This document shows, piece by piece, positions 1 to 64,000 of a DNA stretch of 64,000 bases; within the stretch, counting starts at the first letter, position 1; every line of letters begins with the position of its first letter. Source of the DNA: a virus; IMG/VR virus record IMGVR_UViG_3300021138_000017, positions 12,595 through 76,594 of that record; one strand, written 5' to 3'. The position numbers and the translations under genes were made by a program. Below the pieces are notes generated by a model. The model was not told where the DNA came from. It searched no databases and saw only the letters and a list, made by a program, of their open reading frames with translations.

Positions 1-123
1 TCTATATTTCGAAATTTAAACTATAATGCCTACGAATATAACTCAGGAGATTGGATATTTTGTCCCGCAGAAGGCGGTTTACAAATGGAAGGCGTTGACA
101 AGGTTGATTTAAATGAGATATAG
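1..123 (+). CDS. 3' end of an ORF entering from the left edge (…YNAYEYNSGDWIFCPAEGG…*), unknown product
   Basis: Frame 1 is open from base 1 to TAG at 121-123 and overlaps the next start. Confidence 0.4.
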   Translation, partial: SIFRNLNYNAYEYNSGDWIFCPAEGGLQMEGVDKVDLNEI

Positions 124-370
124 TTTATATCTTGAACCAGAGGTAGGAAAGAAATTTAAATATATTTTAGAAATTGCTGGTATGTTAAATTTCCACAAGG
201 CAAGGAATTGGCTTACAGATACATATGGTCCTTGTGAACCATTGGCTCACGGCGATAAAGTTGATAACAAACATTGGACTTATCAAATAGTTTATGATCA
301 TTATGTGATACGTATATTTGATGATGAAGAATTATCATGGTTTAAACTTAAATATGGTGAACCTAATTGA
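113..370 (+). CDS. small phage protein, 'F-x-L-K-[YWF]' C-terminal family
   Basis: 85 aa; W..TYGP…W…I…DEE..WFKLKY pattern shared with neighbours; overlapping start/stop coupling. Confidence 0.75.
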   Translation: MRYSLYLEPEVGKKFKYILEIAGMLNFHKARNWLTDTYGPCEPLAHGDKVDNKHWTYQIVYDHYVIRIFDDEELSWFKLKYGEPN

Positions 371-615
371 ACTACTACTATGAACTAAAAGAAAATGGTA
401 CTGTATTTGGTGAAGATTTAGGTCGTTATGTTGTCATGCCCGACTGTAGTCCAGCTAACGGCGGAGCTATGAATTATAGCCTACATGATCATTTGCTAAA
501 ATACAGCAGTCGTGTTTGGATTGAAAATGAAAACGGCGTAAGTCGTATTGATAATAGACCAGTAAATACCAAAGAATTTATTTGGATTAAATTAAAGGCC
601 AAATCCGTCAAATGA
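367..615 (+). CDS. small hypothetical phage protein (ends EFIWIKLKA)
   Basis: TTGA overlap with the upstream stop; C-terminal F/W..LK motif. Confidence 0.7.
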   Translation: MNYYYELKENGTVFGEDLGRYVVMPDCSPANGGAMNYSLHDHLLKYSSRVWIENENGVSRIDNRPVNTKEFIWIKLKAKSVK

Positions 616-848
616 TAATGCGCTCAGACCCGTCAGCTACATTTAAACAAAATAAATTTCTATTGGCTGAAAACGGCAGTAGTCCTAGTTTAATGATTTT
701 TGACTACAAATGGTGGGCAGAGAACGAACGGGAAATATTAAATTGGATGGCGGAGAATTTGCCACGTGGCATAGACCATCATCAAGGTATGTTTGTGTAC
801 TTTGATACAAATCAAGAACGATTACATTTTTTACTAAGATGGTCATAA
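612..848 (+). CDS. small phage protein, F-x-L-[KR]-W family
   Basis: ATGA overlap; ends VYFDTNQERLHFLLRWS. Confidence 0.75.
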   Translation: MIMRSDPSATFKQNKFLLAENGSSPSLMIFDYKWWAENEREILNWMAENLPRGIDHHQGMFVYFDTNQERLHFLLRWS

Positions 849-1117
849 TGAGTAAAGATGAATATTATGCCAACACTAGTTCTAGAATAGATACCATTAC
901 TAGTAACGATACGTGGGTTAAAATTGTTCGAGCTAAAGAAGAATTCAATGCTATACCCGAACATAACAGTTTTGATATCGATGGATTTGGTTCTTGGTTA
1001 ACAAATACTTACGGGGTAAAATTAAATTATACCCATGACGGTATGATGTCATTAGATAATACTATATTAGATGAAAAAAAGTACCTTGTGTTTTTACTAA
1101 AATTTGGAGAAAAATGA
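839..1117 (+). CDS. small phage protein, F-x-L-K-F family (start may be ATG 848)
   Basis: Ends ILDEKKYLVFLLKFG; TAATG overlap at 846-850. Confidence 0.75.
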   Translation: MVIMSKDEYYANTSSRIDTITSNDTWVKIVRAKEEFNAIPEHNSFDIDGFGSWLTNTYGVKLNYTHDGMMSLDNTILDEKKYLVFLLKFGEK

Positions 1118-1407
1118 AAGTAGAAATTAAACACAACTTAATTATCTTTGATGACCCACGAGAATGGGAGTCAATTAGTTTTGAAATAGTACGTGAGTAT
1201 GGTGCTAGTATGCTTATATCTTGGAAATGTCGGCGAGAGTTAGGATTCTCAGTAAGACGCCATAAAGGACTCAAACCATATAATGGCGAAGATGACGGGC
1301 TGATTTTGCCTGGCAGATTTTACTATTCAGAACAAATACACTTAGATTTTTTCAACGAAGCCGCTCAAAGCTGGTTTGTATTAAAATACATAAAAGCGGA
1401 AGGTTGA
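1114..1407 (+). CDS. small phage protein, F-x-L-K-Y family
   Basis: ATGA overlap; ends IHLDFFNEAAQSWFVLKY. Confidence 0.75.
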   Translation: MKVEIKHNLIIFDDPREWESISFEIVREYGASMLISWKCRRELGFSVRRHKGLKPYNGEDDGLILPGRFYYSEQIHLDFFNEAAQSWFVLKYIKAEG

Positions 1408-1432
1408 CTTTTTATTGTTTTGGTGCTATAAT
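1404..1432 (+). promoter_or_regulatory. sigma70-type early promoter TTGACT-N17-TATAAT (extended TG), leaderless ATG at 1439
   Basis: Direct consensus match; ATG lies 6 nt after the -10 box. Confidence 0.8.
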
Positions 1433-1438
1433 AGTATT

Positions 1439-1705
1439 ATGAAATATAAAATTACCAAATTAGATCGTAGGCACAATGGATTTGGATCTTTTAAGTATTC
1501 CATTAGTCCTATTTCATACTCTAATCGAGTAGACGACTTAATTGAACTTAGAAATTGGTGCTGGATGACTTATGGTCCAGGAACAGAGTTAAAATATTTT
1601 TCAGTGGGAAATACATGGGCTTGGAATACAGAATTTAATCATTTAAAAATCTATCTAAGATCAGACGAAGAAATGGTAGTTTTTAAACTTAAATACTATG
1701 GTTGA
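1439..1705 (+). CDS. small phage protein, F-x-L-K-Y family (start revised from 1415 to ATG 1439)
   Basis: RNWCWMTYGP…W…IYLRSDEEMVVFKLKY, similar to 113..370. Confidence 0.75.
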   Translation: MKYKITKLDRRHNGFGSFKYSISPISYSNRVDDLIELRNWCWMTYGPGTELKYFSVGNTWAWNTEFNHLKIYLRSDEEMVVFKLKYYG

Positions 1706-1730
1706 CTTTTTATTCAATAGACACTATAAT
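1702..1730 (+). promoter_or_regulatory. sigma70-type early promoter TTGACT-N17-TATAAT
   Basis: Consensus match; followed by SD AAGGAAG and ATG 1760. Confidence 0.8.
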
Positions 1731-1759
1731 AGTAGTATAGTTAATAACAAGGAAGAATT

Positions 1760-3034
1760 ATGACCGCTAAAGGCACAACAGCAGATACTAAAGATTCTAG
1801 CAAATTCAAAGACTTACTGGGTCCTACAGATCCTAAACTAGACGCACAAGTACGTGAAAAACTTATTACTGCCAGAGTAGGCTTACTGCTACGTGCTAGT
1901 TTTTTTGGTAATTTGGCCACTCGTTTAACACTTGTAAATGCCGATGAGTGGTGTGGTACAGCGGCAACAGATGGACGTAGATTTTATTATAACAGTCGTT
2001 TTATTGATATGCTACGCCCAAAAGAAATTGAATTTTTGTTTGGACATGAAGTTCTACATTGTGTGTACGATCATATGGGCAGGAGACAAGATAGAAATCC
2101 TAAACTTTGGAACATTGCCGATGACTATTGTGTAAATGCTGATTTAATCAAACACCGTGTAGGTGAGAAAATTACCACAGTGCCTTGTTTATATGATCCA
2201 AAATATGAAAATATGTGCGCCGAAGAAGTATACGACATACTTTATGAAAACGCTGAAAAAATTGACATCAACGATTTGATTGAAAAATTATTAGATGATC
2301 ACTTAGACGACGGAGGTGGCGACGGCAGTGACGAAGATGAAGGCAGTGGTCGTCCTAAACTAAGCCAAGCAGAAAAAGACGCTATACGTGATGAAATTAA
2401 AGAAGCAGTACTAGCGGCTGCCGCGGCTTCAGACAATGCTGGTAATATACCCGCTGGCATTAAACGTCTTATTCAAGATATGACCGCTCCTAAAATGAAT
2501 TGGCGCGAGCTATTACGTATGCAACTTGAATCAACTATTAAATCTGATTTCACTTGGATGAGATCAAGTCGCAGAAGTTGGCATATGGACGCAATTATGC
2601 CAGGCTTGAAACCCGAAGAAATGATTGATATTGCTATTGCCATAGACACATCTGGATCTATCGACGGTGACATGCTTAAAGATTTCTTAAGCGAGATACA
2701 AGGTATTATGGAACAATTTGCCGCTTATAAAATACACTTGTTTACATTTGATACCAATGTACATAATCCACGGCAATATGACAGCGAGAATTTAGACAGT
2801 ATCGCTGATTATGAACCTCAAGGTGGCGGCGGAACTGATTTTACTGCTATATACAGCTACTTAAAAGAAGAACAAATTGAACCTAAGCGTCTAGTAGTAC
2901 TAACGGACGGATATCCTTATGGTAGTTGGGGCGACGAACACTACTGTGATACAGTTTGGATAATACATGGCAGTAGCACTATAGTACCACCTTGGGGACA
3001 ATATGCGTACTATGAAGAAGAAGTAACTCACTAA
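1760..3034 (+). CDS. metallopeptidase-like (HExxH) + vWA domain protein (DUF2201-type)
   Basis: TAATDG, HEVLH, acidic linker, MIDAS DTSGS, GGGGTDF, VLTDGY. Confidence 0.85.
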   Translation: MTAKGTTADTKDSSKFKDLLGPTDPKLDAQVREKLITARVGLLLRASFFGNLATRLTLVNADEWCGTAATDGRRFYYNSRFIDMLRPKEIEFLFGHEVLHCVYDHMGRRQDRNPKLWNIADDYCVNADLIKHRVGEKITTVPCLYDPKYENMCAEEVYDILYENAEKIDINDLIEKLLDDHLDDGGGDGSDEDEGSGRPKLSQAEKDAIRDEIKEAVLAAAAASDNAGNIPAGIKRLIQDMTAPKMNWRELLRMQLESTIKSDFTWMRSSRRSWHMDAIMPGLKPEEMIDIAIAIDTSGSIDGDMLKDFLSEIQGIMEQFAAYKIHLFTFDTNVHNPRQYDSENLDSIADYEPQGGGGTDFTAIYSYLKEEQIEPKRLVVLTDGYPYGSWGDEHYCDTVWIIHGSSTIVPPWGQYAYYEEEVTH

Positions 3035-3042
3035 AGGATTAT

Positions 3043-3204
3043 ATGGACAAATTTAGATTGTGGTATTTTAAAAATCGCACCGAAATTACTTGGTTTCTGA
3101 TGGGTTGGTTAACACTATCTGGGCTAGAAGATTTAAGTAATGGCAATTACGTTGGAGCTACAATGTCCTTAGTTTTAGCTTACATTAACTATAAACTCAA
3201 ATAA
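3043..3204 (+). CDS. 53-aa small membrane protein (not in the ORF track)
   Basis: SD AAGGA; MDKFRLWYFKNRTEITWFLMGWLTLSG…ATMSLVLAYINYKLK*, two hydrophobic stretches. Confidence 0.7.
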   Translation: MDKFRLWYFKNRTEITWFLMGWLTLSGLEDLSNGNYVGATMSLVLAYINYKLK

Positions 3205-3221
3205 TCTAAATTAATTTAACC

Positions 3222-3252
3222 AAAATGCCCCGTAAAAGGGGCATTTTATTTT
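3222..3252 (+). terminator. Rho-independent terminator
   Basis: AAAATGCCCC-GTAAAA-GGGGCATTTT perfect 10-bp stem followed by a T-rich tail. Confidence 0.85.
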
Positions 3253-3272
3253 ATCGTAATATAAAATTCAGT

Positions 3273-3278
3273 TAAATA
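3273..3278 (+). promoter_or_regulatory. putative late promoter TAAATA with leaderless ATG 3284
   Basis: T4-late-like core 5 nt before ATG, no SD, just after a terminator. Confidence 0.55.
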
Positions 3279-3283
3279 TTATT

Positions 3284-3541
3284 ATGGAAAACATTACTCA
3301 AATCACTTTATCGGATCTTGAAGCTTTAAGAGCTATCGTAGATCTCGCGGCATCTCGCGGAGCATTTCGCGGTGCCGAATTAACACAAGTTGGTGTTGTT
3401 TATGACAAACTCACAACTTTTCTAAAAGCCGTAGTGGAGCAAGCACAAGCTGAAGCAAGTGCTACAGGCACTGTAGCTGATGGAGAAACTGATACAACTG
3501 ATACAGTTAGTACGCCAATTGATTCAGCACAAGGAGGCTAA
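3284..3541 (+). CDS. conserved small phage protein (…SRGAFRGAELTQVG…)
   Basis: Clean ORF; motif recalled from T4-like and jumbo phages. Confidence 0.7.
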   Translation: MENITQITLSDLEALRAIVDLAASRGAFRGAELTQVGVVYDKLTTFLKAVVEQAQAEASATGTVADGETDTTDTVSTPIDSAQGG

Positions 3542-3542
3542 C

Positions 3543-4298
3543 ATGGCACAACAAATTAAACACGTAGGAAAAATAGGCGATAGAAAAATATTGGTACTAT
3601 TTAGAGAAGTTCCGGGCGATACTCATATGTGCCTTGTTGTATATCCAGAAGTACTTAATGCGTCATGGCAAGATGCTATTCAGCGTGTGGTAGAAAGCGA
3701 TATTGGACAACAAGCTAATCAGTTAGCCGATGCTTTACATCGTTCCTTACTGCCAGATGGAAGACCAATACTTGAAACATTACATCAAGAACGTATGATT
3801 AAAAAAGTTCGTTGTGCTGATGTAATTATGACTCCAACTACTAATGCTAACATTCGTTTAGATGAACTTAATAAATTAATTAACGAAATGAATCAAGGCG
3901 AAGAAGCACGTAAGAAAATGGAAGAAAATGATGCCGCTCGCGGTATGGTTGATCCACAAGTTAAACGTGCTGCCGAGGCAAAATACAGAGAAGAACAATT
4001 GGCTAGACAACAAGAATCTGAAAGTCGTTTTCAAATTCCCGATACACTTACAGCACCTACAGATGGTGTACTAAGCGATCGTGCTATTGCTGCCAATATG
4101 TTAGCACAGGCAAAGCGTATGGAACAAGAAGCAAATTCCATGATAGCCGAAGCAGCTCGTATGAAGAAAGATGCTGAGCGTATGGTACCAGGTGTTAATC
4201 CATCAGAAGCTACATGGACCCCTCCTGTAGCGGAAGCTCCGAAGCGTCGTGGTCGTCCATCTAAAGCAACTGCCGCGGTGAACGATGCTGCCAATTGA
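3543..4298 (+). CDS. coiled-coil phage protein with C-terminal AT-hook (KRRGRPSK); start revised to 3543
   Basis: SD AGGAGG before ATG 3543 (MAQQIKHVG); AT-hook RGRP. Confidence 0.75.
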   Translation: MAQQIKHVGKIGDRKILVLFREVPGDTHMCLVVYPEVLNASWQDAIQRVVESDIGQQANQLADALHRSLLPDGRPILETLHQERMIKKVRCADVIMTPTTNANIRLDELNKLINEMNQGEEARKKMEENDAARGMVDPQVKRAAEAKYREEQLARQQESESRFQIPDTLTAPTDGVLSDRAIAANMLAQAKRMEQEANSMIAEAARMKKDAERMVPGVNPSEATWTPPVAEAPKRRGRPSKATAAVNDAAN

Positions 4299-4587
4299 TG
4301 ATGTATTAGAACAGTGGGAGATTATTGTTTCGGAAGTAAACAAAACAGATGTCCCACTAGAATGTATTAAAAAAATTATTTTTAAATTAGACGATAAAAA
4401 ACAACGTACTGTAAACTTACATACATTGGCAAAACAGGGTTTATCAATAGAAGACATTGAAGAAATTATTTCAAGAATGTTTGCCGAGTTAGAAGACAGA
4501 ATTCGTGATGTAGATTTTATTGTTGATATTAAAAGTGTAGCGGCATTAGTTCAGCCGGAAACTGATAGACTGTTAGGAAATCTTTGA
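4285..4587 (+). CDS. hypothetical phage protein
   Basis: Coupled ORF upstream of thyX. Confidence 0.7.
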   Translation: MLPIDDVLEQWEIIVSEVNKTDVPLECIKKIIFKLDDKKQRTVNLHTLAKQGLSIEDIEEIISRMFAELEDRIRDVDFIVDIKSVAALVQPETDRLLGNL

Positions 4588-5252
4588 AAGTATCATTAGT
4601 ATCATCAAGTCAACCTAGTAAAGAATTAGCGGACCAAGGTATTGTAAATGCCCAAGAGTTAGTGGCGTATTGTGCTAGAGTAAGTAATCCCTCAAATCAG
4701 TTCAATACAGAAACCAGCGAAAAATTAATAAGATATCTTGTTAAACATCAACACTGGAGCCCGTTAGAAACTGTTAATGCCTGTTTAGAAATAGAAACTA
4801 CTCGTGATATCGCAAGACAAATACTTAGACATAGAAGTTTCAGCTTTCAAGAATTTTCTCAACGATACGCAGACCCTACTCGCGACCTTAAATTTACCAC
4901 AAGAGAAGCCAGACTTCAAGATACCAAAAACAGACAGAACAGCGTCGAAGTTGATGATCAACTATTACAAAATGATTGGTATCGAGCTCAACAACGAGCC
5001 ATCTATGCCGCTCAAAGAGAATATGAGTGGGCTATTAATCAGGGCATAGCCAAAGAACAAGCTCGTGCTGTACTGCCCGAAGGTCTTATTGAAAGTAGGA
5101 TATACATGAATGGCACTTTGCGTTCATGGTTGCACTATGTTGAATTACGCAGTGGTCCAGAAACACAAAAAGAACACAGAGAAATTGCCATAGCCTGTGC
5201 TGGTGTATTAGAATCAATCTTTCCAATGGCTTCGGAATTTGTTGTAAAATAA
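4584..5252 (+). CDS. thyX: FAD-dependent thymidylate synthase
   Basis: ThyX motif RHRSFSFQEFSQRY, H-W-S-P-L-E, AKEQARAVLP, TQKEHR. Confidence 0.95.
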   Translation: MKVSLVSSSQPSKELADQGIVNAQELVAYCARVSNPSNQFNTETSEKLIRYLVKHQHWSPLETVNACLEIETTRDIARQILRHRSFSFQEFSQRYADPTRDLKFTTREARLQDTKNRQNSVEVDDQLLQNDWYRAQQRAIYAAQREYEWAINQGIAKEQARAVLPEGLIESRIYMNGTLRSWLHYVELRSGPETQKEHREIAIACAGVLESIFPMASEFVVK

Positions 5253-5270
5253 CAATTTATCTGCTATAAT
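5242..5270 (+). promoter_or_regulatory. sigma70-type promoter TTGTAA-N17-TATAAT, leaderless ATG 5277
   Basis: Same TGCTATAATAGTA context as the 1404 promoter. Confidence 0.7.
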
Positions 5271-5276
5271 AGTAGT

Positions 5277-5522
5277 ATGCGTACTATTAATTTCCACAGT
5301 TTTACTATGTCAGATGTAGAAGATCCTGAACTATATGCCGCGGTACCTTTAAGTAAATTTATGGATACTGATTTAGGTAAATGGATCAAAGCTAACTGCT
5401 TAGATCCTAGATATAGTGTTCGTCCTGATGTAAATTCCTATGGATATCGTGTGATTGTGTATGGCGAGGTTGAAGATATCTCTGCTACAGAATTTTATTT
5501 AAAGTTTCATAATGTTCAATAA
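5277..5522 (+). CDS. small phage protein, F-x-L-K-F family
   Basis: DVEDPELYAA…GKW…; ends ATEFYLKF. Confidence 0.75.
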   Translation: MRTINFHSFTMSDVEDPELYAAVPLSKFMDTDLGKWIKANCLDPRYSVRPDVNSYGYRVIVYGEVEDISATEFYLKFHNVQ

Positions 5523-5733
5523 ACCCTTAGACTTTTATTTAAAATGGTCAGCTAGTTTTGTAGCGTTACTACACGTTTATTTGGTAGCACACGACGTAAC
5601 TCCATATTATAAATTTTCCGGATTAACTGCCGCAATACTATGGGTATGGATCAGCATTTTATGGCGAGAACCCAGTTTAATATTATTAAATTTAATAATG
5701 ATTGGCATTTATATTAAAGGCTTACTGTTTTGA
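5512..5733 (+). CDS. small membrane protein (about 3 TM helices)
   Basis: Hydrophobic 73-aa ORF, coupled on both sides. Confidence 0.7.
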   Translation: MFNKPLDFYLKWSASFVALLHVYLVAHDVTPYYKFSGLTAAILWVWISILWREPSLILLNLIMIGIYIKGLLF

Positions 5734-6683
5734 AAATATTAGTTACTGGTGGATTAGGTTTCATAGGACACAATGTTGTTCGTGAGCTTGAAAATTTAAA
5801 TCATAATGTGTCTATAATAGATAACAAAACAGACTACGGGTTTATATCAAAGCAGGAATTAGATTACATAATGTTTGAACGCTTTTGTAGAATAAAAACC
5901 CGTGATATAAATTACAATGACATAGAAAAATTACACGTTGATTATATGTTTAAAAATGTTGACGTAGTTGTACATTTAGCCAGCTTTCCCAGACAAAGTA
6001 TAGTCAATCAAAATCCTATGGCAGGTAGTAGAGTAATGAGTGAAGGGCTATTACGGTTGTTAGAATTATCTGTAAAAAATAATGTTAAAAAGTTTGTGTA
6101 TGTTAGTAGCAGTATGGTATATGGTAATTTCATCTCTACTGAAATAGATGGTATTAATGAAGACACCGATTGTTATCCTATCGGACCATATGCTATTATG
6201 AAATTAACAGGAGAATGGTTAGTTAAAGATTACACACGTAGATTTGGCATTACTCACACAATTATACGTCCAAGTGCTGTGTATGGTCCGTATGATATCG
6301 AAAATAGAGTTGTAAGTAAATTCTTAAGTAATGCTATGCGAGGAAACGAACTTGTTGTTAAAGGTATCAATGATGAACTTGATTTTACATTTGTAGATGA
6401 TGCAGCTATGGGTATTGCTTTAGCTGCCACAAGCAATAATACTGACAATACCATATACAACATTACAAAATGTCAAAGTCGAACACTTCTAGAAGCCGCA
6501 GAATTAGCAATTAAAATAGCAGGCAAAGGTTCAATACGTGTAGAATCAAGGGACGATAATTTTCCTCGTCGAGGGCAATTAAATATTGTTCGTGCCAGGA
6601 AGGATTTTGGATATCATCCTACTGTAACAATAGAGGAAGGATTTCAAACATACTATGACTGGCTTAAGAAAATCAATCACTGA
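5730..6683 (+). CDS. NAD-dependent nucleotide-sugar epimerase/dehydratase (extended SDR)
   Basis: ILVTGGLGFIG, VVHLA, SSSMVYG, YxxxK (YAIMK), DFTFVDD. Confidence 0.9.
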   Translation: MKILVTGGLGFIGHNVVRELENLNHNVSIIDNKTDYGFISKQELDYIMFERFCRIKTRDINYNDIEKLHVDYMFKNVDVVVHLASFPRQSIVNQNPMAGSRVMSEGLLRLLELSVKNNVKKFVYVSSSMVYGNFISTEIDGINEDTDCYPIGPYAIMKLTGEWLVKDYTRRFGITHTIIRPSAVYGPYDIENRVVSKFLSNAMRGNELVVKGINDELDFTFVDDAAMGIALAATSNNTDNTIYNITKCQSRTLLEAAELAIKIAGKGSIRVESRDDNFPRRGQLNIVRARKDFGYHPTVTIEEGFQTYYDWLKKINH

Positions 6684-7851
6684 TAAAATACATTATATTC
6701 CAACAGAGGAAGTAGAAAAAATAGTATGGAATGGCGATAGTGTTGAATATGATACAGCATTGTATGAATTAGGAAAAAACTACGATGAATTTATTGTTTT
6801 AAATCCAGCATTTTCCTTTTTGACACTAAAAGAAGAATTGCCTATCACTGCAGTAGTGGATAGTTGTATTACTTGGAAATATCAGGATTCATGGGTAGGA
6901 AAATATTTTACAAAAAACTGGATCAACGAAAAACAATACCACGAAGTAAATCTAAATCTTATATGTAAAAAAAATGCCGCTTTTAAAAATATAAAGTTTA
7001 ATGACATTGCTGTTACTGATTTATATAATTTAAAATATCAAATGGTGTGGTACTTAGACAACAAATTTACAGAAGAAAAAATTTGGGTATACAAGTGCTA
7101 TTTAGAAAATATAGAAACAAAAGGAACTAAATACATGGGATCCATAAGTCCTATAGACAGGTCAGCAAAAACCCCGGATGTTGTTTTTATCAGTTACAAT
7201 GAAGTAAACGCCGAAGAGAATTGGCTACGTGTTTTAACTAAAGCACCCAATGCTAAACGTGTAAATGGTATCAAAGGTATTGTAAATGCCCATAAACAAG
7301 CTGCTGAACTATCTTCTACAGATATGTTTTATGTTGTCGATGGAGATGCTTACTTAACCGATGACTTCAATTTTGATTTTCAACCTGATATATTTAATAG
7401 AGAATGTGTTTATGTTTGGACTAGTCAAAATCCCATTAACAATTTAACCTATGGGTACGGCGGGGTAAAACTATTACCAAAAGATTTAGTACTTAAAGTA
7501 AACCAGTCTACAATAGACATGACTACAAATATAAGTCGCAAGTTTAAAATTTTTAATCAAGTAAGTAACATTACTAGATTTAACACAGATGAATTTAACA
7601 CATTTCGTAGTGCGTTTAGAGAGTGTGCTAAGTTATCTTCTAGAATATTTTTACAAGAAGACTATTTAAAAAATAAAGAAAGATTAACAGTTTGGTGTAC
7701 AGAAGGTTTTGATAAACCCTATGGTGAATGGGCTATCAAAGGAGCTTTAGCTGGCAAAAAATACGGTGAAGAAAATATCAATAATCCCGACAGTATTAGA
7801 CTAATTAATAGTTTAGAATTTATAAAATTAAAATTTGAAGAGTTAATGTGA
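6655..7851 (+). CDS. GT-A-fold glycosyltransferase-like protein with N-terminal extra domain
   Basis: VVFISYNE…RVNGIKG..NAHK.AA…FYVVDGD (DxD), YGYGG, FRSAFRE; paralog of 21665..22600. Confidence 0.7.
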   Translation: MTGLRKSITDKIHYIPTEEVEKIVWNGDSVEYDTALYELGKNYDEFIVLNPAFSFLTLKEELPITAVVDSCITWKYQDSWVGKYFTKNWINEKQYHEVNLNLICKKNAAFKNIKFNDIAVTDLYNLKYQMVWYLDNKFTEEKIWVYKCYLENIETKGTKYMGSISPIDRSAKTPDVVFISYNEVNAEENWLRVLTKAPNAKRVNGIKGIVNAHKQAAELSSTDMFYVVDGDAYLTDDFNFDFQPDIFNRECVYVWTSQNPINNLTYGYGGVKLLPKDLVLKVNQSTIDMTTNISRKFKIFNQVSNITRFNTDEFNTFRSAFRECAKLSSRIFLQEDYLKNKERLTVWCTEGFDKPYGEWAIKGALAGKKYGEENINNPDSIRLINSLEFIKLKFEELM

Positions 7852-8723
7852 TTAAAAAAATTATATACATCCTAGCATTTATTTTACCTTCGCTTACTTT
7901 AGCAGAAAATATAACAATTATTGTTCCGTTTTCTGCTGGGGGAGCGTTTGATATTATGGCAAGAAAAGTTGACTCTTTTCTACATAAGTTAAATTACGAA
8001 ACAGTTGTAGTAGATATACCCGGAGCAGGTGGAGCTGTGGGTGTTACTAAATTACTTAATAGTCCGCCAAATACTTTGATGTTAACTAGCCCTTCAATTT
8101 ATGTTGTAATGATTGAAAAAAATTTAGCATTGGATAATTTTAAAATAATATCAATTATGGGAGAAGTTCCGCAAATTTTAGCTGTACGCAAAGATCGCAA
8201 TTTAACTTGCGAAAAATTAAAAAACGATGATAAGACTTATTTTTTAGGGTCAGCTGGCAAGGATAGTCAAACATCTGTTCCTGTTTATTTTATCACAGAA
8301 AAGTATAAACACTTTATCGAAGTTCCATATAAAGGAGCTAATCTTGCTTTATTGGATGTATTATCTGGACAAATAGATGGTGTTTTTCTTAATGGATATA
8401 GTAATCAATATAAAGAAATTGAATTTATAGCAAATAGTTCTCAAAAAGAATTTGATGGCATACCTTCACTGGAAAAATGTTTTGGAATTAAAAAATCTTT
8501 TGTAGGAGAATACCTACTGATAGCTAGTCCTAACAGCGATGAAAAGTTTATCAAAAACATGAATCAAATGATGATAAACTTTGCTAATAGCGATGAAGGT
8601 CAAACCTACTATAAACAAGTAGGAATAAAAAATACAGTTTCAGATTTAGCATCTACAACCAAAACTTTTAAAAATTCATATAATCTATGGAAACAAATTT
8701 TAAAAAACAGGTACGAAAAATGA
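7848..8723 (+). CDS. Bug/TctC-family periplasmic solute-binding protein
   Basis: Signal peptide; IIVPFSAGGAFDIMAR, PGAGGAVG, VPYKG…DVLSGQID. Confidence 0.85.
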   Translation: MIKKIIYILAFILPSLTLAENITIIVPFSAGGAFDIMARKVDSFLHKLNYETVVVDIPGAGGAVGVTKLLNSPPNTLMLTSPSIYVVMIEKNLALDNFKIISIMGEVPQILAVRKDRNLTCEKLKNDDKTYFLGSAGKDSQTSVPVYFITEKYKHFIEVPYKGANLALLDVLSGQIDGVFLNGYSNQYKEIEFIANSSQKEFDGIPSLEKCFGIKKSFVGEYLLIASPNSDEKFIKNMNQMMINFANSDEGQTYYKQVGIKNTVSDLASTTKTFKNSYNLWKQILKNRYEK

Positions 8724-8753
8724 ATTTAAAGTATAAGACTAACTAGATCATAC

Positions 8754-8774
8754 TAAATATTACATTATAGGAGA
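8754..8774 (+). promoter_or_regulatory. putative late promoter TAAATA + strong SD AGGAGA
   Basis: Directly upstream of ATG 8783. Confidence 0.6.
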
Positions 8775-8782
8775 ATAGCAAA

Positions 8783-9091
8783 ATGCCAGTTAAAGCAACC
8801 ATAACATCAGTTAAACCTTCAGGAGCACAATGGTTTTCAGACGTATCTGCCGAAAATGCCGCAATAGGAAAAAGTAATGTAGACTGGTCAAAAGAACAAC
8901 CAGGATTTATCAGCGTAACAACCACAAATCCTGATGAGAATACAAGAATTATAGAATATACGTTTGATACTGTAGAAAATTATACAGCATGGTTACAGGC
9001 AAGAAGTAATTTATCATCTTTTAAAACAGTTGCCGAATACCACACTAATAATAATTTTGTTACTGTTAGACACGAAACAATTAATCAATAA
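8783..9091 (+). CDS. small dimeric alpha/beta-barrel (ABM-like) protein
   Basis: QPGFIS and 'IIEYTFDTVENYTAW' pattern typical of ABM-fold proteins; strong RBS. Confidence 0.5.
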   Translation: MPVKATITSVKPSGAQWFSDVSAENAAIGKSNVDWSKEQPGFISVTTTNPDENTRIIEYTFDTVENYTAWLQARSNLSSFKTVAEYHTNNNFVTVRHETINQ

Positions 9092-9116
9092 ATCTATTGT
9101 ATAGCCCTAAGTAAAT

Positions 9117-9124
9117 TATAAATA
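9117..9124 (+). promoter_or_regulatory. T4-late consensus TATAAATA
   Basis: Exact match in the intergenic region before 9153. Confidence 0.6.
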
Positions 9125-9152
9125 TGAACATGATTACCAGGTTCATAAAATA

Positions 9153-10394
9153 ATGTTTTTTTCTGAAGATCCAGAATTCACTAAACACGGCTACTATCAA
9201 ATTAACGATGTAAAAACTTTGAGTAAGTTTGAAGCTTATCAATTATCGGGAAAAGATTGGAGTAAAATTAAATTTATTTTCAACGATGAAATTTATGATC
9301 AATACGATTGGACCGTTGAACCAGAAGAAGATATTTATGATTTATATTGCCAAAGAGCCCAGCAATTAAGAGAAAAATATGACTATCTTGTTTTAATGTA
9401 TAGCGGAGGAGTTGATAGTCATACCGTATTAGAAACTTTTTTATTCAATAATATCAAATTAGACGAAGTATGTACTTTTTCTACGTCTGATTTTACTAAA
9501 AAATATGACAAATTAAATCAAGAAGTTTTTAATTCGGCTATACCTTTTATCAACACATTAAATTTACATCAATTAGGTATAAATTTTAGAACGGTAGAGA
9601 TAGGTCAATTAATCATAGACCAATGGGATGATGAATTCCATTTTGAAAATTTTCAATTTTACGCCAACAGTGCTCAATGGATTACTGTTTCTAGATCACA
9701 TCAATTTAAATCTAAGATTAAAGAACACATGGATTTAATTGAAAAAGGAAAAACAGTTTGTTATATTTGGGGAGCAGATAAACCTAGTATACATATACAA
9801 GATAATCAATATGTTTTTACAGTCAACGACGCTAGTATAGATTTTGGCACCAGGCAGTATGTTACTAGATCAATAATGAAAGATAATTTCTTTAATTTTT
9901 ATGATGAAGCATTTTATATATCAAAAGATGCTCCAAAAATTTCTATTAAACAATCTCATTTATTAGTAAAATTAATGAAAACTATTCCTATAAGTGATTC
10001 TAGATTACGGAAAAAAACAGAATTATCAAGTACAGGACCATTTGTTATTCATCACAAAATACAAAACATTCCTATTTATCTAAGTAAAAAGACAGTAGAT
10101 GGTGCTATATATCCAAAAGCAATATTGAGTAACTTTGGAGATGATAAATTATATAACTCTAGTTTAATACTTTCTCCCAAAGATAATTGGTTTTCTTTAT
10201 CTAATCACTCCAATCGTTGGAAATTTGAACAAAAAGTAAAAAATTTAATAAATGAAAATAGAAATTATTACAAATACGATCATTACGCTCCTAATTATAG
10301 ACTTTTTAAACAGGAAGAATATAAAAATATTATTCCAAATCATGCCATGTATTTTTTTAGCAAATACCATGTGATTGGAGATATTGTACAGTAA
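9153..10394 (+). CDS. PP-loop (adenine nucleotide alpha-hydrolase / Asn-synthetase-C-like) enzyme, type A1
   Basis: LVLMYSGGVDS; no glutaminase domain; paralog of 13320..14528. Confidence 0.75.
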   Translation: MFFSEDPEFTKHGYYQINDVKTLSKFEAYQLSGKDWSKIKFIFNDEIYDQYDWTVEPEEDIYDLYCQRAQQLREKYDYLVLMYSGGVDSHTVLETFLFNNIKLDEVCTFSTSDFTKKYDKLNQEVFNSAIPFINTLNLHQLGINFRTVEIGQLIIDQWDDEFHFENFQFYANSAQWITVSRSHQFKSKIKEHMDLIEKGKTVCYIWGADKPSIHIQDNQYVFTVNDASIDFGTRQYVTRSIMKDNFFNFYDEAFYISKDAPKISIKQSHLLVKLMKTIPISDSRLRKKTELSSTGPFVIHHKIQNIPIYLSKKTVDGAIYPKAILSNFGDDKLYNSSLILSPKDNWFSLSNHSNRWKFEQKVKNLINENRNYYKYDHYAPNYRLFKQEEYKNIIPNHAMYFFSKYHVIGDIVQ

Positions 10395-11494
10395 TGAATA
10401 TAGTTATTTTAGATCCCCAAACTACTCATACCGATTTTATAGCTCAAAGTTTAGCAAAATATCATACTGTGTTTACTGAAATAGAAAACATAAACGTTAA
10501 AACTGATCTTGTAATTCCCTTATTACACAACTACCAAATGCGTTTAAAATTTAGAGCTTGGATCAATAAATTGAAAATTCCTTGCTTAATGCCAAGTCTT
10601 GAAAATTCTTATCTTGAATGGAGTAAAATTAAATCTAAACAACTTTTACTAGAATTGGGAATACCAACTCCTTCTTATAAAATATATACCACAGAAGATC
10701 TTTTAGTAAATTTTTATAATATTCCTAGACCGTTTGTATTAAAGTATGAACAAGATTTTAGGTTTGGGCTACAAACTATTATTATTACTGATGAAAACTA
10801 TAAAGAAGAATATGAAAAATTAATAGCTAATGGATTAGAAAGAATAGAAATAATGAAATACAAAGGTCCATTTGTTAATTTGTTTATTGTAGAAGAATAT
10901 ATAAATGGTGAAGAGGAAATATCATACCATGCTCTTTGTAATGAACATCAGTGGTCTTATTTAGGCTCTGCTAGAGATTACAAACGTAGATATGAAAATG
11001 ATATAGGATACAACACAGACGGTATGGGGTCATATTCTATAGGAAATAATTATCCAATCATTGACCAATATGCCAATTCTATTATACAACACTTGAAATC
11101 ACAAGGCAACCCGTATATGGGATTTTTTTATCTAGGAATAATTATTTCAAATGGTGTTCCATTTGTATTAGAGATAAATACAAGACCCGGCTGTCCAGAA
11201 ATACAATCTATTCTTCCAACTATAGATAACGAATTAGGAGATTTATTTTTATCGGTAGCAACCAATAAACCATTTGATATAAAGTTTAATGATAAAAAAG
11301 CAGTAACAGTCCTTGTTCAAGGAAAATTAAAAAACAAACCAATAGATTTAATTTGTGGTTGTTCAAAAACTAGAGACGAGTTTACACTAACCGCTATAGA
11401 CACTACGATAACAAATGCTAGCGACAAAATTTACAATTATTTAAAATTGCTTGATAACTGCGAGTATAGAAAAGATATAGGATACCTTAAATAA
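10394..11494 (+). CDS. divergent PurD (GAR synthetase)-like ATP-grasp ligase
   Basis: LEWSK..SK..L…GIPT, IVEEY..GEE.S, DYKR…G.NT.GMG.YS, VLEIN.RPG.PE.Q. Confidence 0.8.
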   Translation: MNIVILDPQTTHTDFIAQSLAKYHTVFTEIENINVKTDLVIPLLHNYQMRLKFRAWINKLKIPCLMPSLENSYLEWSKIKSKQLLLELGIPTPSYKIYTTEDLLVNFYNIPRPFVLKYEQDFRFGLQTIIITDENYKEEYEKLIANGLERIEIMKYKGPFVNLFIVEEYINGEEEISYHALCNEHQWSYLGSARDYKRRYENDIGYNTDGMGSYSIGNNYPIIDQYANSIIQHLKSQGNPYMGFFYLGIIISNGVPFVLEINTRPGCPEIQSILPTIDNELGDLFLSVATNKPFDIKFNDKKAVTVLVQGKLKNKPIDLICGCSKTRDEFTLTAIDTTITNASDKIYNYLKLLDNCEYRKDIGYLK

Positions 11495-11555
11495 AAACTA
11501 ACTACTATATGAATCAAGTTATAACTTATTTGAAATTAACGGAATTATTTTAAAA

Positions 11556-12398
11556 ATGATTTTTAAAAACTATGCTGAAATTTTAGCCCACTATACTTCG
11601 GTAAAAAAAGGAAATTATGTTACTCCTGATTATATACTGAATAAACACAGCGATGGTATAAATTTATTTCGTAGATATTGTCCACATAGAATGTATCCTT
11701 TGGCCGATGTAGGCAATACAGTAGAAAATATTGTGTGTAAATTCCACGGATTTGAGTGGGACAAAAATGGATCTCCGGTTAACAATGATCGTAAGATAAG
11801 TTGCGGTAAAGCAAAAATTGGAAAATCTGGATTAATATTTAAAAATTTTGTTGAACCAGATCACTACTGGGTAGATGATTTAGCAAAAGAAACTAATTTA
11901 GAGTATAGCCATATTGAAACAGGTAAAAGTAACGGAAGTTGGCTATGGGCAATGGATATACAATCTGACCTGTTACATATTCGCAAAGGTGATGATGTTG
12001 TTCACCCAGGATTGTCTGCTGTTACTAATTTAGACGAATGCGAAATGGAACAAGGAGAAGGATGGATATTACAAACTTGTTCTACCGGCTGGTGGCTTTT
12101 TATATATCCATATGCTTACGTTGAATGGAGTCCAGGCTGTTTAGCAATTAATAATCTCATACCAGATAATCCAGCAAGCGAATTTAAATTTGAATGGATA
12201 ACACAGTATTATTATGACCCATCTGTGTCTTTGGAAAAACGCAAAGAATTTGAAACTTTAGAAGATGTGTTTAAAGAAGACATAGCTACCATTGAGTTAC
12301 AAAAAGGTAAATATTTTCCTTTAGCCAAATCTACATGTAGATTAGAAGAACACTCTGTTTACTTTGGCGAGTGGGTAACTAAAAATCGCAGGGATTAA
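11556..12398 (+). CDS. compact Rieske non-heme iron oxygenase (alpha-subunit-like)
   Basis: Rieske CPH…CKFHG; mononuclear Fe motif DLLH…VH; C-terminal VFKED..IE.Q. Confidence 0.8.
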   Translation: MIFKNYAEILAHYTSVKKGNYVTPDYILNKHSDGINLFRRYCPHRMYPLADVGNTVENIVCKFHGFEWDKNGSPVNNDRKISCGKAKIGKSGLIFKNFVEPDHYWVDDLAKETNLEYSHIETGKSNGSWLWAMDIQSDLLHIRKGDDVVHPGLSAVTNLDECEMEQGEGWILQTCSTGWWLFIYPYAYVEWSPGCLAINNLIPDNPASEFKFEWITQYYYDPSVSLEKRKEFETLEDVFKEDIATIELQKGKYFPLAKSTCRLEEHSVYFGEWVTKNRRD

Positions 12399-12401
12399 AT
12401 T

Positions 12402-13316
12402 ATGATAAGACACAATAATTGGATGTCATATAGCTTTGATGATGGATCAATAAATGGGGCCAAACCTAATATGTATTCAACATTCAAACTTCATTTCAAA
12501 AAGGGACTAAAATATAAAACTATGTCTTACTATGATGCTTTATACTATAATGCTAGTGTAATGCGTGATGAGTTTTCGGAACCTTTTGATGTATTGCTAT
12601 CAGGCGGAATTGATAGTGAAGTTGTTGTGAGAGTTTTTAAAGATTTAGGCATTAAACAAAATGTTTTTACTATTAGATTTGAAAATGATCATAATATACA
12701 AGATGTAGAAGCTGCCAAGAAAATTTGCGATAATATAGGTGTTGACTTAAAAATCATTGACTGGAATCTACAAAAGTTTTTTGAAAATGATGTTCAGGTA
12801 ATGTTTGATAAAACATTTTGCCCTTATGTTGGAAGAATGTTACGGCATGCTTGGTTTGATTTACTTGACAATATTCCAGTTATGGCCGAGGGAGAACCGT
12901 ATTGGAGACGAGAGCTACTTGAAGATTATACACAAAAGTCTGAATGGAAACTATGGTGGAGAGAAGATTATTTTACTGCCTCTATATACGGCAATACTGT
13001 AGGCAGAACCGTTATCACTGAATGGTACAATTATACTCCTGAAATAGTAATGAATTATCATCATTTACCTTTAGCCAAACAGTTGCTCAATGATGAATTT
13101 AAAGGAAAAATTAGTTGTTGGAGTAGTAGAATACCTATACATCAACACTTATGGCCTGATATATTACAAAGACCTAAAATGTACGGGTACGAAGGACCAA
13201 ATCAACCTGGGTACTGGCCCGAGTTTATTAGAACATTTGCCAATAATGTGTCACTCAAAGCATCTAACGAACTGTATAAATTTTCTGTATCTGAATTAGA
13301 AAACATCTTTAACTAA
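12402..13316 (+). CDS. PP-loop enzyme, type B1
   Basis: VLLSGGIDSE; paralog of 15947..16873 (EW..YTPE). Confidence 0.75.
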   Translation: MIRHNNWMSYSFDDGSINGAKPNMYSTFKLHFKKGLKYKTMSYYDALYYNASVMRDEFSEPFDVLLSGGIDSEVVVRVFKDLGIKQNVFTIRFENDHNIQDVEAAKKICDNIGVDLKIIDWNLQKFFENDVQVMFDKTFCPYVGRMLRHAWFDLLDNIPVMAEGEPYWRRELLEDYTQKSEWKLWWREDYFTASIYGNTVGRTVITEWYNYTPEIVMNYHHLPLAKQLLNDEFKGKISCWSSRIPIHQHLWPDILQRPKMYGYEGPNQPGYWPEFIRTFANNVSLKASNELYKFSVSELENIFN

Positions 13317-13319
13317 ATT

Positions 13320-14528
13320 ATGTTTTTTGAAAACGATATTGACTTTGTCAAATTTGGATACTATCAAGTTGATAATATAAAAACTTTTAGCAAGTTTGAA
13401 GCTTATCAATTTGCTAAAGGAGACATGAGTAAAATTCAATTTATATTTAATGACGATATTATGTCTCAATATGATTGGACGATAGAGCCCGAAAAAGATA
13501 TTTACGAACTGTACGCTGAAAGGGCTAGACAAATACGTAACAAATATGACTATCTAGTATTATTGTACAGCGGCGGTATAGATAGCCACACAGTATTAAA
13601 ATCATTTTTAGACAATAATATACACCTAGATGAAATTTTTACATTTACTAATGCCAAAGTAGAATCAACAACAGGTAAATTTAATCAAGAAGTTTTTAAT
13701 GCCGCTATTCCATTTGTAAGTTCTCTTAATCTTGTCAAACTGGGAACCAAGTTTAGACTATTTGATATTAGCGATTTAATTATTAATATGTATCAAGACG
13801 ATTTTGTCGTTGAAAATTATCATTTGTATAATCAAGGTCCTGCCAATAACTGGACTAGCGCCATAAGATCTCATGTACTTAAATCTAAAGTAGAAGATCA
13901 TTTAAAATTAACAGAACAAGGCAAAACTGTTTGTTATATATGGGGTTTTGATAAACCCTTTTTACGATTCGATAATAATAAATATTCTATTTCTTTTATA
14001 GATGCTTGTATTGATTTAAATATGAGACAATTTATAAACAAAAAAACGTTTATATCTAAATTCGCAAACTTTTTCGATGAAGCATTTTACACCTGCCGAG
14101 AATTTCCAGAAATATCTATTAAACAAGGTCATTTGCTATTGAAATTAATTAAAACCATCAAACCTACTGATAAAATATTACGATTTAAAGAAGAAATTCC
14201 AACTATTGGACCATTTGTAATACATCATTACAAAGAACAGTATAAATTTTTACCAAAAAATCTAGTCGATGCCGCAATTTATCCAGAGGCAAATTTACTA
14301 CAATTTGGCGATGATAAAACTAAAGGTAGTATTATTATTCCGCAAAAAGATAAATGGTTCACTAGTTCTAATCATGATAATCAAAAAAGATGGTTTCAAA
14401 ATTTTAATAATTTAATAAAACAAAATAAAAACTTTTATGTATTTCGAAACAATGAAGTTATGAATATAAAGAGCATTTTTAGTAAACAGTATTGTATAGG
14501 TGAATACAATCCTTTTGAGAATACCTAA
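13320..14528 (+). CDS. PP-loop enzyme, type A2
   Basis: LVLLYSGGIDS; end-to-end similarity with 9153..10394. Confidence 0.75.
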   Translation: MFFENDIDFVKFGYYQVDNIKTFSKFEAYQFAKGDMSKIQFIFNDDIMSQYDWTIEPEKDIYELYAERARQIRNKYDYLVLLYSGGIDSHTVLKSFLDNNIHLDEIFTFTNAKVESTTGKFNQEVFNAAIPFVSSLNLVKLGTKFRLFDISDLIINMYQDDFVVENYHLYNQGPANNWTSAIRSHVLKSKVEDHLKLTEQGKTVCYIWGFDKPFLRFDNNKYSISFIDACIDLNMRQFINKKTFISKFANFFDEAFYTCREFPEISIKQGHLLLKLIKTIKPTDKILRFKEEIPTIGPFVIHHYKEQYKFLPKNLVDAAIYPEANLLQFGDDKTKGSIIIPQKDKWFTSSNHDNQKRWFQNFNNLIKQNKNFYVFRNNEVMNIKSIFSKQYCIGEYNPFENT

Positions 14529-14530
14529 GA

Positions 14531-15109
14531 TTATTCAATAAGCATAAAACTTTTCATATTGCTTTTCCACACTGACTCACCTTTATTAGTTAAGTAATGC
14601 GTCATTACCAATTGCTTACAACTCTCGGGTACAGGATATAATGACCCGCAGACATTATATCTAGTTGACTCCATAGCAAAGTCTGTGTTAGTATTAATTT
14701 TAATTAACTTTAGGTACTCTGTAAAGCCTCGCAAATTATATTCTCTGCTGATAAACACACAATCTAACTTTTTTATTTTTGCCATAGCCAACTGAAATGG
14801 TAAACAGTATGTAGTGTTTAAAAATTTATCTCCTCCACTAAACTTACCAGAATGGCGATAGTCTGGATGTATCCACATTCTAGTACTACATCTACCGATA
14901 CCTTTTCCCCATCGTTCTTCGTTTATTTCCAAGGCACTGAAGCAGACAATTTTGTCATCAATAGTTACCACTGGAAAAGATGCGTAGTTTCTAGGGTTTA
15001 GATTGATGTAATTGTTTTTTAATTTATCTTTAGAATTTTCAATGTAGTCTTGACAATTATTCCATAAATCTTGGTCGAAACTACTAGCATAATCAACTAT
15101 TTTAATCAT
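14531..15109 (-). CDS. GNAT-fold acyltransferase-like protein (start revised to ATG 15109)
   Basis: KIVCFSAL…GRCSTRMWIHPDYR (GNAT motif A-like), CVFISRE. Confidence 0.6.
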   Translation of the reverse strand: MIKIVDYASSFDQDLWNNCQDYIENSKDKLKNNYINLNPRNYASFPVVTIDDKIVCFSALEINEERWGKGIGRCSTRMWIHPDYRHSGKFSGGDKFLNTTYCLPFQLAMAKIKKLDCVFISREYNLRGFTEYLKLIKINTNTDFAMESTRYNVCGSLYPVPESCKQLVMTHYLTNKGESVWKSNMKSFMLIE

Positions 15110-15135
15110 TGTTTGATATTTACTTAAATATTTAA
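15110..15135. promoter_or_regulatory. 26-bp divergent promoter region with TAAATA on both strands
   Basis: Plus-strand TAAATA 15125-15130 then ATG 15136; minus-strand TAAATA 15122-15117 then ATG 15109; palindrome TTAAATATTTAA. Confidence 0.6.
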
Positions 15136-15966
15136 ATGCAAAAAATAAATTCATTCCTTTACTACATACTGTATCCTGTCCATCTAATTGCGTGGATAGG
15201 ATTAGCAGTTTATCTCACATTTTTTAATTTTACATTTATAAACTTAATAGAACTAACAATTGGTTGGATTTTAATCGAAGGATTAGGAGTAGCGGTTATA
15301 CTACATCGTTATGTAAGCCATCGATCAGTAGAAATAAAACCCATACTCAAACCTGTGTTATTATGGTTAAGTTGTTTAAGCCTACAAGGCAGTCCGCTAG
15401 GTTGGGCGGCAGTACATAGAGGAAGTCATCATAGATACAGCGATACTGAAAAAGACGCACATTCTCCATCTAAAGGAAAATTGTATGCTTGGCATACATG
15501 GCTACATGATTGGGATAGATATTTCAATCCAAAATATGTCATTGACTTAATTAAAGATCCTATTCATTTATGGTTTGCTAAACACTATAACTGGGTGATA
15601 TTTTTCACTTATGCTGTAGTTGGTGTAATTTCTTGGCAGTTACTTTTATTTGGGTTTATAATTCCGGCAGCTATCAGTTTGTATATGGAAAGTAATATTA
15701 ATGTTTTTTGTCATACCCCAGGACAAGGATACAGAAATTTTGATACTAAAGATAATAGTCAAAATGTTCCATTGCTTGCTTGGATTACCTGGGGACAGGG
15801 GTGGCACAATAATCATCATGCTAAAGCTAGTTCATACGATTTTGGAACTTCAGTTAGTGGCAAACCATACGAATGGGATTTTAGTTTAATATTTTTACCA
15901 TTAATTGCTACAAAAGAAAGTAGACAAGCCATTTTAAACAATAGAAATGCTGTTCACTCACAATAA
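15136..15966 (+). CDS. membrane fatty-acid (delta-9-type) desaturase
   Basis: Three His boxes LHRYVSH, HRGSHH, WHNNHH; TM segments; D.HSP. Confidence 0.9.
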   Translation: MQKINSFLYYILYPVHLIAWIGLAVYLTFFNFTFINLIELTIGWILIEGLGVAVILHRYVSHRSVEIKPILKPVLLWLSCLSLQGSPLGWAAVHRGSHHRYSDTEKDAHSPSKGKLYAWHTWLHDWDRYFNPKYVIDLIKDPIHLWFAKHYNWVIFFTYAVVGVISWQLLLFGFIIPAAISLYMESNINVFCHTPGQGYRNFDTKDNSQNVPLLAWITWGQGWHNNHHAKASSYDFGTSVSGKPYEWDFSLIFLPLIATKESRQAILNNRNAVHSQ

Positions 15967-16873
15967 TCATTTAACCTATAGCGTAGGAAACAAAGAATAT
16001 GGCTATAGAGATAATTCTGTTGAACGGTATTCTGTAAATTTAGGGCAAGTTGATTTAGATAGATATTCTAAAAGCTCTTATGCAAATGAATTACATAGAA
16101 CAGCAAAATTAGTAAATCAAGATTTAGGAAATGATCTAGTGCTGTTTTTATCAGGCGGAACTGACAGTGAAATAGTTTTACGTAATTTTGTTCATAATGG
16201 TTTCAAACCCAGATGTATTGTTCTCAAGTTTGAAAATAACTACAATATAACCGAAGTTAAAGAAGCACATGAAATCGCGCAGGCGCTTGACGTAAAATTA
16301 GAAACTGTTGACTTTAATGTACATGAATTTTTTTATTCAGGAGAAGCTATAGAGTTCGGGGAACAAATACAGTGTACTCAACTTACGTATCTTATGATTT
16401 ATAATAGTATTTTAAAATTAGGTACTCCTGCGGTTATGGGAGGAGAAGCCTTATTAACACGCTATGTTAATCAGACTGATAGCTATTGGTATTATACGTT
16501 TAGAGAAAACGAGGATGCCAGTGCCATACGTTTTTCTAATAAATTTAATATACCGTTAGTTAATGAGTGGTTCAGTTACACTCCTGAACTCTTACTATAT
16601 TATTTAGAACATCCTAGTATAAAAAGACTAGTTTCAGAAAAATATAATTACAAAATAACTTCTGTTAGCAGTAAAAACTCTATACTAAATGAATTGTATC
16701 CTGGTACTAGAACAAAAAATAAAAAACACGGATTTGAAAGTTTATTGGCATTTAATAATCTAGCTTACGAAGATATTGGTAAAAATCAAATACCACGATT
16801 AGAATTTAGCTTGGATGGAATACCCTATAGTCAAGCAATACTAAACTTAAAAGGTTTCTATGAAAGTTGTTGA
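15947..16873 (+). CDS. PP-loop enzyme, type B2
   Basis: LFLSGGTDSE; paralog of 12402..13316. Confidence 0.75.
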   Translation: MLFTHNNHLTYSVGNKEYGYRDNSVERYSVNLGQVDLDRYSKSSYANELHRTAKLVNQDLGNDLVLFLSGGTDSEIVLRNFVHNGFKPRCIVLKFENNYNITEVKEAHEIAQALDVKLETVDFNVHEFFYSGEAIEFGEQIQCTQLTYLMIYNSILKLGTPAVMGGEALLTRYVNQTDSYWYYTFRENEDASAIRFSNKFNIPLVNEWFSYTPELLLYYLEHPSIKRLVSEKYNYKITSVSSKNSILNELYPGTRTKNKKHGFESLLAFNNLAYEDIGKNQIPRLEFSLDGIPYSQAILNLKGFYESC

Positions 16874-17429
16874 ACTAACTAACGAACACGAGGTTTCTAT
16901 TAGACACTTGTTTAACAAAAATCAATCTGTATTCGATGATCAAAACAGTGCTGAATTTTTAGAATACAAAATATTTTTAGAAACATATTTGTCAAATTTA
17001 TCTAGATATAAAGCATTTGGTTTAGAAGATAGCAGTGGTATGCTATTAGGTTTGATATCTTTTTATATTAGCCATAACGAACCAGTTTGGTATATTACTA
17101 CACTTCGTTCAACAAATAATAAAATCATTGGACCTATCTTAATAGAAGCTGTTATAAAATATAATGAAGAATACGGTAGGTATAGATTTTATACATTGTT
17201 GCCAACAAAATACAGTAAATTTTTAAGAAAATTTGTATTCAGCAAAAATATCAAAGAAAGATATGAGTACATTGATGAATGTTTAGTGCCAGCAAAAACT
17301 AAGTGTATCTATCAAAATTTTTGGAATATACTTTTCAACAGAACGTTGTCTCTTGAAGACAATATAGTTAGATGTACATATCTAAAACAAGAATATAGAA
17401 AAAATATACCTATTGGTGGGAATTTATAA
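16860..17429 (+). CDS. probable GNAT-fold protein
   Basis: MKVVELT…YKAFGL…LLGLISF…WYI…IG..LIEAVIKY; weak motif-level call. Confidence 0.45.
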   Translation: MKVVELTNEHEVSIRHLFNKNQSVFDDQNSAEFLEYKIFLETYLSNLSRYKAFGLEDSSGMLLGLISFYISHNEPVWYITTLRSTNNKIIGPILIEAVIKYNEEYGRYRFYTLLPTKYSKFLRKFVFSKNIKERYEYIDECLVPAKTKCIYQNFWNILFNRTLSLEDNIVRCTYLKQEYRKNIPIGGNL

Positions 17430-18031
17430 TGATGGTAAGCCCGTACAAATTATTTGAATCTACGTTGAATTGCTATAAAATCAATAGTAATGAGGAATTA
17501 GGCAACACCTTACGCGAGTTTTTTAATCAACCAACAAACGACTATCTTTGGAAATTATCAACTCATAGACAAACAGTTACCCACGCCTTAAGGAATACAG
17601 AAACAATACATTTGAGACACTTGGAACATTTTCCTAAAAACTTTGATACACTACAACTAAATCAACTTATGGAAGTAAAACAATCTCTACTAGCGGAAAT
17701 AGCTGTATTTAAAAAAGCTGTAAATTGGTTTGAAGAAGTTTTAATGAACACAGGCGCAAACACAGTAGAATTAGGTAGGATTTTTATTAGCAAGTTGTCT
17801 CCAAATTCTAAAGTTGATCTTCATACGGATGAAGGAAATTATTTTAGCTATTATGACAGATTTCATTTTACAGTTACTGCCGCTGTAGATAATATATTTT
17901 CTATACAAGACAAAAACTATACTTTAGAACAAGACTCTTTATACTGGGTTAACAATCATGTTCCGCATTGGTTAGAAAATAAAAGTAAATTTGGTAGAAT
18001 AAATTTTATTGTAGACGCTAGACTATCATGA
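17429..18031 (+). CDS. 2OG-Fe(II) oxygenase, Asp/Asn/Pro beta-hydroxylase family
   Basis: L.P…HTD…RFH…W.NN..PH..EN….RI..IVD. Confidence 0.85.
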   Translation: MMVSPYKLFESTLNCYKINSNEELGNTLREFFNQPTNDYLWKLSTHRQTVTHALRNTETIHLRHLEHFPKNFDTLQLNQLMEVKQSLLAEIAVFKKAVNWFEEVLMNTGANTVELGRIFISKLSPNSKVDLHTDEGNYFSYYDRFHFTVTAAVDNIFSIQDKNYTLEQDSLYWVNNHVPHWLENKSKFGRINFIVDARLS

Positions 18032-18912
18032 ACATTGAAAATATATATGATACATGGGGATCTATAATTTATTTAGATTCGCCAGAAGAATTTTTTACTA
18101 TGGACAAAGATTATTGGAGAAATTTAATATATGCCCGTAAACTTATAATTTTTAAAAAAGTAAACTTTACAAAAACACAATACGCTGAATTTAGTTTTCA
18201 CTTTGGAAGTCCTTGGAAAATAGAAGACTATCGATATTCTAAAGAATGGGCAGAAATTGTAAACACCAAATATGGTAATCAAATTATCAGTCCTTTCAGT
18301 AACGAACTTATTAAAAAAATACCTCCAGAGTTTATGCCTTGGCATGCTGATATACCAAATAGACAGTTCAACCCTTTTCCTTTTAGAAGTTTATGGATAA
18401 CCAGTAATCCAAATCCTGACAATTCAGGTCAAACTATATGGATGAATTTAGAAGAATCATTTGACTATCTTACAGATGAAATGAAGGAACTAATACCTAA
18501 AGTTACAGTAGTACAGCAAAGTTGGTATGAGCCAGGAAAAGATATACAAGAATTTCCTTTAATAAAAATTCATCCTATTACCAAAACAAAATCTTTACGA
18601 TTAAATCATTATAATTGGGGGTTAAACAAATCTGCTTGGATAATTGATGTAAAGATAAACAATGTTTCTCAAAAAAATTGTGCTCTTATTAAAGAGTATC
18701 TAGACTACCTGGAAAGAATAAACAAATTAAAATACCAACATCGTTGGGATTTATATGACATAGCACTGTATGATAATTATTCGTTCGTTCACGCTAGAAC
18801 TGCTTTAAACTTTGACAACAATAATAGCATAAGACATTTTTATAGAATCAATATAGATCATCTCGATGATAAAGAATGGCATAATCATAAAACCCAATAT
18901 TTTAATTTATAA
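18028..18912 (+). CDS. TauD/TfdA-family 2OG-Fe(II) dioxygenase
   Basis: LIIFK, WHAD, G.T.W, PLI..HP.T…L, W…D…DN….H.R. Confidence 0.85.
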   Translation: MNIENIYDTWGSIIYLDSPEEFFTMDKDYWRNLIYARKLIIFKKVNFTKTQYAEFSFHFGSPWKIEDYRYSKEWAEIVNTKYGNQIISPFSNELIKKIPPEFMPWHADIPNRQFNPFPFRSLWITSNPNPDNSGQTIWMNLEESFDYLTDEMKELIPKVTVVQQSWYEPGKDIQEFPLIKIHPITKTKSLRLNHYNWGLNKSAWIIDVKINNVSQKNCALIKEYLDYLERINKLKYQHRWDLYDIALYDNYSFVHARTALNFDNNNSIRHFYRINIDHLDDKEWHNHKTQYFNL

Positions 18913-18914
18913 AT

Positions 18915-20168
18915 ATGTCTATGCTAAAAAAAGTAATACCAATTAGTTCTACCGTCTGTGCTGTTCCTTGGATGCATCTTAATTTTGAACCTAGTGGTAA
19001 AGTAATTACTTGTTGTCTCACTAGTAGTTTTCAAGCACACTTGGGCGACTTAAAGTCGCAGTCAATTGAAGAAATTTGGAATAGTGATAAACAAAAATCT
19101 ATACGCAAGGATATGATAGAAGGTAAGGAACCTGGAGTATGTTCTAAGTGCTTTGACAGAGAACGAGTCACAGGAGAAAGTGGTAGGGTTTATCATAACA
19201 GAGATTTTCCTGAAGTAATAGAGTCTATACCCGATATTACCTTAGAAGATGGTACGTGTACAACAATGGATTTAAAATACTGGGATTTTAGATTTAGTAA
19301 TATTTGTAACTTCAAATGCCGTAGTTGTGGTCCAAGATACAGTAGTGCTTGGGTACCTGATGCTAAAAAATTAGGATATACTGATCAAGAAAAAGTTTGG
19401 ACAATAGATAATATTGATGATAAAACTAACTATGATTTTCTCGAAGATCAAATTGACACAGTAAAAAGAATTTATTTTGCCGGAGGCGAACCGTTACTAA
19501 TGCCTGAACATTGGCAAATACTAGATATGCTCGTTGAAAAGAAAAGATTTGATGTTAAACTTTCTTACAACACTAATTGTTCGGTGTTAGAATATAATAA
19601 AAAAAATATCATTGATTATTGGAGCCAGTGGCAATCTGGTAAGTTAGAAATTTGGCCCAGTATTGACGAAATTGGAGAAAGAGCAGAACTCATTCGTTCT
19701 GGAACAGTATGGTCTACTGTAGATAGCAATCTTAAAAAATTAGTTCTTATAGAAAAAGCTCTTATACGTCCTCATATTACAGTAGCGGCATGGAATGTTC
19801 ATAGACTTCCTGAAATTATTGAGTATTTTATTAGTGTAGGTGTCATAAGCGAAAAATGGCGTTATCAAAATTTTTACTTAAATTTACTAGAATATCCACA
19901 ATATTATAATGTGCAAATACTATCAGACGAATTTAAAAAAGCTACTATAACTAAACTACAGTCCTTTATTGAAGATTATAATAAAAAATATAATGTTGAC
20001 ATAAACTATTTGTTTAAATATACTCTACATGAATTAGAAAAACCACACAATGAATCTCTAGCTAGAAAATTCCTAAGTATGACAAACAGTATAGACATTG
20101 TAAGAAACGAAAAATTACTCGATGTAGTAACAGAATTACAACACTTAAAAGACCAATATGAAAATTAA
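18915..20168 (+). CDS. radical SAM enzyme with N-terminal SPASM/twitch-like Cys domain (start probably ATG 18921)
   Basis: C..PW…CC…C..C; CNFKCRSC; FAGGEP; TATAAATA at 18908-18915. Confidence 0.9.
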   Translation: MSMLKKVIPISSTVCAVPWMHLNFEPSGKVITCCLTSSFQAHLGDLKSQSIEEIWNSDKQKSIRKDMIEGKEPGVCSKCFDRERVTGESGRVYHNRDFPEVIESIPDITLEDGTCTTMDLKYWDFRFSNICNFKCRSCGPRYSSAWVPDAKKLGYTDQEKVWTIDNIDDKTNYDFLEDQIDTVKRIYFAGGEPLLMPEHWQILDMLVEKKRFDVKLSYNTNCSVLEYNKKNIIDYWSQWQSGKLEIWPSIDEIGERAELIRSGTVWSTVDSNLKKLVLIEKALIRPHITVAAWNVHRLPEIIEYFISVGVISEKWRYQNFYLNLLEYPQYYNVQILSDEFKKATITKLQSFIEDYNKKYNVDINYLFKYTLHELEKPHNESLARKFLSMTNSIDIVRNEKLLDVVTELQHLKDQYEN

Positions 20169-21129
20169 TAAAATTTTTAGAGATTTATCTAGACCCAGCT
20201 ATTTTTGTGTAGACTGGATGCTACACGATCGTTGTACTTACGACTGTAGCTATTGTCCACCGAGTAACAAAAGTGGAACTGATAGTTGGCTGACTTTAGA
20301 CACACTAGATGAATTTTGCGATGGATTAGATCGTCATGTTCAAACTGTCAATCCTGATATGCAAATACACATAATATTCTCAGGAGGTGAGCCCACTGTA
20401 TGGCGTGATTTCAGTGAGCTAGTAGATAGAATGGCAGCTAGAAGGTGGGCTATGAGTTTGAACAGTAATGGATCAAGAAGCCTTAGATGGTGGCAGGAAA
20501 ATGCTCATAAATTTGTAAAAATATATTTAAGTTATCACACAGAACAAGTTAATGATGAAGATTTTTTAGAAAAAGTAAAAGTTTGTGAAGAACACACAGT
20601 TGTAGGAGTAAACGTAATGATGAATCCTGATCCTGAACGATTCGAACAAGCTATAAGATTTACAGAAAGATTGCGTACAGAAACTGAAAAATGCCACTAT
20701 GCCCATCACCAAATACAATATAACTTTGGTAATACTGAAATAAAAGTTCCGCAATATACAGAAGAACAAAAACTTACTATTCTTAACTTAAAACACAGAT
20801 GGACTCCTAAATATAATTTATCAAAATATGACAGTAATCATATGATGGAATATGAGGATGGAACTAAAAGTCATTTCAATGGATTACAATTAATAAAAAC
20901 TAATCAAGCTAATTTCCAAGGTTGGGAATGTGCAGCAGGACTAGAGGGTATTTGGATTAGTGCTAGAGGAGAAATTATGCGTGGTACTTGCCACGTTAGT
21001 GGCCTTTTAGGTAATATACTTGAACCTGACAAAATTCAATGGCCTACCGAAACTGTTACTTGTCCGTATGCGTGGTGTGGCTGTTTGCCTGACATGTTAA
21101 ATACAAAAACTCGTCCTCAAAATGTTTAA
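20158..21129 (+). CDS. radical SAM enzyme with C-terminal Cys cluster
   Basis: CTYDCSYC; SGGEPT; SNGSR; C-terminal CAAG…C…CPYAWCGC. Confidence 0.9.
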   Translation: MKINKIFRDLSRPSYFCVDWMLHDRCTYDCSYCPPSNKSGTDSWLTLDTLDEFCDGLDRHVQTVNPDMQIHIIFSGGEPTVWRDFSELVDRMAARRWAMSLNSNGSRSLRWWQENAHKFVKIYLSYHTEQVNDEDFLEKVKVCEEHTVVGVNVMMNPDPERFEQAIRFTERLRTETEKCHYAHHQIQYNFGNTEIKVPQYTEEQKLTILNLKHRWTPKYNLSKYDSNHMMEYEDGTKSHFNGLQLIKTNQANFQGWECAAGLEGIWISARGEIMRGTCHVSGLLGNILEPDKIQWPTETVTCPYAWCGCLPDMLNTKTRPQNV

Positions 21130-21664
21130 CCAAGACGCTTTCAGCAATGGACAAATAGACAGTAAACTATGGTTATGTAGAGAATTAGAATCCTTAGAAT
21201 GGTCTAGTGATTATACTCAAATATATGGCGGATGGTATGGGGTTCTTGCTTTTTTACTACTAAGTCGAGAAAAATTTTGTGTAGGTCGTATTGAAAGTTT
21301 TGATATAGACCCTACTTGTGAACATATAGCCGACATGATTAATGAAAACTGGGTAATAAAGGAATGGCGATTTAAAGCGTTTACTTTAGACTGTAGTAAA
21401 GGTGTTAGAGGTAATCCTGACTTAATAATTAATACCAGTAGCGAACATTTTAACAATACAGAATGGTTTGATAATATTAGACCAGGAACTCGTGTTATTA
21501 TACAAGGAAACAATATGCCGCACGAGGATCATTTTGTACATACCAATACTCTGGAAGATTTTGTTAGGCAGTATCCTTTGTCAGAAATAGCGTATAAAGG
21601 ATCTTTAGAATTTAAATACCCTGATTGGATTTTTACAAGATTTATGCTGATTGGTACAAAATAA
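21122..21664 (+). CDS. class I SAM-methyltransferase-like protein
   Basis: GGWYG, SFDIDP, LIINTSSEH Rossmann-like motifs. Confidence 0.6.
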   Translation: MFNQDAFSNGQIDSKLWLCRELESLEWSSDYTQIYGGWYGVLAFLLLSREKFCVGRIESFDIDPTCEHIADMINENWVIKEWRFKAFTLDCSKGVRGNPDLIINTSSEHFNNTEWFDNIRPGTRVIIQGNNMPHEDHFVHTNTLEDFVRQYPLSEIAYKGSLEFKYPDWIFTRFMLIGTK

Positions 21665-22600
21665 TTACCAACCTTCTATTTCTCGTATAACATCCATTTC
21701 AGTTACCATTACTCCTTTGTTTTTTCTATCAATCATATAATAATTTTTGAAAAACTTACTGGATTTTTCGTCTAACATAATAATAGGCAAATCAAGTTGA
21801 TTGTGTAAGTCTGGACTTATTCTTCCTGCGATTATTTCTGGGTTGTGTCCATCGATAGTATCATAGATTTTCTTTAGTGCATCAAAATCTCTAACTTCTC
21901 TGTAATCCCAAGCTGAGTTAAGCATAGTCATATACGTGCCCATTCTGGAACCCAACATTGACCAAATGCCATTTTCAACGTCACGCCCAACATTATGCCA
22001 AATACTTAGATTATCTAAATTCCTTTTGTGTGCTTGCTCTTTAAAACTTGCTACAGATGGCTTCACACCTCGATTCAAACACATTTTTACGCCTTCTCTA
22101 AATCCTGCACGCCAGGCTTGAAATGGACTGGCATTTATGTAAGTAGTAGAATAACAGTCGTACATGGCAATGTATTTAGGATCAAAACAAAATTCAACAG
22201 TGGTTTCGTCATCACCAGCAGAAGATTCGTGTGTTCGCATGTTATAAACAAATTCTTTGGTCCAGCAACTTAGACCGCCGTTTCCATATAGTAAACCATT
22301 TGTATTATTACGTGCTTTCCAACGAAATACATGAGTAGAATTTAAGTCATTTAATATTAATTGTTTATTAAAAAAATCTTCATCAGGAATATTATCTCCG
22401 TCAATTAAAATAAATCTATCAGTATCACTAGCGTCTGCGGCTGCTTTGTGCGCGGCGTCTGATCCTTTAACTCCGTCAACCCTAGTAGCCCAAGGTATCA
22501 TGTTATGTATTTTTACCCAATTCTCTTCTTTGTTTGGTTCGTCGTAACTCAAGTATATTACGTCTAATGTATCTATATCTATAATTGTTTGATTATTCAT
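21665..22600 (-). CDS. GT-A-fold glycosyltransferase-like protein
   Basis: VIYLSYDEP…RVDGVKGSDAAHK.AA…LIDGD, YGNGG, AWRAGFREG; paralog of 6655..7851. Confidence 0.7.
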   Translation of the reverse strand: MNNQTIIDIDTLDVIYLSYDEPNKEENWVKIHNMIPWATRVDGVKGSDAAHKAAADASDTDRFILIDGDNIPDEDFFNKQLILNDLNSTHVFRWKARNNTNGLLYGNGGLSCWTKEFVYNMRTHESSAGDDETTVEFCFDPKYIAMYDCYSTTYINASPFQAWRAGFREGVKMCLNRGVKPSVASFKEQAHKRNLDNLSIWHNVGRDVENGIWSMLGSRMGTYMTMLNSAWDYREVRDFDALKKIYDTIDGHNPEIIAGRISPDLHNQLDLPIIMLDEKSSKFFKNYYMIDRKNKGVMVTEMDVIREIEGW

Positions 22601-22913
22601 GTAAATTCCATTTAGTATGTGGCACTAATTCACTTACAACAACACTGACGTCATCAGGATGGCAAGGTGTCCCAGTATTTCTTGGTGATAATTTTTTTAT
22701 AAAAACAGTATTTATAATTTTTAAAGTTTTATCGACAACTTTAGCGTGTGTAGGTGGATTTAAATATATTTCTCTACTAATGTCTATATAATTACCTGGT
22801 AAATCTTCCTGACTATAAAAAAGAGGAGAACCTTGATCATCATAATACAATCTATACAGTATAGGGTTTATTTTTTTAGGCTGTAATGCCGCCCAAAATT
22901 CCTGTTCATTCAT
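22593..22913 (-). CDS. hypothetical phage protein
   Basis: Coupled ORF in the GT module (YRLYYD..G.P). Confidence 0.7.
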   Translation of the reverse strand: MNEQEFWAALQPKKINPILYRLYYDDQGSPLFYSQEDLPGNYIDISREIYLNPPTHAKVVDKTLKIINTVFIKKLSPRNTGTPCHPDDVSVVVSELVPHTKWNLHE

Positions 22914-23151
22914 CAGTTGACCTTAATTCAGATCGTTTTTCCTGTATGGTTTTTTCTTTGAAAAATTTACGAGGATTGCCACACATAGCACAGTTAGGAT
23001 CTCCGCAGGTAGTGGCATGTAATTTTGCTAATTGATGCTCAGGTTCTGTAGGAAACCCGTGAGCTTTAGCAATAGCTTTTTGTTTTTCAATAGCTGTTTG
23101 ATCTTTGTGTAATCTTTTACTGTGTTTAAGTTTATCTGCGTCTTTACTCAT
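22906..23151 (-). CDS. small basic protein with Cys motif CGDPNCAMCGNPR
   Basis: Clean ORF; putative Zn ligand set. Confidence 0.7.
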   Translation of the reverse strand: MSKDADKLKHSKRLHKDQTAIEKQKAIAKAHGFPTEPEHQLAKLHATTCGDPNCAMCGNPRKFFKEKTIQEKRSELRSTDE

Positions 23152-23875
23152 TTGCTAGATCCTTTATGTGATAATGCACTAACCCCCACTGTGCTACTGT
23201 ATTGATTCTAACTCCTGGGTTAGTATGCTCTAGTATTAACTCATCGTGCCAGTTATCTGAAATAGTGGGGATAATATGTTTTTTCATATGTACTATTGTT
23301 GGCGCTAATCCTTTGGGTAATGTAACAGTTTCAATTCCCATTACAATTGCCGCAATACTATAAACAACATCAGTAGTAGGCAAATCATCTGGAAATTTTA
23401 ATAATAATTTATATTGATCCCAATTTTCAAAAATATTACGAACTATTTCAAAAAAATCCTTTGCTGTATTACTTATTTGCCAGTAAGTTATGGCATTATA
23501 TAAATCAGGAAGATTATTGTTATCAAATATTTTGCGATAATATCTAGATATGCTTGTTTGATTATAAAAATCTCTACAGCCTTGACTGATAACTACGTCC
23601 CGATTACTAAACAAATCCCACCAATGATCAATGGGACCGGCACACCACATATCTGCTTCTAATTTGATTGTTTTTTCATAAGGACTAGCTTCATAACATT
23701 GCCAATCATTAGCTAAACCACCTTGATTTCCGTAAGGCAACATGTCTTCAGTTAATATTGTAATGTCAGCATCAGGATGCCAATGTAATATTGTTTCAGC
23801 TAATCGCTCGGCACATTTTACATATACGTCTCCTATAGCCGGAATTAAATATCCGTATTCAATTAGATTTTTCAA
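23144..23875 (-). CDS. GT8-like glycosyltransferase
   Basis: YVKCA..LA..I, SPYEKTIKLEAD, TDVVYSIA, VHMK. Confidence 0.65.
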   Translation of the reverse strand: MKNLIEYGYLIPAIGDVYVKCAERLAETILHWHPDADITILTEDMLPYGNQGGLANDWQCYEASPYEKTIKLEADMWCAGPIDHWWDLFSNRDVVISQGCRDFYNQTSISRYYRKIFDNNNLPDLYNAITYWQISNTAKDFFEIVRNIFENWDQYKLLLKFPDDLPTTDVVYSIAAIVMGIETVTLPKGLAPTIVHMKKHIIPTISDNWHDELILEHTNPGVRINTVAQWGLVHYHIKDLANE

Positions 23876-24659
23876 CTAAGTCTCCTAAAGATTTTTTACC
23901 CATAGCATGAAAATCTTGACAAAATGTAATGTACTTTGCTTTATTATCTGGCGTTGTAAAATCTACTCTATATTGATCAATATCTAATTGTGATAAGGTA
24001 CTGTTAGCAGGCAACGATGCCAAATTCCAAGGTATACCTTTGTGTTCTAATGAATGTCCATTTACTATATTCAGTGCTATACTTAAAGCAAAATCATTGC
24101 GATAAGTATCTTTGATTATATTGTACAAATCCCTGTAGTGTTGCCAATTATTTTTTACCATGTTCATTATATTAAAAATCATTTCAGCTTCTTTAGAACG
24201 ACGAAACAACATCACAGTTGCCCACCACATGGGCATTTTATAATTTCCAAGATTATTTAATTCATCAAAATTTTCTCTGTGTAATATGTCATAGGCTGTT
24301 TTATGTGCTAAAAAATCCGCGTCTACATCTAATATTTTAGTTAGTTCATTACTGGCAACAACATAGTCGGCATCTAATACTAGAGTAGTATCCCAAGGAC
24401 TTAGTTTATAAGCATCAACACGATTGCCGTTATACCAAGTAACATTTATTGTTTGATCATGAAATTTTCTAGAATACTTGCCTTCTGGTGTAGCTGAAAT
24501 TACTTTTTCAAATGAATATGTTGAAGGTATAGCTAAATCCGTTACAACAGCTACGGGCAAGTTTAAATGCCTGCGGATGTTTTTTGCTGACCAATTGGCC
24601 AAAGCAAGATAGTCTATTGTTTCATTATTAAACGCAAAAATTAATACGCCCGTGGTCAT
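23859..24659 (-). CDS. GT8-like glycosyltransferase
   Basis: DY..LA..SA..I, LSPWDTTLVLDAD (DxD), RNDFALSIA, HAMGK. Confidence 0.7.
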   Translation of the reverse strand: MTTGVLIFAFNNETIDYLALANWSAKNIRRHLNLPVAVVTDLAIPSTYSFEKVISATPEGKYSRKFHDQTINVTWYNGNRVDAYKLSPWDTTLVLDADYVVASNELTKILDVDADFLAHKTAYDILHRENFDELNNLGNYKMPMWWATVMLFRRSKEAEMIFNIMNMVKNNWQHYRDLYNIIKDTYRNDFALSIALNIVNGHSLEHKGIPWNLASLPANSTLSQLDIDQYRVDFTTPDNKAKYITFCQDFHAMGKKSLGDLVEKSN

Positions 24660-24964
24660 CTGTTTTTGCTAAGTTGTTCATACTCATCATGCCAAGCTGC
24701 CATTTGTTCTTTCCAACGTTCTTGACTTAACTTCATTAGATCTCTTGTATTAATTTGTATGGGATTTTCGTAGAGGTCTGGTAAAAATGCTACTCCATCA
24801 CTGCCACAAGTGAATATCATAGTTTGTAACTCCGGACCAGCACGCCACATTCCACCATTGTAAGCAAATACCATTTTTCCTTGATATTTTTCTCGTAGTG
24901 TACGTTTGGCAGCTTCATAGGCAAAACGAGCTCGACTATGTGCTATTAAATTATCAGTATCCAT
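24656..24964 (-). CDS. hypothetical phage protein (possible fibre-associated chaperone)
   Basis: Leaderless ORF heading the GT module; YNGG.W…DLYENPI. Confidence 0.65.
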   Translation of the reverse strand: MDTDNLIAHSRARFAYEAAKRTLREKYQGKMVFAYNGGMWRAGPELQTMIFTCGSDGVAFLPDLYENPIQINTRDLMKLSQERWKEQMAAWHDEYEQLSKNR

Positions 24965-24970
24965 ACTGTT

Positions 24971-24998
24971 ATTATACTGTTTTAAATAAAAAAGTCAA
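24971..24998 (-). promoter_or_regulatory. sigma70-type promoter TTGACT-N16-TATAAT, leaderless ATG 24964
   Basis: Minus strand reads GTTGACTTTTTTATT…TATAATAACAGTATG. Confidence 0.75.
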
Positions 24999-25023
24999 CA
25001 GTTTTAAAGAATTTTGGTAATAC

Positions 25024-28000
25024 TTATCCTAAACGTCCAGAAGCAGTACCACAGTTATTGAATGTTACCGTTGAGGATCCTTTAACTAAGTAGTAGCCAG
25101 CACTGCCCCCGTATCCGGCTCCACCACCATAACCAGCACCGTTACCATTTCCGCCGCCACCGTTATTTCCAGGAGTGCCTGGACAACCTGGAGTTCCTGG
25201 GCTTCCCGGATTTCCCGGAGCTCCGGTGTTACCAAATGCTCCACCGGCACCTCCGTGTCCACCTGTACCACCGGCACCTCCTGCCCCACCTGTACCAGCG
25301 TTAGTTCCTCCAGCACTTCCAGCCGATCCAGCACTTCCTGCGCTTCCACTTGATCCAGAACCTGCTGATTGATTATATCCTTGTCCTACACCACCGGCTC
25401 CGCCAGCTCCACCACCGCCACCTGCACCACCTGCTCCTCCGCATGTATAAACGGTACTGTTTTGGTATTGTCCAATAGAATAACAACCGCAGTTATGAGT
25501 TCCGGTTTCTAAAGCACCGGTTTGATAAGTTTTTCCATCATAAGGGGAAACTACAGTTGTACCAGGTCCTGGTATTAAACCAGCGCCACAACTATATACA
25601 ACTAAGCAATTCCAAATCCAAGTATTGTGGTACCTATAATCTCCACAGCAATAGCAAAGATATTGTGATACTACAGAAACAGGGGGATACTGGCTATACT
25701 GAAAATTGTACCCCGAACTGCCGTAATATCCGCCACCACCTGCCCCACCTGGTCCACCACATCCACCAACTCCACCTGCTCCTCCACCGCCACCACCTGC
25801 TGATACAGATCCATAATTATTAATTATAGTAGAAGTAGTTGTTTGAGCGCAGATAGCGTTTCCACCTGTACCACCCGGAGCTGATCCACCATATCCTTGT
25901 ATACTACCATAATTGTTAAGTGTCATGGTACTACCTGATGGAAATGAACCAATAGTTAATGCGTTATTGCCAGGAGTTCCGCCAACTGTTACTCCATTAT
26001 TAATTGTAACAGTATAAGCGGCTTGTGGCTTAGGACTAAACAAACTAGATAAATTTAAATTAGTAACAGGCGATGCTACTGTATACGATTTAGATTGTAA
26101 ATATCCCAGTGTTCCCGGAGAAGTAAATTTGTGTATAATTTTTCCTCCAGAAGATGTTATTGTTCCACCAGCAAATTTTTGCGGAGCAGGATAAGAAATA
26201 ATTACGACACCAGATCCGCCTAATCCAGCATATAGACTTGGATAACAACCACCATCGTACCCACCGGCACCACCACCACCAGATCCTGTTCCTGCTGCTC
26301 CAGGGTTAGCATTATTATATCTAGATCCGCCAGCACCACCGATGCCACAGGTGTTGCCACCCGGATTTCCACCACATCCAGAACTGTTGCCACCACCACC
26401 ACCGGCCGCATAACGTAGAGTAGAACCAGTTATATCGCTGGCCACTCCTGCTCCACCGGCACCACCATTTATTCCACTTGGGCAGGCGTTAGCACCAGCA
26501 CCACCAGCACCACCACCACCACCACCACCTCCAGGATGGCCACCGTATCCTCCAGGATTGCCCTGTCCAGGTGTTCCACTTCCTCCAGCACAACCAGGTG
26601 CCCCATAAGTTCCGCCCCCAGATCCTCCAGCAGTTCCAGCAGGCGAATTACCGCTACCACCACCGTAGGCGGTCATACCATTAAATGAAGAATCAGACCC
26701 TGGTAAATTGCCTCCAGTAGCTCCAGCTCCTACTACCACAGGATACGCATTAAGACTACACAATGGTGTTGTTCCAGTTAGCAAACCACCAGCGCCACCG
26801 CCACCGCCACCAGTTTCAATACTGCCACTTAAATTTTGACCGCCACCACCGCCTCCTACTATAAGATATCTTACAGTAACAGATGATGGTGGTTTACTTC
26901 CATAAACTCTACTAACACAATTACAGGTCCAATATACATAAACAGAACCTGGCGCACTTATAGCTGCTCCAGCACTTCCATAATTGCTAACATAGCCGTT
27001 ATCTCCACCGGATGCTCCCCAACCGCCGCCGCCACCGGCATTGCCACCGTTACCATTACCTTCTCCACCTCTTTGTCCGGCTCCGCCACCGCTACTCTGT
27101 GCGGGACCAAAACGGTTACCTTGACCTGCTCCGGCACCACCTGCTGATCCGCCAATTCCTATATAACAAGATGAAGCTATTGGGCTTCCCGGTAATACTC
27201 TTCCACCACCTCCACCGCCGTATCCTCCACAGCAAGGACAAGAACCACCGTTTCCTCCTGGTTGTCCAATATTACCTCCGCAGCCTCCATAAGGAGCCCC
27301 ACCTGCTCCACCACCGGCACCACCACCACCGCCAGCATTGCCGTAATAACCGCCGCCGCCTCCACCACCGCCACCTGCGATATATCCAGTAGGACTTGTA
27401 TTATTAATTGTTATTGGATAACTTATACTTAAGGCTGGTCCTCCAGGTTGACCGGAGCCTCCACAATTACCACCATGTCCACCTTGTCCTATAATATATC
27501 CGCGATTTATTAAATTAAAAGTGTCCCCAGTTGTTCCACCATTAATTGTCAATCCAGCATTACTAATAGCGGTAGCATATAAGTAAACTCCGCTGTTAAC
27601 TGTAATAGTTACCGTAGTAGATCCGGCGGTATATCCAGGTAAAGAGGGTACATTTAACACCGCGTTAGCTCGAGGACTACTATATGTATAATTTACTACG
27701 CCAGGTGTAACCACTTCAATTTCAACTACTCCTGGAGAACCGTTACCTCCCTTACGAGCAGGATATCCATAACAGGTAATATGTGCTCCGCTTCCTCCGT
27801 TGCCATATCCAGTAGCATTATTACCGCAATTATTGCCACATACACCAGCACCTGCTGAGCCACAACCATAACTATAACCCGCTGACCCACCTGGTCCAGA
27901 ACTTGTACATCTACCGCCAGGACTGCCGGCTGAACCGCTGGCACCCGAATGTGGTGAAATAGCTGTTGTAAAAGTGCCTCCGCCTCCAGACGCTGTGGGA

Positions 28001-30903
28001 CCTACTGTTCCAGTTTTACTAGCTCCGCCGCCACCGCCAGTGGCTGTAACATAACTACCAAAACTGCTAGTTCCACCAGAAGCGCCTGCTCCTTCGGGGT
28101 ATGCTCCTGCTCCACCACTGCCAACTCCGATATTAGTAAACAGCGAAATACAATTACTACAAACTACGATATATCCGCCACCAGCTCCGCCGCCACCAGC
28201 GCCATTATAACAGTCTTGATAACAACCAGTTCGAGCACCACCACCACCGCCACCGCCACCTATAACTCTAACCAATAATTGAGTATTAGTTGTGGGCTTA
28301 ATAAATAGGCCCGGACTTGTGTATGTAACAGGTAATGGTGTAGGAGCATTAGTAAAAATACCTGGACTTGTGTATGTGTGTATTGTATTACAACCAGATG
28401 ATGTAACAGTACCACCTGCAAATTGTACGTTGCCAGGATAAGATATAATCACTATACCTTGATATCCATTACCTCCAGGATAGTTGGTATGGCTACCCCC
28501 ACAATAGCTTCCTCCACCGCCTCCTGCTCCATAGACTGTACCAGGATATCCTGGGGCATGACTGGGGCCGCCGCCGTGACCACCGCCACCAGAACCCCCG
28601 TTAGCGCCACCATTTCCAGCGGTTATGTATCCAGCTCCACCGCCACCACCGGCATAAGTAACACTTGATCCTGAAATATTACTCGACGAACCACATCCAC
28701 CTGCCTCGGCACCACCTCCATTTGTGTACCCTGAACGTCCAGCACCACCGCCACCACCTGTGGCATAGTAAACACCTGATCCTACTGACCCGGGATAACC
28801 TTGGCCTGGAACGCCTGTTCCTGCTGTTGATCCTATTCGAGCGCCACCACCAGATGCCCCTGGAGAAGCTGGATTAGGAACACATTGTCCACCGCGAGAA
28901 GTCAATGTACCTGGACTATAGAAATAATGATAAACAACTCCACCAGAACTGGTTACACATCCACCACACCATACTTGACTTCCTGAATAGGCTACAACTA
29001 CAATGCCAGGACCGCCATTACCGCCAGCTCTATACCAAAATCCACCACCGCCACCACCGCCAGTAGCATAAGCGCCACATATAGACAAACATGGGTTACA
29101 GTAAGGATCTCCGCCATTAGCATGTCCGCCACCGTCTGAACTGGATCCGTAATATCCCGATCCACCGCCTGCGTAATAATTTCCTGTTATATTGCTTTTT
29201 CTACCAGCTCCACCATAAGAGGGACCTGCGTCATAATTGCTAGCACTGCCACCAGAACCACCTGCTCCGCCGCCACCTGCTGATGCGTATACACCGGTAT
29301 TAGCGGATCCATTTCCTCCAGGATAGCCTTGACCGCATACTCCTGAACCAGCCCCTCCGCCGTTAGTTCCTTGTCCAGCACCACCTCCCGATCCTCCAGG
29401 ATTACCCCCAGCCAGTGCGCCACCACCTCCGCCACCGCCGTAAGCTCGAAAACCCGCAAATACACTGTCTCCGCCATTACATCCTGTTCCGTAGTTTTGT
29501 GCTATGGCAGCCCCTGCTCCACCACCACCAACACAAACTGAATAGTTACAGCTTCCGTTGAGAGTAGTACTAGAACAAATCATACCACCCGCTCCTCCGC
29601 CGCCACCTTTAGAATTACCACCTGATCCGCCACCACCTCCTCCGCCAACAAGAAGGAAATTCACTGTTTTAATGCCAAAAGGTGTAAATGTTGGACTGGT
29701 ACCACCTCCTCCACCACCGCAGGCTTTAGCAATACAAGTTGGGCCTGATGATATTTTACTGAGAGAGCCAGCACTTCCTACATTTTTTCCAGATCCACCT
29801 CCGCCCCCACATCCTACGGTTATACTATAATTAATTGGAGTACCTGGCGGAACTGCTATACATCCTGGAACAAATCCACCAGCTCCACCACCAGAACCTA
29901 ATCCGCCACCGCCACCGCCACCTCCACCTATTACAAGATATTTTACAGGTAAATATGCCGGAGCGTCATTGGTAACACTAACAGAAGAATTTATAGTGGG
30001 AGTTCCCCAAGTATTAGTCAAATATGTGGTTTCTGGCGCAATATAAGTTACGACTGTTGTAGGTGCTGTACCAAATGATACGCCTGAAGTTGCTGTTCCT
30101 CCACTTATAACATCAGTAGTGGTACTAGCCCAAGTAGTCGAAATAGTAATTGTACTAGATCCATCATAAGATGCTAATACTCTTACTTGATTGCTTGAAT
30201 ATGAAGGAGAAGTATCATGCTGTATATATAATATAGTCGGAGTAGAAGTTAATTGAGCAAAACCTTTTGAAGTAGCTAAAGTTGTTGGTGTTCCTGTGCC
30301 ACCAATTTTAGTAGTTCCGGTATATGTTTGCCCATTAATTGTTTTACTAGCACCTGTACTGGACAAATAAATTGTTCCACATACATTATTAATAAAATTA
30401 TTCCACTCAGTATCTCCAGGTTGCCCTGTTGAAGTTTTACTTAATTGTATTTTAACTAACCCGCCGGAATTAAAAAAATGATTAGCAGATGCCGCATTAG
30501 CAAAAGTTATAGTATCTGTATATGTAATTGACCAAGTGCCACCAATACCTGCCCCCGAAGTAGCACTAGCTGTACCTGTCCATGTAGTATACTGAGCGCC
30601 TGATGAGTTGGCATTAAATTTATGACTGTTTATACTGGAAATATCATTAGCTACATTAGAAAGTATGGTTATTAATTGCCCTTTTGAAGGATCAATTCTT
30701 GATGTAATTGCGGTACCTTGATGAGCGGCGGCATTGGCAATAGCATCGTTTAATGACGCCCATTCTGATGCCTGAACCTTTGCGTATTGATTAACACTTG
30801 TTACAGCAGTTTGACCATAAGCTGTATTCCAAACCGCGTTAGTGTTGCCGGCAAAAGTGTTAAAATCTGACGCTTGTATTAATCCGCCAGTTACGTAGGT
30901 CAT
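25024..30903 (-). CDS. 1959-aa multi-module glycine-rich tail fibre/adhesin, Cys- and Pro-enriched
   Basis: N-terminal ~315 aa paralogous to 30923..31870; repeated YL.VGGGGGG…H.FTSPG modules and gp38-like INN.G.I.G.GG modules; GC-rich. Confidence 0.85.
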   Translation of the reverse strand: MTYVTGGLIQASDFNTFAGNTNAVWNTAYGQTAVTSVNQYAKVQASEWASLNDAIANAAAHQGTAITSRIDPSKGQLITILSNVANDISSINSHKFNANSSGAQYTTWTGTASATSGAGIGGTWSITYTDTITFANAASANHFFNSGGLVKIQLSKTSTGQPGDTEWNNFINNVCGTIYLSSTGASKTINGQTYTGTTKIGGTGTPTTLATSKGFAQLTSTPTILYIQHDTSPSYSSNQVRVLASYDGSSTITISTTWASTTTDVISGGTATSGVSFGTAPTTVVTYIAPETTYLTNTWGTPTINSSVSVTNDAPAYLPVKYLVIGGGGGGGGGLGSGGGAGGFVPGCIAVPPGTPINYSITVGCGGGGGSGKNVGSAGSLSKISSGPTCIAKACGGGGGGTSPTFTPFGIKTVNFLLVGGGGGGGSGGNSKGGGGGAGGMICSSTTLNGSCNYSVCVGGGGAGAAIAQNYGTGCNGGDSVFAGFRAYGGGGGGGALAGGNPGGSGGGAGQGTNGGGAGSGVCGQGYPGGNGSANTGVYASAGGGGAGGSGGSASNYDAGPSYGGAGRKSNITGNYYAGGGSGYYGSSSDGGGHANGGDPYCNPCLSICGAYATGGGGGGGFWYRAGGNGGPGIVVVAYSGSQVWCGGCVTSSGGVVYHYFYSPGTLTSRGGQCVPNPASPGASGGGARIGSTAGTGVPGQGYPGSVGSGVYYATGGGGGAGRSGYTNGGGAEAGGCGSSSNISGSSVTYAGGGGGAGYITAGNGGANGGSGGGGHGGGPSHAPGYPGTVYGAGGGGGSYCGGSHTNYPGGNGYQGIVIISYPGNVQFAGGTVTSSGCNTIHTYTSPGIFTNAPTPLPVTYTSPGLFIKPTTNTQLLVRVIGGGGGGGGARTGCYQDCYNGAGGGGAGGGYIVVCSNCISLFTNIGVGSGGAGAYPEGAGASGGTSSFGSYVTATGGGGGASKTGTVGPTASGGGGTFTTAISPHSGASGSAGSPGGRCTSSGPGGSAGYSYGCGSAGAGVCGNNCGNNATGYGNGGSGAHITCYGYPARKGGNGSPGVVEIEVVTPGVVNYTYSSPRANAVLNVPSLPGYTAGSTTVTITVNSGVYLYATAISNAGLTINGGTTGDTFNLINRGYIIGQGGHGGNCGGSGQPGGPALSISYPITINNTSPTGYIAGGGGGGGGGYYGNAGGGGGAGGGAGGAPYGGCGGNIGQPGGNGGSCPCCGGYGGGGGGRVLPGSPIASSCYIGIGGSAGGAGAGQGNRFGPAQSSGGGAGQRGGEGNGNGGNAGGGGGWGASGGDNGYVSNYGSAGAAISAPGSVYVYWTCNCVSRVYGSKPPSSVTVRYLIVGGGGGGQNLSGSIETGGGGGGAGGLLTGTTPLCSLNAYPVVVGAGATGGNLPGSDSSFNGMTAYGGGSGNSPAGTAGGSGGGTYGAPGCAGGSGTPGQGNPGGYGGHPGGGGGGGGAGGAGANACPSGINGGAGGAGVASDITGSTLRYAAGGGGGNSSGCGGNPGGNTCGIGGAGGSRYNNANPGAAGTGSGGGGAGGYDGGCYPSLYAGLGGSGVVIISYPAPQKFAGGTITSSGGKIIHKFTSPGTLGYLQSKSYTVASPVTNLNLSSLFSPKPQAAYTVTINNGVTVGGTPGNNALTIGSFPSGSTMTLNNYGSIQGYGGSAPGGTGGNAICAQTTTSTIINNYGSVSAGGGGGGAGGVGGCGGPGGAGGGGYYGSSGYNFQYSQYPPVSVVSQYLCYCCGDYRYHNTWIWNCLVVYSCGAGLIPGPGTTVVSPYDGKTYQTGALETGTHNCGCYSIGQYQNSTVYTCGGAGGAGGGGGAGGAGGVGQGYNQSAGSGSSGSAGSAGSAGSAGGTNAGTGGAGGAGGTGGHGGAGGAFGNTGAPGNPGSPGTPGCPGTPGNNGGGGNGNGAGYGGGAGYGGSAGYYLVKGSSTVTFNNCGTASGRLG

Positions 30904-30922
30904 TGCTTTTTCCTGTTGTTAT

Positions 30923-31870
30923 TTAACTGTTAGTTACCGAAACAGAAGAAGCTACTGTCGGAGTGCCCCAAGTATTGGTTAAGTGTGTAGTTTCCGGCGC
31001 ATAGTAAGTTACAACTGTTGTAGGAGCAGTGCCAAAGACTATACCTGTGGTTGCTGTACCACCACTTATTACCGCAGTTGGTCCAGAATTATGCCATGTT
31101 GTTACAAAAGTTAAAGTTGTACTTCCGTTGTAGGCGGCAGATATACTTAGATTGTTAGTTGAATAACTATATCCAGTGTCGTACTGTGTATACAATACAG
31201 CCGGTGTGGAATTCAATTGAGCAAAACCTATAGTGGTATTTAAAACACTAGGAGTACCAGTGCCACCAATTTTGGTAGTTCCAGTATACGTTTGCCCATT
31301 AATCGTTTTACTAGTACCTGTGCTAGACAAATAAATTGTTCCACATACTGTTCCAATAAAACTATTCCATTCTGCGTCTCCCGCATGTCCTGTGGATGTT
31401 TTACTAAACTGTATTTTAACTGTAGCCCCAGAATTAAAAAAACTAGTGGCTGCTGTAGCGTTGGCAAATGTTACTGTATCTGTAAATGTAATTGTCCAGG
31501 GATTAGAACCAGTACCTGTAATATCAGTAACACTGGCAGTACCTGTCCATGCTGTATACTGACTTCCTTGAGAAGCGGCATTGTAAACATTTGATGTACA
31601 GCTAGTTATGTCAGTAGATAAATTTGGTAATACCGCTACTGTTTGCCCGGCAGTAGGACTAGTTCTTGATGTAATTGTAGTGCCTTGATGAGCGGCTGCG
31701 TTAGCAATAGTACTATTTAATGATGCCCAATTTGCCGCACTAACTGTGGCACCTTGGCTAACTGTGGACACAGACGTTTGTCCATATTTGGTATTCCAAA
31801 CAGCGTTGATATTACCAGCAAAAGTATTAAAGTCTGTAGCTTGTACTAATCCACCAGTCGAATAGGTCAT
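30923..31870 (-). CDS. Thr/Ser-rich virion fibre subunit
   Basis: Located in the structural operon; duplicate of the N-terminus of the 1959-aa protein. Confidence 0.75.
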   Translation of the reverse strand: MTYSTGGLVQATDFNTFAGNINAVWNTKYGQTSVSTVSQGATVSAANWASLNSTIANAAAHQGTTITSRTSPTAGQTVAVLPNLSTDITSCTSNVYNAASQGSQYTAWTGTASVTDITGTGSNPWTITFTDTVTFANATAATSFFNSGATVKIQFSKTSTGHAGDAEWNSFIGTVCGTIYLSSTGTSKTINGQTYTGTTKIGGTGTPSVLNTTIGFAQLNSTPAVLYTQYDTGYSYSTNNLSISAAYNGSTTLTFVTTWHNSGPTAVISGGTATTGIVFGTAPTTVVTYYAPETTHLTNTWGTPTVASSVSVTNS

Positions 31871-31884
31871 TACTATGTCCTGTC

Positions 31885-33195
31885 TTATTTAATTGTAACA
31901 ATAGCTTCAACTGTACCTACGCCAGAATCTAATTTAGCTACCAGTGCTCGACCAATCACATTAAATGCTGTAGCTTCTCCAGGCTTGGCAGCACGTGCCA
32001 TGCCATCTCCGGCCGAAACTAGTCTATCACCTTTTTGTATAATCCCCGTTACCTTAACTGGTACACGTCCTGTCATAGCAACAGGAGGATGAGTTGAGCT
32101 ATCTCCTGCTTGACTATTCATTAAGTAAGCTGCATTTGTGCTTATTACACCAAATACATTTTCACTTAAATCTGTGTTTGATTGAGTAATTTCTGCTATG
32201 CCACCTAGTTCAACTACTGTTCCAGCTTCATATAAAGCATCAGCTTCAAAACGTTCCGCTACGTCAGCGTATACTGCTTGTACATTACGAGCAGTAACGT
32301 TACCTGTTGATCCATTAATTGACAAACAGGATGTTAATGATCCGCCAACATTGGCAAATAAAGAAATATTACCGTTAAGGTCATAATTTGTTAATGACAC
32401 GTTATTATTGGCTACATTAATACCAAAATCTGAATTAAGTCCTACTCTAAACGCACTTGTTGATCCACTAGTAGCGTTTCCGTTATTAGAAACTGATAAT
32501 GTTCCACTAGTTCCTGTATTAACATCGGAACGCATAATTTGGCTGGGCAACAATCCTTGTAAACTTTGGGCATTAGTTGTAGTGCCGTAAAAAACAGCAT
32601 TTCCACTGCTAATTGTTGTTGAAAGTTGAATCCCAGGATGGATATTGGCAAATCCAGTAATTGCTGTAGCCGGAGTAAATGTAGCATCTTGGCTGACTAT
32701 ACCTACAATATTTCCACCGGTGTATAATTCAACTACAACGTGTTGACGTGCTGAATTATCAGTAATAGTTGTGGGGATAGCTCCTGTTATACCAGTAGCT
32801 GCCGTATAAATTGGTCCAATTAACAACCACTGTGAACCAGTCCATACATTTAATTGTTGATTAGTATTGTCATACCATAAATCGCCAACACTGTTGTTAC
32901 CAGTTGGGGCTGAACTTGCGTTGTTTATTACGCCCAAAGTTTTAAACACAGCACCATTATAAACACTTAGTACTGTTGTAGAAGTATTATACCATAGTTG
33001 TCCTTTTAAAACAACAGATGGAGGTGTAGAGTTGGCGGCATTTTCTAGTAAATGAACAAAATTATCGTCCAGAAATTGACCATAACCAGCATAGTTTTTA
33101 CCAACCAAAGTTTGTGAGCAACTATTGGTATTGATAGTACCGTCTGGTATTGTAGTAAGAACGTTTCCGTTCGTTAAATTAATAGTGTATGACAT
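31885..33195 (-). CDS. tail fibre/baseplate protein with C-terminal auto-cleaving chaperone-like domain
   Basis: GKNYAGYG…LLEN, GQLWY/GDLWY repeats; YADVAERF…GTVV…GVIS…GRVPVKV.G.I.KGD.LVS. Confidence 0.75.
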   Translation of the reverse strand: MSYTINLTNGNVLTTIPDGTINTNSCSQTLVGKNYAGYGQFLDDNFVHLLENAANSTPPSVVLKGQLWYNTSTTVLSVYNGAVFKTLGVINNASSAPTGNNSVGDLWYDNTNQQLNVWTGSQWLLIGPIYTAATGITGAIPTTITDNSARQHVVVELYTGGNIVGIVSQDATFTPATAITGFANIHPGIQLSTTISSGNAVFYGTTTNAQSLQGLLPSQIMRSDVNTGTSGTLSVSNNGNATSGSTSAFRVGLNSDFGINVANNNVSLTNYDLNGNISLFANVGGSLTSCLSINGSTGNVTARNVQAVYADVAERFEADALYEAGTVVELGGIAEITQSNTDLSENVFGVISTNAAYLMNSQAGDSSTHPPVAMTGRVPVKVTGIIQKGDRLVSAGDGMARAAKPGEATAFNVIGRALVAKLDSGVGTVEAIVTIK

Positions 33196-33242
33196 TTATT
33201 TGACTCCGTCTTTATATTTAGTTTGGTATAATATACTCATAT

Positions 33243-33854
33243 TTATGCGGCGCTCAAGTTCGTTAGTGTTTGAATTCTTAAAGTATAATCAATTTGAATT
33301 TGTCTGTTAAGCGACTTTTGAACCGGATGAAAAATTACATGGGTTATTAAGTATAAATCAGTAGCGGATCCATTCCAACATTGTAATCCTAACTCATCAA
33401 AAACATAATCACCATTAAAATTAGTACTGTTATCAAATGCCTGTTGTCCTGGGGGTTCCCCGTAATCTAATAAACAAGTTACTAAAATATCTGTATAAAC
33501 ATTACCAGATGTGTGTAAAACCGTCATATTATTATTAGTTGGGTCTAAATTTGAAGCAGAATTTTGATCAACTACTTTGGCATAAGTTTCGTTGTACAAC
33601 GAAGCATTTTGTCCTATTACATTTGGCGGCAAATAAGTTATTACACCTGTAGGATCTACTGCACTTCCCCCGTTTCCAAAAGCCATAGTATAAATCCAAC
33701 CTGTATTAAGTTGGTTACTAAGCGTATTAGCCATAGCTATAGAAATATTTTCATAATTAATAGCATTAGATTTATCTACTAATACTTCTCCGGTATTACG
33801 GTCTGTTATTTTTAAAAAACCCTGAATAATAGGGGTTATAGTTTGATTAGGCAT
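33243..33854 (-). CDS. conserved virion structural protein (start revised to ATG 33854)
   Basis: MAFGNGG, LDYGEP, FDELGL, THVIFHPVQKSLNR; located in the structural operon. Confidence 0.75.
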   Translation of the reverse strand: MPNQTITPIIQGFLKITDRNTGEVLVDKSNAINYENISIAMANTLSNQLNTGWIYTMAFGNGGSAVDPTGVITYLPPNVIGQNASLYNETYAKVVDQNSASNLDPTNNNMTVLHTSGNVYTDILVTCLLDYGEPPGQQAFDNSTNFNGDYVFDELGLQCWNGSATDLYLITHVIFHPVQKSLNRQIQIDYTLRIQTLTNLSAA

Positions 33855-33990
33855 CTTTTTGCTCCACAAATACTTTACGAGTTTTTGGGTCATAAATTTT
33901 TAAAAATCCAGCAACATTAACGGTGCCAGTCTCATTAGGCTGTTTTTCCGGAACTGTTGGTTTTTGTTGAATAGGTGTGTTATTTTCCAT
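33847..33990 (-). CDS. 47-aa ORF not in the track (MENNTPIQQKP…GFLKIYDPKTRKVFVEQKDA)
   Basis: TAAATA 6 nt upstream; stop overlaps the next start; motif duplicated in the next gene. Confidence 0.7.
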   Translation of the reverse strand: MENNTPIQQKPTVPEKQPNETGTVNVAGFLKIYDPKTRKVFVEQKDA

Positions 33991-34026
33991 ATAATCTATT
34001 TATTCTAATTTCAAAGTCGAAAAACC

Positions 34027-37000
34027 TTATGTTAACCCTCGCAAAAATCTAGCAGGTGGGGTATTAGTTTCCTGTAAAGGAACACCGTCGCTAGCTGAAT
34101 AAAACCCTTGATTATACCATGTGACCCCACGTTTTACTAAAATAGTAACTTCTGATCCATTTGCCGGAGCTGTTGTAAACACTACTGTTACAGGAGTCAA
34201 AGTAGTAATTGTATAATTGCCTATTTGCTTAATTCCGCCGACATAAACTTCAACTGATTCAAGCGGATCTACGTATGAATAATCATATGTGAACGGTTCT
34301 AAATTGATAGGTCCTTCATCAAATAAAACAGTATCAAATCCCTGAATTATAGTTTCTATGTTAATATTTGTAGCTATGTAAGTTGTTGTAGTTCCGTCTC
34401 CTACAAAATTATTACTTACAACATAGTCTTGGAACTCTTTTGGTAGTAAATTTCCTCGTCCCATATCGTAAACAATAGAGCCATTACTGTGACTAGCGGC
34501 AGCTGTACCAGCTGTGCCGCGCAATAGACTACTTATAGTATTGGCGTTTGTATCAATTTCTCTATACATTATACGTTCGCCGTTAATAGTTACTACTCCC
34601 CAGATATTTGCCGAAAAGTTTGGTATAGTAAGTGCTGAAGCATTATTAACATATATGATATCAGCTGTAGCAGAAACTGATGCGGTTAACGATGTAGTTG
34701 TTTGCGGGGTCATACGATAGGTTGCTTGTACACCACGCATGTCTTGGAAAATTCTAAATTCCATTGCTTCTGGCACTATAGAATCTGTAACAGATGTTAT
34801 TATAACTACATCAGTTGACTGTAATGTATTGGGTAAAATTAACATTGTACCAGAGACAGTATAATCTACTATTGGCATTAATATTTGTCCATTTAATGAC
34901 ACACGCAAACGATCAACGTTAGTAATTAATCTTCCTAAATCTAAATTATTTGATGTAATTGTAGTGCCAATACTATAACTGTAGCTTCCTGGTTCTCCTG
35001 TAATGTTGCCTTGATCAAATTCGGTATCATCAAAACCTTCTGATATTGTTACTCCTTCGGTTATAGGCCCAACAAAAACTTGTGTTTCTAGTCTTTGTTC
35101 ACGAGTGTCATGCCAAGTAGTGATAGTAATTGTCTCTCCTGCGCTAATTGTAACGTTTCTAAAGGTTATTTGATGATTTAAAGGATCAATAACGGCTTGA
35201 GACCCAGTTGTAACAGCAATATAAATTCTTGTACCTAATAGAGGAGCTGATGCAAAAGTCACTGTAGTTCCCAATGTTTGTGGATTTACAGTATATCCTG
35301 ATACTTGCGGTATATCATTAAAATAAACCAGCACATCGCTGTCAACTATGGTACTTTGATCAAATCCTAATCTTTGAGCAACTTCAAATGTAGTAGTTAC
35401 CCCGTCTCCTATATAACTTATACCACCAGCTACAACTAATTGATTACCAGCAAGTGTTACAACCGCATTTACTGGATTGGTATATTGTAAACTAATAGTA
35501 GGATCTAAGTTGTAAGTATATACTCCATTTGTTGAAGATATTGTTTGAACAATAGGCACACTCCAACTATAATGTACTGTAGTATTATTAATAGTAGTTG
35601 GACCAATAGCAACTAAACTTATAAAATCCGTTGAAGTATAAGCGTTATTAAATGTAATAGCGGTAGTGCCGTATGTTGTTCCAGAAGTATAAGTATACTC
35701 AGTATTATTTAAATATGCGCCATTAACAAATATAGCAAATTCTTGTATTAATGCGTATTGAACGGGCACAATAATAGGATTTACTATAGCTGACCCAGTA
35801 TATGTTTGTTTATAAAGTTGGTTTCCACCACCTAATTCATAAACATTAACACCTATTTGATCTCCTTGTACTACTCTACTAGACGATGTATTAATGATAA
35901 CAGTTTGTATTGTCCAATTAACTGTATAATCAACTCCTACTAATAAATTGTATCCTTGGGTATAATCAACAACTTCAATCAATACTGGATAAGGTTCTAA
36001 TCCACCAAATCTTATAGTAGGGTTGCTTGATCTATATATTGAATTGTAAGTAGCTAAAGGAAACCCGTGTCCTACTCCTGCCCAATCAGCACCAGGTGTA
36101 GTATAAACTCTAAAATCCATAGTATCAAATTCAATACCTGGAACTAATTCTTCAGGCGCATGACTTTCATAAGTGTCTACATAAGCTCCACCGTTGATAT
36201 TAATATCTGAGGGACGTGTTCCTAAATAAGGATCAAGATAAGAACTAGCAAAAATTGTATCTAATATTCCTAAATCATAAGTAGGCTGTCCATTGGCATC
36301 AATACTTAAATTGTCCCAAGGATTAAAATCAAAATTTCCTCTATCAAATCCTGTATCTTGATTAAAAGATAATCCGCTTACTTGTACACCTGGATAATCT
36401 ATTCCATCTATTAATAAAGGCAGAGACAAACCTGGTGTACTAGGAGTTGACACATAATAACCCATAGTTCTATTGACACCACTTAGTGTTTTAGCTTTTA
36501 CTAATGTCCAATCGCTAGGAATAAATTGTTGGTAAAAATATAAAGTATATTGAAGTGAGGGACTAGTATTTAAAACCAAAGCTGACAATGTAATTGTATT
36601 TCCGCTTATATTTAACACCGTTGTATTGTTAGCTATTCCAGGACCATCGACTATTTGTCCAACAATAATTCCGCTAGCGTCAGTAACAAATATTCTATTT
36701 GATCCTGTTGTTAATGTAGCTGTAGTAACGAAAGTAGTATTGGTAATATTGATATTTGCTTGATATACAATATTTTTGTATCTAACTTGTGTTCCTTCGG
36801 TATATGTACCTCCGGGCATCCATTCTACTATACTTGTATTGTATTCATAACGATCATATTTTACTATAACTCGAAAGGATCTTACCAATGAGTTATTCAT
36901 AATAGGATAAGCAATCGCGCCTGTTCCATTTCCACCGCTGAATGTTATTGTGGCAGTATTAATATAACCTGATCCAACGTTTGTCATTACAACTTGTGTC

Positions 37001-40000
37001 ACTTGCCCATTAGAATTAATCAAAGCATATCCTGTGGCCAATATCCCGCCAGACATTGGAGAACTAAATGTAACAGTAGGTTGCGTTGTATAGCCACTTC
37101 CTCCATTTTCTATAATTACACCGTCAATACTCAATAAGAAGTTATTGTACCACTGACTGTAAGTGCTTGGCTCTAACCACAACTGTGCGTTTGGAGCGGC
37201 GTCACTCACAGTTGAATAATGAGTTGTTTGAGCTATAGTATATGGTAAACCAGACATATTGTAATTGATTACAGGACTTACAAACTGAGGTACTTGTAAA
37301 GTTGAATTCCATATAGCTGGCAAATCAAAGTCTGTTAAATCTCCACCAAAAGTATCTTTTCCATCATAAATTAAATTAAATTGTTTTACTTGTACATGAT
37401 AAGGCTTTACTTCTTGAAAATAATCAATAACAAATTCTTGATTATCAGGCAAATAAGTTTGATAAGGTAATAAATTCCTAATAGTATGGTCAACATCAAC
37501 GTAACTGGTTTTTATTAACCACGATGGGTCAGTAAATTCACTGTATACATAGTTAAACATTAAAATTAAACTGCTATTACGTTCATATAATAAATCATTA
37601 ATATAAATTTGCTCGTTTAAGGCTTGAATTATATAACGTGTTTCTGTTTGTGGTGTTTCGTCAAAATATTGACTGTCAAAAACTTGAGAATCAAATCCAA
37701 AATTTCCAACTGTGTAATTCCACAAATCTTCGGCAAATTGTATAGTACCATCTTCTAATCCAACACGCTGCCAATCATTAACAGGATCAACACCAGTACG
37801 TAGCCAAATTTCATATTTTCCGGCACCATTATTAATAACTCTTACACTTGACCCAACAGGAGCAGTGGAATAACTTAATGAACCTAGTTGTCCATAATTT
37901 TGTACTGCGGCAACTGGTGCTTGAGTATAATTATATCCTGGCAAGTACCAATTAATGTAATACCAATATTCTGGTGTATTATAATGTTGTATTTGTACTA
38001 AACTTAACTGCAAATCTGACTCTACTTCATATATGGTCCAACGTCCGCTTTGTGTACTGTCGTTGTCAACAAGATATCTGTAACCTACAGGAACTAGAGA
38101 TAAATTTTGATAACCTAATACTTCTAAGTTAGGCACTTCGAAATTCCAAAATAAAGTATTTGCTGTACCAGTACCAGAACCAACACCGGTAGCCACAAAA
38201 CTTAATCCAATAGTGTTATTTGCAGCGCCTATTGTTGTAAAATTTGTGTTTCCTAAAGTTGATATTGTATATGTTTTTCCAATAACAAAACTTCCAGCAG
38301 TTATTGTAATAATTTGAGGTGGCAAAGGTTCAGAAGAATCAAGCAAGGTAAAACTACGTGTTTCTGAAATAGGATATTGAGCTAAAATTGTATTTGCTCT
38401 AGTTAAATAATTTTTTAATGCTAAAAATCTATCGGCAAACATACTTTGACGTGGTCTAAATTCTACCCCGTATTTCATGCCAGGACTCAACAATGGGTCA
38501 GGAACAAGATTTCCAATTCTATCTACCCCGCATAAACTATCTTGAAATTTTCTATACAGTTGAGTATTTAAAAACGAATCAGAGATGCCATCTTTAATAA
38601 TTTGATATTCTTGATGAATTATAGCATCATTAAGTTGTTGATCAAATCCAATGCTTAAAATTGTGTTGTTGCTTGATAATATATTTTTTGCGTTATATAT
38701 GGCTATGGTTGAAGAATTCAATCCTGCTATATAAGGTAATCCACTACTGCGAGGATCATAGATATAACTTGCTACACCGTTGGCACTGAGAGTTTTTCCA
38801 GCACCTTGTTGTATTGTTGTTATTCCTTTTACCCAATAATAGTATAATGTTGTAAAAATATTATTTTTTCCAAGTTGTGACGATATTGAATAAGATATTG
38901 TACTTAAAACAGTGCCTTGTCCAGTATAACTTACGGGAGGCGAAGTACTTTCTATCCATTGATATACATCTACACTACTGCCAGGAAAAGTTTGTCCCCA
39001 TCTACGACTAGCATATACTATGTCATCCTGGTTAGGATCAATAAATCTTACTGTATTAGTATCCCACCACATTTCACCTAAATGTTCTGGACCCCAATAA
39101 TTACCATTATTATGTACTGAGCCTGTATTGTATTGTGCTGGATCAACTGCCCCAATGTAATTAATATTTTGTCTAGCCAAACCTAAAATTTTACCCTGTA
39201 ATGGGTCAAAGAAATCAAAGTAAGTTTGTGTTGCTCCGTTAATAGTGCTGTTAACTCCTATTTCTTGATTGCCATTGTAGGCAAAAACACTATTAATAGA
39301 GTATACATCTACAACTGGTTGTTGAGTACGTATAGCTTTCCACGCAGGAGAATTTGTAGGATTATCAAATACTACAATATATCCGTAATTTGCGGTATTA
39401 GTAATTGGACCGCCAGTTGCGCCAACAACCAATTTACCTGTAACATAACTAGATGAAGTTCCAAATGCGTCACCTGTTTGTACATTACTATTGTATATTT
39501 GTTGACCAAAAGCAAATTGTCCTGGATTTGACGGAGAATTATTACTGCTAGGGAAATAATCATATGTATATGCTACTCCGCCATTAATTATTGGATTAAA
39601 GAATGTGGTACTGTGTTCATCAAAATAAGTTTTTCCGCTATCAAATGTAGTTGGTTCATATACGTTGCCATTAGGACTGCCTACTATTAAATTGACAGCA
39701 CTTGAATCAATACTTAAAGATGCTCCAAATTGTCCATAAACAACAGGAAGAGGGCTTAAAATTTGTTGTGTAAATATAAATGTTTCAAATTCCAATAAAT
39801 CAAATACCGAATTTACAACTCCAGGTAGCACTGTAAGTAAATTTCCTGCGGTTGCGGCTGCCGAATTTAGTACTCCTATGGTTAATCTTCCTGAAACAAC
39901 AGTAACGGTATTTCCGGCAGCAGGCGGTGTTACAAAATATATACTTTTTGTTGATGGATCATAAGAATAATCAGCACTTCCTTGTATTATTGCGTTGACG

Positions 40001-43000
40001 TAAACAACAGTAGTATAGTTGTTAGCTGTTTCGTATAAATTACCTATATAAAATACTGAAGTAGAGCCATCACATGAAAATTGTAAATCAGGAGTAGCCG
40101 AAGCAAATATATTAGGAACATTACTGGCATTTATTGCTGCCGCAAATCCTGTCACTGTATTATTTGGAGAGGCTGGTACAGTAACTATACTATTGTTTAT
40201 ACGTAATGTTCCGCCAGGAATTAAAATTGGGTTAGCAAAAGTAGAAGTTGTTGTACCGTAAACTCTAGATTGATTTACTTGATGATCTACAGACCCAGCT
40301 TGTACTACATAAGTGCTGTCAAAAGGAGCACCTACATAAACACTACAATTAAGCGGACAAGCAGCAGTAACTGATCCATACATAGCTACTTCATTAGCAG
40401 TAGATGACGTAAGTTGTTGTATTTGCTGTATTTGATTAGTTTCAATTTCAATGATATCACCTACAGTAAATTCAATATTAGTAAAAGTAACAGTATTTCC
40501 ATTTACACTATACTGACCTGAATAAGATTGGGCTGTTGTAAGTAAGAATATATTGTTAACACTAACAGCCAACGGATATGTTACATTTCCAGGAACTGTA
40601 TAAGTCATTTGACTTGTATTACTAACAATATAACGTATTACACTACGATCAAAAATGTAAACAACACCAGCTTCGGTTAAATCGTTGACAGAAGCATTTG
40701 GGGCTCCAACCATTATTTGTCTACCATCTGTAGTAGTTGACACAGAAATTCCAAAATTGTCACCGTTAAGTGATTGGTTTGACGAAATGTAAGTAACATA
40801 CTGCCAATAAGTATCAGTTATTACGATTATTTTCGCACCCAAGGCTGGTACAGATCCGCTGGCAAATGTCAGCACAGTTGTTGCGGAATTAAATGTATAA
40901 TCTAAATATGGTCGTTGTAATTGTCCGTTGACAGTTACAGAAAAATTATAGTAATTTGTGGCATTGTATAGCAGTGAGTTAAGAGCAAATGATGTATTAC
41001 TGTAATTTCCTGTTCCAGAAATTGTAAACCCAGTTAAAATACTGTTAACTGTGTTTGTTACTGTTAATGTAATATTATTAGCAGGAGTGGCACCGCCTAC
41101 TAGATTTCCATTAATGACTATAGTGTCACCAATTTCATATCCTAACCCACCGTTAATTATAGTAATAGAATATAAACCACGAACTACATTAACTGTAAAG
41201 ATAGCGCCTACGCCAAATCCAGAAGTACTGGACTGTTGAATATCATAATAATTGTAATCATCTAACTGAGCCTGTTGATTTCTTGTAATTTTAATAATTT
41301 GATTGGCACTAGGAGGATTAGTGAATATCACAGATGTTGCGCTAACTGTATAATCAATATTCAATATTGCTGTATAACTGTCATTAAAAGTAACAGTCAA
41401 CTGTCCAGGGTGTGTTGAGCCATTTATTTGTAAACTATTAGAATAATTAAAAGTAGATGTAAATCCATCTGATGTATATGTAACCGATTGTGTTTCTACA
41501 TCAATACGTTCATAAGCATACACAATATTTTTTGCTGGCGCAGAAATATACATCCATCTTTCGTCAGCACTTATAGTACCTGCCGTACCAAAATTTATAG
41601 AACTAAAATCAAGATCTGGTGCTACTAAAAGCTGTGTAATAGAATACTGAGCAGTATTAGGATTACGATACACCACTGCAGCGTATCCTGCCCCAGAATT
41701 ACTATTTTTTGCTCCCACTACTGCCCATATTGCTGAACCAAATGATACAAAATTTCCAAAAGTTTGTGTAGCTGTAGCTGTTAATTTTAATAAATTACTG
41801 TATTCATAATCTGTTGTACTATTATGAAAATAACAGTACACACCCCCTTGATTGGTATTTAAATTTGGAGCACCAACTAGTAAACCTACATTATTATATG
41901 CCTGTGCTACGCTAGTCGCATATTGTGCCGATGATCGTAAGTCTTGTGAGATAGTTGAATTAGTTACAAATGGACTTTGTTTTTCTAAAGTTTCCCAATG
42001 TCCATTTCCATCGTTGTCTACCCAGGCTTTAGATCCAGGCACTAAACTGTTTACATAAGGCAACGTTGAAATATCACTAGCTTGACTTACTCTAGCATTT
42101 TGTAAATGGAAAATTAATCCTGTGCCTGTAACAAAAGTTACATTTGTATTTGTAAATGTAAAGGAAATTGTAAATGTTGTCGGCGAGGGAACTCCTAAAA
42201 TTCTATACACACCATCAACACCAGAATTGAAATATTTTATTATTATTAAATCAGATACTGCTAAACCATGTGGTTGATTAAATTGTGCTGTGCTTGTGCC
42301 ATTAAGATTGTCAGATAATCTTGTCATTTGACCAAAAATATCATTAACTCTGTAAACTCCCCAATCATAACTATTAACTTTAGCAATCCATATATAAGTT
42401 CCTATACCAATAGTAGAAAGATTAGTATCAATAGAAGTTGGATTAGCGATGTCAAACACTGTTATATCAATATCATCTAAGCACACATAGCCAGCAGAAG
42501 GCAAAGCTGATGGCAAACTACTGTTTTCATAAGTTGTAGGTAATATATTTGTAGAAGTTATAGCATAACTTTCTTTCCACAAATTATTTAGATAAAGTGT
42601 TTGATTGGCTTGACTAGCTTCGCCAGGATTTATAACTTGTATTGTAGAAGGATTATAATTTAATAATGCTTGATTTAATTGTATTTCAAAAAAACTTCTA
42701 TTAGCTTGGGCACCATATGTTCCTGATAAAATAGCCCAATTTTCATAAATTTTATACTGTCCAGATTCTTTTCCGAGATTAGCCGCGTTAAATATTTCGG
42801 CTGCTTGTAAAGTACCTTTGGTTCCAATAAATTGTTGATAAAGTTGCACTTGACTGACACCGTTAAGATTCATATTCGTCATATATTGACGTGGTCTAAA
42901 TCCTATAAGCCCAAAGGCAAATAAATTATTATCACTAGTTAAGTTTGCTTCGTAAACGTTGTAAGCATTGGCTAGCTGATTGGCTTTGTTGGCTAAATTT

Positions 43001-46000
43001 GGTAAAAGTCCGTTATCAATAGCTTGATAATCACTCTTTACCCATTCACTATAATTAAATGTTTTTTGTGGTTCGCTTATAACCAATGCTTGCCAATAAG
43101 TATTTTTATATAAAACAATAACACCTTTGGTATACTTTGTATATGAATTCCATTGTTCAATATTATTTAAATTAAGTATAAATCCTTGAGCATTGAGTTG
43201 CCCATCCCACTGTGTGGTTGTAGCAGCAGTTAATTTTAAACGTATTTGTCTGGCAGCGGTTATTGGATCATATATTAAGTCATTAAATTGGCTTGTATTA
43301 TTCAATACTATCATATCTTCATAATTTGTATATTGAAGAGTCAAGTAATTTATAGTTTGATTATTGGTTGTTGTTAATGTAAAGGTATTATTGTCTCTAT
43401 TAACAATCATTGTTCTTACATCTAATACTTTAAAATTTTGATCCAATAACATATTTTCCGGAGTTACACTGGCAATAGTATCAACTATAGATATTGGTTG
43501 AGTAGATGTTATAGATGTAGCACAAGGATTAAGATTAATAATTGTACCAACCGTCCAATTTTGAGTGGCAAAATTTAAAAATTCAGTGGCCATCTGGAAC
43601 CAGTTCAGTGTATACCCATTTTCTATATTAGCAAACGTCAAGCCTTGACTTTCTAAGTATGTTCCGTAGCCCAATAAAAAGTCGCATACACCAGCGGTAT
43701 TGGTAAATGTATAACCGTAAGGTATTTGTTTTACATTCTGTGTATACTGCGAAGGAACTTGAACTGTTTGATCCCCGGCAGTAATTGTTTTGTATAAACC
43801 AACTGGATTACTAATTTGTACATTAAAATAAGGTTGAATATTACTATATCCATACACAGTATATCCAATTCCTCCAGACCCTAATTGAGCAATTTCAACA
43901 ATCACAGAACTATATGTTATACTGTTAAAGGGTTGATTTTTATAAAATAATACATTATAACTAGATGGTGTAATTTCTAAATTGTTATTAGTAGATTCAG
44001 GGCCAGCACGTTCTGTGAATATTTGAATATACATAGGATCACTAAAGGAGGCCATACGATAACATAAACGAACATCTAAGTTAGACAAAGCATTAGTTAA
44101 ATCTGTAGTACTATTAACGCCTGTTTGTTGATTATAATCTACTATCCAATTAATATAAGAAGCTTTGCTTGTGCCATTGCCATAAATTTCTACACCAGAA
44201 GCATTTAATCTATAACGTTTGTTATACAAATACTGACCTAAAGTTGTGTCATAACGATATAAATCTCTGTCAGCAAATAAAGAGAAGAACTGAGCAGGCT
44301 TTGTAAGAGCTAACATACGCATTATAGCAAACGGATACGAAGAAGAATTCCACCAAGATGCTTGTGCTGGGCCACCATCTCCTGCTATCCAAGATTTTTG
44401 ATAAGATAACGGATCTGTCAACCCAACTATAGATTCATTTGGTGGTAAAAGTTCGCCTTCTGTACCTGATGGTATGATTTTTGTAAGTCCTGGTCTGGCG
44501 TATTCGGGTAAAATATAAGGTCCTGCTGGGTTGGCAACAAGTCCTGCTTCTAAATCATCCCATAAAACTGTATTGCCAGAAGTATAAGGTGCTGGGCCAT
44601 ATCTTAAAGTCCACCAGGCTGGTTCTTCCGAAAACCCTAACATTTCCCAAGGAGTAGTATTTGGTGTTTCTGTATCATAGAAATAAAGATACAATCCTCT
44701 CCAGTTGCCCTGTAGTAATTGTTGTTGATTTATACGATTAGCTGATTGACTATAATTCCAAGTAAAAGGATTGCTGGCAATATAATCTTGTTCAGTATAA
44801 TTTACTCTATTTTGCCCTACCCAAGACAAAAACGATTCGCTCATTATCTGATTAATTTCAGCGTATGTATAAGGTGTGGTACGGAAAAATCCTGGCAATA
44901 GAGCTGTTGTTTGTTCGGGATAAAATGTTGGATCAACACTGTCAGTTGATAAAGGTATAGGATTATCGTCTACTTTAATATTGTCATAAATTCTTTTTTC
45001 AAATTCAATTAAAACTTCATCACGTATATCACCAAAAGCAATAGTTTTACTGCCATCATGACCTTGAATTACTAAAGTAGGTTCAGAATATGTATAATCA
45101 AGATATAAACTAGGAGTATATTTAGGATATAAACCCATTTTACTAGGTGTGTTTGGACACCAACTTGCTACAGTTGTAGGGTATTCGTTAATAGTGACTA
45201 CATCACCAACATTTAAAGGTATTAAAATTGTTAATTTAGGGGCGTCTGTTGATACTGTATATTGACTACCACGCAATAACAATACTCCATTTACATAAAC
45301 CAATAATCCAAGATAGTTACCTGATGTGAAATTATAAGTTTGTATAGTATTAAAAGTTTGTCTTGTTATTGGGTTAACAGTTGTTGAATTAGAAGTGTAG
45401 TTTGAACCAACCGGTAACATATCACTCCAATAAAAAGGACTATTACTGTTGTTATTTTTAGTGATATAAGTTATAGCAGTATCAAGTATACTGCTTACTG
45501 ATTGTCCAACTCCGATATCTAATTGAGTTACTGCGTTTAATAACTTATTTTTGTATTTTACATATTCTCTACTATTAAATTCAATTGCAGCAAAAACATT
45601 ATAGTTTAGTGAACGTAAAAAATAACCAGCCAATGTTAAGGGCGAAGACTGTTGTAATATTTGTTGTCCGTATGGTACAATGTTGCCTAAATCTCGTGAA
45701 TTATTTGGTCCATTTATAACTCCAGTAAAATCTACTAAATTTTCACAAATGGTAGAATATTGTTGACGTATAGTTCCTAGTGTAAATTGTTTACTGTTAC
45801 CGTTAAAAGGATTATTTTCTAAGTTGATAGGAATTTGATAAAATCCTTGATTACTTACCTGCTGACTATATGCTAATACTTCAATAACATCTCCTACAAC
45901 ATAACCAGTTCCATTTAAAGTAATTGTAGTAGTATTAACCGCAGTATCTGTTATGTAAGTGTATGTTGACGGTAATTGGTAAACATTATTAATAAAAATT

Positions 46001-48756
46001 TGTAAAGGTGGCACATTCAAACTTGTTTCCACAACAACATCTAGTTGAAGAGGCAAAGTATTATATGTAAATTGGAATTGTTGCCTTGGTAGACTTGGTA
46101 TTGCGGCTGTTTGCCAACCAATTTCTAAAACAAAATCAGTTCTGTTAGCGTATTGTCTTACAAATCCACTGCTTACATCAACAGTTATACCAACACCCGA
46201 TGGTGTATATATAAAAGTGTCAGTATACAAATTGTTATCAAATAATATATCACCTATATTGTCAAGACTAAAAAATGATAAGGGAATACCTAATACAGCG
46301 TCAACTGGGTTATCAGGATTTTCTGCGTAACTTAATAATTTACAGCCTACAAAATTAGAGCTGGGATATTGACTAGTGTCACCAAAACTATAACCACTAC
46401 TATTAAACACGTCAAACAATGGAGGTTGATTAACTTGGGTTTTTTGTTGTGTTTCGTACCAGTTTGTGCTGTCATAATAAAAACTAACACCGGTTAATGT
46501 ATTGCCATTTAAACATACAGTTGTTTGATTTGCTAATACTGGGCTATAAGATACAGGAACTAAATTTATAACAGGTGTTGTTGATATTTCAGGAGCCGGA
46601 ATAACAAAGTTTACTTGATAAATTTGATTTCTAACATTAGGATTACTGTCAACAGCAAATATTATTAAACTACCTTGTGCTAATTGATATCCATCGGTTC
46701 CATAACCAGTTTGTCCATTTACATTAAGTAAAGCATCTGTTTGCGTTAAATCTATGATATTTACCGAAGGCACACCTTGCGTACCAAAATTATAAAGTTT
46801 CAACCCAGAACGGAATTCTAAAATAGGTCTATTAGCTCTGGCTACATCTATAAAAACCGGTTGTGATTTATTATATGCCGCCGATGCCGCAATAACATCT
46901 TTATGAAACCATCTATTGCTACGAGTCCATGGATTTAGATCCGGACTAGCCATACTGATTGTCATATAATCAGGCACTAATGGCTGATGAATGTTGGCAT
47001 CATAGGCTGTGTAACCGTATGGGAACTTATCATAAGGAATAGATACTTGTCCTAAATAAGTTTCAGGAGTAATAAAATCACTTACAGGTATAAGTGTAAT
47101 ACTACTTCCTACCCCGTAGACGTAGTAACTTTTTCCCTGATAAGATGAAGGAAATACTGTTCCTTGAAATGTAACATTGAGGCCATTTGTAAATACTACC
47201 CCGTTTGGACTTGTGTAATTTTTATGACCTAAAATTTCTTCTTCTATATTAATGGAAGCAGTAGTATCTTCTTGAATCAAATTTATAACACCAAAAAATG
47301 TTGGGTCAACACTGTCTTGATAGTATACAAAAGGCAACGCAGAAGTCAATAAAGGTATTTGTTCAAAAAGCCCACTAGAATTTCTATACCATTGAGTATT
47401 GGCATACTCTAAACCAAAATTAATTGTAAACTGTTCAGTTGATTCTGCTACAGCTTGAACAAAATTTAATTTTATTGTGTTTACTACATATTGAATTTGC
47501 CAAATTCCTGTTTGAACAGTAGTATCATTATTAGTGAATATTATAGTACGACCGTTGAGATTTGTTATACCATCAATACCGTTTGGATATGCTGTCAAGA
47601 AAACCGATATAGGTACATTATTAATTTGATTGAAAGATAAAGTCGATGGTGCTACTAAGTTTACTGTACCAATGCTGGTCATTGAGTAGTAAAAATTTTG
47701 AGCATCAGCGGCAGGAACATCAAAAGTAACAGTTCCTAAATCAGTACCATTATTACTAACTCCTAAAACTGTGCGAGATGATATATTAGGCGAATAACTT
47801 AAAACTCCGTCGATACCTGGTTCCGTTTGTATCCAAAATTCGGGTCCTGTTCCAGTAGTAGCATCTACAATATTTAATTGACCTCGGAAATTAAATTCCA
47901 CATCATTACAATAATATAAAGTATCAGGAGCATCTTGTGGTACTGTAAATGTAACAGTACCTCTTGTAGCCCCGGAATTTGTAACTCCTTCTAACCATAA
48001 ATTTGTAGTACCAAAACTTAGTTCTGTTTTTATATAAAATGCCAGGGATAAATTTTGAACTAGGTTCCAAGTATATGTATTACCGCGAACTAAGGTTAAT
48101 GTAGGGTTCAATTCTTGCTCTATTGACCAGCCGCTTGTTCCACTGTTTGTCACACGATAGTTAACGGCTTCTGGAGTATTTTGAGCTACAACAAATTGAT
48201 AAGCTCCTGTGCGAGCTAATGATAATGTAGGATTAACTCCATTATATCCACTGAATGTATATCCTGAACTGGTTCTAGAAACTGTAAATGTTTGTGTAGT
48301 TGGTATAGTTGTTGCGGCAACTGTTACTGTTTGTGGTCCTTGAGGAACCCAATAATACTGAGAATAATTATTGATTTTATCAAAATCTACAAAAGGATCC
48401 CAACTATAATATTCACTTTCAAATAGTCTGTCTGCTTGATTAGTTATACCACCCTGTGTGTTAATAGCATCAAGTATGCCAGGGTATGTTATAGCATCAG
48501 TAATTTTTGCTGTTACTGGGTCTACAGATATAACACCTGGTTCAAGTTGATAATTTCTACGACTTGCTGTAGGTTCTATAACATAATAATCGTTTGGATT
48601 TACACCTGGACCAACTTTTTGGCCTATATAACCTTGTGTTTGTTTATATTGCGGTTCTTGAGTTAGTTGGTCTATAGTCGCATTTAAAAACTGTTTATTA
48701 ACAGGCGTTTGAAATATTTCAGGTAATAGATTAACGGTACGAACTGAATTAACCAT
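34027..48756 (-). CDS. 4909-aa giant baseplate/virion structural protein
   Basis: Follows the gp6-like gene; FG-GAP-like 'FG.S…VGAP' repeats, GDG.T..F repeats, CBM-like W…Y..G..V.Y…Y.A modules. Confidence 0.8.
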   Translation of the reverse strand: MVNSVRTVNLLPEIFQTPVNKQFLNATIDQLTQEPQYKQTQGYIGQKVGPGVNPNDYYVIEPTASRRNYQLEPGVISVDPVTAKITDAITYPGILDAINTQGGITNQADRLFESEYYSWDPFVDFDKINNYSQYYWVPQGPQTVTVAATTIPTTQTFTVSRTSSGYTFSGYNGVNPTLSLARTGAYQFVVAQNTPEAVNYRVTNSGTSGWSIEQELNPTLTLVRGNTYTWNLVQNLSLAFYIKTELSFGTTNLWLEGVTNSGATRGTVTFTVPQDAPDTLYYCNDVEFNFRGQLNIVDATTGTGPEFWIQTEPGIDGVLSYSPNISSRTVLGVSNNGTDLGTVTFDVPAADAQNFYYSMTSIGTVNLVAPSTLSFNQINNVPISVFLTAYPNGIDGITNLNGRTIIFTNNDTTVQTGIWQIQYVVNTIKLNFVQAVAESTEQFTINFGLEYANTQWYRNSSGLFEQIPLLTSALPFVYYQDSVDPTFFGVINLIQEDTTASINIEEEILGHKNYTSPNGVVFTNGLNVTFQGTVFPSSYQGKSYYVYGVGSSITLIPVSDFITPETYLGQVSIPYDKFPYGYTAYDANIHQPLVPDYMTISMASPDLNPWTRSNRWFHKDVIAASAAYNKSQPVFIDVARANRPILEFRSGLKLYNFGTQGVPSVNIIDLTQTDALLNVNGQTGYGTDGYQLAQGSLIIFAVDSNPNVRNQIYQVNFVIPAPEISTTPVINLVPVSYSPVLANQTTVCLNGNTLTGVSFYYDSTNWYETQQKTQVNQPPLFDVFNSSGYSFGDTSQYPSSNFVGCKLLSYAENPDNPVDAVLGIPLSFFSLDNIGDILFDNNLYTDTFIYTPSGVGITVDVSSGFVRQYANRTDFVLEIGWQTAAIPSLPRQQFQFTYNTLPLQLDVVVETSLNVPPLQIFINNVYQLPSTYTYITDTAVNTTTITLNGTGYVVGDVIEVLAYSQQVSNQGFYQIPINLENNPFNGNSKQFTLGTIRQQYSTICENLVDFTGVINGPNNSRDLGNIVPYGQQILQQSSPLTLAGYFLRSLNYNVFAAIEFNSREYVKYKNKLLNAVTQLDIGVGQSVSSILDTAITYITKNNNSNSPFYWSDMLPVGSNYTSNSTTVNPITRQTFNTIQTYNFTSGNYLGLLVYVNGVLLLRGSQYTVSTDAPKLTILIPLNVGDVVTINEYPTTVASWCPNTPSKMGLYPKYTPSLYLDYTYSEPTLVIQGHDGSKTIAFGDIRDEVLIEFEKRIYDNIKVDDNPIPLSTDSVDPTFYPEQTTALLPGFFRTTPYTYAEINQIMSESFLSWVGQNRVNYTEQDYIASNPFTWNYSQSANRINQQQLLQGNWRGLYLYFYDTETPNTTPWEMLGFSEEPAWWTLRYGPAPYTSGNTVLWDDLEAGLVANPAGPYILPEYARPGLTKIIPSGTEGELLPPNESIVGLTDPLSYQKSWIAGDGGPAQASWWNSSSYPFAIMRMLALTKPAQFFSLFADRDLYRYDTTLGQYLYNKRYRLNASGVEIYGNGTSKASYINWIVDYNQQTGVNSTTDLTNALSNLDVRLCYRMASFSDPMYIQIFTERAGPESTNNNLEITPSSYNVLFYKNQPFNSITYSSVIVEIAQLGSGGIGYTVYGYSNIQPYFNVQISNPVGLYKTITAGDQTVQVPSQYTQNVKQIPYGYTFTNTAGVCDFLLGYGTYLESQGLTFANIENGYTLNWFQMATEFLNFATQNWTVGTIINLNPCATSITSTQPISIVDTIASVTPENMLLDQNFKVLDVRTMIVNRDNNTFTLTTTNNQTINYLTLQYTNYEDMIVLNNTSQFNDLIYDPITAARQIRLKLTAATTTQWDGQLNAQGFILNLNNIEQWNSYTKYTKGVIVLYKNTYWQALVISEPQKTFNYSEWVKSDYQAIDNGLLPNLANKANQLANAYNVYEANLTSDNNLFAFGLIGFRPRQYMTNMNLNGVSQVQLYQQFIGTKGTLQAAEIFNAANLGKESGQYKIYENWAILSGTYGAQANRSFFEIQLNQALLNYNPSTIQVINPGEASQANQTLYLNNLWKESYAITSTNILPTTYENSSLPSALPSAGYVCLDDIDITVFDIANPTSIDTNLSTIGIGTYIWIAKVNSYDWGVYRVNDIFGQMTRLSDNLNGTSTAQFNQPHGLAVSDLIIIKYFNSGVDGVYRILGVPSPTTFTISFTFTNTNVTFVTGTGLIFHLQNARVSQASDISTLPYVNSLVPGSKAWVDNDGNGHWETLEKQSPFVTNSTISQDLRSSAQYATSVAQAYNNVGLLVGAPNLNTNQGGVYCYFHNSTTDYEYSNLLKLTATATQTFGNFVSFGSAIWAVVGAKNSNSGAGYAAVVYRNPNTAQYSITQLLVAPDLDFSSINFGTAGTISADERWMYISAPAKNIVYAYERIDVETQSVTYTSDGFTSTFNYSNSLQINGSTHPGQLTVTFNDSYTAILNIDYTVSATSVIFTNPPSANQIIKITRNQQAQLDDYNYYDIQQSSTSGFGVGAIFTVNVVRGLYSITIINGGLGYEIGDTIVINGNLVGGATPANNITLTVTNTVNSILTGFTISGTGNYSNTSFALNSLLYNATNYYNFSVTVNGQLQRPYLDYTFNSATTVLTFASGSVPALGAKIIVITDTYWQYVTYISSNQSLNGDNFGISVSTTTDGRQIMVGAPNASVNDLTEAGVVYIFDRSVIRYIVSNTSQMTYTVPGNVTYPLAVSVNNIFLLTTAQSYSGQYSVNGNTVTFTNIEFTVGDIIEIETNQIQQIQQLTSSTANEVAMYGSVTAACPLNCSVYVGAPFDSTYVVQAGSVDHQVNQSRVYGTTTSTFANPILIPGGTLRINNSIVTVPASPNNTVTGFAAAINASNVPNIFASATPDLQFSCDGSTSVFYIGNLYETANNYTTVVYVNAIIQGSADYSYDPSTKSIYFVTPPAAGNTVTVVSGRLTIGVLNSAAATAGNLLTVLPGVVNSVFDLLEFETFIFTQQILSPLPVVYGQFGASLSIDSSAVNLIVGSPNGNVYEPTTFDSGKTYFDEHSTTFFNPIINGGVAYTYDYFPSSNNSPSNPGQFAFGQQIYNSNVQTGDAFGTSSSYVTGKLVVGATGGPITNTANYGYIVVFDNPTNSPAWKAIRTQQPVVDVYSINSVFAYNGNQEIGVNSTINGATQTYFDFFDPLQGKILGLARQNINYIGAVDPAQYNTGSVHNNGNYWGPEHLGEMWWDTNTVRFIDPNQDDIVYASRRWGQTFPGSSVDVYQWIESTSPPVSYTGQGTVLSTISYSISSQLGKNNIFTTLYYYWVKGITTIQQGAGKTLSANGVASYIYDPRSSGLPYIAGLNSSTIAIYNAKNILSSNNTILSIGFDQQLNDAIIHQEYQIIKDGISDSFLNTQLYRKFQDSLCGVDRIGNLVPDPLLSPGMKYGVEFRPRQSMFADRFLALKNYLTRANTILAQYPISETRSFTLLDSSEPLPPQIITITAGSFVIGKTYTISTLGNTNFTTIGAANNTIGLSFVATGVGSGTGTANTLFWNFEVPNLEVLGYQNLSLVPVGYRYLVDNDSTQSGRWTIYEVESDLQLSLVQIQHYNTPEYWYYINWYLPGYNYTQAPVAAVQNYGQLGSLSYSTAPVGSSVRVINNGAGKYEIWLRTGVDPVNDWQRVGLEDGTIQFAEDLWNYTVGNFGFDSQVFDSQYFDETPQTETRYIIQALNEQIYINDLLYERNSSLILMFNYVYSEFTDPSWLIKTSYVDVDHTIRNLLPYQTYLPDNQEFVIDYFQEVKPYHVQVKQFNLIYDGKDTFGGDLTDFDLPAIWNSTLQVPQFVSPVINYNMSGLPYTIAQTTHYSTVSDAAPNAQLWLEPSTYSQWYNNFLLSIDGVIIENGGSGYTTQPTVTFSSPMSGGILATGYALINSNGQVTQVVMTNVGSGYINTATITFSGGNGTGAIAYPIMNNSLVRSFRVIVKYDRYEYNTSIVEWMPGGTYTEGTQVRYKNIVYQANINITNTTFVTTATLTTGSNRIFVTDASGIIVGQIVDGPGIANNTTVLNISGNTITLSALVLNTSPSLQYTLYFYQQFIPSDWTLVKAKTLSGVNRTMGYYVSTPSTPGLSLPLLIDGIDYPGVQVSGLSFNQDTGFDRGNFDFNPWDNLSIDANGQPTYDLGILDTIFASSYLDPYLGTRPSDININGGAYVDTYESHAPEELVPGIEFDTMDFRVYTTPGADWAGVGHGFPLATYNSIYRSSNPTIRFGGLEPYPVLIEVVDYTQGYNLLVGVDYTVNWTIQTVIINTSSSRVVQGDQIGVNVYELGGGNQLYKQTYTGSAIVNPIIVPVQYALIQEFAIFVNGAYLNNTEYTYTSGTTYGTTAITFNNAYTSTDFISLVAIGPTTINNTTVHYSWSVPIVQTISSTNGVYTYNLDPTISLQYTNPVNAVVTLAGNQLVVAGGISYIGDGVTTTFEVAQRLGFDQSTIVDSDVLVYFNDIPQVSGYTVNPQTLGTTVTFASAPLLGTRIYIAVTTGSQAVIDPLNHQITFRNVTISAGETITITTWHDTREQRLETQVFVGPITEGVTISEGFDDTEFDQGNITGEPGSYSYSIGTTITSNNLDLGRLITNVDRLRVSLNGQILMPIVDYTVSGTMLILPNTLQSTDVVIITSVTDSIVPEAMEFRIFQDMRGVQATYRMTPQTTTSLTASVSATADIIYVNNASALTIPNFSANIWGVVTINGERIMYREIDTNANTISSLLRGTAGTAAASHSNGSIVYDMGRGNLLPKEFQDYVVSNNFVGDGTTTTYIATNINIETIIQGFDTVLFDEGPINLEPFTYDYSYVDPLESVEVYVGGIKQIGNYTITTLTPVTVVFTTAPANGSEVTILVKRGVTWYNQGFYSASDGVPLQETNTPPARFLRGLT

Positions 48757-51700
48757 TAGTAAACTCCATTATTAGAAGATTGTTGTAAGTTAGTACTGGT
48801 TAATGTATTAATTACTTCAATATCATTTACCGTTGCGCCGTTAACAAATATTTGATTAGGAGCACATTGAACTTCGTACAAATCTCCAAATGTCTGTTGA
48901 CTATTAAGTGGTACTAATACTACAGATGCTATGTAAGTTCCAATCTGTGCGTGTATATAAGCAGCCAATTCACTAAAATAAAAAGTTTGACCAAATGTCC
49001 AATTAGCAATATCAAAATAAGCATTCATTGTAGAAAGTGTTAAATTTCTTAATTGGTTATTACTAGCATTAGTATTTGCCGCAGGAATAATTTTAATTAT
49101 AGCGCGAAGTGCTTGGTCTGCTTTGTTACCAAATAAAGGAACAAATTGAACACTATTAAGAATCATATTGTCACTGATCATTTTATAATTTTGTAATCCC
49201 GCATACTGTGTTGTTAACTCTTCAATGGTTGGCGGTAATGGGTTTGTTACTGTATTTGTAGTATCTTGTATCCAAGCAGTATAAGCTGTATAATATTCCA
49301 ATGTTACAATATACAAATCAATAATATTTGTACTACCTGGATCAATTAAATTAGTAAGAGCGCTATTGTGCCTGTATTGGAAATATAAATTTTGTCTACC
49401 AACCTGTGCTATCCAACCTGTAACAGCAGTTAACACTCTGGAATCCTGTAAAGTCAAAGTCAATTGATAAAAAATATTTTCTTGATAAGCATAGAATATT
49501 TGTCCGGTTACATATTGCTGTTTTACCGCTTCAATAGAATTTAGTGTTGGGTATATTCCAACAACAACACCTTCTGGTTGAAGCAAATATCTTTGTAAAT
49601 TGTCAAAATCAGTAGTAAGTTGGAAATATACATAAGGTTGTGGTGTCACAGTACTATTGGGAGATACTCCTACTATTTCTTGGAAAAAATCTGGATCAGT
49701 TGGGATACCATTATTATTATAATCTTGATATCCAACTAATACTTGATAGTCATCTACTAATCCATCACTTAATACTGGTTGTCCAATAATTTTTAGTTTA
49801 ATATCTGACAGCAACGGAGAATTGTTATAAGGTTGACTGTTTGTTTTTAATACTTTTATGTAGTCATTGATAACTGTACCACTACGGCTATCATATATTG
49901 CTTGATTAGTTTCAAAGAAAAAACGAACTTCTATAACACTACCAAAATAATAGTCAAGACTGCGAGATGATATTGTATACTGACTTCCATCATACGTGGC
50001 TTGTATCAACCAACTGGCATCAAGATTAGCACCTGATGTATTACCTGCGTATGTTTGACTCCAAGTAGAATTAATGCTTAAATTAGAAGCGGTAATTACA
50101 TACCAAGTATAAGGAGTTCCAGTAATATTACCAGTTGGATCATATCCCAAACCAAAGTTAGCATTTAATACTATTTGATTTAGAATAGTTTGCTGGATAG
50201 TTGTACTAAAAGTGTTTACAAACAAAGGAATAACTTCAACAGCTATCGCTTCTGTAGGAACGTAAGTGTTTAATACTATAGGACCAACTCCACTAGTTAA
50301 ATTTCCTAATCCTTGATTTGTACCATCTCCAACAATAGCTGTTGGACTAGCCCAAATAATTAAATGGTCTTCATCTTTAATAGGAACACCTAGTTGTAAT
50401 TCATTGTTAACATCAAAATAATATCCAGTAGGAGGAACAAATTTTATTAAACAATTTTCTACAATAAATCTAGCATTATTACTGGCAGCTATTCCTACTG
50501 GAACAGGTTGCCCATTACTATTCATAAAATAACCTGTTGTTTCATTTACAATAGTGGTACTTTCTTGCCAAATATAATTGATAGCGGCTAAATTTACTCT
50601 GGGGAAATAAGAGTAATAAAATTGTTTTAGTGTTTCTGTAACTAAAATAGGTTGTATTTGATTAATAATAAGATTATTAATTTCGTTTGTAGTTTGCCAA
50701 GTGAATGTAAAGGCTGGCAAAGTATTTGTATACCACAAAGCTCCGTCACTTCCAAACACATTAGTAGATGAGTACTTTCCAGTTGGATCTACTAAGTCCA
50801 AATAACGACTTGTGCCAATTGAACTGCGATTTAATGCTGAACTTTTAATAATAGAGTTATAAGTTGTAAACGGAAAATTAGTGTAGTCTTCGCCATTAAC
50901 CATGCGATTTTGTGTATAGTATCTAGCAGGAGCACGTTCTTTAATTTGTTGTATAGTTTCACGAGGAGCTGCATTAGTTACAGGATTTGTAAGTCCACAA
51001 GTAAAAGTAATAGTTTCTATTCCACCAGTGCGACTAACATAAGAAATAGGAATTTGTATAGACTGCATTTCTTCGGGATTAATTATATACTGTAATCCGT
51101 TAGAAGCACGAACATAAGTTCTAAATTGACCTACAGGAATAGCTGAAAATACGTTATCGCCAAATACTAAAGTAATTTGATCATTTGTTCGACTAGTTAC
51201 AGAAAATACAGTGCGTAAATTTGGTGTCATTTGTTCAACGGCTGCGGCATAAACTGAGGGAACCATAGACCATTCTTGAGTTATAGTGCCAACATTATCC
51301 AACTGATATAACCAAATATCTGTATTATTAATTCCTTCTATGTTGATATTAACTGTACGATTAGCTACTTGATCTACTAAATTAAAATCCTGATTTTGTA
51401 ATGTACCTTGTTTAAAGTAAAAGAAAAATCCGGTATTTGAACTCTGATATCCTAATTGATCATTTCTAAACAGTATGTTAAATATTCCATTAGGCAAAGG
51501 TGGCGGTTCATAAATGTAAGTTTCGCCCAAAGAAGTTGCGTTTACAACTTCAAATGGCATGTTGATGCTGTTAATAGTAGCATTATAAGGTATAACTGGC
51601 AAGTATCCCGGAACTAAATTGATTGAATACTCTTGTGTATCTACTCCCAATATTACTTGGTCGTTTCCAGGTGTGCCTACTTTTTGTGTATTAATTAAAG

Positions 51701-52187
51701 ACGCATTAATAATTGAAGTAAACTGTTCTAACCAATCAAAATTACTAGGATCTGCCCAATTTACTGTAACATTGGCTAAATTAACTCCGTTGTAATCAGT
51801 AACGTTTTCAGTTGTAGTTACTGAAAAAACTTTTAAGTAGCCCGAAGATTCAGTATTACGTTGAGGTGTATAAGAAACTAAATTTGCTAATTTAATTACA
51901 GAATCACGACGTTCTGCTGTGTCAAGATAATTTTCACGTGTGTTTAAATCTGTACGAAAAGCTAATGCTTGACCCATAAAAGCAATAACATCAAGCAGTG
52001 CTATAAATTCTGATGATTCAATATAATCATTAAATGTTTCTGGGTAATATTGACGCAAATAATCTATAAAACTTTTACGTAATGTTTCAAAATCATAGCT
52101 TTGAAAATCACCTTCGCTATAAGTTTGATAGATTCTTTTCCAATCTTCAACCCCGAATAATACAGTTTGTCTTGTAGTGGTAGCCAT
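48756..52187 (-). CDS. gp6: baseplate wedge subunit, T4 gp6-like
   Basis: DFETLR…FNDYIESSE..ALLD..A…ENYLDTAERR.SV..LA; FGD..F; ET…IK..AP..Y..QNR.V..EDY. Confidence 0.8.
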   Translation of the reverse strand: MATTTRQTVLFGVEDWKRIYQTYSEGDFQSYDFETLRKSFIDYLRQYYPETFNDYIESSEFIALLDVIAFMGQALAFRTDLNTRENYLDTAERRDSVIKLANLVSYTPQRNTESSGYLKVFSVTTTENVTDYNGVNLANVTVNWADPSNFDWLEQFTSIINASLINTQKVGTPGNDQVILGVDTQEYSINLVPGYLPVIPYNATINSINMPFEVVNATSLGETYIYEPPPLPNGIFNILFRNDQLGYQSSNTGFFFYFKQGTLQNQDFNLVDQVANRTVNINIEGINNTDIWLYQLDNVGTITQEWSMVPSVYAAAVEQMTPNLRTVFSVTSRTNDQITLVFGDNVFSAIPVGQFRTYVRASNGLQYIINPEEMQSIQIPISYVSRTGGIETITFTCGLTNPVTNAAPRETIQQIKERAPARYYTQNRMVNGEDYTNFPFTTYNSIIKSSALNRSSIGTSRYLDLVDPTGKYSSTNVFGSDGALWYTNTLPAFTFTWQTTNEINNLIINQIQPILVTETLKQFYYSYFPRVNLAAINYIWQESTTIVNETTGYFMNSNGQPVPVGIAASNNARFIVENCLIKFVPPTGYYFDVNNELQLGVPIKDEDHLIIWASPTAIVGDGTNQGLGNLTSGVGPIVLNTYVPTEAIAVEVIPLFVNTFSTTIQQTILNQIVLNANFGLGYDPTGNITGTPYTWYVITASNLSINSTWSQTYAGNTSGANLDASWLIQATYDGSQYTISSRSLDYYFGSVIEVRFFFETNQAIYDSRSGTVINDYIKVLKTNSQPYNNSPLLSDIKLKIIGQPVLSDGLVDDYQVLVGYQDYNNNGIPTDPDFFQEIVGVSPNSTVTPQPYVYFQLTTDFDNLQRYLLQPEGVVVGIYPTLNSIEAVKQQYVTGQIFYAYQENIFYQLTLTLQDSRVLTAVTGWIAQVGRQNLYFQYRHNSALTNLIDPGSTNIIDLYIVTLEYYTAYTAWIQDTTNTVTNPLPPTIEELTTQYAGLQNYKMISDNMILNSVQFVPLFGNKADQALRAIIKIIPAANTNASNNQLRNLTLSTMNAYFDIANWTFGQTFYFSELAAYIHAQIGTYIASVVLVPLNSQQTFGDLYEVQCAPNQIFVNGATVNDIEVINTLTSTNLQQSSNNGVY

Positions 52188-52240
52188 TCTTTTTCCAGTG
52201 TTACAGTATTTATGACTAAAATAATGTACGTAGTTTTAGA

Positions 52241-52615
52241 TTACACGTAACTGGCTGTACGTTGTGTTTGATTAAAAAATATAGATAAACGTAGTGCGTC
52301 TGTTGTGGCCACTGTTTGTAACGTTAATTCAATTAACATACCATTTTCTTGTGGGTAAGTTGTAATATTGTTGATAAAAATCCTAGGATCTCCGCCGGCA
52401 ACACGTTGTATTTCGTTATAAATGTATTGCTGTGTTTCGGAAATTTGATTTTCAAACATATAATCCCAAAGTAAAGTTCCGTATCCGGGTCTACCCACTA
52501 ATTCACCCTGTCTAATATTAAAAGCATTTAGTAAATCAATTTTAATTAAGTCAAGATCAACAGCAGTAAACTGTTTATTTTGTCCTATAGTATTAAATCC
52601 AATGAAAGTTGCCAT
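52241..52615 (-). CDS. gp25: baseplate wedge/sheath initiator, gp25-like
   Basis: IK.DLLN.F..RQGE…P.YGT.LWD..FE…DPR. Confidence 0.85.
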   Translation of the reverse strand: MATFIGFNTIGQNKQFTAVDLDLIKIDLLNAFNIRQGELVGRPGYGTLLWDYMFENQISETQQYIYNEIQRVAGGDPRIFINNITTYPQENGMLIELTLQTVATTDALRLSIFFNQTQRTASYV

Positions 52616-52629
52616 AATATGTATTTATT

Positions 52630-54489
52630 TCATCCAAATTTACCAAGGCCATTAATAATGTTATTAATTCCTTTGTTAGCTAGATTTTTTACTCCGTTAA
52701 TATCTACATTAATTGCTTGGTTAGCTAAAGATCCTAATCCTAAATTGTTACTTAATGTACCAGATACAGATGCAAGATAATCTTTAGCGGTTTGTATATT
52801 AAGAGCCGACGACAAATTTGAAAAATCAGGCAAATCATAATTTGGCGGGGTAATCAAAGGACTTCCAATTACTCTAACAGACGCTGCGTCTATAGTCAAA
52901 CGATTAACTGTATTTGTAAATGCTCCCGCTACTTGTGTTCCGCCATTGCCACCAAATACTTTTCCCAAATCACCAAATGCTGAACCAAAAGATGAACTTA
53001 TACCCAATGAATTCATAGCACTACCTATTCCTCCTGATATGGAATCTAAACTTAACCCACCAGACAAATTGTTTACAGCTCCGGTAATAGCAGAGTTTAC
53101 ATCGCCGCTAATAGTATTAATTTGTCCAGTAATGTCATTTACAGCAGATCCTATACTGGTATTAATATTGTTTAATGTACTAGATAACGCTCCATTTAAA
53201 TTTTGAGATAATTGGTCACTGGCATTTGCCCATAAATTTGTAGCCTCAGTTCCAAATTTACTTGCTACTCCAATCAATGAACTTACATCACTGGTTACTG
53301 TTTTAGATATTGCGTTTATAGTTTCTGGAATCAGTGTTGATACCGAAGAAACTTGATTTACTGTGTTTGTCAACAGAGATGATGCTCCAGAAAATGTTGA
53401 CTGTAACTGATTGGACACGTTAGCTATTGCTGTTTGAGCAAAATTAACAGCACCCGTTGATAAACTATTCAATCCTTGACTATAAACAGCTTTAGCGGCA
53501 TCTCCTAAACTGTTAATATTTGTTGGAATATCTCCTAACTGTATAGAAGCCAATGCTTTGTTAATACCATCTAAGTATACAGGATCTCCCAATGTACTGG
53601 TAGTATTTTTTAATAGTAAATTATTCGAATCAAGTGTGCTAGGAATAGCCGTAAACAAACTTAATGGGGTTACAGAAGCTAATGTTCCGTCATTAGTATA
53701 AACTTGACTTTTAGCAACACTAGGAGTTGTTACAGAAGCCACAGGCGGTATTATAGTACCAGTATCAACTAATTGATTATAACTTTGTTTCATTAAGGAG
53801 TACTGAATTTTTGTTTGTAATCCTTCGTTATTTAAAATATTATTAACATTAGTAACTCCGTTTAAACCAGTCCACGGCACAGGAGAATTCATAAATGACA
53901 CAAAATTATCAGGATTTTGATTAGTATTTTTGTTAACTGGACAATATCGTGCTGGGTATCCAGGTTTGATATAACCAGCACGTTCTAATTGAACGGCGTT
54001 AAAGCCATATTTACCAACACCATTTTCTTGAGTAATAACGTTGGCAGCTTGATTAACATCAGTAGCTATCTGAGCCATTGCTCCTTGAACTTGCGATGAT
54101 GTTAAATTTCCAATTGGCGGCATGGGAGGAATAAACACACCTTGTGTTGGATTACTAATAACTTGAATAAAATCTGCTTGGTTTATAGGATTAACAACAG
54201 GCGTATTTGATAATGTTGTAGGTATAGGAGCTACTATAGGTAAGTTTGCTATTACTGCCAATAGTGTTTTATCATCAACTCCCGCAGTACCTCTTTGTAA
54301 TCTAGTAATTCCAAATTTTTGAAAAGTTTCAACCGGATGCGTAAGTGTATCGCCAACTTTATATCCAACAAAGGTACCGGCAGCTACTTGTTCATAAAAA
54401 ATTTTATCGGCAGCAGCCTTAGTTGTACCAGCAGGAGCATTTAAAGTAAAAACATCACCGGAAGGAAGAGTATATGTAAATTTTGCCAT
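52630..54489 (-). CDS. baseplate-associated protein with degenerate lysozyme-like segment and S/G/N-rich amphipathic tail
   Basis: GKYGF…LE.AGYIKPG…WTG.NG; located between the gp5- and gp25-like genes. Confidence 0.55.
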   Translation of the reverse strand: MAKFTYTLPSGDVFTLNAPAGTTKAAADKIFYEQVAAGTFVGYKVGDTLTHPVETFQKFGITRLQRGTAGVDDKTLLAVIANLPIVAPIPTTLSNTPVVNPINQADFIQVISNPTQGVFIPPMPPIGNLTSSQVQGAMAQIATDVNQAANVITQENGVGKYGFNAVQLERAGYIKPGYPARYCPVNKNTNQNPDNFVSFMNSPVPWTGLNGVTNVNNILNNEGLQTKIQYSLMKQSYNQLVDTGTIIPPVASVTTPSVAKSQVYTNDGTLASVTPLSLFTAIPSTLDSNNLLLKNTTSTLGDPVYLDGINKALASIQLGDIPTNINSLGDAAKAVYSQGLNSLSTGAVNFAQTAIANVSNQLQSTFSGASSLLTNTVNQVSSVSTLIPETINAISKTVTSDVSSLIGVASKFGTEATNLWANASDQLSQNLNGALSSTLNNINTSIGSAVNDITGQINTISGDVNSAITGAVNNLSGGLSLDSISGGIGSAMNSLGISSSFGSAFGDLGKVFGGNGGTQVAGAFTNTVNRLTIDAASVRVIGSPLITPPNYDLPDFSNLSSALNIQTAKDYLASVSGTLSNNLGLGSLANQAINVDINGVKNLANKGINNIINGLGKFG

Positions 54490-56093
54490 TATTGACTAGT
54501 TGAACCTTGTTCAGATAATACTTGCGAAGCAGTAGAAGCTGCCGTTTGTAAGGCACTAGTAACGGCATTGCCAGTTTGTGTTATGGAAAAACCTGGTGGT
54601 ATCGCAGGAGCACTAGGAGGTACACTGTTTGTTCCATCAGATAAGGACACGTTAACTTTAGTTCCTTGATTATGATAAGGCCAAGGTTCGTGTGTTGGGG
54701 CTCTTGTAACAACACTTTGAAGTTTTGTTGCAGATACTTGCCAGCCCGTTGATGTATTAAAATCAGCATCAGGCATCAAGTAAGTAGTAAGACCTTTGGG
54801 AGTTTGTAGTGATCCTGTAACCCCAGAAGATGTTCCAGAATTTAAATCGATACCTGTGCCATCAAAACTTAAACTGCCGCCGGCAGTCCAAGCTCCGTCA
54901 TTACTTTTCAACGCTAAAGCTCCTCCTGTATTGACACCTATACTTGTTTGTCCATATAATTCTAATTCTTGCTTAGATATTATAGCAAAATTTTGATTGC
55001 TTTGTATTATTGTATCAAGATTACTTAATATAGACAAATTACCGCCAGCATTGATATTAATGTCTTGATCGGCATGAAGATTCAATGTTCCTCTAGTTCT
55101 TAAATTAACACTGTTAGTAGTAAAAATATCTAATGTACCTTCTTGTCCCAATTCAATCCAAGCCTGTCCATTGGCATGAGCTATATATAAACACTTTCCA
55201 TCGTCACTCATTGTAATTTGATGACCCAATGCAGTACGAATACGAATTAATTGATTAGAACCATTAATATCTCCGTCATCCATTACAAAACTATGCCCAC
55301 CACGACGACCAACTACTGCTGTTTGTGCTGCCGTTACGTTACCTGACTCTATTTGTTTAACCGCAGTACTGTCTTGTAACCCTCCGGCGTATATTGGTCT
55401 ACCAGGAGTTGAAATGCCGTGAGCACTACTAGGACTTTCTCGTTGACTAGAACTAGTCACTGATCCGCGAATAGGATCATTAACTAATCCCTGTTGGAAT
55501 AACGCACTGGCAACATAACTATGAACTGGTTTAGTTTGATTAAAAAATTGTGGATTCTCTACAATTTGAGTATTTTCCGGAGCGTTATTAATTTCAACAA
55601 CAGGCAATTGTGTTGATTTATTAAAATAAGCAGTCTGATCTTTATTTTGTGGCGCAAACTGTGTAGCGGCTCCTATAGTAGGAGTCATATGATTCATGCC
55701 TTGCTCTTGTATACATCCTATATAGTAACCACCGTTGGGATCTCCTGCTACTAAAAAACACAAAACTTTAACTCCAATGTCAGGTACTTGAAAACTCATA
55801 CCATAACTTTGTTGATTGCTAGTTGAACCATATGTTCCCACACCAGCACTTGTGCTTGACTTAGGAGTTGCTCCAGCATAAGGACTTACATAACTCATAG
55901 TACGCCAAGAACTTGGTGAACTTTTGTTTCCTGCGGCAAACTGTTTTATATAGACTTGTATTCTGCCACTACGTGTTGGATCTATATTGTTCATTACTTC
56001 TCCAACATAAGGCCCAAATTCTGTAGGCATTCCGCCAGCATCAAATTTATAATTTTCTGAACGACCGGTGCTTCTTACTATATTTTCTGCCAT
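54489..56093 (-). CDS. baseplate central spike, gp5/VgrG-like
   Basis: G.V.NN.DP…GRIQV OB-fold, PD.G..V, GHSFVMDD, RT..GH beta-helix, RAPTHEPW tip. Confidence 0.8.
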   Translation of the reverse strand: MAENIVRSTGRSENYKFDAGGMPTEFGPYVGEVMNNIDPTRSGRIQVYIKQFAAGNKSSPSSWRTMSYVSPYAGATPKSSTSAGVGTYGSTSNQQSYGMSFQVPDIGVKVLCFLVAGDPNGGYYIGCIQEQGMNHMTPTIGAATQFAPQNKDQTAYFNKSTQLPVVEINNAPENTQIVENPQFFNQTKPVHSYVASALFQQGLVNDPIRGSVTSSSQRESPSSAHGISTPGRPIYAGGLQDSTAVKQIESGNVTAAQTAVVGRRGGHSFVMDDGDINGSNQLIRIRTALGHQITMSDDGKCLYIAHANGQAWIELGQEGTLDIFTTNSVNLRTRGTLNLHADQDININAGGNLSILSNLDTIIQSNQNFAIISKQELELYGQTSIGVNTGGALALKSNDGAWTAGGSLSFDGTGIDLNSGTSSGVTGSLQTPKGLTTYLMPDADFNTSTGWQVSATKLQSVVTRAPTHEPWPYHNQGTKVNVSLSDGTNSVPPSAPAIPPGFSITQTGNAVTSALQTAASTASQVLSEQGSTSQ

Positions 56094-56108
56094 TTTAGTA
56101 TCCTATAA

Positions 56109-57998
56109 TTAGTTTTCAGATGAATCGTCTCCGGGTGCCATTGTTTGCGGTTGTTGATTAGTTTGCAAACTATCTGATATTGAATTCAAAGATAAACCTC
56201 CGCCTCCGTTAAAAGTAAAAGGATTATCAGGGTTGGCAATACTAGCAGGTACAGATACTACTTCGCCATTAGAACTCACTGGATCTGCCGGAGCTGCTGG
56301 TTGTGTTATGGGATTACTTATAAATCCACTATTTGGACTAACAGCTGGACTAGGACTTTGTGATGTTAACCCACCAGTTGCGTTCCAGCCTAACCCATTA
56401 TTGGTTAAAACATCACTGTTTATAATTGAAGATCTCACAGCGCCTGTTAAAGGCCCAGAAAATGTAAATGGATTATTTGGATTTATAATAGATTTAAGAT
56501 CTTGACGTTTATTATTTTTAAGACTTTGGCTTTCACTAGCTTTTCTAGCGTTTTCCTGTAGCTGGTCTCTTGCCAAAGCATAATTGTCTTGATAAATTAT
56601 ACCCTCGAGTTCTTGTTCAAATTTTCCCTGCCTAAAAGAACTTATAATTTTTTTTCCTGTATAAAGCAATCGTGCTTGCGGTTGAAGTAAATCTGGAATA
56701 CCGTTAGTAATATATTGAGCGTTGGTATCGACTAGTCCTGTATCAAAATTATAATCAGCTGGTCGATTGAATACAATACCAAAGAATACTTGACCTGTTT
56801 CTGTATTGATAGATCCATCTTCATAAAATGGCGTATAATTAAAATTTTCAGCAGATATCGAATTAGTTAATTCTCCTTGAAGTATCAAGCCAGGATCACC
56901 GACAATTTTTAATCTTACTTCTCCCTTGTTTGTTACAGAATATAACCAGTCGGCAGCACTTGCTCCAATTAAGCCTGCTCCGTCGGGCGCATATTGACTA
57001 CTAACAGATAGACCAGGAGAATATGATTTTGAAATTAAAGGAGTGTTATCATTTTGAGAAGGATCTACTGTGTTTTTTAAATTTGTTAGTATTCCCGAAC
57101 TGGCAGCTCCGGCCCCGTCTGGTGCCGCAGTCAATATTTGATAAAACACGGCATTGTAATCTTGTTCAAAATTTAATACTTGAGTATTTGCGCCAGTAAA
57201 CCAATAATTAAAAAGTTTGTGTACCCCTCTAAATGCGCCTGGACTAAAAAATTGACTTCGTAAATCAGTAATCGAATATTGATTAATTATAAAAGTCATT
57301 TTATAAGCCCACAAGTTACGGATACTATCCCACCCAAGATTTTCTGACTTAAAAGAAATTTTGTACCAATTTATGCCTCTTGTAGAATTTTTCAGCTTTG
57401 GATCAGGTGTAAATTTTCCAGTTTCAGAATCAATAGTTCCGGCAGCTTGCTTTGTAATATAAGTGCTAGTTCGCATAACTTGATCAATAAATTGAACAAT
57501 TTGAGTCCCTGCTGTGACTTCAATAATTCTTGTGTTTGAATCCATTCTGTTACTGTTGGGTAGCTTATTTTTAGCAGAATTTGTACTACTAGACATACCT
57601 ACTAGTTTATAATTTGTTGTACCAGTTAACTGAACTTTTTCAGACCCTAAAGTCGCTGGGGCAAATTTAATTTCATATTGATCAGGTATTTGGCACAAAC
57701 CTTTTTCTTTTAACTTAACTTGAAATGAGTTGAGAGCATCACATAAACCAGTAAAAACAGTAATAGTATTAGGGCTAGGAGCACTGTCAGCTTTAGGAGG
57801 AGCAGAATTAGTTGAAGAGTTTATACCTAACTGTTTTTGTCTTCCTAATATTTGTGCTTTTCTAGCTTTGTCAACATCTGCTTGTGTGGCTCCTATTGGT
57901 AAATCTATAGCCAACCCAGAACCTCGACTGCCATTAGCTGCAGCCGGGTTAGACGTAAAAGGGTTTAGTTTACTGATTCCAGGCATTACAATTCCCAA
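56109..57998 (-). CDS. baseplate hub-like protein, C-terminal part (start TTG 57998 or ATG 57986)
   Basis: K.FNYWFTG.N..VL.F, LKIVGDP, F..GKFEQEL; upstream of the spike gene. Confidence 0.6.
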   Translation of the reverse strand: MGIVMPGISKLNPFTSNPAAANGSRGSGLAIDLPIGATQADVDKARKAQILGRQKQLGINSSTNSAPPKADSAPSPNTITVFTGLCDALNSFQVKLKEKGLCQIPDQYEIKFAPATLGSEKVQLTGTTNYKLVGMSSSTNSAKNKLPNSNRMDSNTRIIEVTAGTQIVQFIDQVMRTSTYITKQAAGTIDSETGKFTPDPKLKNSTRGINWYKISFKSENLGWDSIRNLWAYKMTFIINQYSITDLRSQFFSPGAFRGVHKLFNYWFTGANTQVLNFEQDYNAVFYQILTAAPDGAGAASSGILTNLKNTVDPSQNDNTPLISKSYSPGLSVSSQYAPDGAGLIGASAADWLYSVTNKGEVRLKIVGDPGLILQGELTNSISAENFNYTPFYEDGSINTETGQVFFGIVFNRPADYNFDTGLVDTNAQYITNGIPDLLQPQARLLYTGKKIISSFRQGKFEQELEGIIYQDNYALARDQLQENARKASESQSLKNNKRQDLKSIINPNNPFTFSGPLTGAVRSSIINSDVLTNNGLGWNATGGLTSQSPSPAVSPNSGFISNPITQPAAPADPVSSNGEVVSVPASIANPDNPFTFNGGGGLSLNSISDSLQTNQQPQTMAPGDDSSEN

Positions 57999-58026
57999 AA
58001 GTGTTATATGTAATCATAAATATTCC

Positions 58027-59397
58027 TTAAAAATTTCCAGCAGTAAAGTCCATACCGCCCGGTGTAAATAATGGATTATCTCTTCCAGTGGCAATACTAG
58101 GCAATGATATAGGCGCAGTTGTTTCTGCTGGCGCAGGCGGAGCAGCTTTGTTACTACTTTTAGTATTAGTACTTTCTCTTCCTTCTACAGCCTGTCGACC
58201 AGTTGATCCGTTGCCATTTAGAATTTGCTCAAGAGTTTTGCCCACCAAATGCATGTTAAAAGGAATTGATGCTCTTTGTGTTGATGTATGTAACGAATAT
58301 GGTATAGCAATTCCTTCAATTTTGTATTCAATTCCTTTACTAGCTAATTTGTAGTTAAGATTTTTTAATTTAAACGGAAAATATTTTCTTACAATAAGTC
58401 CTTGTTCTGTTTTTATTCCTCCTGTTTGATTTCCTGGTTTACCTGGAGACCATAAATTGCCTTGATCGTCGTATCCCCAAAATGTTACTACCATAACATA
58501 GGTAACATTACCGTAATCTGGTGTAATTGCCTGCTTGGGGTCAAAAGTAGTTGTTCCTGCTGTTTTTGTTTGAAATTCTTTATAAAAAGTTTTAACTGCT
58601 TGAGCTAATATGTTTGGAAGAGTTATGCCCGAGGGTTCAAACACAGTGAATTCCAAAGTTGAAACTGAATGAGCACTATTTGTGCCTTTACCAACTAACA
58701 AAGAAGTCATTGTTAAATTGTCAATATAAAAATCATTGGAAAAATATTGATTTCTACCACCTACTGGTTGATTATTATTTTGTGTTGTATTTTTTTGTGA
58801 TGGAGGAGCAGCACCACCGCTTTGTACTAATAATGACCAAGTTTCAAAATTGGGATTTGTTAAAGCAAAAGTATTAAATTGTTCTTGTGTTATCAAATAC
58901 CAACCCAATGTATAAGTATAACTGGCGTACTGATCCAACACATTAGGCTGAGTAATAATTTTACCCGGAGTTATATCCGCTCCGTCAATTTCAGCATTGA
59001 CGCCCGACACGGTGTTGGGACCATAATTATCATCATTACTTTGAGCAACACCCGGAGTAGAGGCCGCACTATTAGGATTTCCTGTATTAGGCACTTGCCC
59101 TGCTGTGCCGTTAGCATTAGCTGGGGTTGACTGCGACTGTTCTGTTGTAACAGTAGGAGATGTTGAATTACTTGGATTTTCAACAATGTTAAGTACTATT
59201 TGCGTTCTTTCCGTTATTGCCCGTACGGCCTGAAGCTTTACTTCGGCCGCTTGTTGTAAATATTCAGTAGCTTGTGTGTCATTACCTGATTCAGTTGCAG
59301 CTTTAGCTTGAGCAGTCAGAGTATTATATTGACTCATAAGAGCTGTTACTCTAGCATCTACTTCAATATATTCAGGTGAATCAGTAAAGGATGCCAT
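58027..59397 (-). CDS. baseplate hub-like protein, N-terminal part
   Basis: PNVLDQYASYTY, FYIDNL, F.V.EP.G.TL, F.GYDD.G motifs. Confidence 0.6.
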   Translation of the reverse strand: MASFTDSPEYIEVDARVTALMSQYNTLTAQAKAATESGNDTQATEYLQQAAEVKLQAVRAITERTQIVLNIVENPSNSTSPTVTTEQSQSTPANANGTAGQVPNTGNPNSAASTPGVAQSNDDNYGPNTVSGVNAEIDGADITPGKIITQPNVLDQYASYTYTLGWYLITQEQFNTFALTNPNFETWSLLVQSGGAAPPSQKNTTQNNNQPVGGRNQYFSNDFYIDNLTMTSLLVGKGTNSAHSVSTLEFTVFEPSGITLPNILAQAVKTFYKEFQTKTAGTTTFDPKQAITPDYGNVTYVMVVTFWGYDDQGNLWSPGKPGNQTGGIKTEQGLIVRKYFPFKLKNLNYKLASKGIEYKIEGIAIPYSLHTSTQRASIPFNMHLVGKTLEQILNGNGSTGRQAVEGRESTNTKSSNKAAPPAPAETTAPISLPSIATGRDNPLFTPGGMDFTAGNF

Positions 59398-59398
59398 A

Positions 59399-59698
59399 TT
59401 AAATTCCTAACACTGATTTTAGTGTGTTAATATTTGGCAAATATATCTGTGTTCCAGAAGTAAAATCAAATGGTGGAGAATTTAAAGTATTGGGATTACG
59501 TTGGTAAAATACCCACCACAAATTACTGTTAGAATACAAGTCAAATGCCAATAAATCTGGTCTATATTGATAAGTTAAATTTATTGTAAAGTATTGATCA
59601 TCGGGATATTTTGGTATAGGTCGATTTACCATTACATCCAAAAAAAACTGACTGTATTGTGTATTATAATACGGGCTAGATGTGTCATAAACTGCCAT
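59399..59698 (-). CDS. baseplate wedge protein, gp53/LysM-like
   Basis: YQYRPDLLAFDLY….LWWVF..RN; ATG 59698 overlaps the upstream stop. Confidence 0.75.
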   Translation of the reverse strand: MAVYDTSSPYYNTQYSQFFLDVMVNRPIPKYPDDQYFTINLTYQYRPDLLAFDLYSNSNLWWVFYQRNPNTLNSPPFDFTSGTQIYLPNINTLKSVLGI

Positions 59699-60960
59699 TA
59701 CCAAAATCCTCCTTTAAGTCCGTTGCCGTTGGCATAATTAGCTAGACTAAATTGTGTACTGACTTTTTGTCTACTTACTACCGGTAACAACTGTATAGTT
59801 ATAGTCATTTTAGTTGGAACATAAGTTGGCGGCTGAGGCGCATTTGTCGCAGGAAACCCAAAAAGCAAACTACCAACTTGTGAAACTGCCCCTATAGTAG
59901 CCCCGGCATTAGTTAATCTTGAAATAGCAGAATAAGCTCCTGTGGTTCCCAAATTAGATAATGCGTTTGTAACTCCGCCCAACGGAACAGAACTTCCAGC
60001 TTGATTGACAGTATTTGCTCTTATATAATCAACATCATCAGGTAAAGAATAATTGAATGAGGTTAATACACAAGGGTGTTTGTTAAACTGGTATTGCCCT
60101 AGTCCAGATAAAAATAGCAATGGTGGCGGCGCACCACGTTTAGGATCTTGTCCATAAAACATTTTAGATACACTTTTAAAAAAGTGTATAACAGCCAAAA
60201 GATAATTGGCATCTTGTGTGTTTTGAGCTGTGAAAAAAGCAGTTATGTTTATAGGATCAACGTTACTACTTTGATAAAAATATGATTTGTAATTTGAGTG
60301 TGTTAAATCAAATGTTTGGTAATTGGCTTTAAATCCTACATCAATTTTAGGAGTATAGGGAAATATTACACCATCAGTAGCGGCCAGCGGAGCTAATATA
60401 CCAGGTCCTGAATTTGGTATAGTTTTTATAGGAGTAGCTTTATAAAGATAATCTGCGTTTTGTGCTAACTGTAATCGCACACGCCAGTCATTACTAGATG
60501 TTGTTACACCACCAACAGCTGACCTCGATGGTTGTTTTTTTGCGTTGAACACTCCAGATATAACATTAGATATCGAAAAACCTGGATTAGCTTGTTGTAC
60601 AAGACTACTGGTGGTATCAAGTTCAGGAGAATTTGCGTATGGATCTTCGGCCGGAGCCGGACTAGCTTGTTGTACAAGACTACTAGTAGGATCAAGTTCA
60701 GGAGAATTTGCGTATGGATCTTCGGCCTGTTGAACAAGACTACTGGTGGTATCAAGTTCAGGTGGAGCATTATATCCATCTAAAAATGTTTCTAAAGGAT
60801 CTGGTTGAGTATTGATAGATACTACAGATGTTTGTTCAGTTTTATCCGAAGGAACTTCAGGATCAGGCGGATTATTCTGAACAGTATTTGTATCAAATGG
60901 AACATTTGTAATCGATCCATCTGGATTAACTATCAAATTTGGTCTTGGTGTTATTGCCAT
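59698..60960 (-). CDS. tail tube initiator/baseplate protein with acidic repeat N-terminus
   Basis: DWRVRL, G..FPYTP, THSNY, G.PPP…L.G.G, P.V..F.Y.LP.DVDYI. Confidence 0.65.
   Translation of the reverse strand: MAITPRPNLIVNPDGSITNVPFDTNTVQNNPPDPEVPSDKTEQTSVVSINTQPDPLETFLDGYNAPPELDTTSSLVQQAEDPYANSPELDPTSSLVQQASPAPAEDPYANSPELDTTSSLVQQANPGFSISNVISGVFNAKKQPSRSAVGGVTTSSNDWRVRLQLAQNADYLYKATPIKTIPNSGPGILAPLAATDGVIFPYTPKIDVGFKANYQTFDLTHSNYKSYFYQSSNVDPINITAFFTAQNTQDANYLLAVIHFFKSVSKMFYGQDPKRGAPPPLLFLSGLGQYQFNKHPCVLTSFNYSLPDDVDYIRANTVNQAGSSVPLGGVTNALSNLGTTGAYSAISRLTNAGATIGAVSQVGSLLFGFPATNAPQPPTYVPTKMTITIQLLPVVSRQKVSTQFSLANYANGNGLKGGFW
60588..60762 (-). repeat. in-frame tandem repeat, about 2.5 copies of a 60-75 nt unit (AEDPYANSPELD[TP]TSSLVQQ)
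   Basis: Near-identical DNA copies visible directly. Confidence 0.9.
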
Positions 60961-60977
60961 TATTTTATCCTATACCA

Positions 60978-60983
60978 TATTTA
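60978..60983 (-). promoter_or_regulatory. late promoter (CA)TAAATA heading the structural operon
   Basis: Same core also at 52207-52212, 52622-52627, 33997-34002 and 33215-33220, all upstream of structural genes. Confidence 0.7.
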
Positions 60984-61018
60984 TGACTATAATAAAGTGT
61001 CCATTTAATATAAAAAGG

Positions 61019-61046
61019 TTGACTTCTGTTGTTTTTGTGCTACAAT
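61019..61046 (+). promoter_or_regulatory. sigma70-type promoter TTGACT-N16-(TG)TACAAT
   Basis: Upstream of SD AGGAG and GTG 61072. Confidence 0.65.
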
Positions 61047-61071
61047 AAATAATTACTCAGGAGATTAACTA

Positions 61072-61989
61072 GTGGCCACAACCGCAATAGGAAAACAAGG
61101 AACTAAAACAATATATCTCAATAATCGAGATATTCTAACACAAATACATCTTAGTAAAAATACTTACTGTTCATTTTTAGATCCCGTAAACGATCATCAG
61201 TATGATATTATATTACCCAGTGTGTTAAAAATAAATCAGCGTACTGTAGCAGAAGCTAGACGTAATCGAGCTGATCGTATTAAAAAAGAAACAGGGGTAG
61301 TTGTTGATCCTAAAAAAATCCCAAATACAGATTTAGTATTTAGAATTACGTGTTGGGATCATATACCAATGGCTCCTAAAAAGATACCCAAAACTGCTAC
61401 AAAAAAGAAAAAAATTGAAGATTTATTTGATTTTGATGTAGCAGAAGAAGATGATATTTTGCCCCCGTTACCAGAAGATAATTTAATGAGTGACAAATAT
61501 GTAAGACTTCCTTTTCCGCCTTTTTATCATTATAGAATAGACGAAAATAAAGAACCTTATATTGTGGGCAAAAGCCACTGGAAAGGTGATTTAAACAAAG
61601 GAGAATTTTGTAAAGATCACGGAACCATGACACGTATTTTAGCTACTATGTTTATGAAATTGTGTGATCGATATGCTACTCGTAGTAACTGGCGAGGTTA
61701 TACATACAATGAAGAAATGCGTGGGGCGGCATTAGTTCAACTTAGTCAAATTGGATTACGGTTTGATGAATCTAAATCACAAAATCCATTTGCTTACTAT
61801 ACGGCAGCTATTACAAATTCATTCACTCACGTTTTAAATAGTGAAAAGAAAAATCAAAATATACGTGATGACATGTTAGAAATGAATGGGTTGAATCCTA
61901 GCTGGACTCGACAAAATGCCGGTAAAAAAGATCCAAACTCTGAATCGATTGTGACTATTACAAATTTTAGCGAAGAAGTACCAGAATAA
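61072..61989 (+). CDS. gp55: late-transcription sigma factor, T4 gp55-like
   Basis: YTYNEEM…FDESKSQNPFAYYT….NSF…EKK; adjacent to gp47/46. Confidence 0.8.
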   Translation: MATTAIGKQGTKTIYLNNRDILTQIHLSKNTYCSFLDPVNDHQYDIILPSVLKINQRTVAEARRNRADRIKKETGVVVDPKKIPNTDLVFRITCWDHIPMAPKKIPKTATKKKKIEDLFDFDVAEEDDILPPLPEDNLMSDKYVRLPFPPFYHYRIDENKEPYIVGKSHWKGDLNKGEFCKDHGTMTRILATMFMKLCDRYATRSNWRGYTYNEEMRGAALVQLSQIGLRFDESKSQNPFAYYTAAITNSFTHVLNSEKKNQNIRDDMLEMNGLNPSWTRQNAGKKDPNSESIVTITNFSEEVPE

Positions 61990-62025
61990 TTGTATTTGCT
62001 GACATAATAGTATATACTTTTGTAT

Positions 62026-63042
62026 ATGACAAATCTATTTAAAAAAGCCGCAGTGATGACAGATATTCACTGGGGCTTAAAATCTAACAGTCTAGTTCAT
62101 AATCAGGATTGCGAAGCATTCGTTGATTGGTTTATAAAAAAAGCCAAAGATGAAGGTTGTGAAACTGGAATGTTCTTAGGAGATTGGCACAATCATCGCG
62201 CCAGTATTAATTTACAAACACTACAATTTAGTGTTAGAGCATTGGAAAAATTAAGTCAAGCATTTGATTGTTTTTACTTTATTCCTGGCAACCATGATTT
62301 ATATTATCGTGACAAACGTGATATACACGGAGCAGAATGGGCTAAACATATTCCAAATATTATTATTGTCAACGATTGGTTTAAACAAGATAATGTTATT
62401 ATAGCTCCGTGGCTAGTTGGCGATGATTACAAACGCCTACACAAAATGTCTGCTGATTATATGTTTGGACATTTTGAACTTCCGCATTTTAAAATGAATG
62501 CTATGGTTGAAATGCCTGACCATGGAGATATCAAATTAGATCACTTTGGTGGGGTTGGCAGTGTGTTTAGCGGTCATTTTCATTTGCGTCAAAAAAGAAA
62601 TAATGTAACTTATATAGGAAATTGTTTTCCGCATAACTTTGCCGATGCCGGCGACGAAGATCGAGGCATGATGGTATTAGAGTGGGGCAAGTCTCCGTTA
62701 TTTTATGCTTGGGATGAGCAGCCGTTATATCGTGTTATGAAATTAAGTGAAGCCATTGACCAAGGTGAAAATATTTTAAAGAAAAATATGCATGTTCGTG
62801 TGGAATTAGATATTGATATATCATACGAAGAAGCTTCTTTTATCAAAGAAACATTTATACAATCACACAACCTACGAGAAATGGCTCTAATACCTAACAA
62901 GCGCACAGATGTTGATGTAGACTTAGCACCCGGCGAAGTAAAATTTGAAAGTGTTGATCAAATTGTTACCGATCAACTTACTAATATAGAATCAGAATTT
63001 TATGATCCTAAACTACTATTGAAAATATATCAAAATCTATGA
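62026..63042 (+). CDS. gp47: Mre11/SbcD-like recombination nuclease, gp47 (start revised to ATG 62026)
   Basis: TDIHWG, FLGDW, PGNHD, GHFE, SGHFH; promoter TTGTAT-N17-TATACT at 61990-62018. Confidence 0.9.
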   Translation: MTNLFKKAAVMTDIHWGLKSNSLVHNQDCEAFVDWFIKKAKDEGCETGMFLGDWHNHRASINLQTLQFSVRALEKLSQAFDCFYFIPGNHDLYYRDKRDIHGAEWAKHIPNIIIVNDWFKQDNVIIAPWLVGDDYKRLHKMSADYMFGHFELPHFKMNAMVEMPDHGDIKLDHFGGVGSVFSGHFHLRQKRNNVTYIGNCFPHNFADAGDEDRGMMVLEWGKSPLFYAWDEQPLYRVMKLSEAIDQGENILKKNMHVRVELDIDISYEEASFIKETFIQSHNLREMALIPNKRTDVDVDLAPGEVKFESVDQIVTDQLTNIESEFYDPKLLLKIYQNL

Positions 63043-63069
63043 TCCAAAAAATAGACTTACCTGTTCCGT

Positions 63070-63966
63070 ATGCTAAATAATGTTGAGGAGATTATTAATA
63101 TGTCAGCATACTCAATAAAAACATGGCTTAACAAAGGATTTACCAAAGAAGAGGCAAAATATCAGATTGCTATCCGGCGTCCAAATAATGTATTGTACTA
63201 CATTAGCAAAGGACTTAGTAAAGCTGAAGCAGAACAAGCGGTTAAGGATAGGCAAAGTAAAGGTGGGCAAGCGCGAAAAAATATGTCTGCTGAAGAAAAG
63301 CGAGCATTAACACCTCGCTGTGTTGAATTTTACTTAGCTAAAGGCATGAGTATAGAAGAAGCTAATATTGCGTTGGGCGATTTTCAAACAATGTTTTCAA
63401 AATCTAAATGTATCAGGAAGCACGGCGAAGAAGAGGGTTTGCGAATATTTAATGCAAGGCAAGATAAATGGCAAGCAACACTTAACGATAAGTCAAACGA
63501 AGAGAAAGATGAAATTAATTCACGCAAAAATCGATGGATTAATTTAACCGAAGAGGAATCAATTGCATTAAAGGAGCAAGTAGGCGCTAAAGTTAGAGCC
63601 ACAACATCGCAAAGAACTGCCGAAGAGAGCAGAGCAATAGGCAATAGTATTCGGTCCGGTATGGTAACAACTGGGCGAGCTACTCCTGAAGAATTAGTTG
63701 ATAAGTTTTTACTTTACAAACGAAAAGTATGGGCCGAAACTAATCGGAATGATTTATCGAGTTTACTACACTATGGTCTACGCAGTCGCACAGGATATCA
63801 CTTAGATCACAAATACAGTATTTTTCAAGGCTTTGTTGATAACACACCTCCGGAAATTGTTGGGCATATTAACAATTTAGAAATGCTACCATATCAAGAA
63901 AATTTATCAAAATTTAACAAATGTTCAATAACGCTAGAACAACTTTTAGAAAGCATCAATGATTAA
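63070..63966 (+). mobile_element. free-standing HNH-type homing endonuclease (start probably ATG 63100)
   Basis: Repeated 'KG.S.EEA' helical units; C-terminal YHLDHKYS…GHINNL..L…EN.SK; SD GAGGAG before 63100; inserted between gp47 and gp46. Confidence 0.75.
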
Positions 63967-64000
63967 AATAAAAAATATGTCAGTTAAAAATTTCATGTCG
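63959..64000 (+). CDS. gp46: start of Rad50/SbcC-like ATPase gp46 (truncated by the window)
   Basis: MIKIKNMSVKNFMS, the typical N-terminus; follows gp47. Confidence 0.75.
   Translation, partial: MIKIKNMSVKNFMS

Follow-up and report, generated by a model that had tools for sequence, protein, structure and literature searches.

A mosaic island in an uncultured freshwater myophage with at least two virus-specific modules predicted to activate acids and form amides

Sixteen tightly packed genes, four of them encoding PP-loop enzymes with an SGGxDS motif, lie at 7848-21664 of a 64,000-nucleotide stretch of virus DNA (the window, to which all coordinates refer), and raise the question of whether they form one biosynthetic pathway, as an earlier note had supposed, and what they might make. 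The gene content was found as that note described it. The source record (76.6 kb, about 22% of the genome according to CheckV) derives from a large uncultured freshwater myophage with a T4-type baseplate, and positions 4830-17814 are matched with four differences by an independent lake-metagenome contig. Rather than a single 16-gene pathway, the island is made up, mosaic-like, of two or more conserved, virus-specific modules, acid-activating and amide-forming by prediction: the closest relatives (L128 and L145, 70-80% identity) keep only part of the gene set, retaining thyX, the epimerase gene, g02, B, H, I, J, K, O, P and Q, while A, C-G, L, M and N are absent from them. The genes are not randomly scattered either, as sub-sets co-occur strongly and in conserved order on viral contigs of 25-80% identity. 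As the earlier note had it, the island matches no characterised pathway or paper; nor was a match found among 50,697 phage records, and no cultured phage was matched. With Pfam and NCBIfam assignments accepted at or above the curated cut-offs, and with folds, most of the proposed families hold; the ABM-like reading of B (ActVA-Orf6 in a PDB profile search, E 0.09) and the methyltransferase-like reading of P (E 0.3) correspond to non-significant profile matches.

The first module comprises H, I, J and K, usually joined by L and M:

14531-15109, minus strand: H, GNAT-like, start revised to an internal Met
15136-15966, plus strand: I, membrane desaturase of the acyl-CoA (SCD1) type (Pfam FA_desaturase, 54 bits)
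15947-16873, plus strand: J, PP300, predicted J-type PP-loop adenylating enzyme (SGGxDS)
16860-17429, plus strand: K, GNAT-fold acyltransferase, nearest to polyamine N-acetyltransferases (AlphaFold2 pLDDT 87, Foldseek)
17429-18031, plus strand: L, AspH/LpxO-family cupin oxygenase (Pfam Asp_Arg_Hydrox, 29.5 bits)
18028-18912, plus strand: M, TauD-family Fe(II)/2OG oxygenase (Pfam TauD, 61 bits)

Co-occurrence was computed from three independent anchors, and its counts are conditional, since the loci were picked by similarity to the window, with some contigs entering repeatedly, and the related genomes share synteny by descent: around the desaturase (79 viral loci) PP300 is found in 73, an H-type GNAT in 72 and K in 64, while around PP300 (80 loci) the desaturase is found in 68, K in 55 and a GNAT or carrier protein in 53. 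An AspH-like gene of the L type accompanies the desaturase in 61 of the 79 loci, and M in 21. Genes I through P each overlap or abut their neighbours, J sharing 20 nt with I and 14 nt with K, and the order and overlapping frames of H, J, K and the desaturase are kept across 25-80% identity. Natural fusions of GNAT and PP-loop domains occur in both orders (GNAT-PP300 in P0328 and P0339, PP300-GNAT in P0358 and P0312). This conserved order and these fusions speak against the genes being unlinked auxiliary metabolic genes (AMGs) with no common product, whereby the desaturase would tune host lipids, the binding protein encoded by A would aid nutrient uptake and the TauD and Rieske enzymes would degrade organic sulfur or nitrogen compounds. 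Such an assortment would suit a mosaic island that varies among close relatives and, in relatives, has porin, DctP, SpeD and capsule genes nearby, and cyanophages do carry lipid desaturase AMGs, described as stand-alone and host-like (PMC5776448). The likeness is confined to a phage-encoded membrane fatty-acid desaturase homologue, which here shares an operon with a PP-loop enzyme and a pair of GNATs. Moreover, unlike host-derived AMGs, the PP300, K and PP400 (C and G, below) families are nearly confined to viruses, with cellular homologues almost absent: viral sequences make up 92-96% of the Atlas clusters nearest J, PP400 has three matches in 185,579 species genomes, each of them on a short MAG contig, and for G the 180 homologue clusters at 90% identity are all metagenomic and the BFVD matches lie in uncultured phages only. 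We therefore regard unlinked genes as an unlikely explanation.

The GNAT-like reading of H stands, with the correction that the gene lies on the minus strand and starts later, because alignment with relatives puts the true start at an internal Met. By profile comparison, H corresponds to the gene that opens the canonical module in other phages (hhalign 96.8%, E 2.4e-10); PDB profile matches of that first-gene family to GNATs are weak, and the Atlas clusters nearest H are GNATs (score 0.96). The proposal that K is a GNAT was borne out by its predicted fold, which Foldseek places with PaiA and SpeG at E about 1e-8 (PaiA 1tiq, E 8e-9), at TM values (0.57-0.62) that are no guide to the substrate. 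For I, the match to SCD1 (4ymk, E 8e-9) and the invariant His boxes of the desaturase alignment agree with the assignment, and the HxD...H...R residues of the L family are likewise invariant. Several cupin paralogues are present. In many relatives the module includes a carrier protein (ACP) of 72-81 aa with the motif LGLDSLDxVELQ, encoded between the GNAT and PP300 genes and found in 15 of the 79 desaturase-anchored loci and in 23 loci anchored on PP-loop genes; no ACP was found in the 76.6 kb of this record or in the closest relatives.

The PP-loop enzymes could also point to nucleic-acid hypermodification, in which QueC/TilS/TtuA-like PP-loop, radical SAM, GNAT, methyltransferase-like and GT-like proteins would make a modified base of phage DNA or tRNA together with ThyX. 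F (below) and J indeed match QueC, MnmA and TtuA weakly (J to QueC at 21.7 bits, just below the 22-bit cut-off), thyX directly adjoins the desaturase gene in another lineage, and relatives have radical SAM enzymes and a QueC-like gene. However, these matches span the ATP-binding motif only, J lacks a conserved Cys cluster of the kind used for sulfur or zinc, and no TGT/DpdA-like, QueD/QueE-grade or hmdU-kinase-like gene was found among the scanned proteins. A membrane desaturase, an ACP and an exported binding protein fit base modification poorly, and the promoter motifs are of the virion-gene type, so that hypermodification seems improbable.

In gene logic alone, the first module resembles cassettes of bacterial alkyne and polyyne pathways that combine a ligase, an ACP and a membrane desaturase, such as JamABC (bioRxiv 10.1101/291195) and, for polyynes, the desaturase triad (PMC9828172). 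Like these and TtuABC, the canonical operon of the first module pairs an adenylate-forming enzyme (predicted for J) with a small dedicated ACP and an FA_desaturase-family enzyme, suggesting that an acid is activated, tethered and desaturated while tethered. The known cassettes use an ANL-family fatty acyl-AMP/ACP ligase, whereas the phage module has a PP-loop activator of the AsnB/QueC superfamily, for which a literature search found no precedent of loading a carrier protein; it is also virus-specific, includes two integral GNATs, lacks PKS, NRPS and thioesterase genes and, in the copy of the window, lacks the ACP.

Aminolipid and lipid A tailoring provide a second comparison, with OlsB-type N-acyltransferases moving acyl chains from acyl-ACP to an amine and AspH-family hydroxylases (OlsC, LpxO) hydroxylating acyl chains. 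The likeness is one of enzyme type, and these pathways are without the PP-loop and desaturase genes of the phage module. In the latter, the J-type enzyme would adenylate a carboxylic acid, probably of the fatty type, which in many relatives would then pass to the dedicated ACP; the SCD1-like desaturase and the AspH-like and TauD-like oxygenases would tailor the chain, and the two GNATs would transfer it to an amine acceptor, yielding an N-acyl amide.

The second module (A and C-G) occupies the first part of the island, with B in between:

7848-8723, plus strand: A, predicted Sec-exported TctC/Bug-like solute-binding protein (Pfam TctC, 27.0 bits)
8783-9091, plus strand: B, small conserved protein, possibly ABM/ferredoxin-like (weak PDB profile match)
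9153-10394, plus strand: C, PP400, predicted PP-loop adenylating enzyme of AsnB fold (SGGxDS, no glutaminase domain)
10394-11494, plus strand: D, PurD-like ATP-grasp ligase (Pfam GARS_A, 78.5 bits)
11556-12398, plus strand: E, Rieske [2Fe-2S] oxygenase-like protein (Pfam Rieske, 33 bits)
12402-13316, plus strand: F, PP300, F-type PP-loop enzyme (Pfam Asn_synthase/QueC over the PP-loop region only)
13320-14528, plus strand: G, PP400, predicted PP-loop adenylating enzyme of AsnB fold (AlphaFold2 pLDDT 90)

C and G are paralogues (52% identity) with no Pfam, NCBIfam or PDB sequence match at all. The synthetase-domain fold modelled for G resembles AsnB/ASNS, beta-lactam synthetase, carbapenam synthetase and TsnB9 (VIA-align Z 8.6-10.7 over 272-291 residues), asparagine synthetase B being the best match (Z 10.7 over 291 residues) and beta-lactam synthetase reaching Z 10.1. 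Together with the shared SGGxDS ATP pyrophosphatase motif, this suggests carboxylate adenylation followed by amide formation; unlike that group, PP400 lacks an N-terminal Cys or Ntn glutaminase domain and often adjoins the gene of an exported binding protein. The J and F types form separate well-supported clades with different neighbours, 59 of the 64 tips of the J clade (support 0.99) adjoining K or the desaturase, while the F clade (13 tips, support 0.999) lies beside Rieske and PP400 genes. All 14 loci with E also have PP400 and PP300; B is present in 10 loci and D in only about four related ones. D is not a PurD equivalog, reaching 126 of the 288 bits that NCBIfam requires for purD.

The TctC match of A scores exactly at the cut-off and covers the full length (2-271 of 274), and a signal peptide is found in all its TctC-like homologues. 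In the fetched loci 46 of 70 TctC-like genes have a PP400 gene no more than 300 bp away, and this adjacency recurs, at times twice per locus, while only about a quarter of PP400 genes (44/172) have an adjacent TctC gene. The earlier idea that the Bug protein recognises the product of the cluster is not upheld, as TctC pairs with the 400-aa PP-loop enzyme and not with the acyl module, and Sec export fits capture and import of a carboxylate better than recognition of a cytoplasmic product. The profile match and signal peptide are those of Bug/TctC receptors; A differs in being phage-encoded, with no TctA/TctB alongside, and in adjoining the gene of a cytoplasmic PP-loop enzyme. Possibly, A binds a periplasmic carboxylate that enters through a host transporter, to be amidated or ligated by the glutaminase-less PP400s, the F-type enzyme and the PurD-like ATP-grasp and tailored by the Rieske oxygenase. 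A late-promoter mosaic island combining this carboxylate-amidating module with the acyl-amide module is the best explanation at hand, put forward tentatively and at somewhat less than even odds.

The promoter part of this reading draws on three elements:

8753-8759, plus strand: CTAAATA late-type promoter motif, 30 nt upstream of B
9117-9124, plus strand: TATAAATA late-type promoter motif, 36 nt upstream of C
15110-15135, no strand assigned: bidirectional TATTTA-N2-TAAATA element (the pair 15117/15125) between H and I, 4-7 nt from each ATG

As had been proposed, the TAAATA-type motifs recur at the baseplate genes. Exact TATAAATA occurs three times against 15.5 expected and NATAAATA 15 times against about 49; of these NATAAATA sites, 8-9 sit 7-120 bp upstream of a same-strand start, including baseplate and virion genes at 33247, 52214 and 60985 and also C (9117). 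The CTAAATA at 8753 is matched in form by the site at 33221, which precedes a virion gene, and the H/I element is kept in the window and 10 relatives while its flanking bases vary. Of the four positions originally listed, 8754, 9117 and 15117/15125 hold, while 18908 is doubtful as a promoter of N because the motif ends on the A of its ATG. In line with the reported lack of an internal early promoter, the three intergenic gaps contain no sigma-70-like site and the region shows no enrichment of such sites (124 vs 106 +/- 11); one lies just outside, at 24965-25023 on the minus strand, upstream of the neighbouring V..Q genes, which it would drive. By analogy with T4, the motifs suggest late expression.

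The flanks bear on the acceptor:

4584-5252, plus strand: ThyX, context gene (Pfam Thy1, 148 bits)
5730-6683, plus strand: NAD-dependent sugar epimerase/dehydratase (Pfam Epimerase, 146 bits; GDP_Man_Dehyd, 111 bits)
6655-7851, plus strand: g02, GT-A-like paralogue of Q with a DxD-type motif (aligned with Q)
21665-22600, minus strand: Q, GT-A-like paralogue of g02, outside the interval first delimited and co-occurring with the first module

ThyX heads a co-directional gene string running into the cluster, and thyX is found in 20 of the 79 desaturase-anchored loci. For g02 a PDB profile search gave no match; among the best 120 homologues listed of 8000 candidates scored, five have a Pfam domain, GT2 in four of them (PF00535 or PF13641), and with the DxD-type motif these four of 120 make g02 and Q putative GT-A proteins. 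Another lineage has a recurrent block of two to three GT-like genes, P, AspH, H, J, K, desaturase and thyX. As GT-A-like proteins, P and the epimerase accompany the first module in several lineages, the acceptor of the acyl chain would most likely be an amino sugar, a glycan or a glycolipid head group of the virion or host envelope.

A Gly/Cys/Pro-rich fibre of 1959 aa abuts the island, its gene co-directional with Q..V. Virion proteins could thus be the target, the cupin, TauD and Rieske enzymes hydroxylating fibre residues (e.g. of this fibre), the GT-A-like proteins glycosylating them and the PP-loop and GNAT enzymes acylating protein amines or adding carboxylates. The position of the fibre gene and the baseplate-type motifs would be consistent with this, as would the AspH family, which includes protein hydroxylases, the several cupin paralogues, and the protein-modifying QueC-like PP-loop enzyme Cap9 (9nto, Z 6.5) among the structural neighbours. 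However, the earlier link to Gly-rich fibres was not borne out, with no large Gly-rich ORF beside the module in the flanks of 159 relatives (only 6-8 kb each), and it is difficult to see a role in protein modification for the dedicated ACP, the membrane desaturase or the periplasmic binding protein; we consider such decoration rather unlikely. As a whole, the earlier interpretation is partly supported.

Three genes complete the island:

18915-20168, plus strand: N, radical SAM protein with an N-terminal twitch/SPASM-like domain (NCBIfam N_Twi_rSAM, NF033640)
20158-21129, plus strand: O, radical SAM protein (Pfam Radical_SAM, 36.8 bits)
21122-21664, plus strand: P, conserved 180-aa protein, its methyltransferase-like reading below significance

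N, O and P accompany the modules variably, as do the GT-A-like genes and the epimerase; N, O and P may serve in tailoring. The twitch/SPASM radical SAM protein, the ATP-grasp, the AsnB-like (lasso-cyclase-like) enzymes and the hydroxylases are classes typical of RiPP pathways and might mature a small precursor, for which small ORFs such as B would be candidates. Yet no precursor was found, N, O and D do not share the conservation of either core module, B resembles a folded ABM-like domain, and the carrier protein and desaturase indicate acyl chemistry, which makes a RiPP-like product very improbable. N scores 359 bits against the NF033640 cut-off of 170, while O reaches 62 bits with the STM4011 family, under its cut-off. 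P is found in 30 of the 79 desaturase-anchored loci, and in about 24 distant loci N follows PP400 at a distance of about 550 bp.

The window is part (bases 12595-76594) of an IMG/VR virus record of 76.6 kb, which is ~22% complete according to CheckV. It contains T4-type baseplate genes, namely a gp6-like (phrog_10646, 957 bits), a gp25-like and a gp5-like gene, the same DNA turns up again in lake and freshwater metagenomes, and a second, independent contig covers positions 4830-17814 with four differences. The features needed here are the following.

7848-21664: 16 genes (A to P), of which 15 are on the plus strand and only H (start revised to 15109) is on the minus strand; most of them overlap or abut
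34027-48756, minus strand: one 4909-aa open reading frame that separates the baseplate genes from the fibre region
6596-10224 of the record, 2.4-6 kb before the window begins: another AspH-like gene and three further cupin genes (~200 aa, HxD...H...R), of a family that hhalign relates to the AspH-like one (85.7%)

These extra cupin and AspH-like genes indicate that the oxygenase-rich island reaches beyond the window.

Four proteins of the cluster (C, F, G and J) carry an SGGxDS motif, which is invariant in the family alignments A1, A2 and A10. C and G (402-413 aa, here PP400) and F and J (~305 aa, here PP300) represent two families of PP-loop enzymes. An AlphaFold2 model of G (pLDDT 90) confirms a PP-loop Rossmann-type fold, and its best alignments are with members of the asparagine synthetase B group, i.e. 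with AsnB (1ct9, Z 10.7 over 291 residues), beta-lactam synthetase (1jgt, Z 10.1) and carbapenam synthetase (1q15, Z 8.6). In this model, which represents G alone among the four PP-loop proteins, the likeness to the AsnB synthetase domain extends across the whole domain. A Foldseek search of the PDB with the PP400 model gave matches confined to the ~150-residue PP-loop core. No Pfam or NCBIfam model matched C or G, and the PDB profile search returned only LarE, with an E-value of 0.15. Several assignments were rejected: C and G start with MFF and have neither the N-terminal cysteine nor the glutaminase domain of a class II glutamine amidotransferase, and the matches to QueC span only profile positions ~3-67 of 210, with no invariant cysteine cluster in A10. 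A NadE-like role of PP300 in NAD salvage and an Asp-to-Asn conversion by PP400 were dropped, as no specific evidence was found for either. The PADLOC defence models gave only generic core matches, to the PP-loop (QueC) and to radical SAM (pVip). Tandem PP300-PP300 fusions of ~660 aa are present in the representative protein library (P0299, P0305), and a PP-loop-like motif is likewise present in a ~371-aa family that is a frequent neighbour in relatives (e.g. L101:14528-15643).

Most of the remaining families proposed in the earlier note could be placed by profile or structure. A is predicted to be a TctC/Bug-type binding protein, with a PF03401 score at the cut-off (27.0 bits against 27) over residues 2-271 of 274 and with signal peptides in all 29 listed homologues. 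I is an SCD-type membrane desaturase (PF00487, 54 bits; SCD1, PDB 4ymk, E 8e-9), whose three histidine boxes HRYVSH, HRGSHH and HNNHH have histidines that are invariant in the alignment A8. D contains a clear PurD-like ATP-grasp domain (GARS_A, 78.5 bits), but an identification as PurD itself was rejected, since TIGR00877 scored 126 bits (cut-off 288) and covered only positions 87-338 of 425. E is a Rieske protein by profile search. L (AspH-like, PF05118, 29.5 bits) and M (TauD, PF02668, 61 bits) belong by profile to the Fe(II)/2OG oxygenases, and H132, D134, H180 and R190 are invariant in the AspH-like alignment A14. N and O both match the radical SAM family PF04055, with the motifs CNFKCRSC and CTYDCSYC, respectively, and N scores 359 bits with the NCBIfam model N_Twi_rSAM (NF033640, cut-off 170). 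A RiPP-like peptide as the product of the cluster, in which such radical SAM enzymes would be at home, is nonetheless highly improbable. K yielded no match at the sequence level, including a PDB profile search, whereas its model (pLDDT 87) adopts a GNAT fold and comes closest to PaiA and SpeG (TM 0.57-0.62; Foldseek probability 1.00, E 8e-9). H is only weakly GNAT-like: it is homologous to the family A6 of relatives (hhalign 96.8%), which in turn matches GNAT profiles weakly (E 0.03-0.07; Acetyltransf_7, E 1e-3), and its feature neighbours in the Atlas are GNATs. The labels ABM-like for B and methyltransferase-like for P are tentative, as both gave only non-significant PDB profile matches. The paralogues g02 and Q, which flank the cluster and may be GT-A-like, retain a conserved DxD-like motif; neither has a Pfam or PDB profile match in the window, and PF00535 or PF13641 is found on four of 120 listed homologues.

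The comparison with relatives shows that the 16 genes are not the single cluster envisaged before, but a mosaic of modules. Module 1 consists of H, I, J and K, usually with L and M, and module 2 of A and C to G. With the desaturase as anchor, at least 584 loci were found in IMG/VR, and in the 79 that were analysed it is accompanied by PP300 (73), the H-type GNAT (72), K (64) and the AspH-like gene (61), and less frequently by P (30), a GT-like gene (25), thyX (20) and PP400 (only 18). Anchoring on PP300 gave 175 loci, of which 80 were kept, with the desaturase in 68, K in 55 and a GNAT or carrier gene in 53. All of these counts are inflated by shared ancestry; in addition, the loci were picked by similarity to the window, and some contigs are included more than once. 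The canonical order of module 1 is GNAT - ACP - PP300 - K - desaturase. The small middle gene of relatives is, judged by its sequence, a bona fide ACP, with LGLDSLDxVELQ in 20 distinct sequences and a Pfam PP-binding match on a fused form; no ACP was found in the available 76.6 kb of this genome. In the PP300 tree, J belongs to a clade of 64 tips (support 0.99), 59 of which adjoin K or the desaturase, and F to a separate clade of 13 tips (support 0.999), whose neighbours are Rieske and PP400 genes. Furthermore, the closest relatives of the window, L128 and L145 (70-80% identity), keep thyX, the epimerase, g02, B, H, I, J, K, O, P and Q, and lack A, C to G, L, M and N. Hypermodification of nucleic acids, a reading to which the thyX companions could be related, is very unlikely. 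Independent evidence for a joint action of the PP-loop enzyme and the GNATs comes from natural fusions in the orders GNAT-PP300 and PP300-GNAT and of PP300 with a K-family domain. They are among the 744 clusters (50% identity, E <= 1e-10) that the J profile retrieved from 1.84 billion representative proteins. That the genes are unlinked auxiliary metabolic genes, as the absence of whole subsets from L128 and L145 might suggest, is therefore regarded as an unlikely explanation.

PP400 is found in different surroundings. Among its 148 viral loci, the closer relatives adjoin Sec-exported TctC-like genes, sometimes as two pairs, together with PP300, Rieske, SpeD and desaturase genes, and in the more distant ones PP400 is followed by genes for a DUF2061 protein and an N_Twi radical SAM protein. 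A viral scan anchored on TctC used a narrower alignment, since the wide one offered no usable conserved stretch, and gave 10 loci, eight of which were already among those known. At L039:12212-13159, L003:6447-7391 and 13 other loci PP400 adjoins binding proteins of the DctP (TRAP) family, which, unlike the TctC-like proteins, have no signal peptide and are thus predicted to be cytoplasmic proteins of the solute-binding fold. Distant PP400 neighbourhoods (L020:8589-9980, L025:5971-9192, L048:8034-8549) contain alphaproteobacterial-type Porin_2, GT8-like and Capsule_synth genes, as well as SpeD (AdoMet decarboxylase), DUF2061 and a cytidylyltransferase, and together form an envelope- or polyamine-flavoured island.

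As to the timing of expression, the late-type motifs reported earlier stand up to closer analysis. Exact TATAAATA occurs three times against 15.5 expected, and NATAAATA 15 times against ~49, a more than three-fold depletion. More than half of the NATAAATA sites lie just upstream of starts on the same strand, including those of baseplate and virion genes and of gene C, and the CTAAATA upstream of B has the same form as a site preceding a virion gene. The divergent genes H and I are separated by a 26-bp spacer with a putative bidirectional promoter element, TATTTA-N2-TAAATA, which is kept in 10 relatives despite differing flanking bases and is located 4-7 nt from each ATG, suggesting near-leaderless transcripts. 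No sigma-70-like site was found in the three intergenic gaps of the cluster, in line with the earlier view that it has no early-type promoter inside. T4-type late promoters have a TATAAATA-like -10 element without a -35 element upstream of virion genes, and by analogy with T4 the cluster would be expressed late. The last base of the TATAAATA at 18908-18915 is the A of the start codon of N, so that the motif is not the promoter of N unless this gene has its start further downstream. A sigma-70-like TTGACT-N16-TATAAT is present on the minus strand at 24965-25023, between the end of the gene for a Gly-rich 1959-aa fibre and the neighbouring operon V to Q, and thus the side of the GT-like Q may use another promoter class than I to P. 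The sharing of the motif with virion genes would be compatible with a decoration of virion proteins, but this explanation has a low probability; no association with Gly-rich fibres was found within the 6-8 kb flanks of 159 loci of relatives.

Cassettes of a ligase, an ACP and a membrane desaturase are known from bacteria, namely JamABC (10.1101/291195) and the polyyne triad (PMC9828172), and module 1 shares this gene logic. However, no AMP-binding (ANL) domain is present among the cluster proteins of the window, and the PP-loop enzyme occupies the position of the ANL ligase. We infer all chemical steps of both modules. In module 1 the PP-loop enzyme would stand in for the ANL ligase, the AspH-like and TauD-like oxygenases would carry out hydroxylations, and the two GNATs would hand the acyl group to an amine. 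In separate lineages module 1 is accompanied by GT-A-like proteins, P and a sugar epimerase, and the favoured acceptor is therefore an amino sugar, a glycan or a glycolipid. In module 2 the exported binding protein would capture a carboxylate for import, which the cytoplasmic AsnB-fold enzymes would amidate or ligate, and the pairing of the two fits this sequence of events. A synthesis of taurine-ornithine lipids was dropped, as no specific evidence was found for it. Taken together, large aquatic myophages might encode a virus-specific thiotemplate-like pathway, in which a PP-loop enzyme instead of an ANL ligase loads a phage ACP, the acyl chain undergoes desaturation and hydroxylation while bound to this carrier, and the two GNATs transfer it late in infection, yielding an unsaturated N-acyl lipid or glycan decoration of a new kind, while the second PP-loop family and the exported carboxylate binders supply an imported building block; as a whole, this reading is tentative and rather doubtful. 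If the chemistry is true, it would be a new acid-activation route for carrier-protein pathways, and big phages would themselves produce, at a late stage, a molecule that is lipid-like or decorates glycans. A role of the modules in modifying virions or nucleic acids instead would be of equal weight for phage-host recognition. In either case four to five genes form a clear experimental unit, compared with an unwieldy cluster of 16.

The module families are widespread in IMG/VR, with at least 584 loci for the desaturase family, at least 175 for PP300 and at least 148 for PP400, yet cultured phages have none of them and cellular genomes hardly any. Megablast with the cluster and tblastn with G, a structural protein and a distant PP400 gave no match in the phage record collection, and the literature searched held nothing relevant on a phage ACP with desaturase and asparagine synthase, on the N_Twi_rSAM family or on phage TctC genes. 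The system can thus still be called undescribed: the enzyme superfamilies are already known, but the module itself and a PP-loop enzyme in such a role are not. In BFVD the PP400 fold is found in uncultured phages only, and the Atlas clusters nearest to J are 92-96% viral. Among 185,579 cellular species genomes PP400 has three matches, each on a short MAG contig (9-23 kb). These contigs (L008; L009, Polynucleobacter MAG; L010, Haliscomenobacter MAG) may represent binned phage DNA, or could hint at freshwater hosts.
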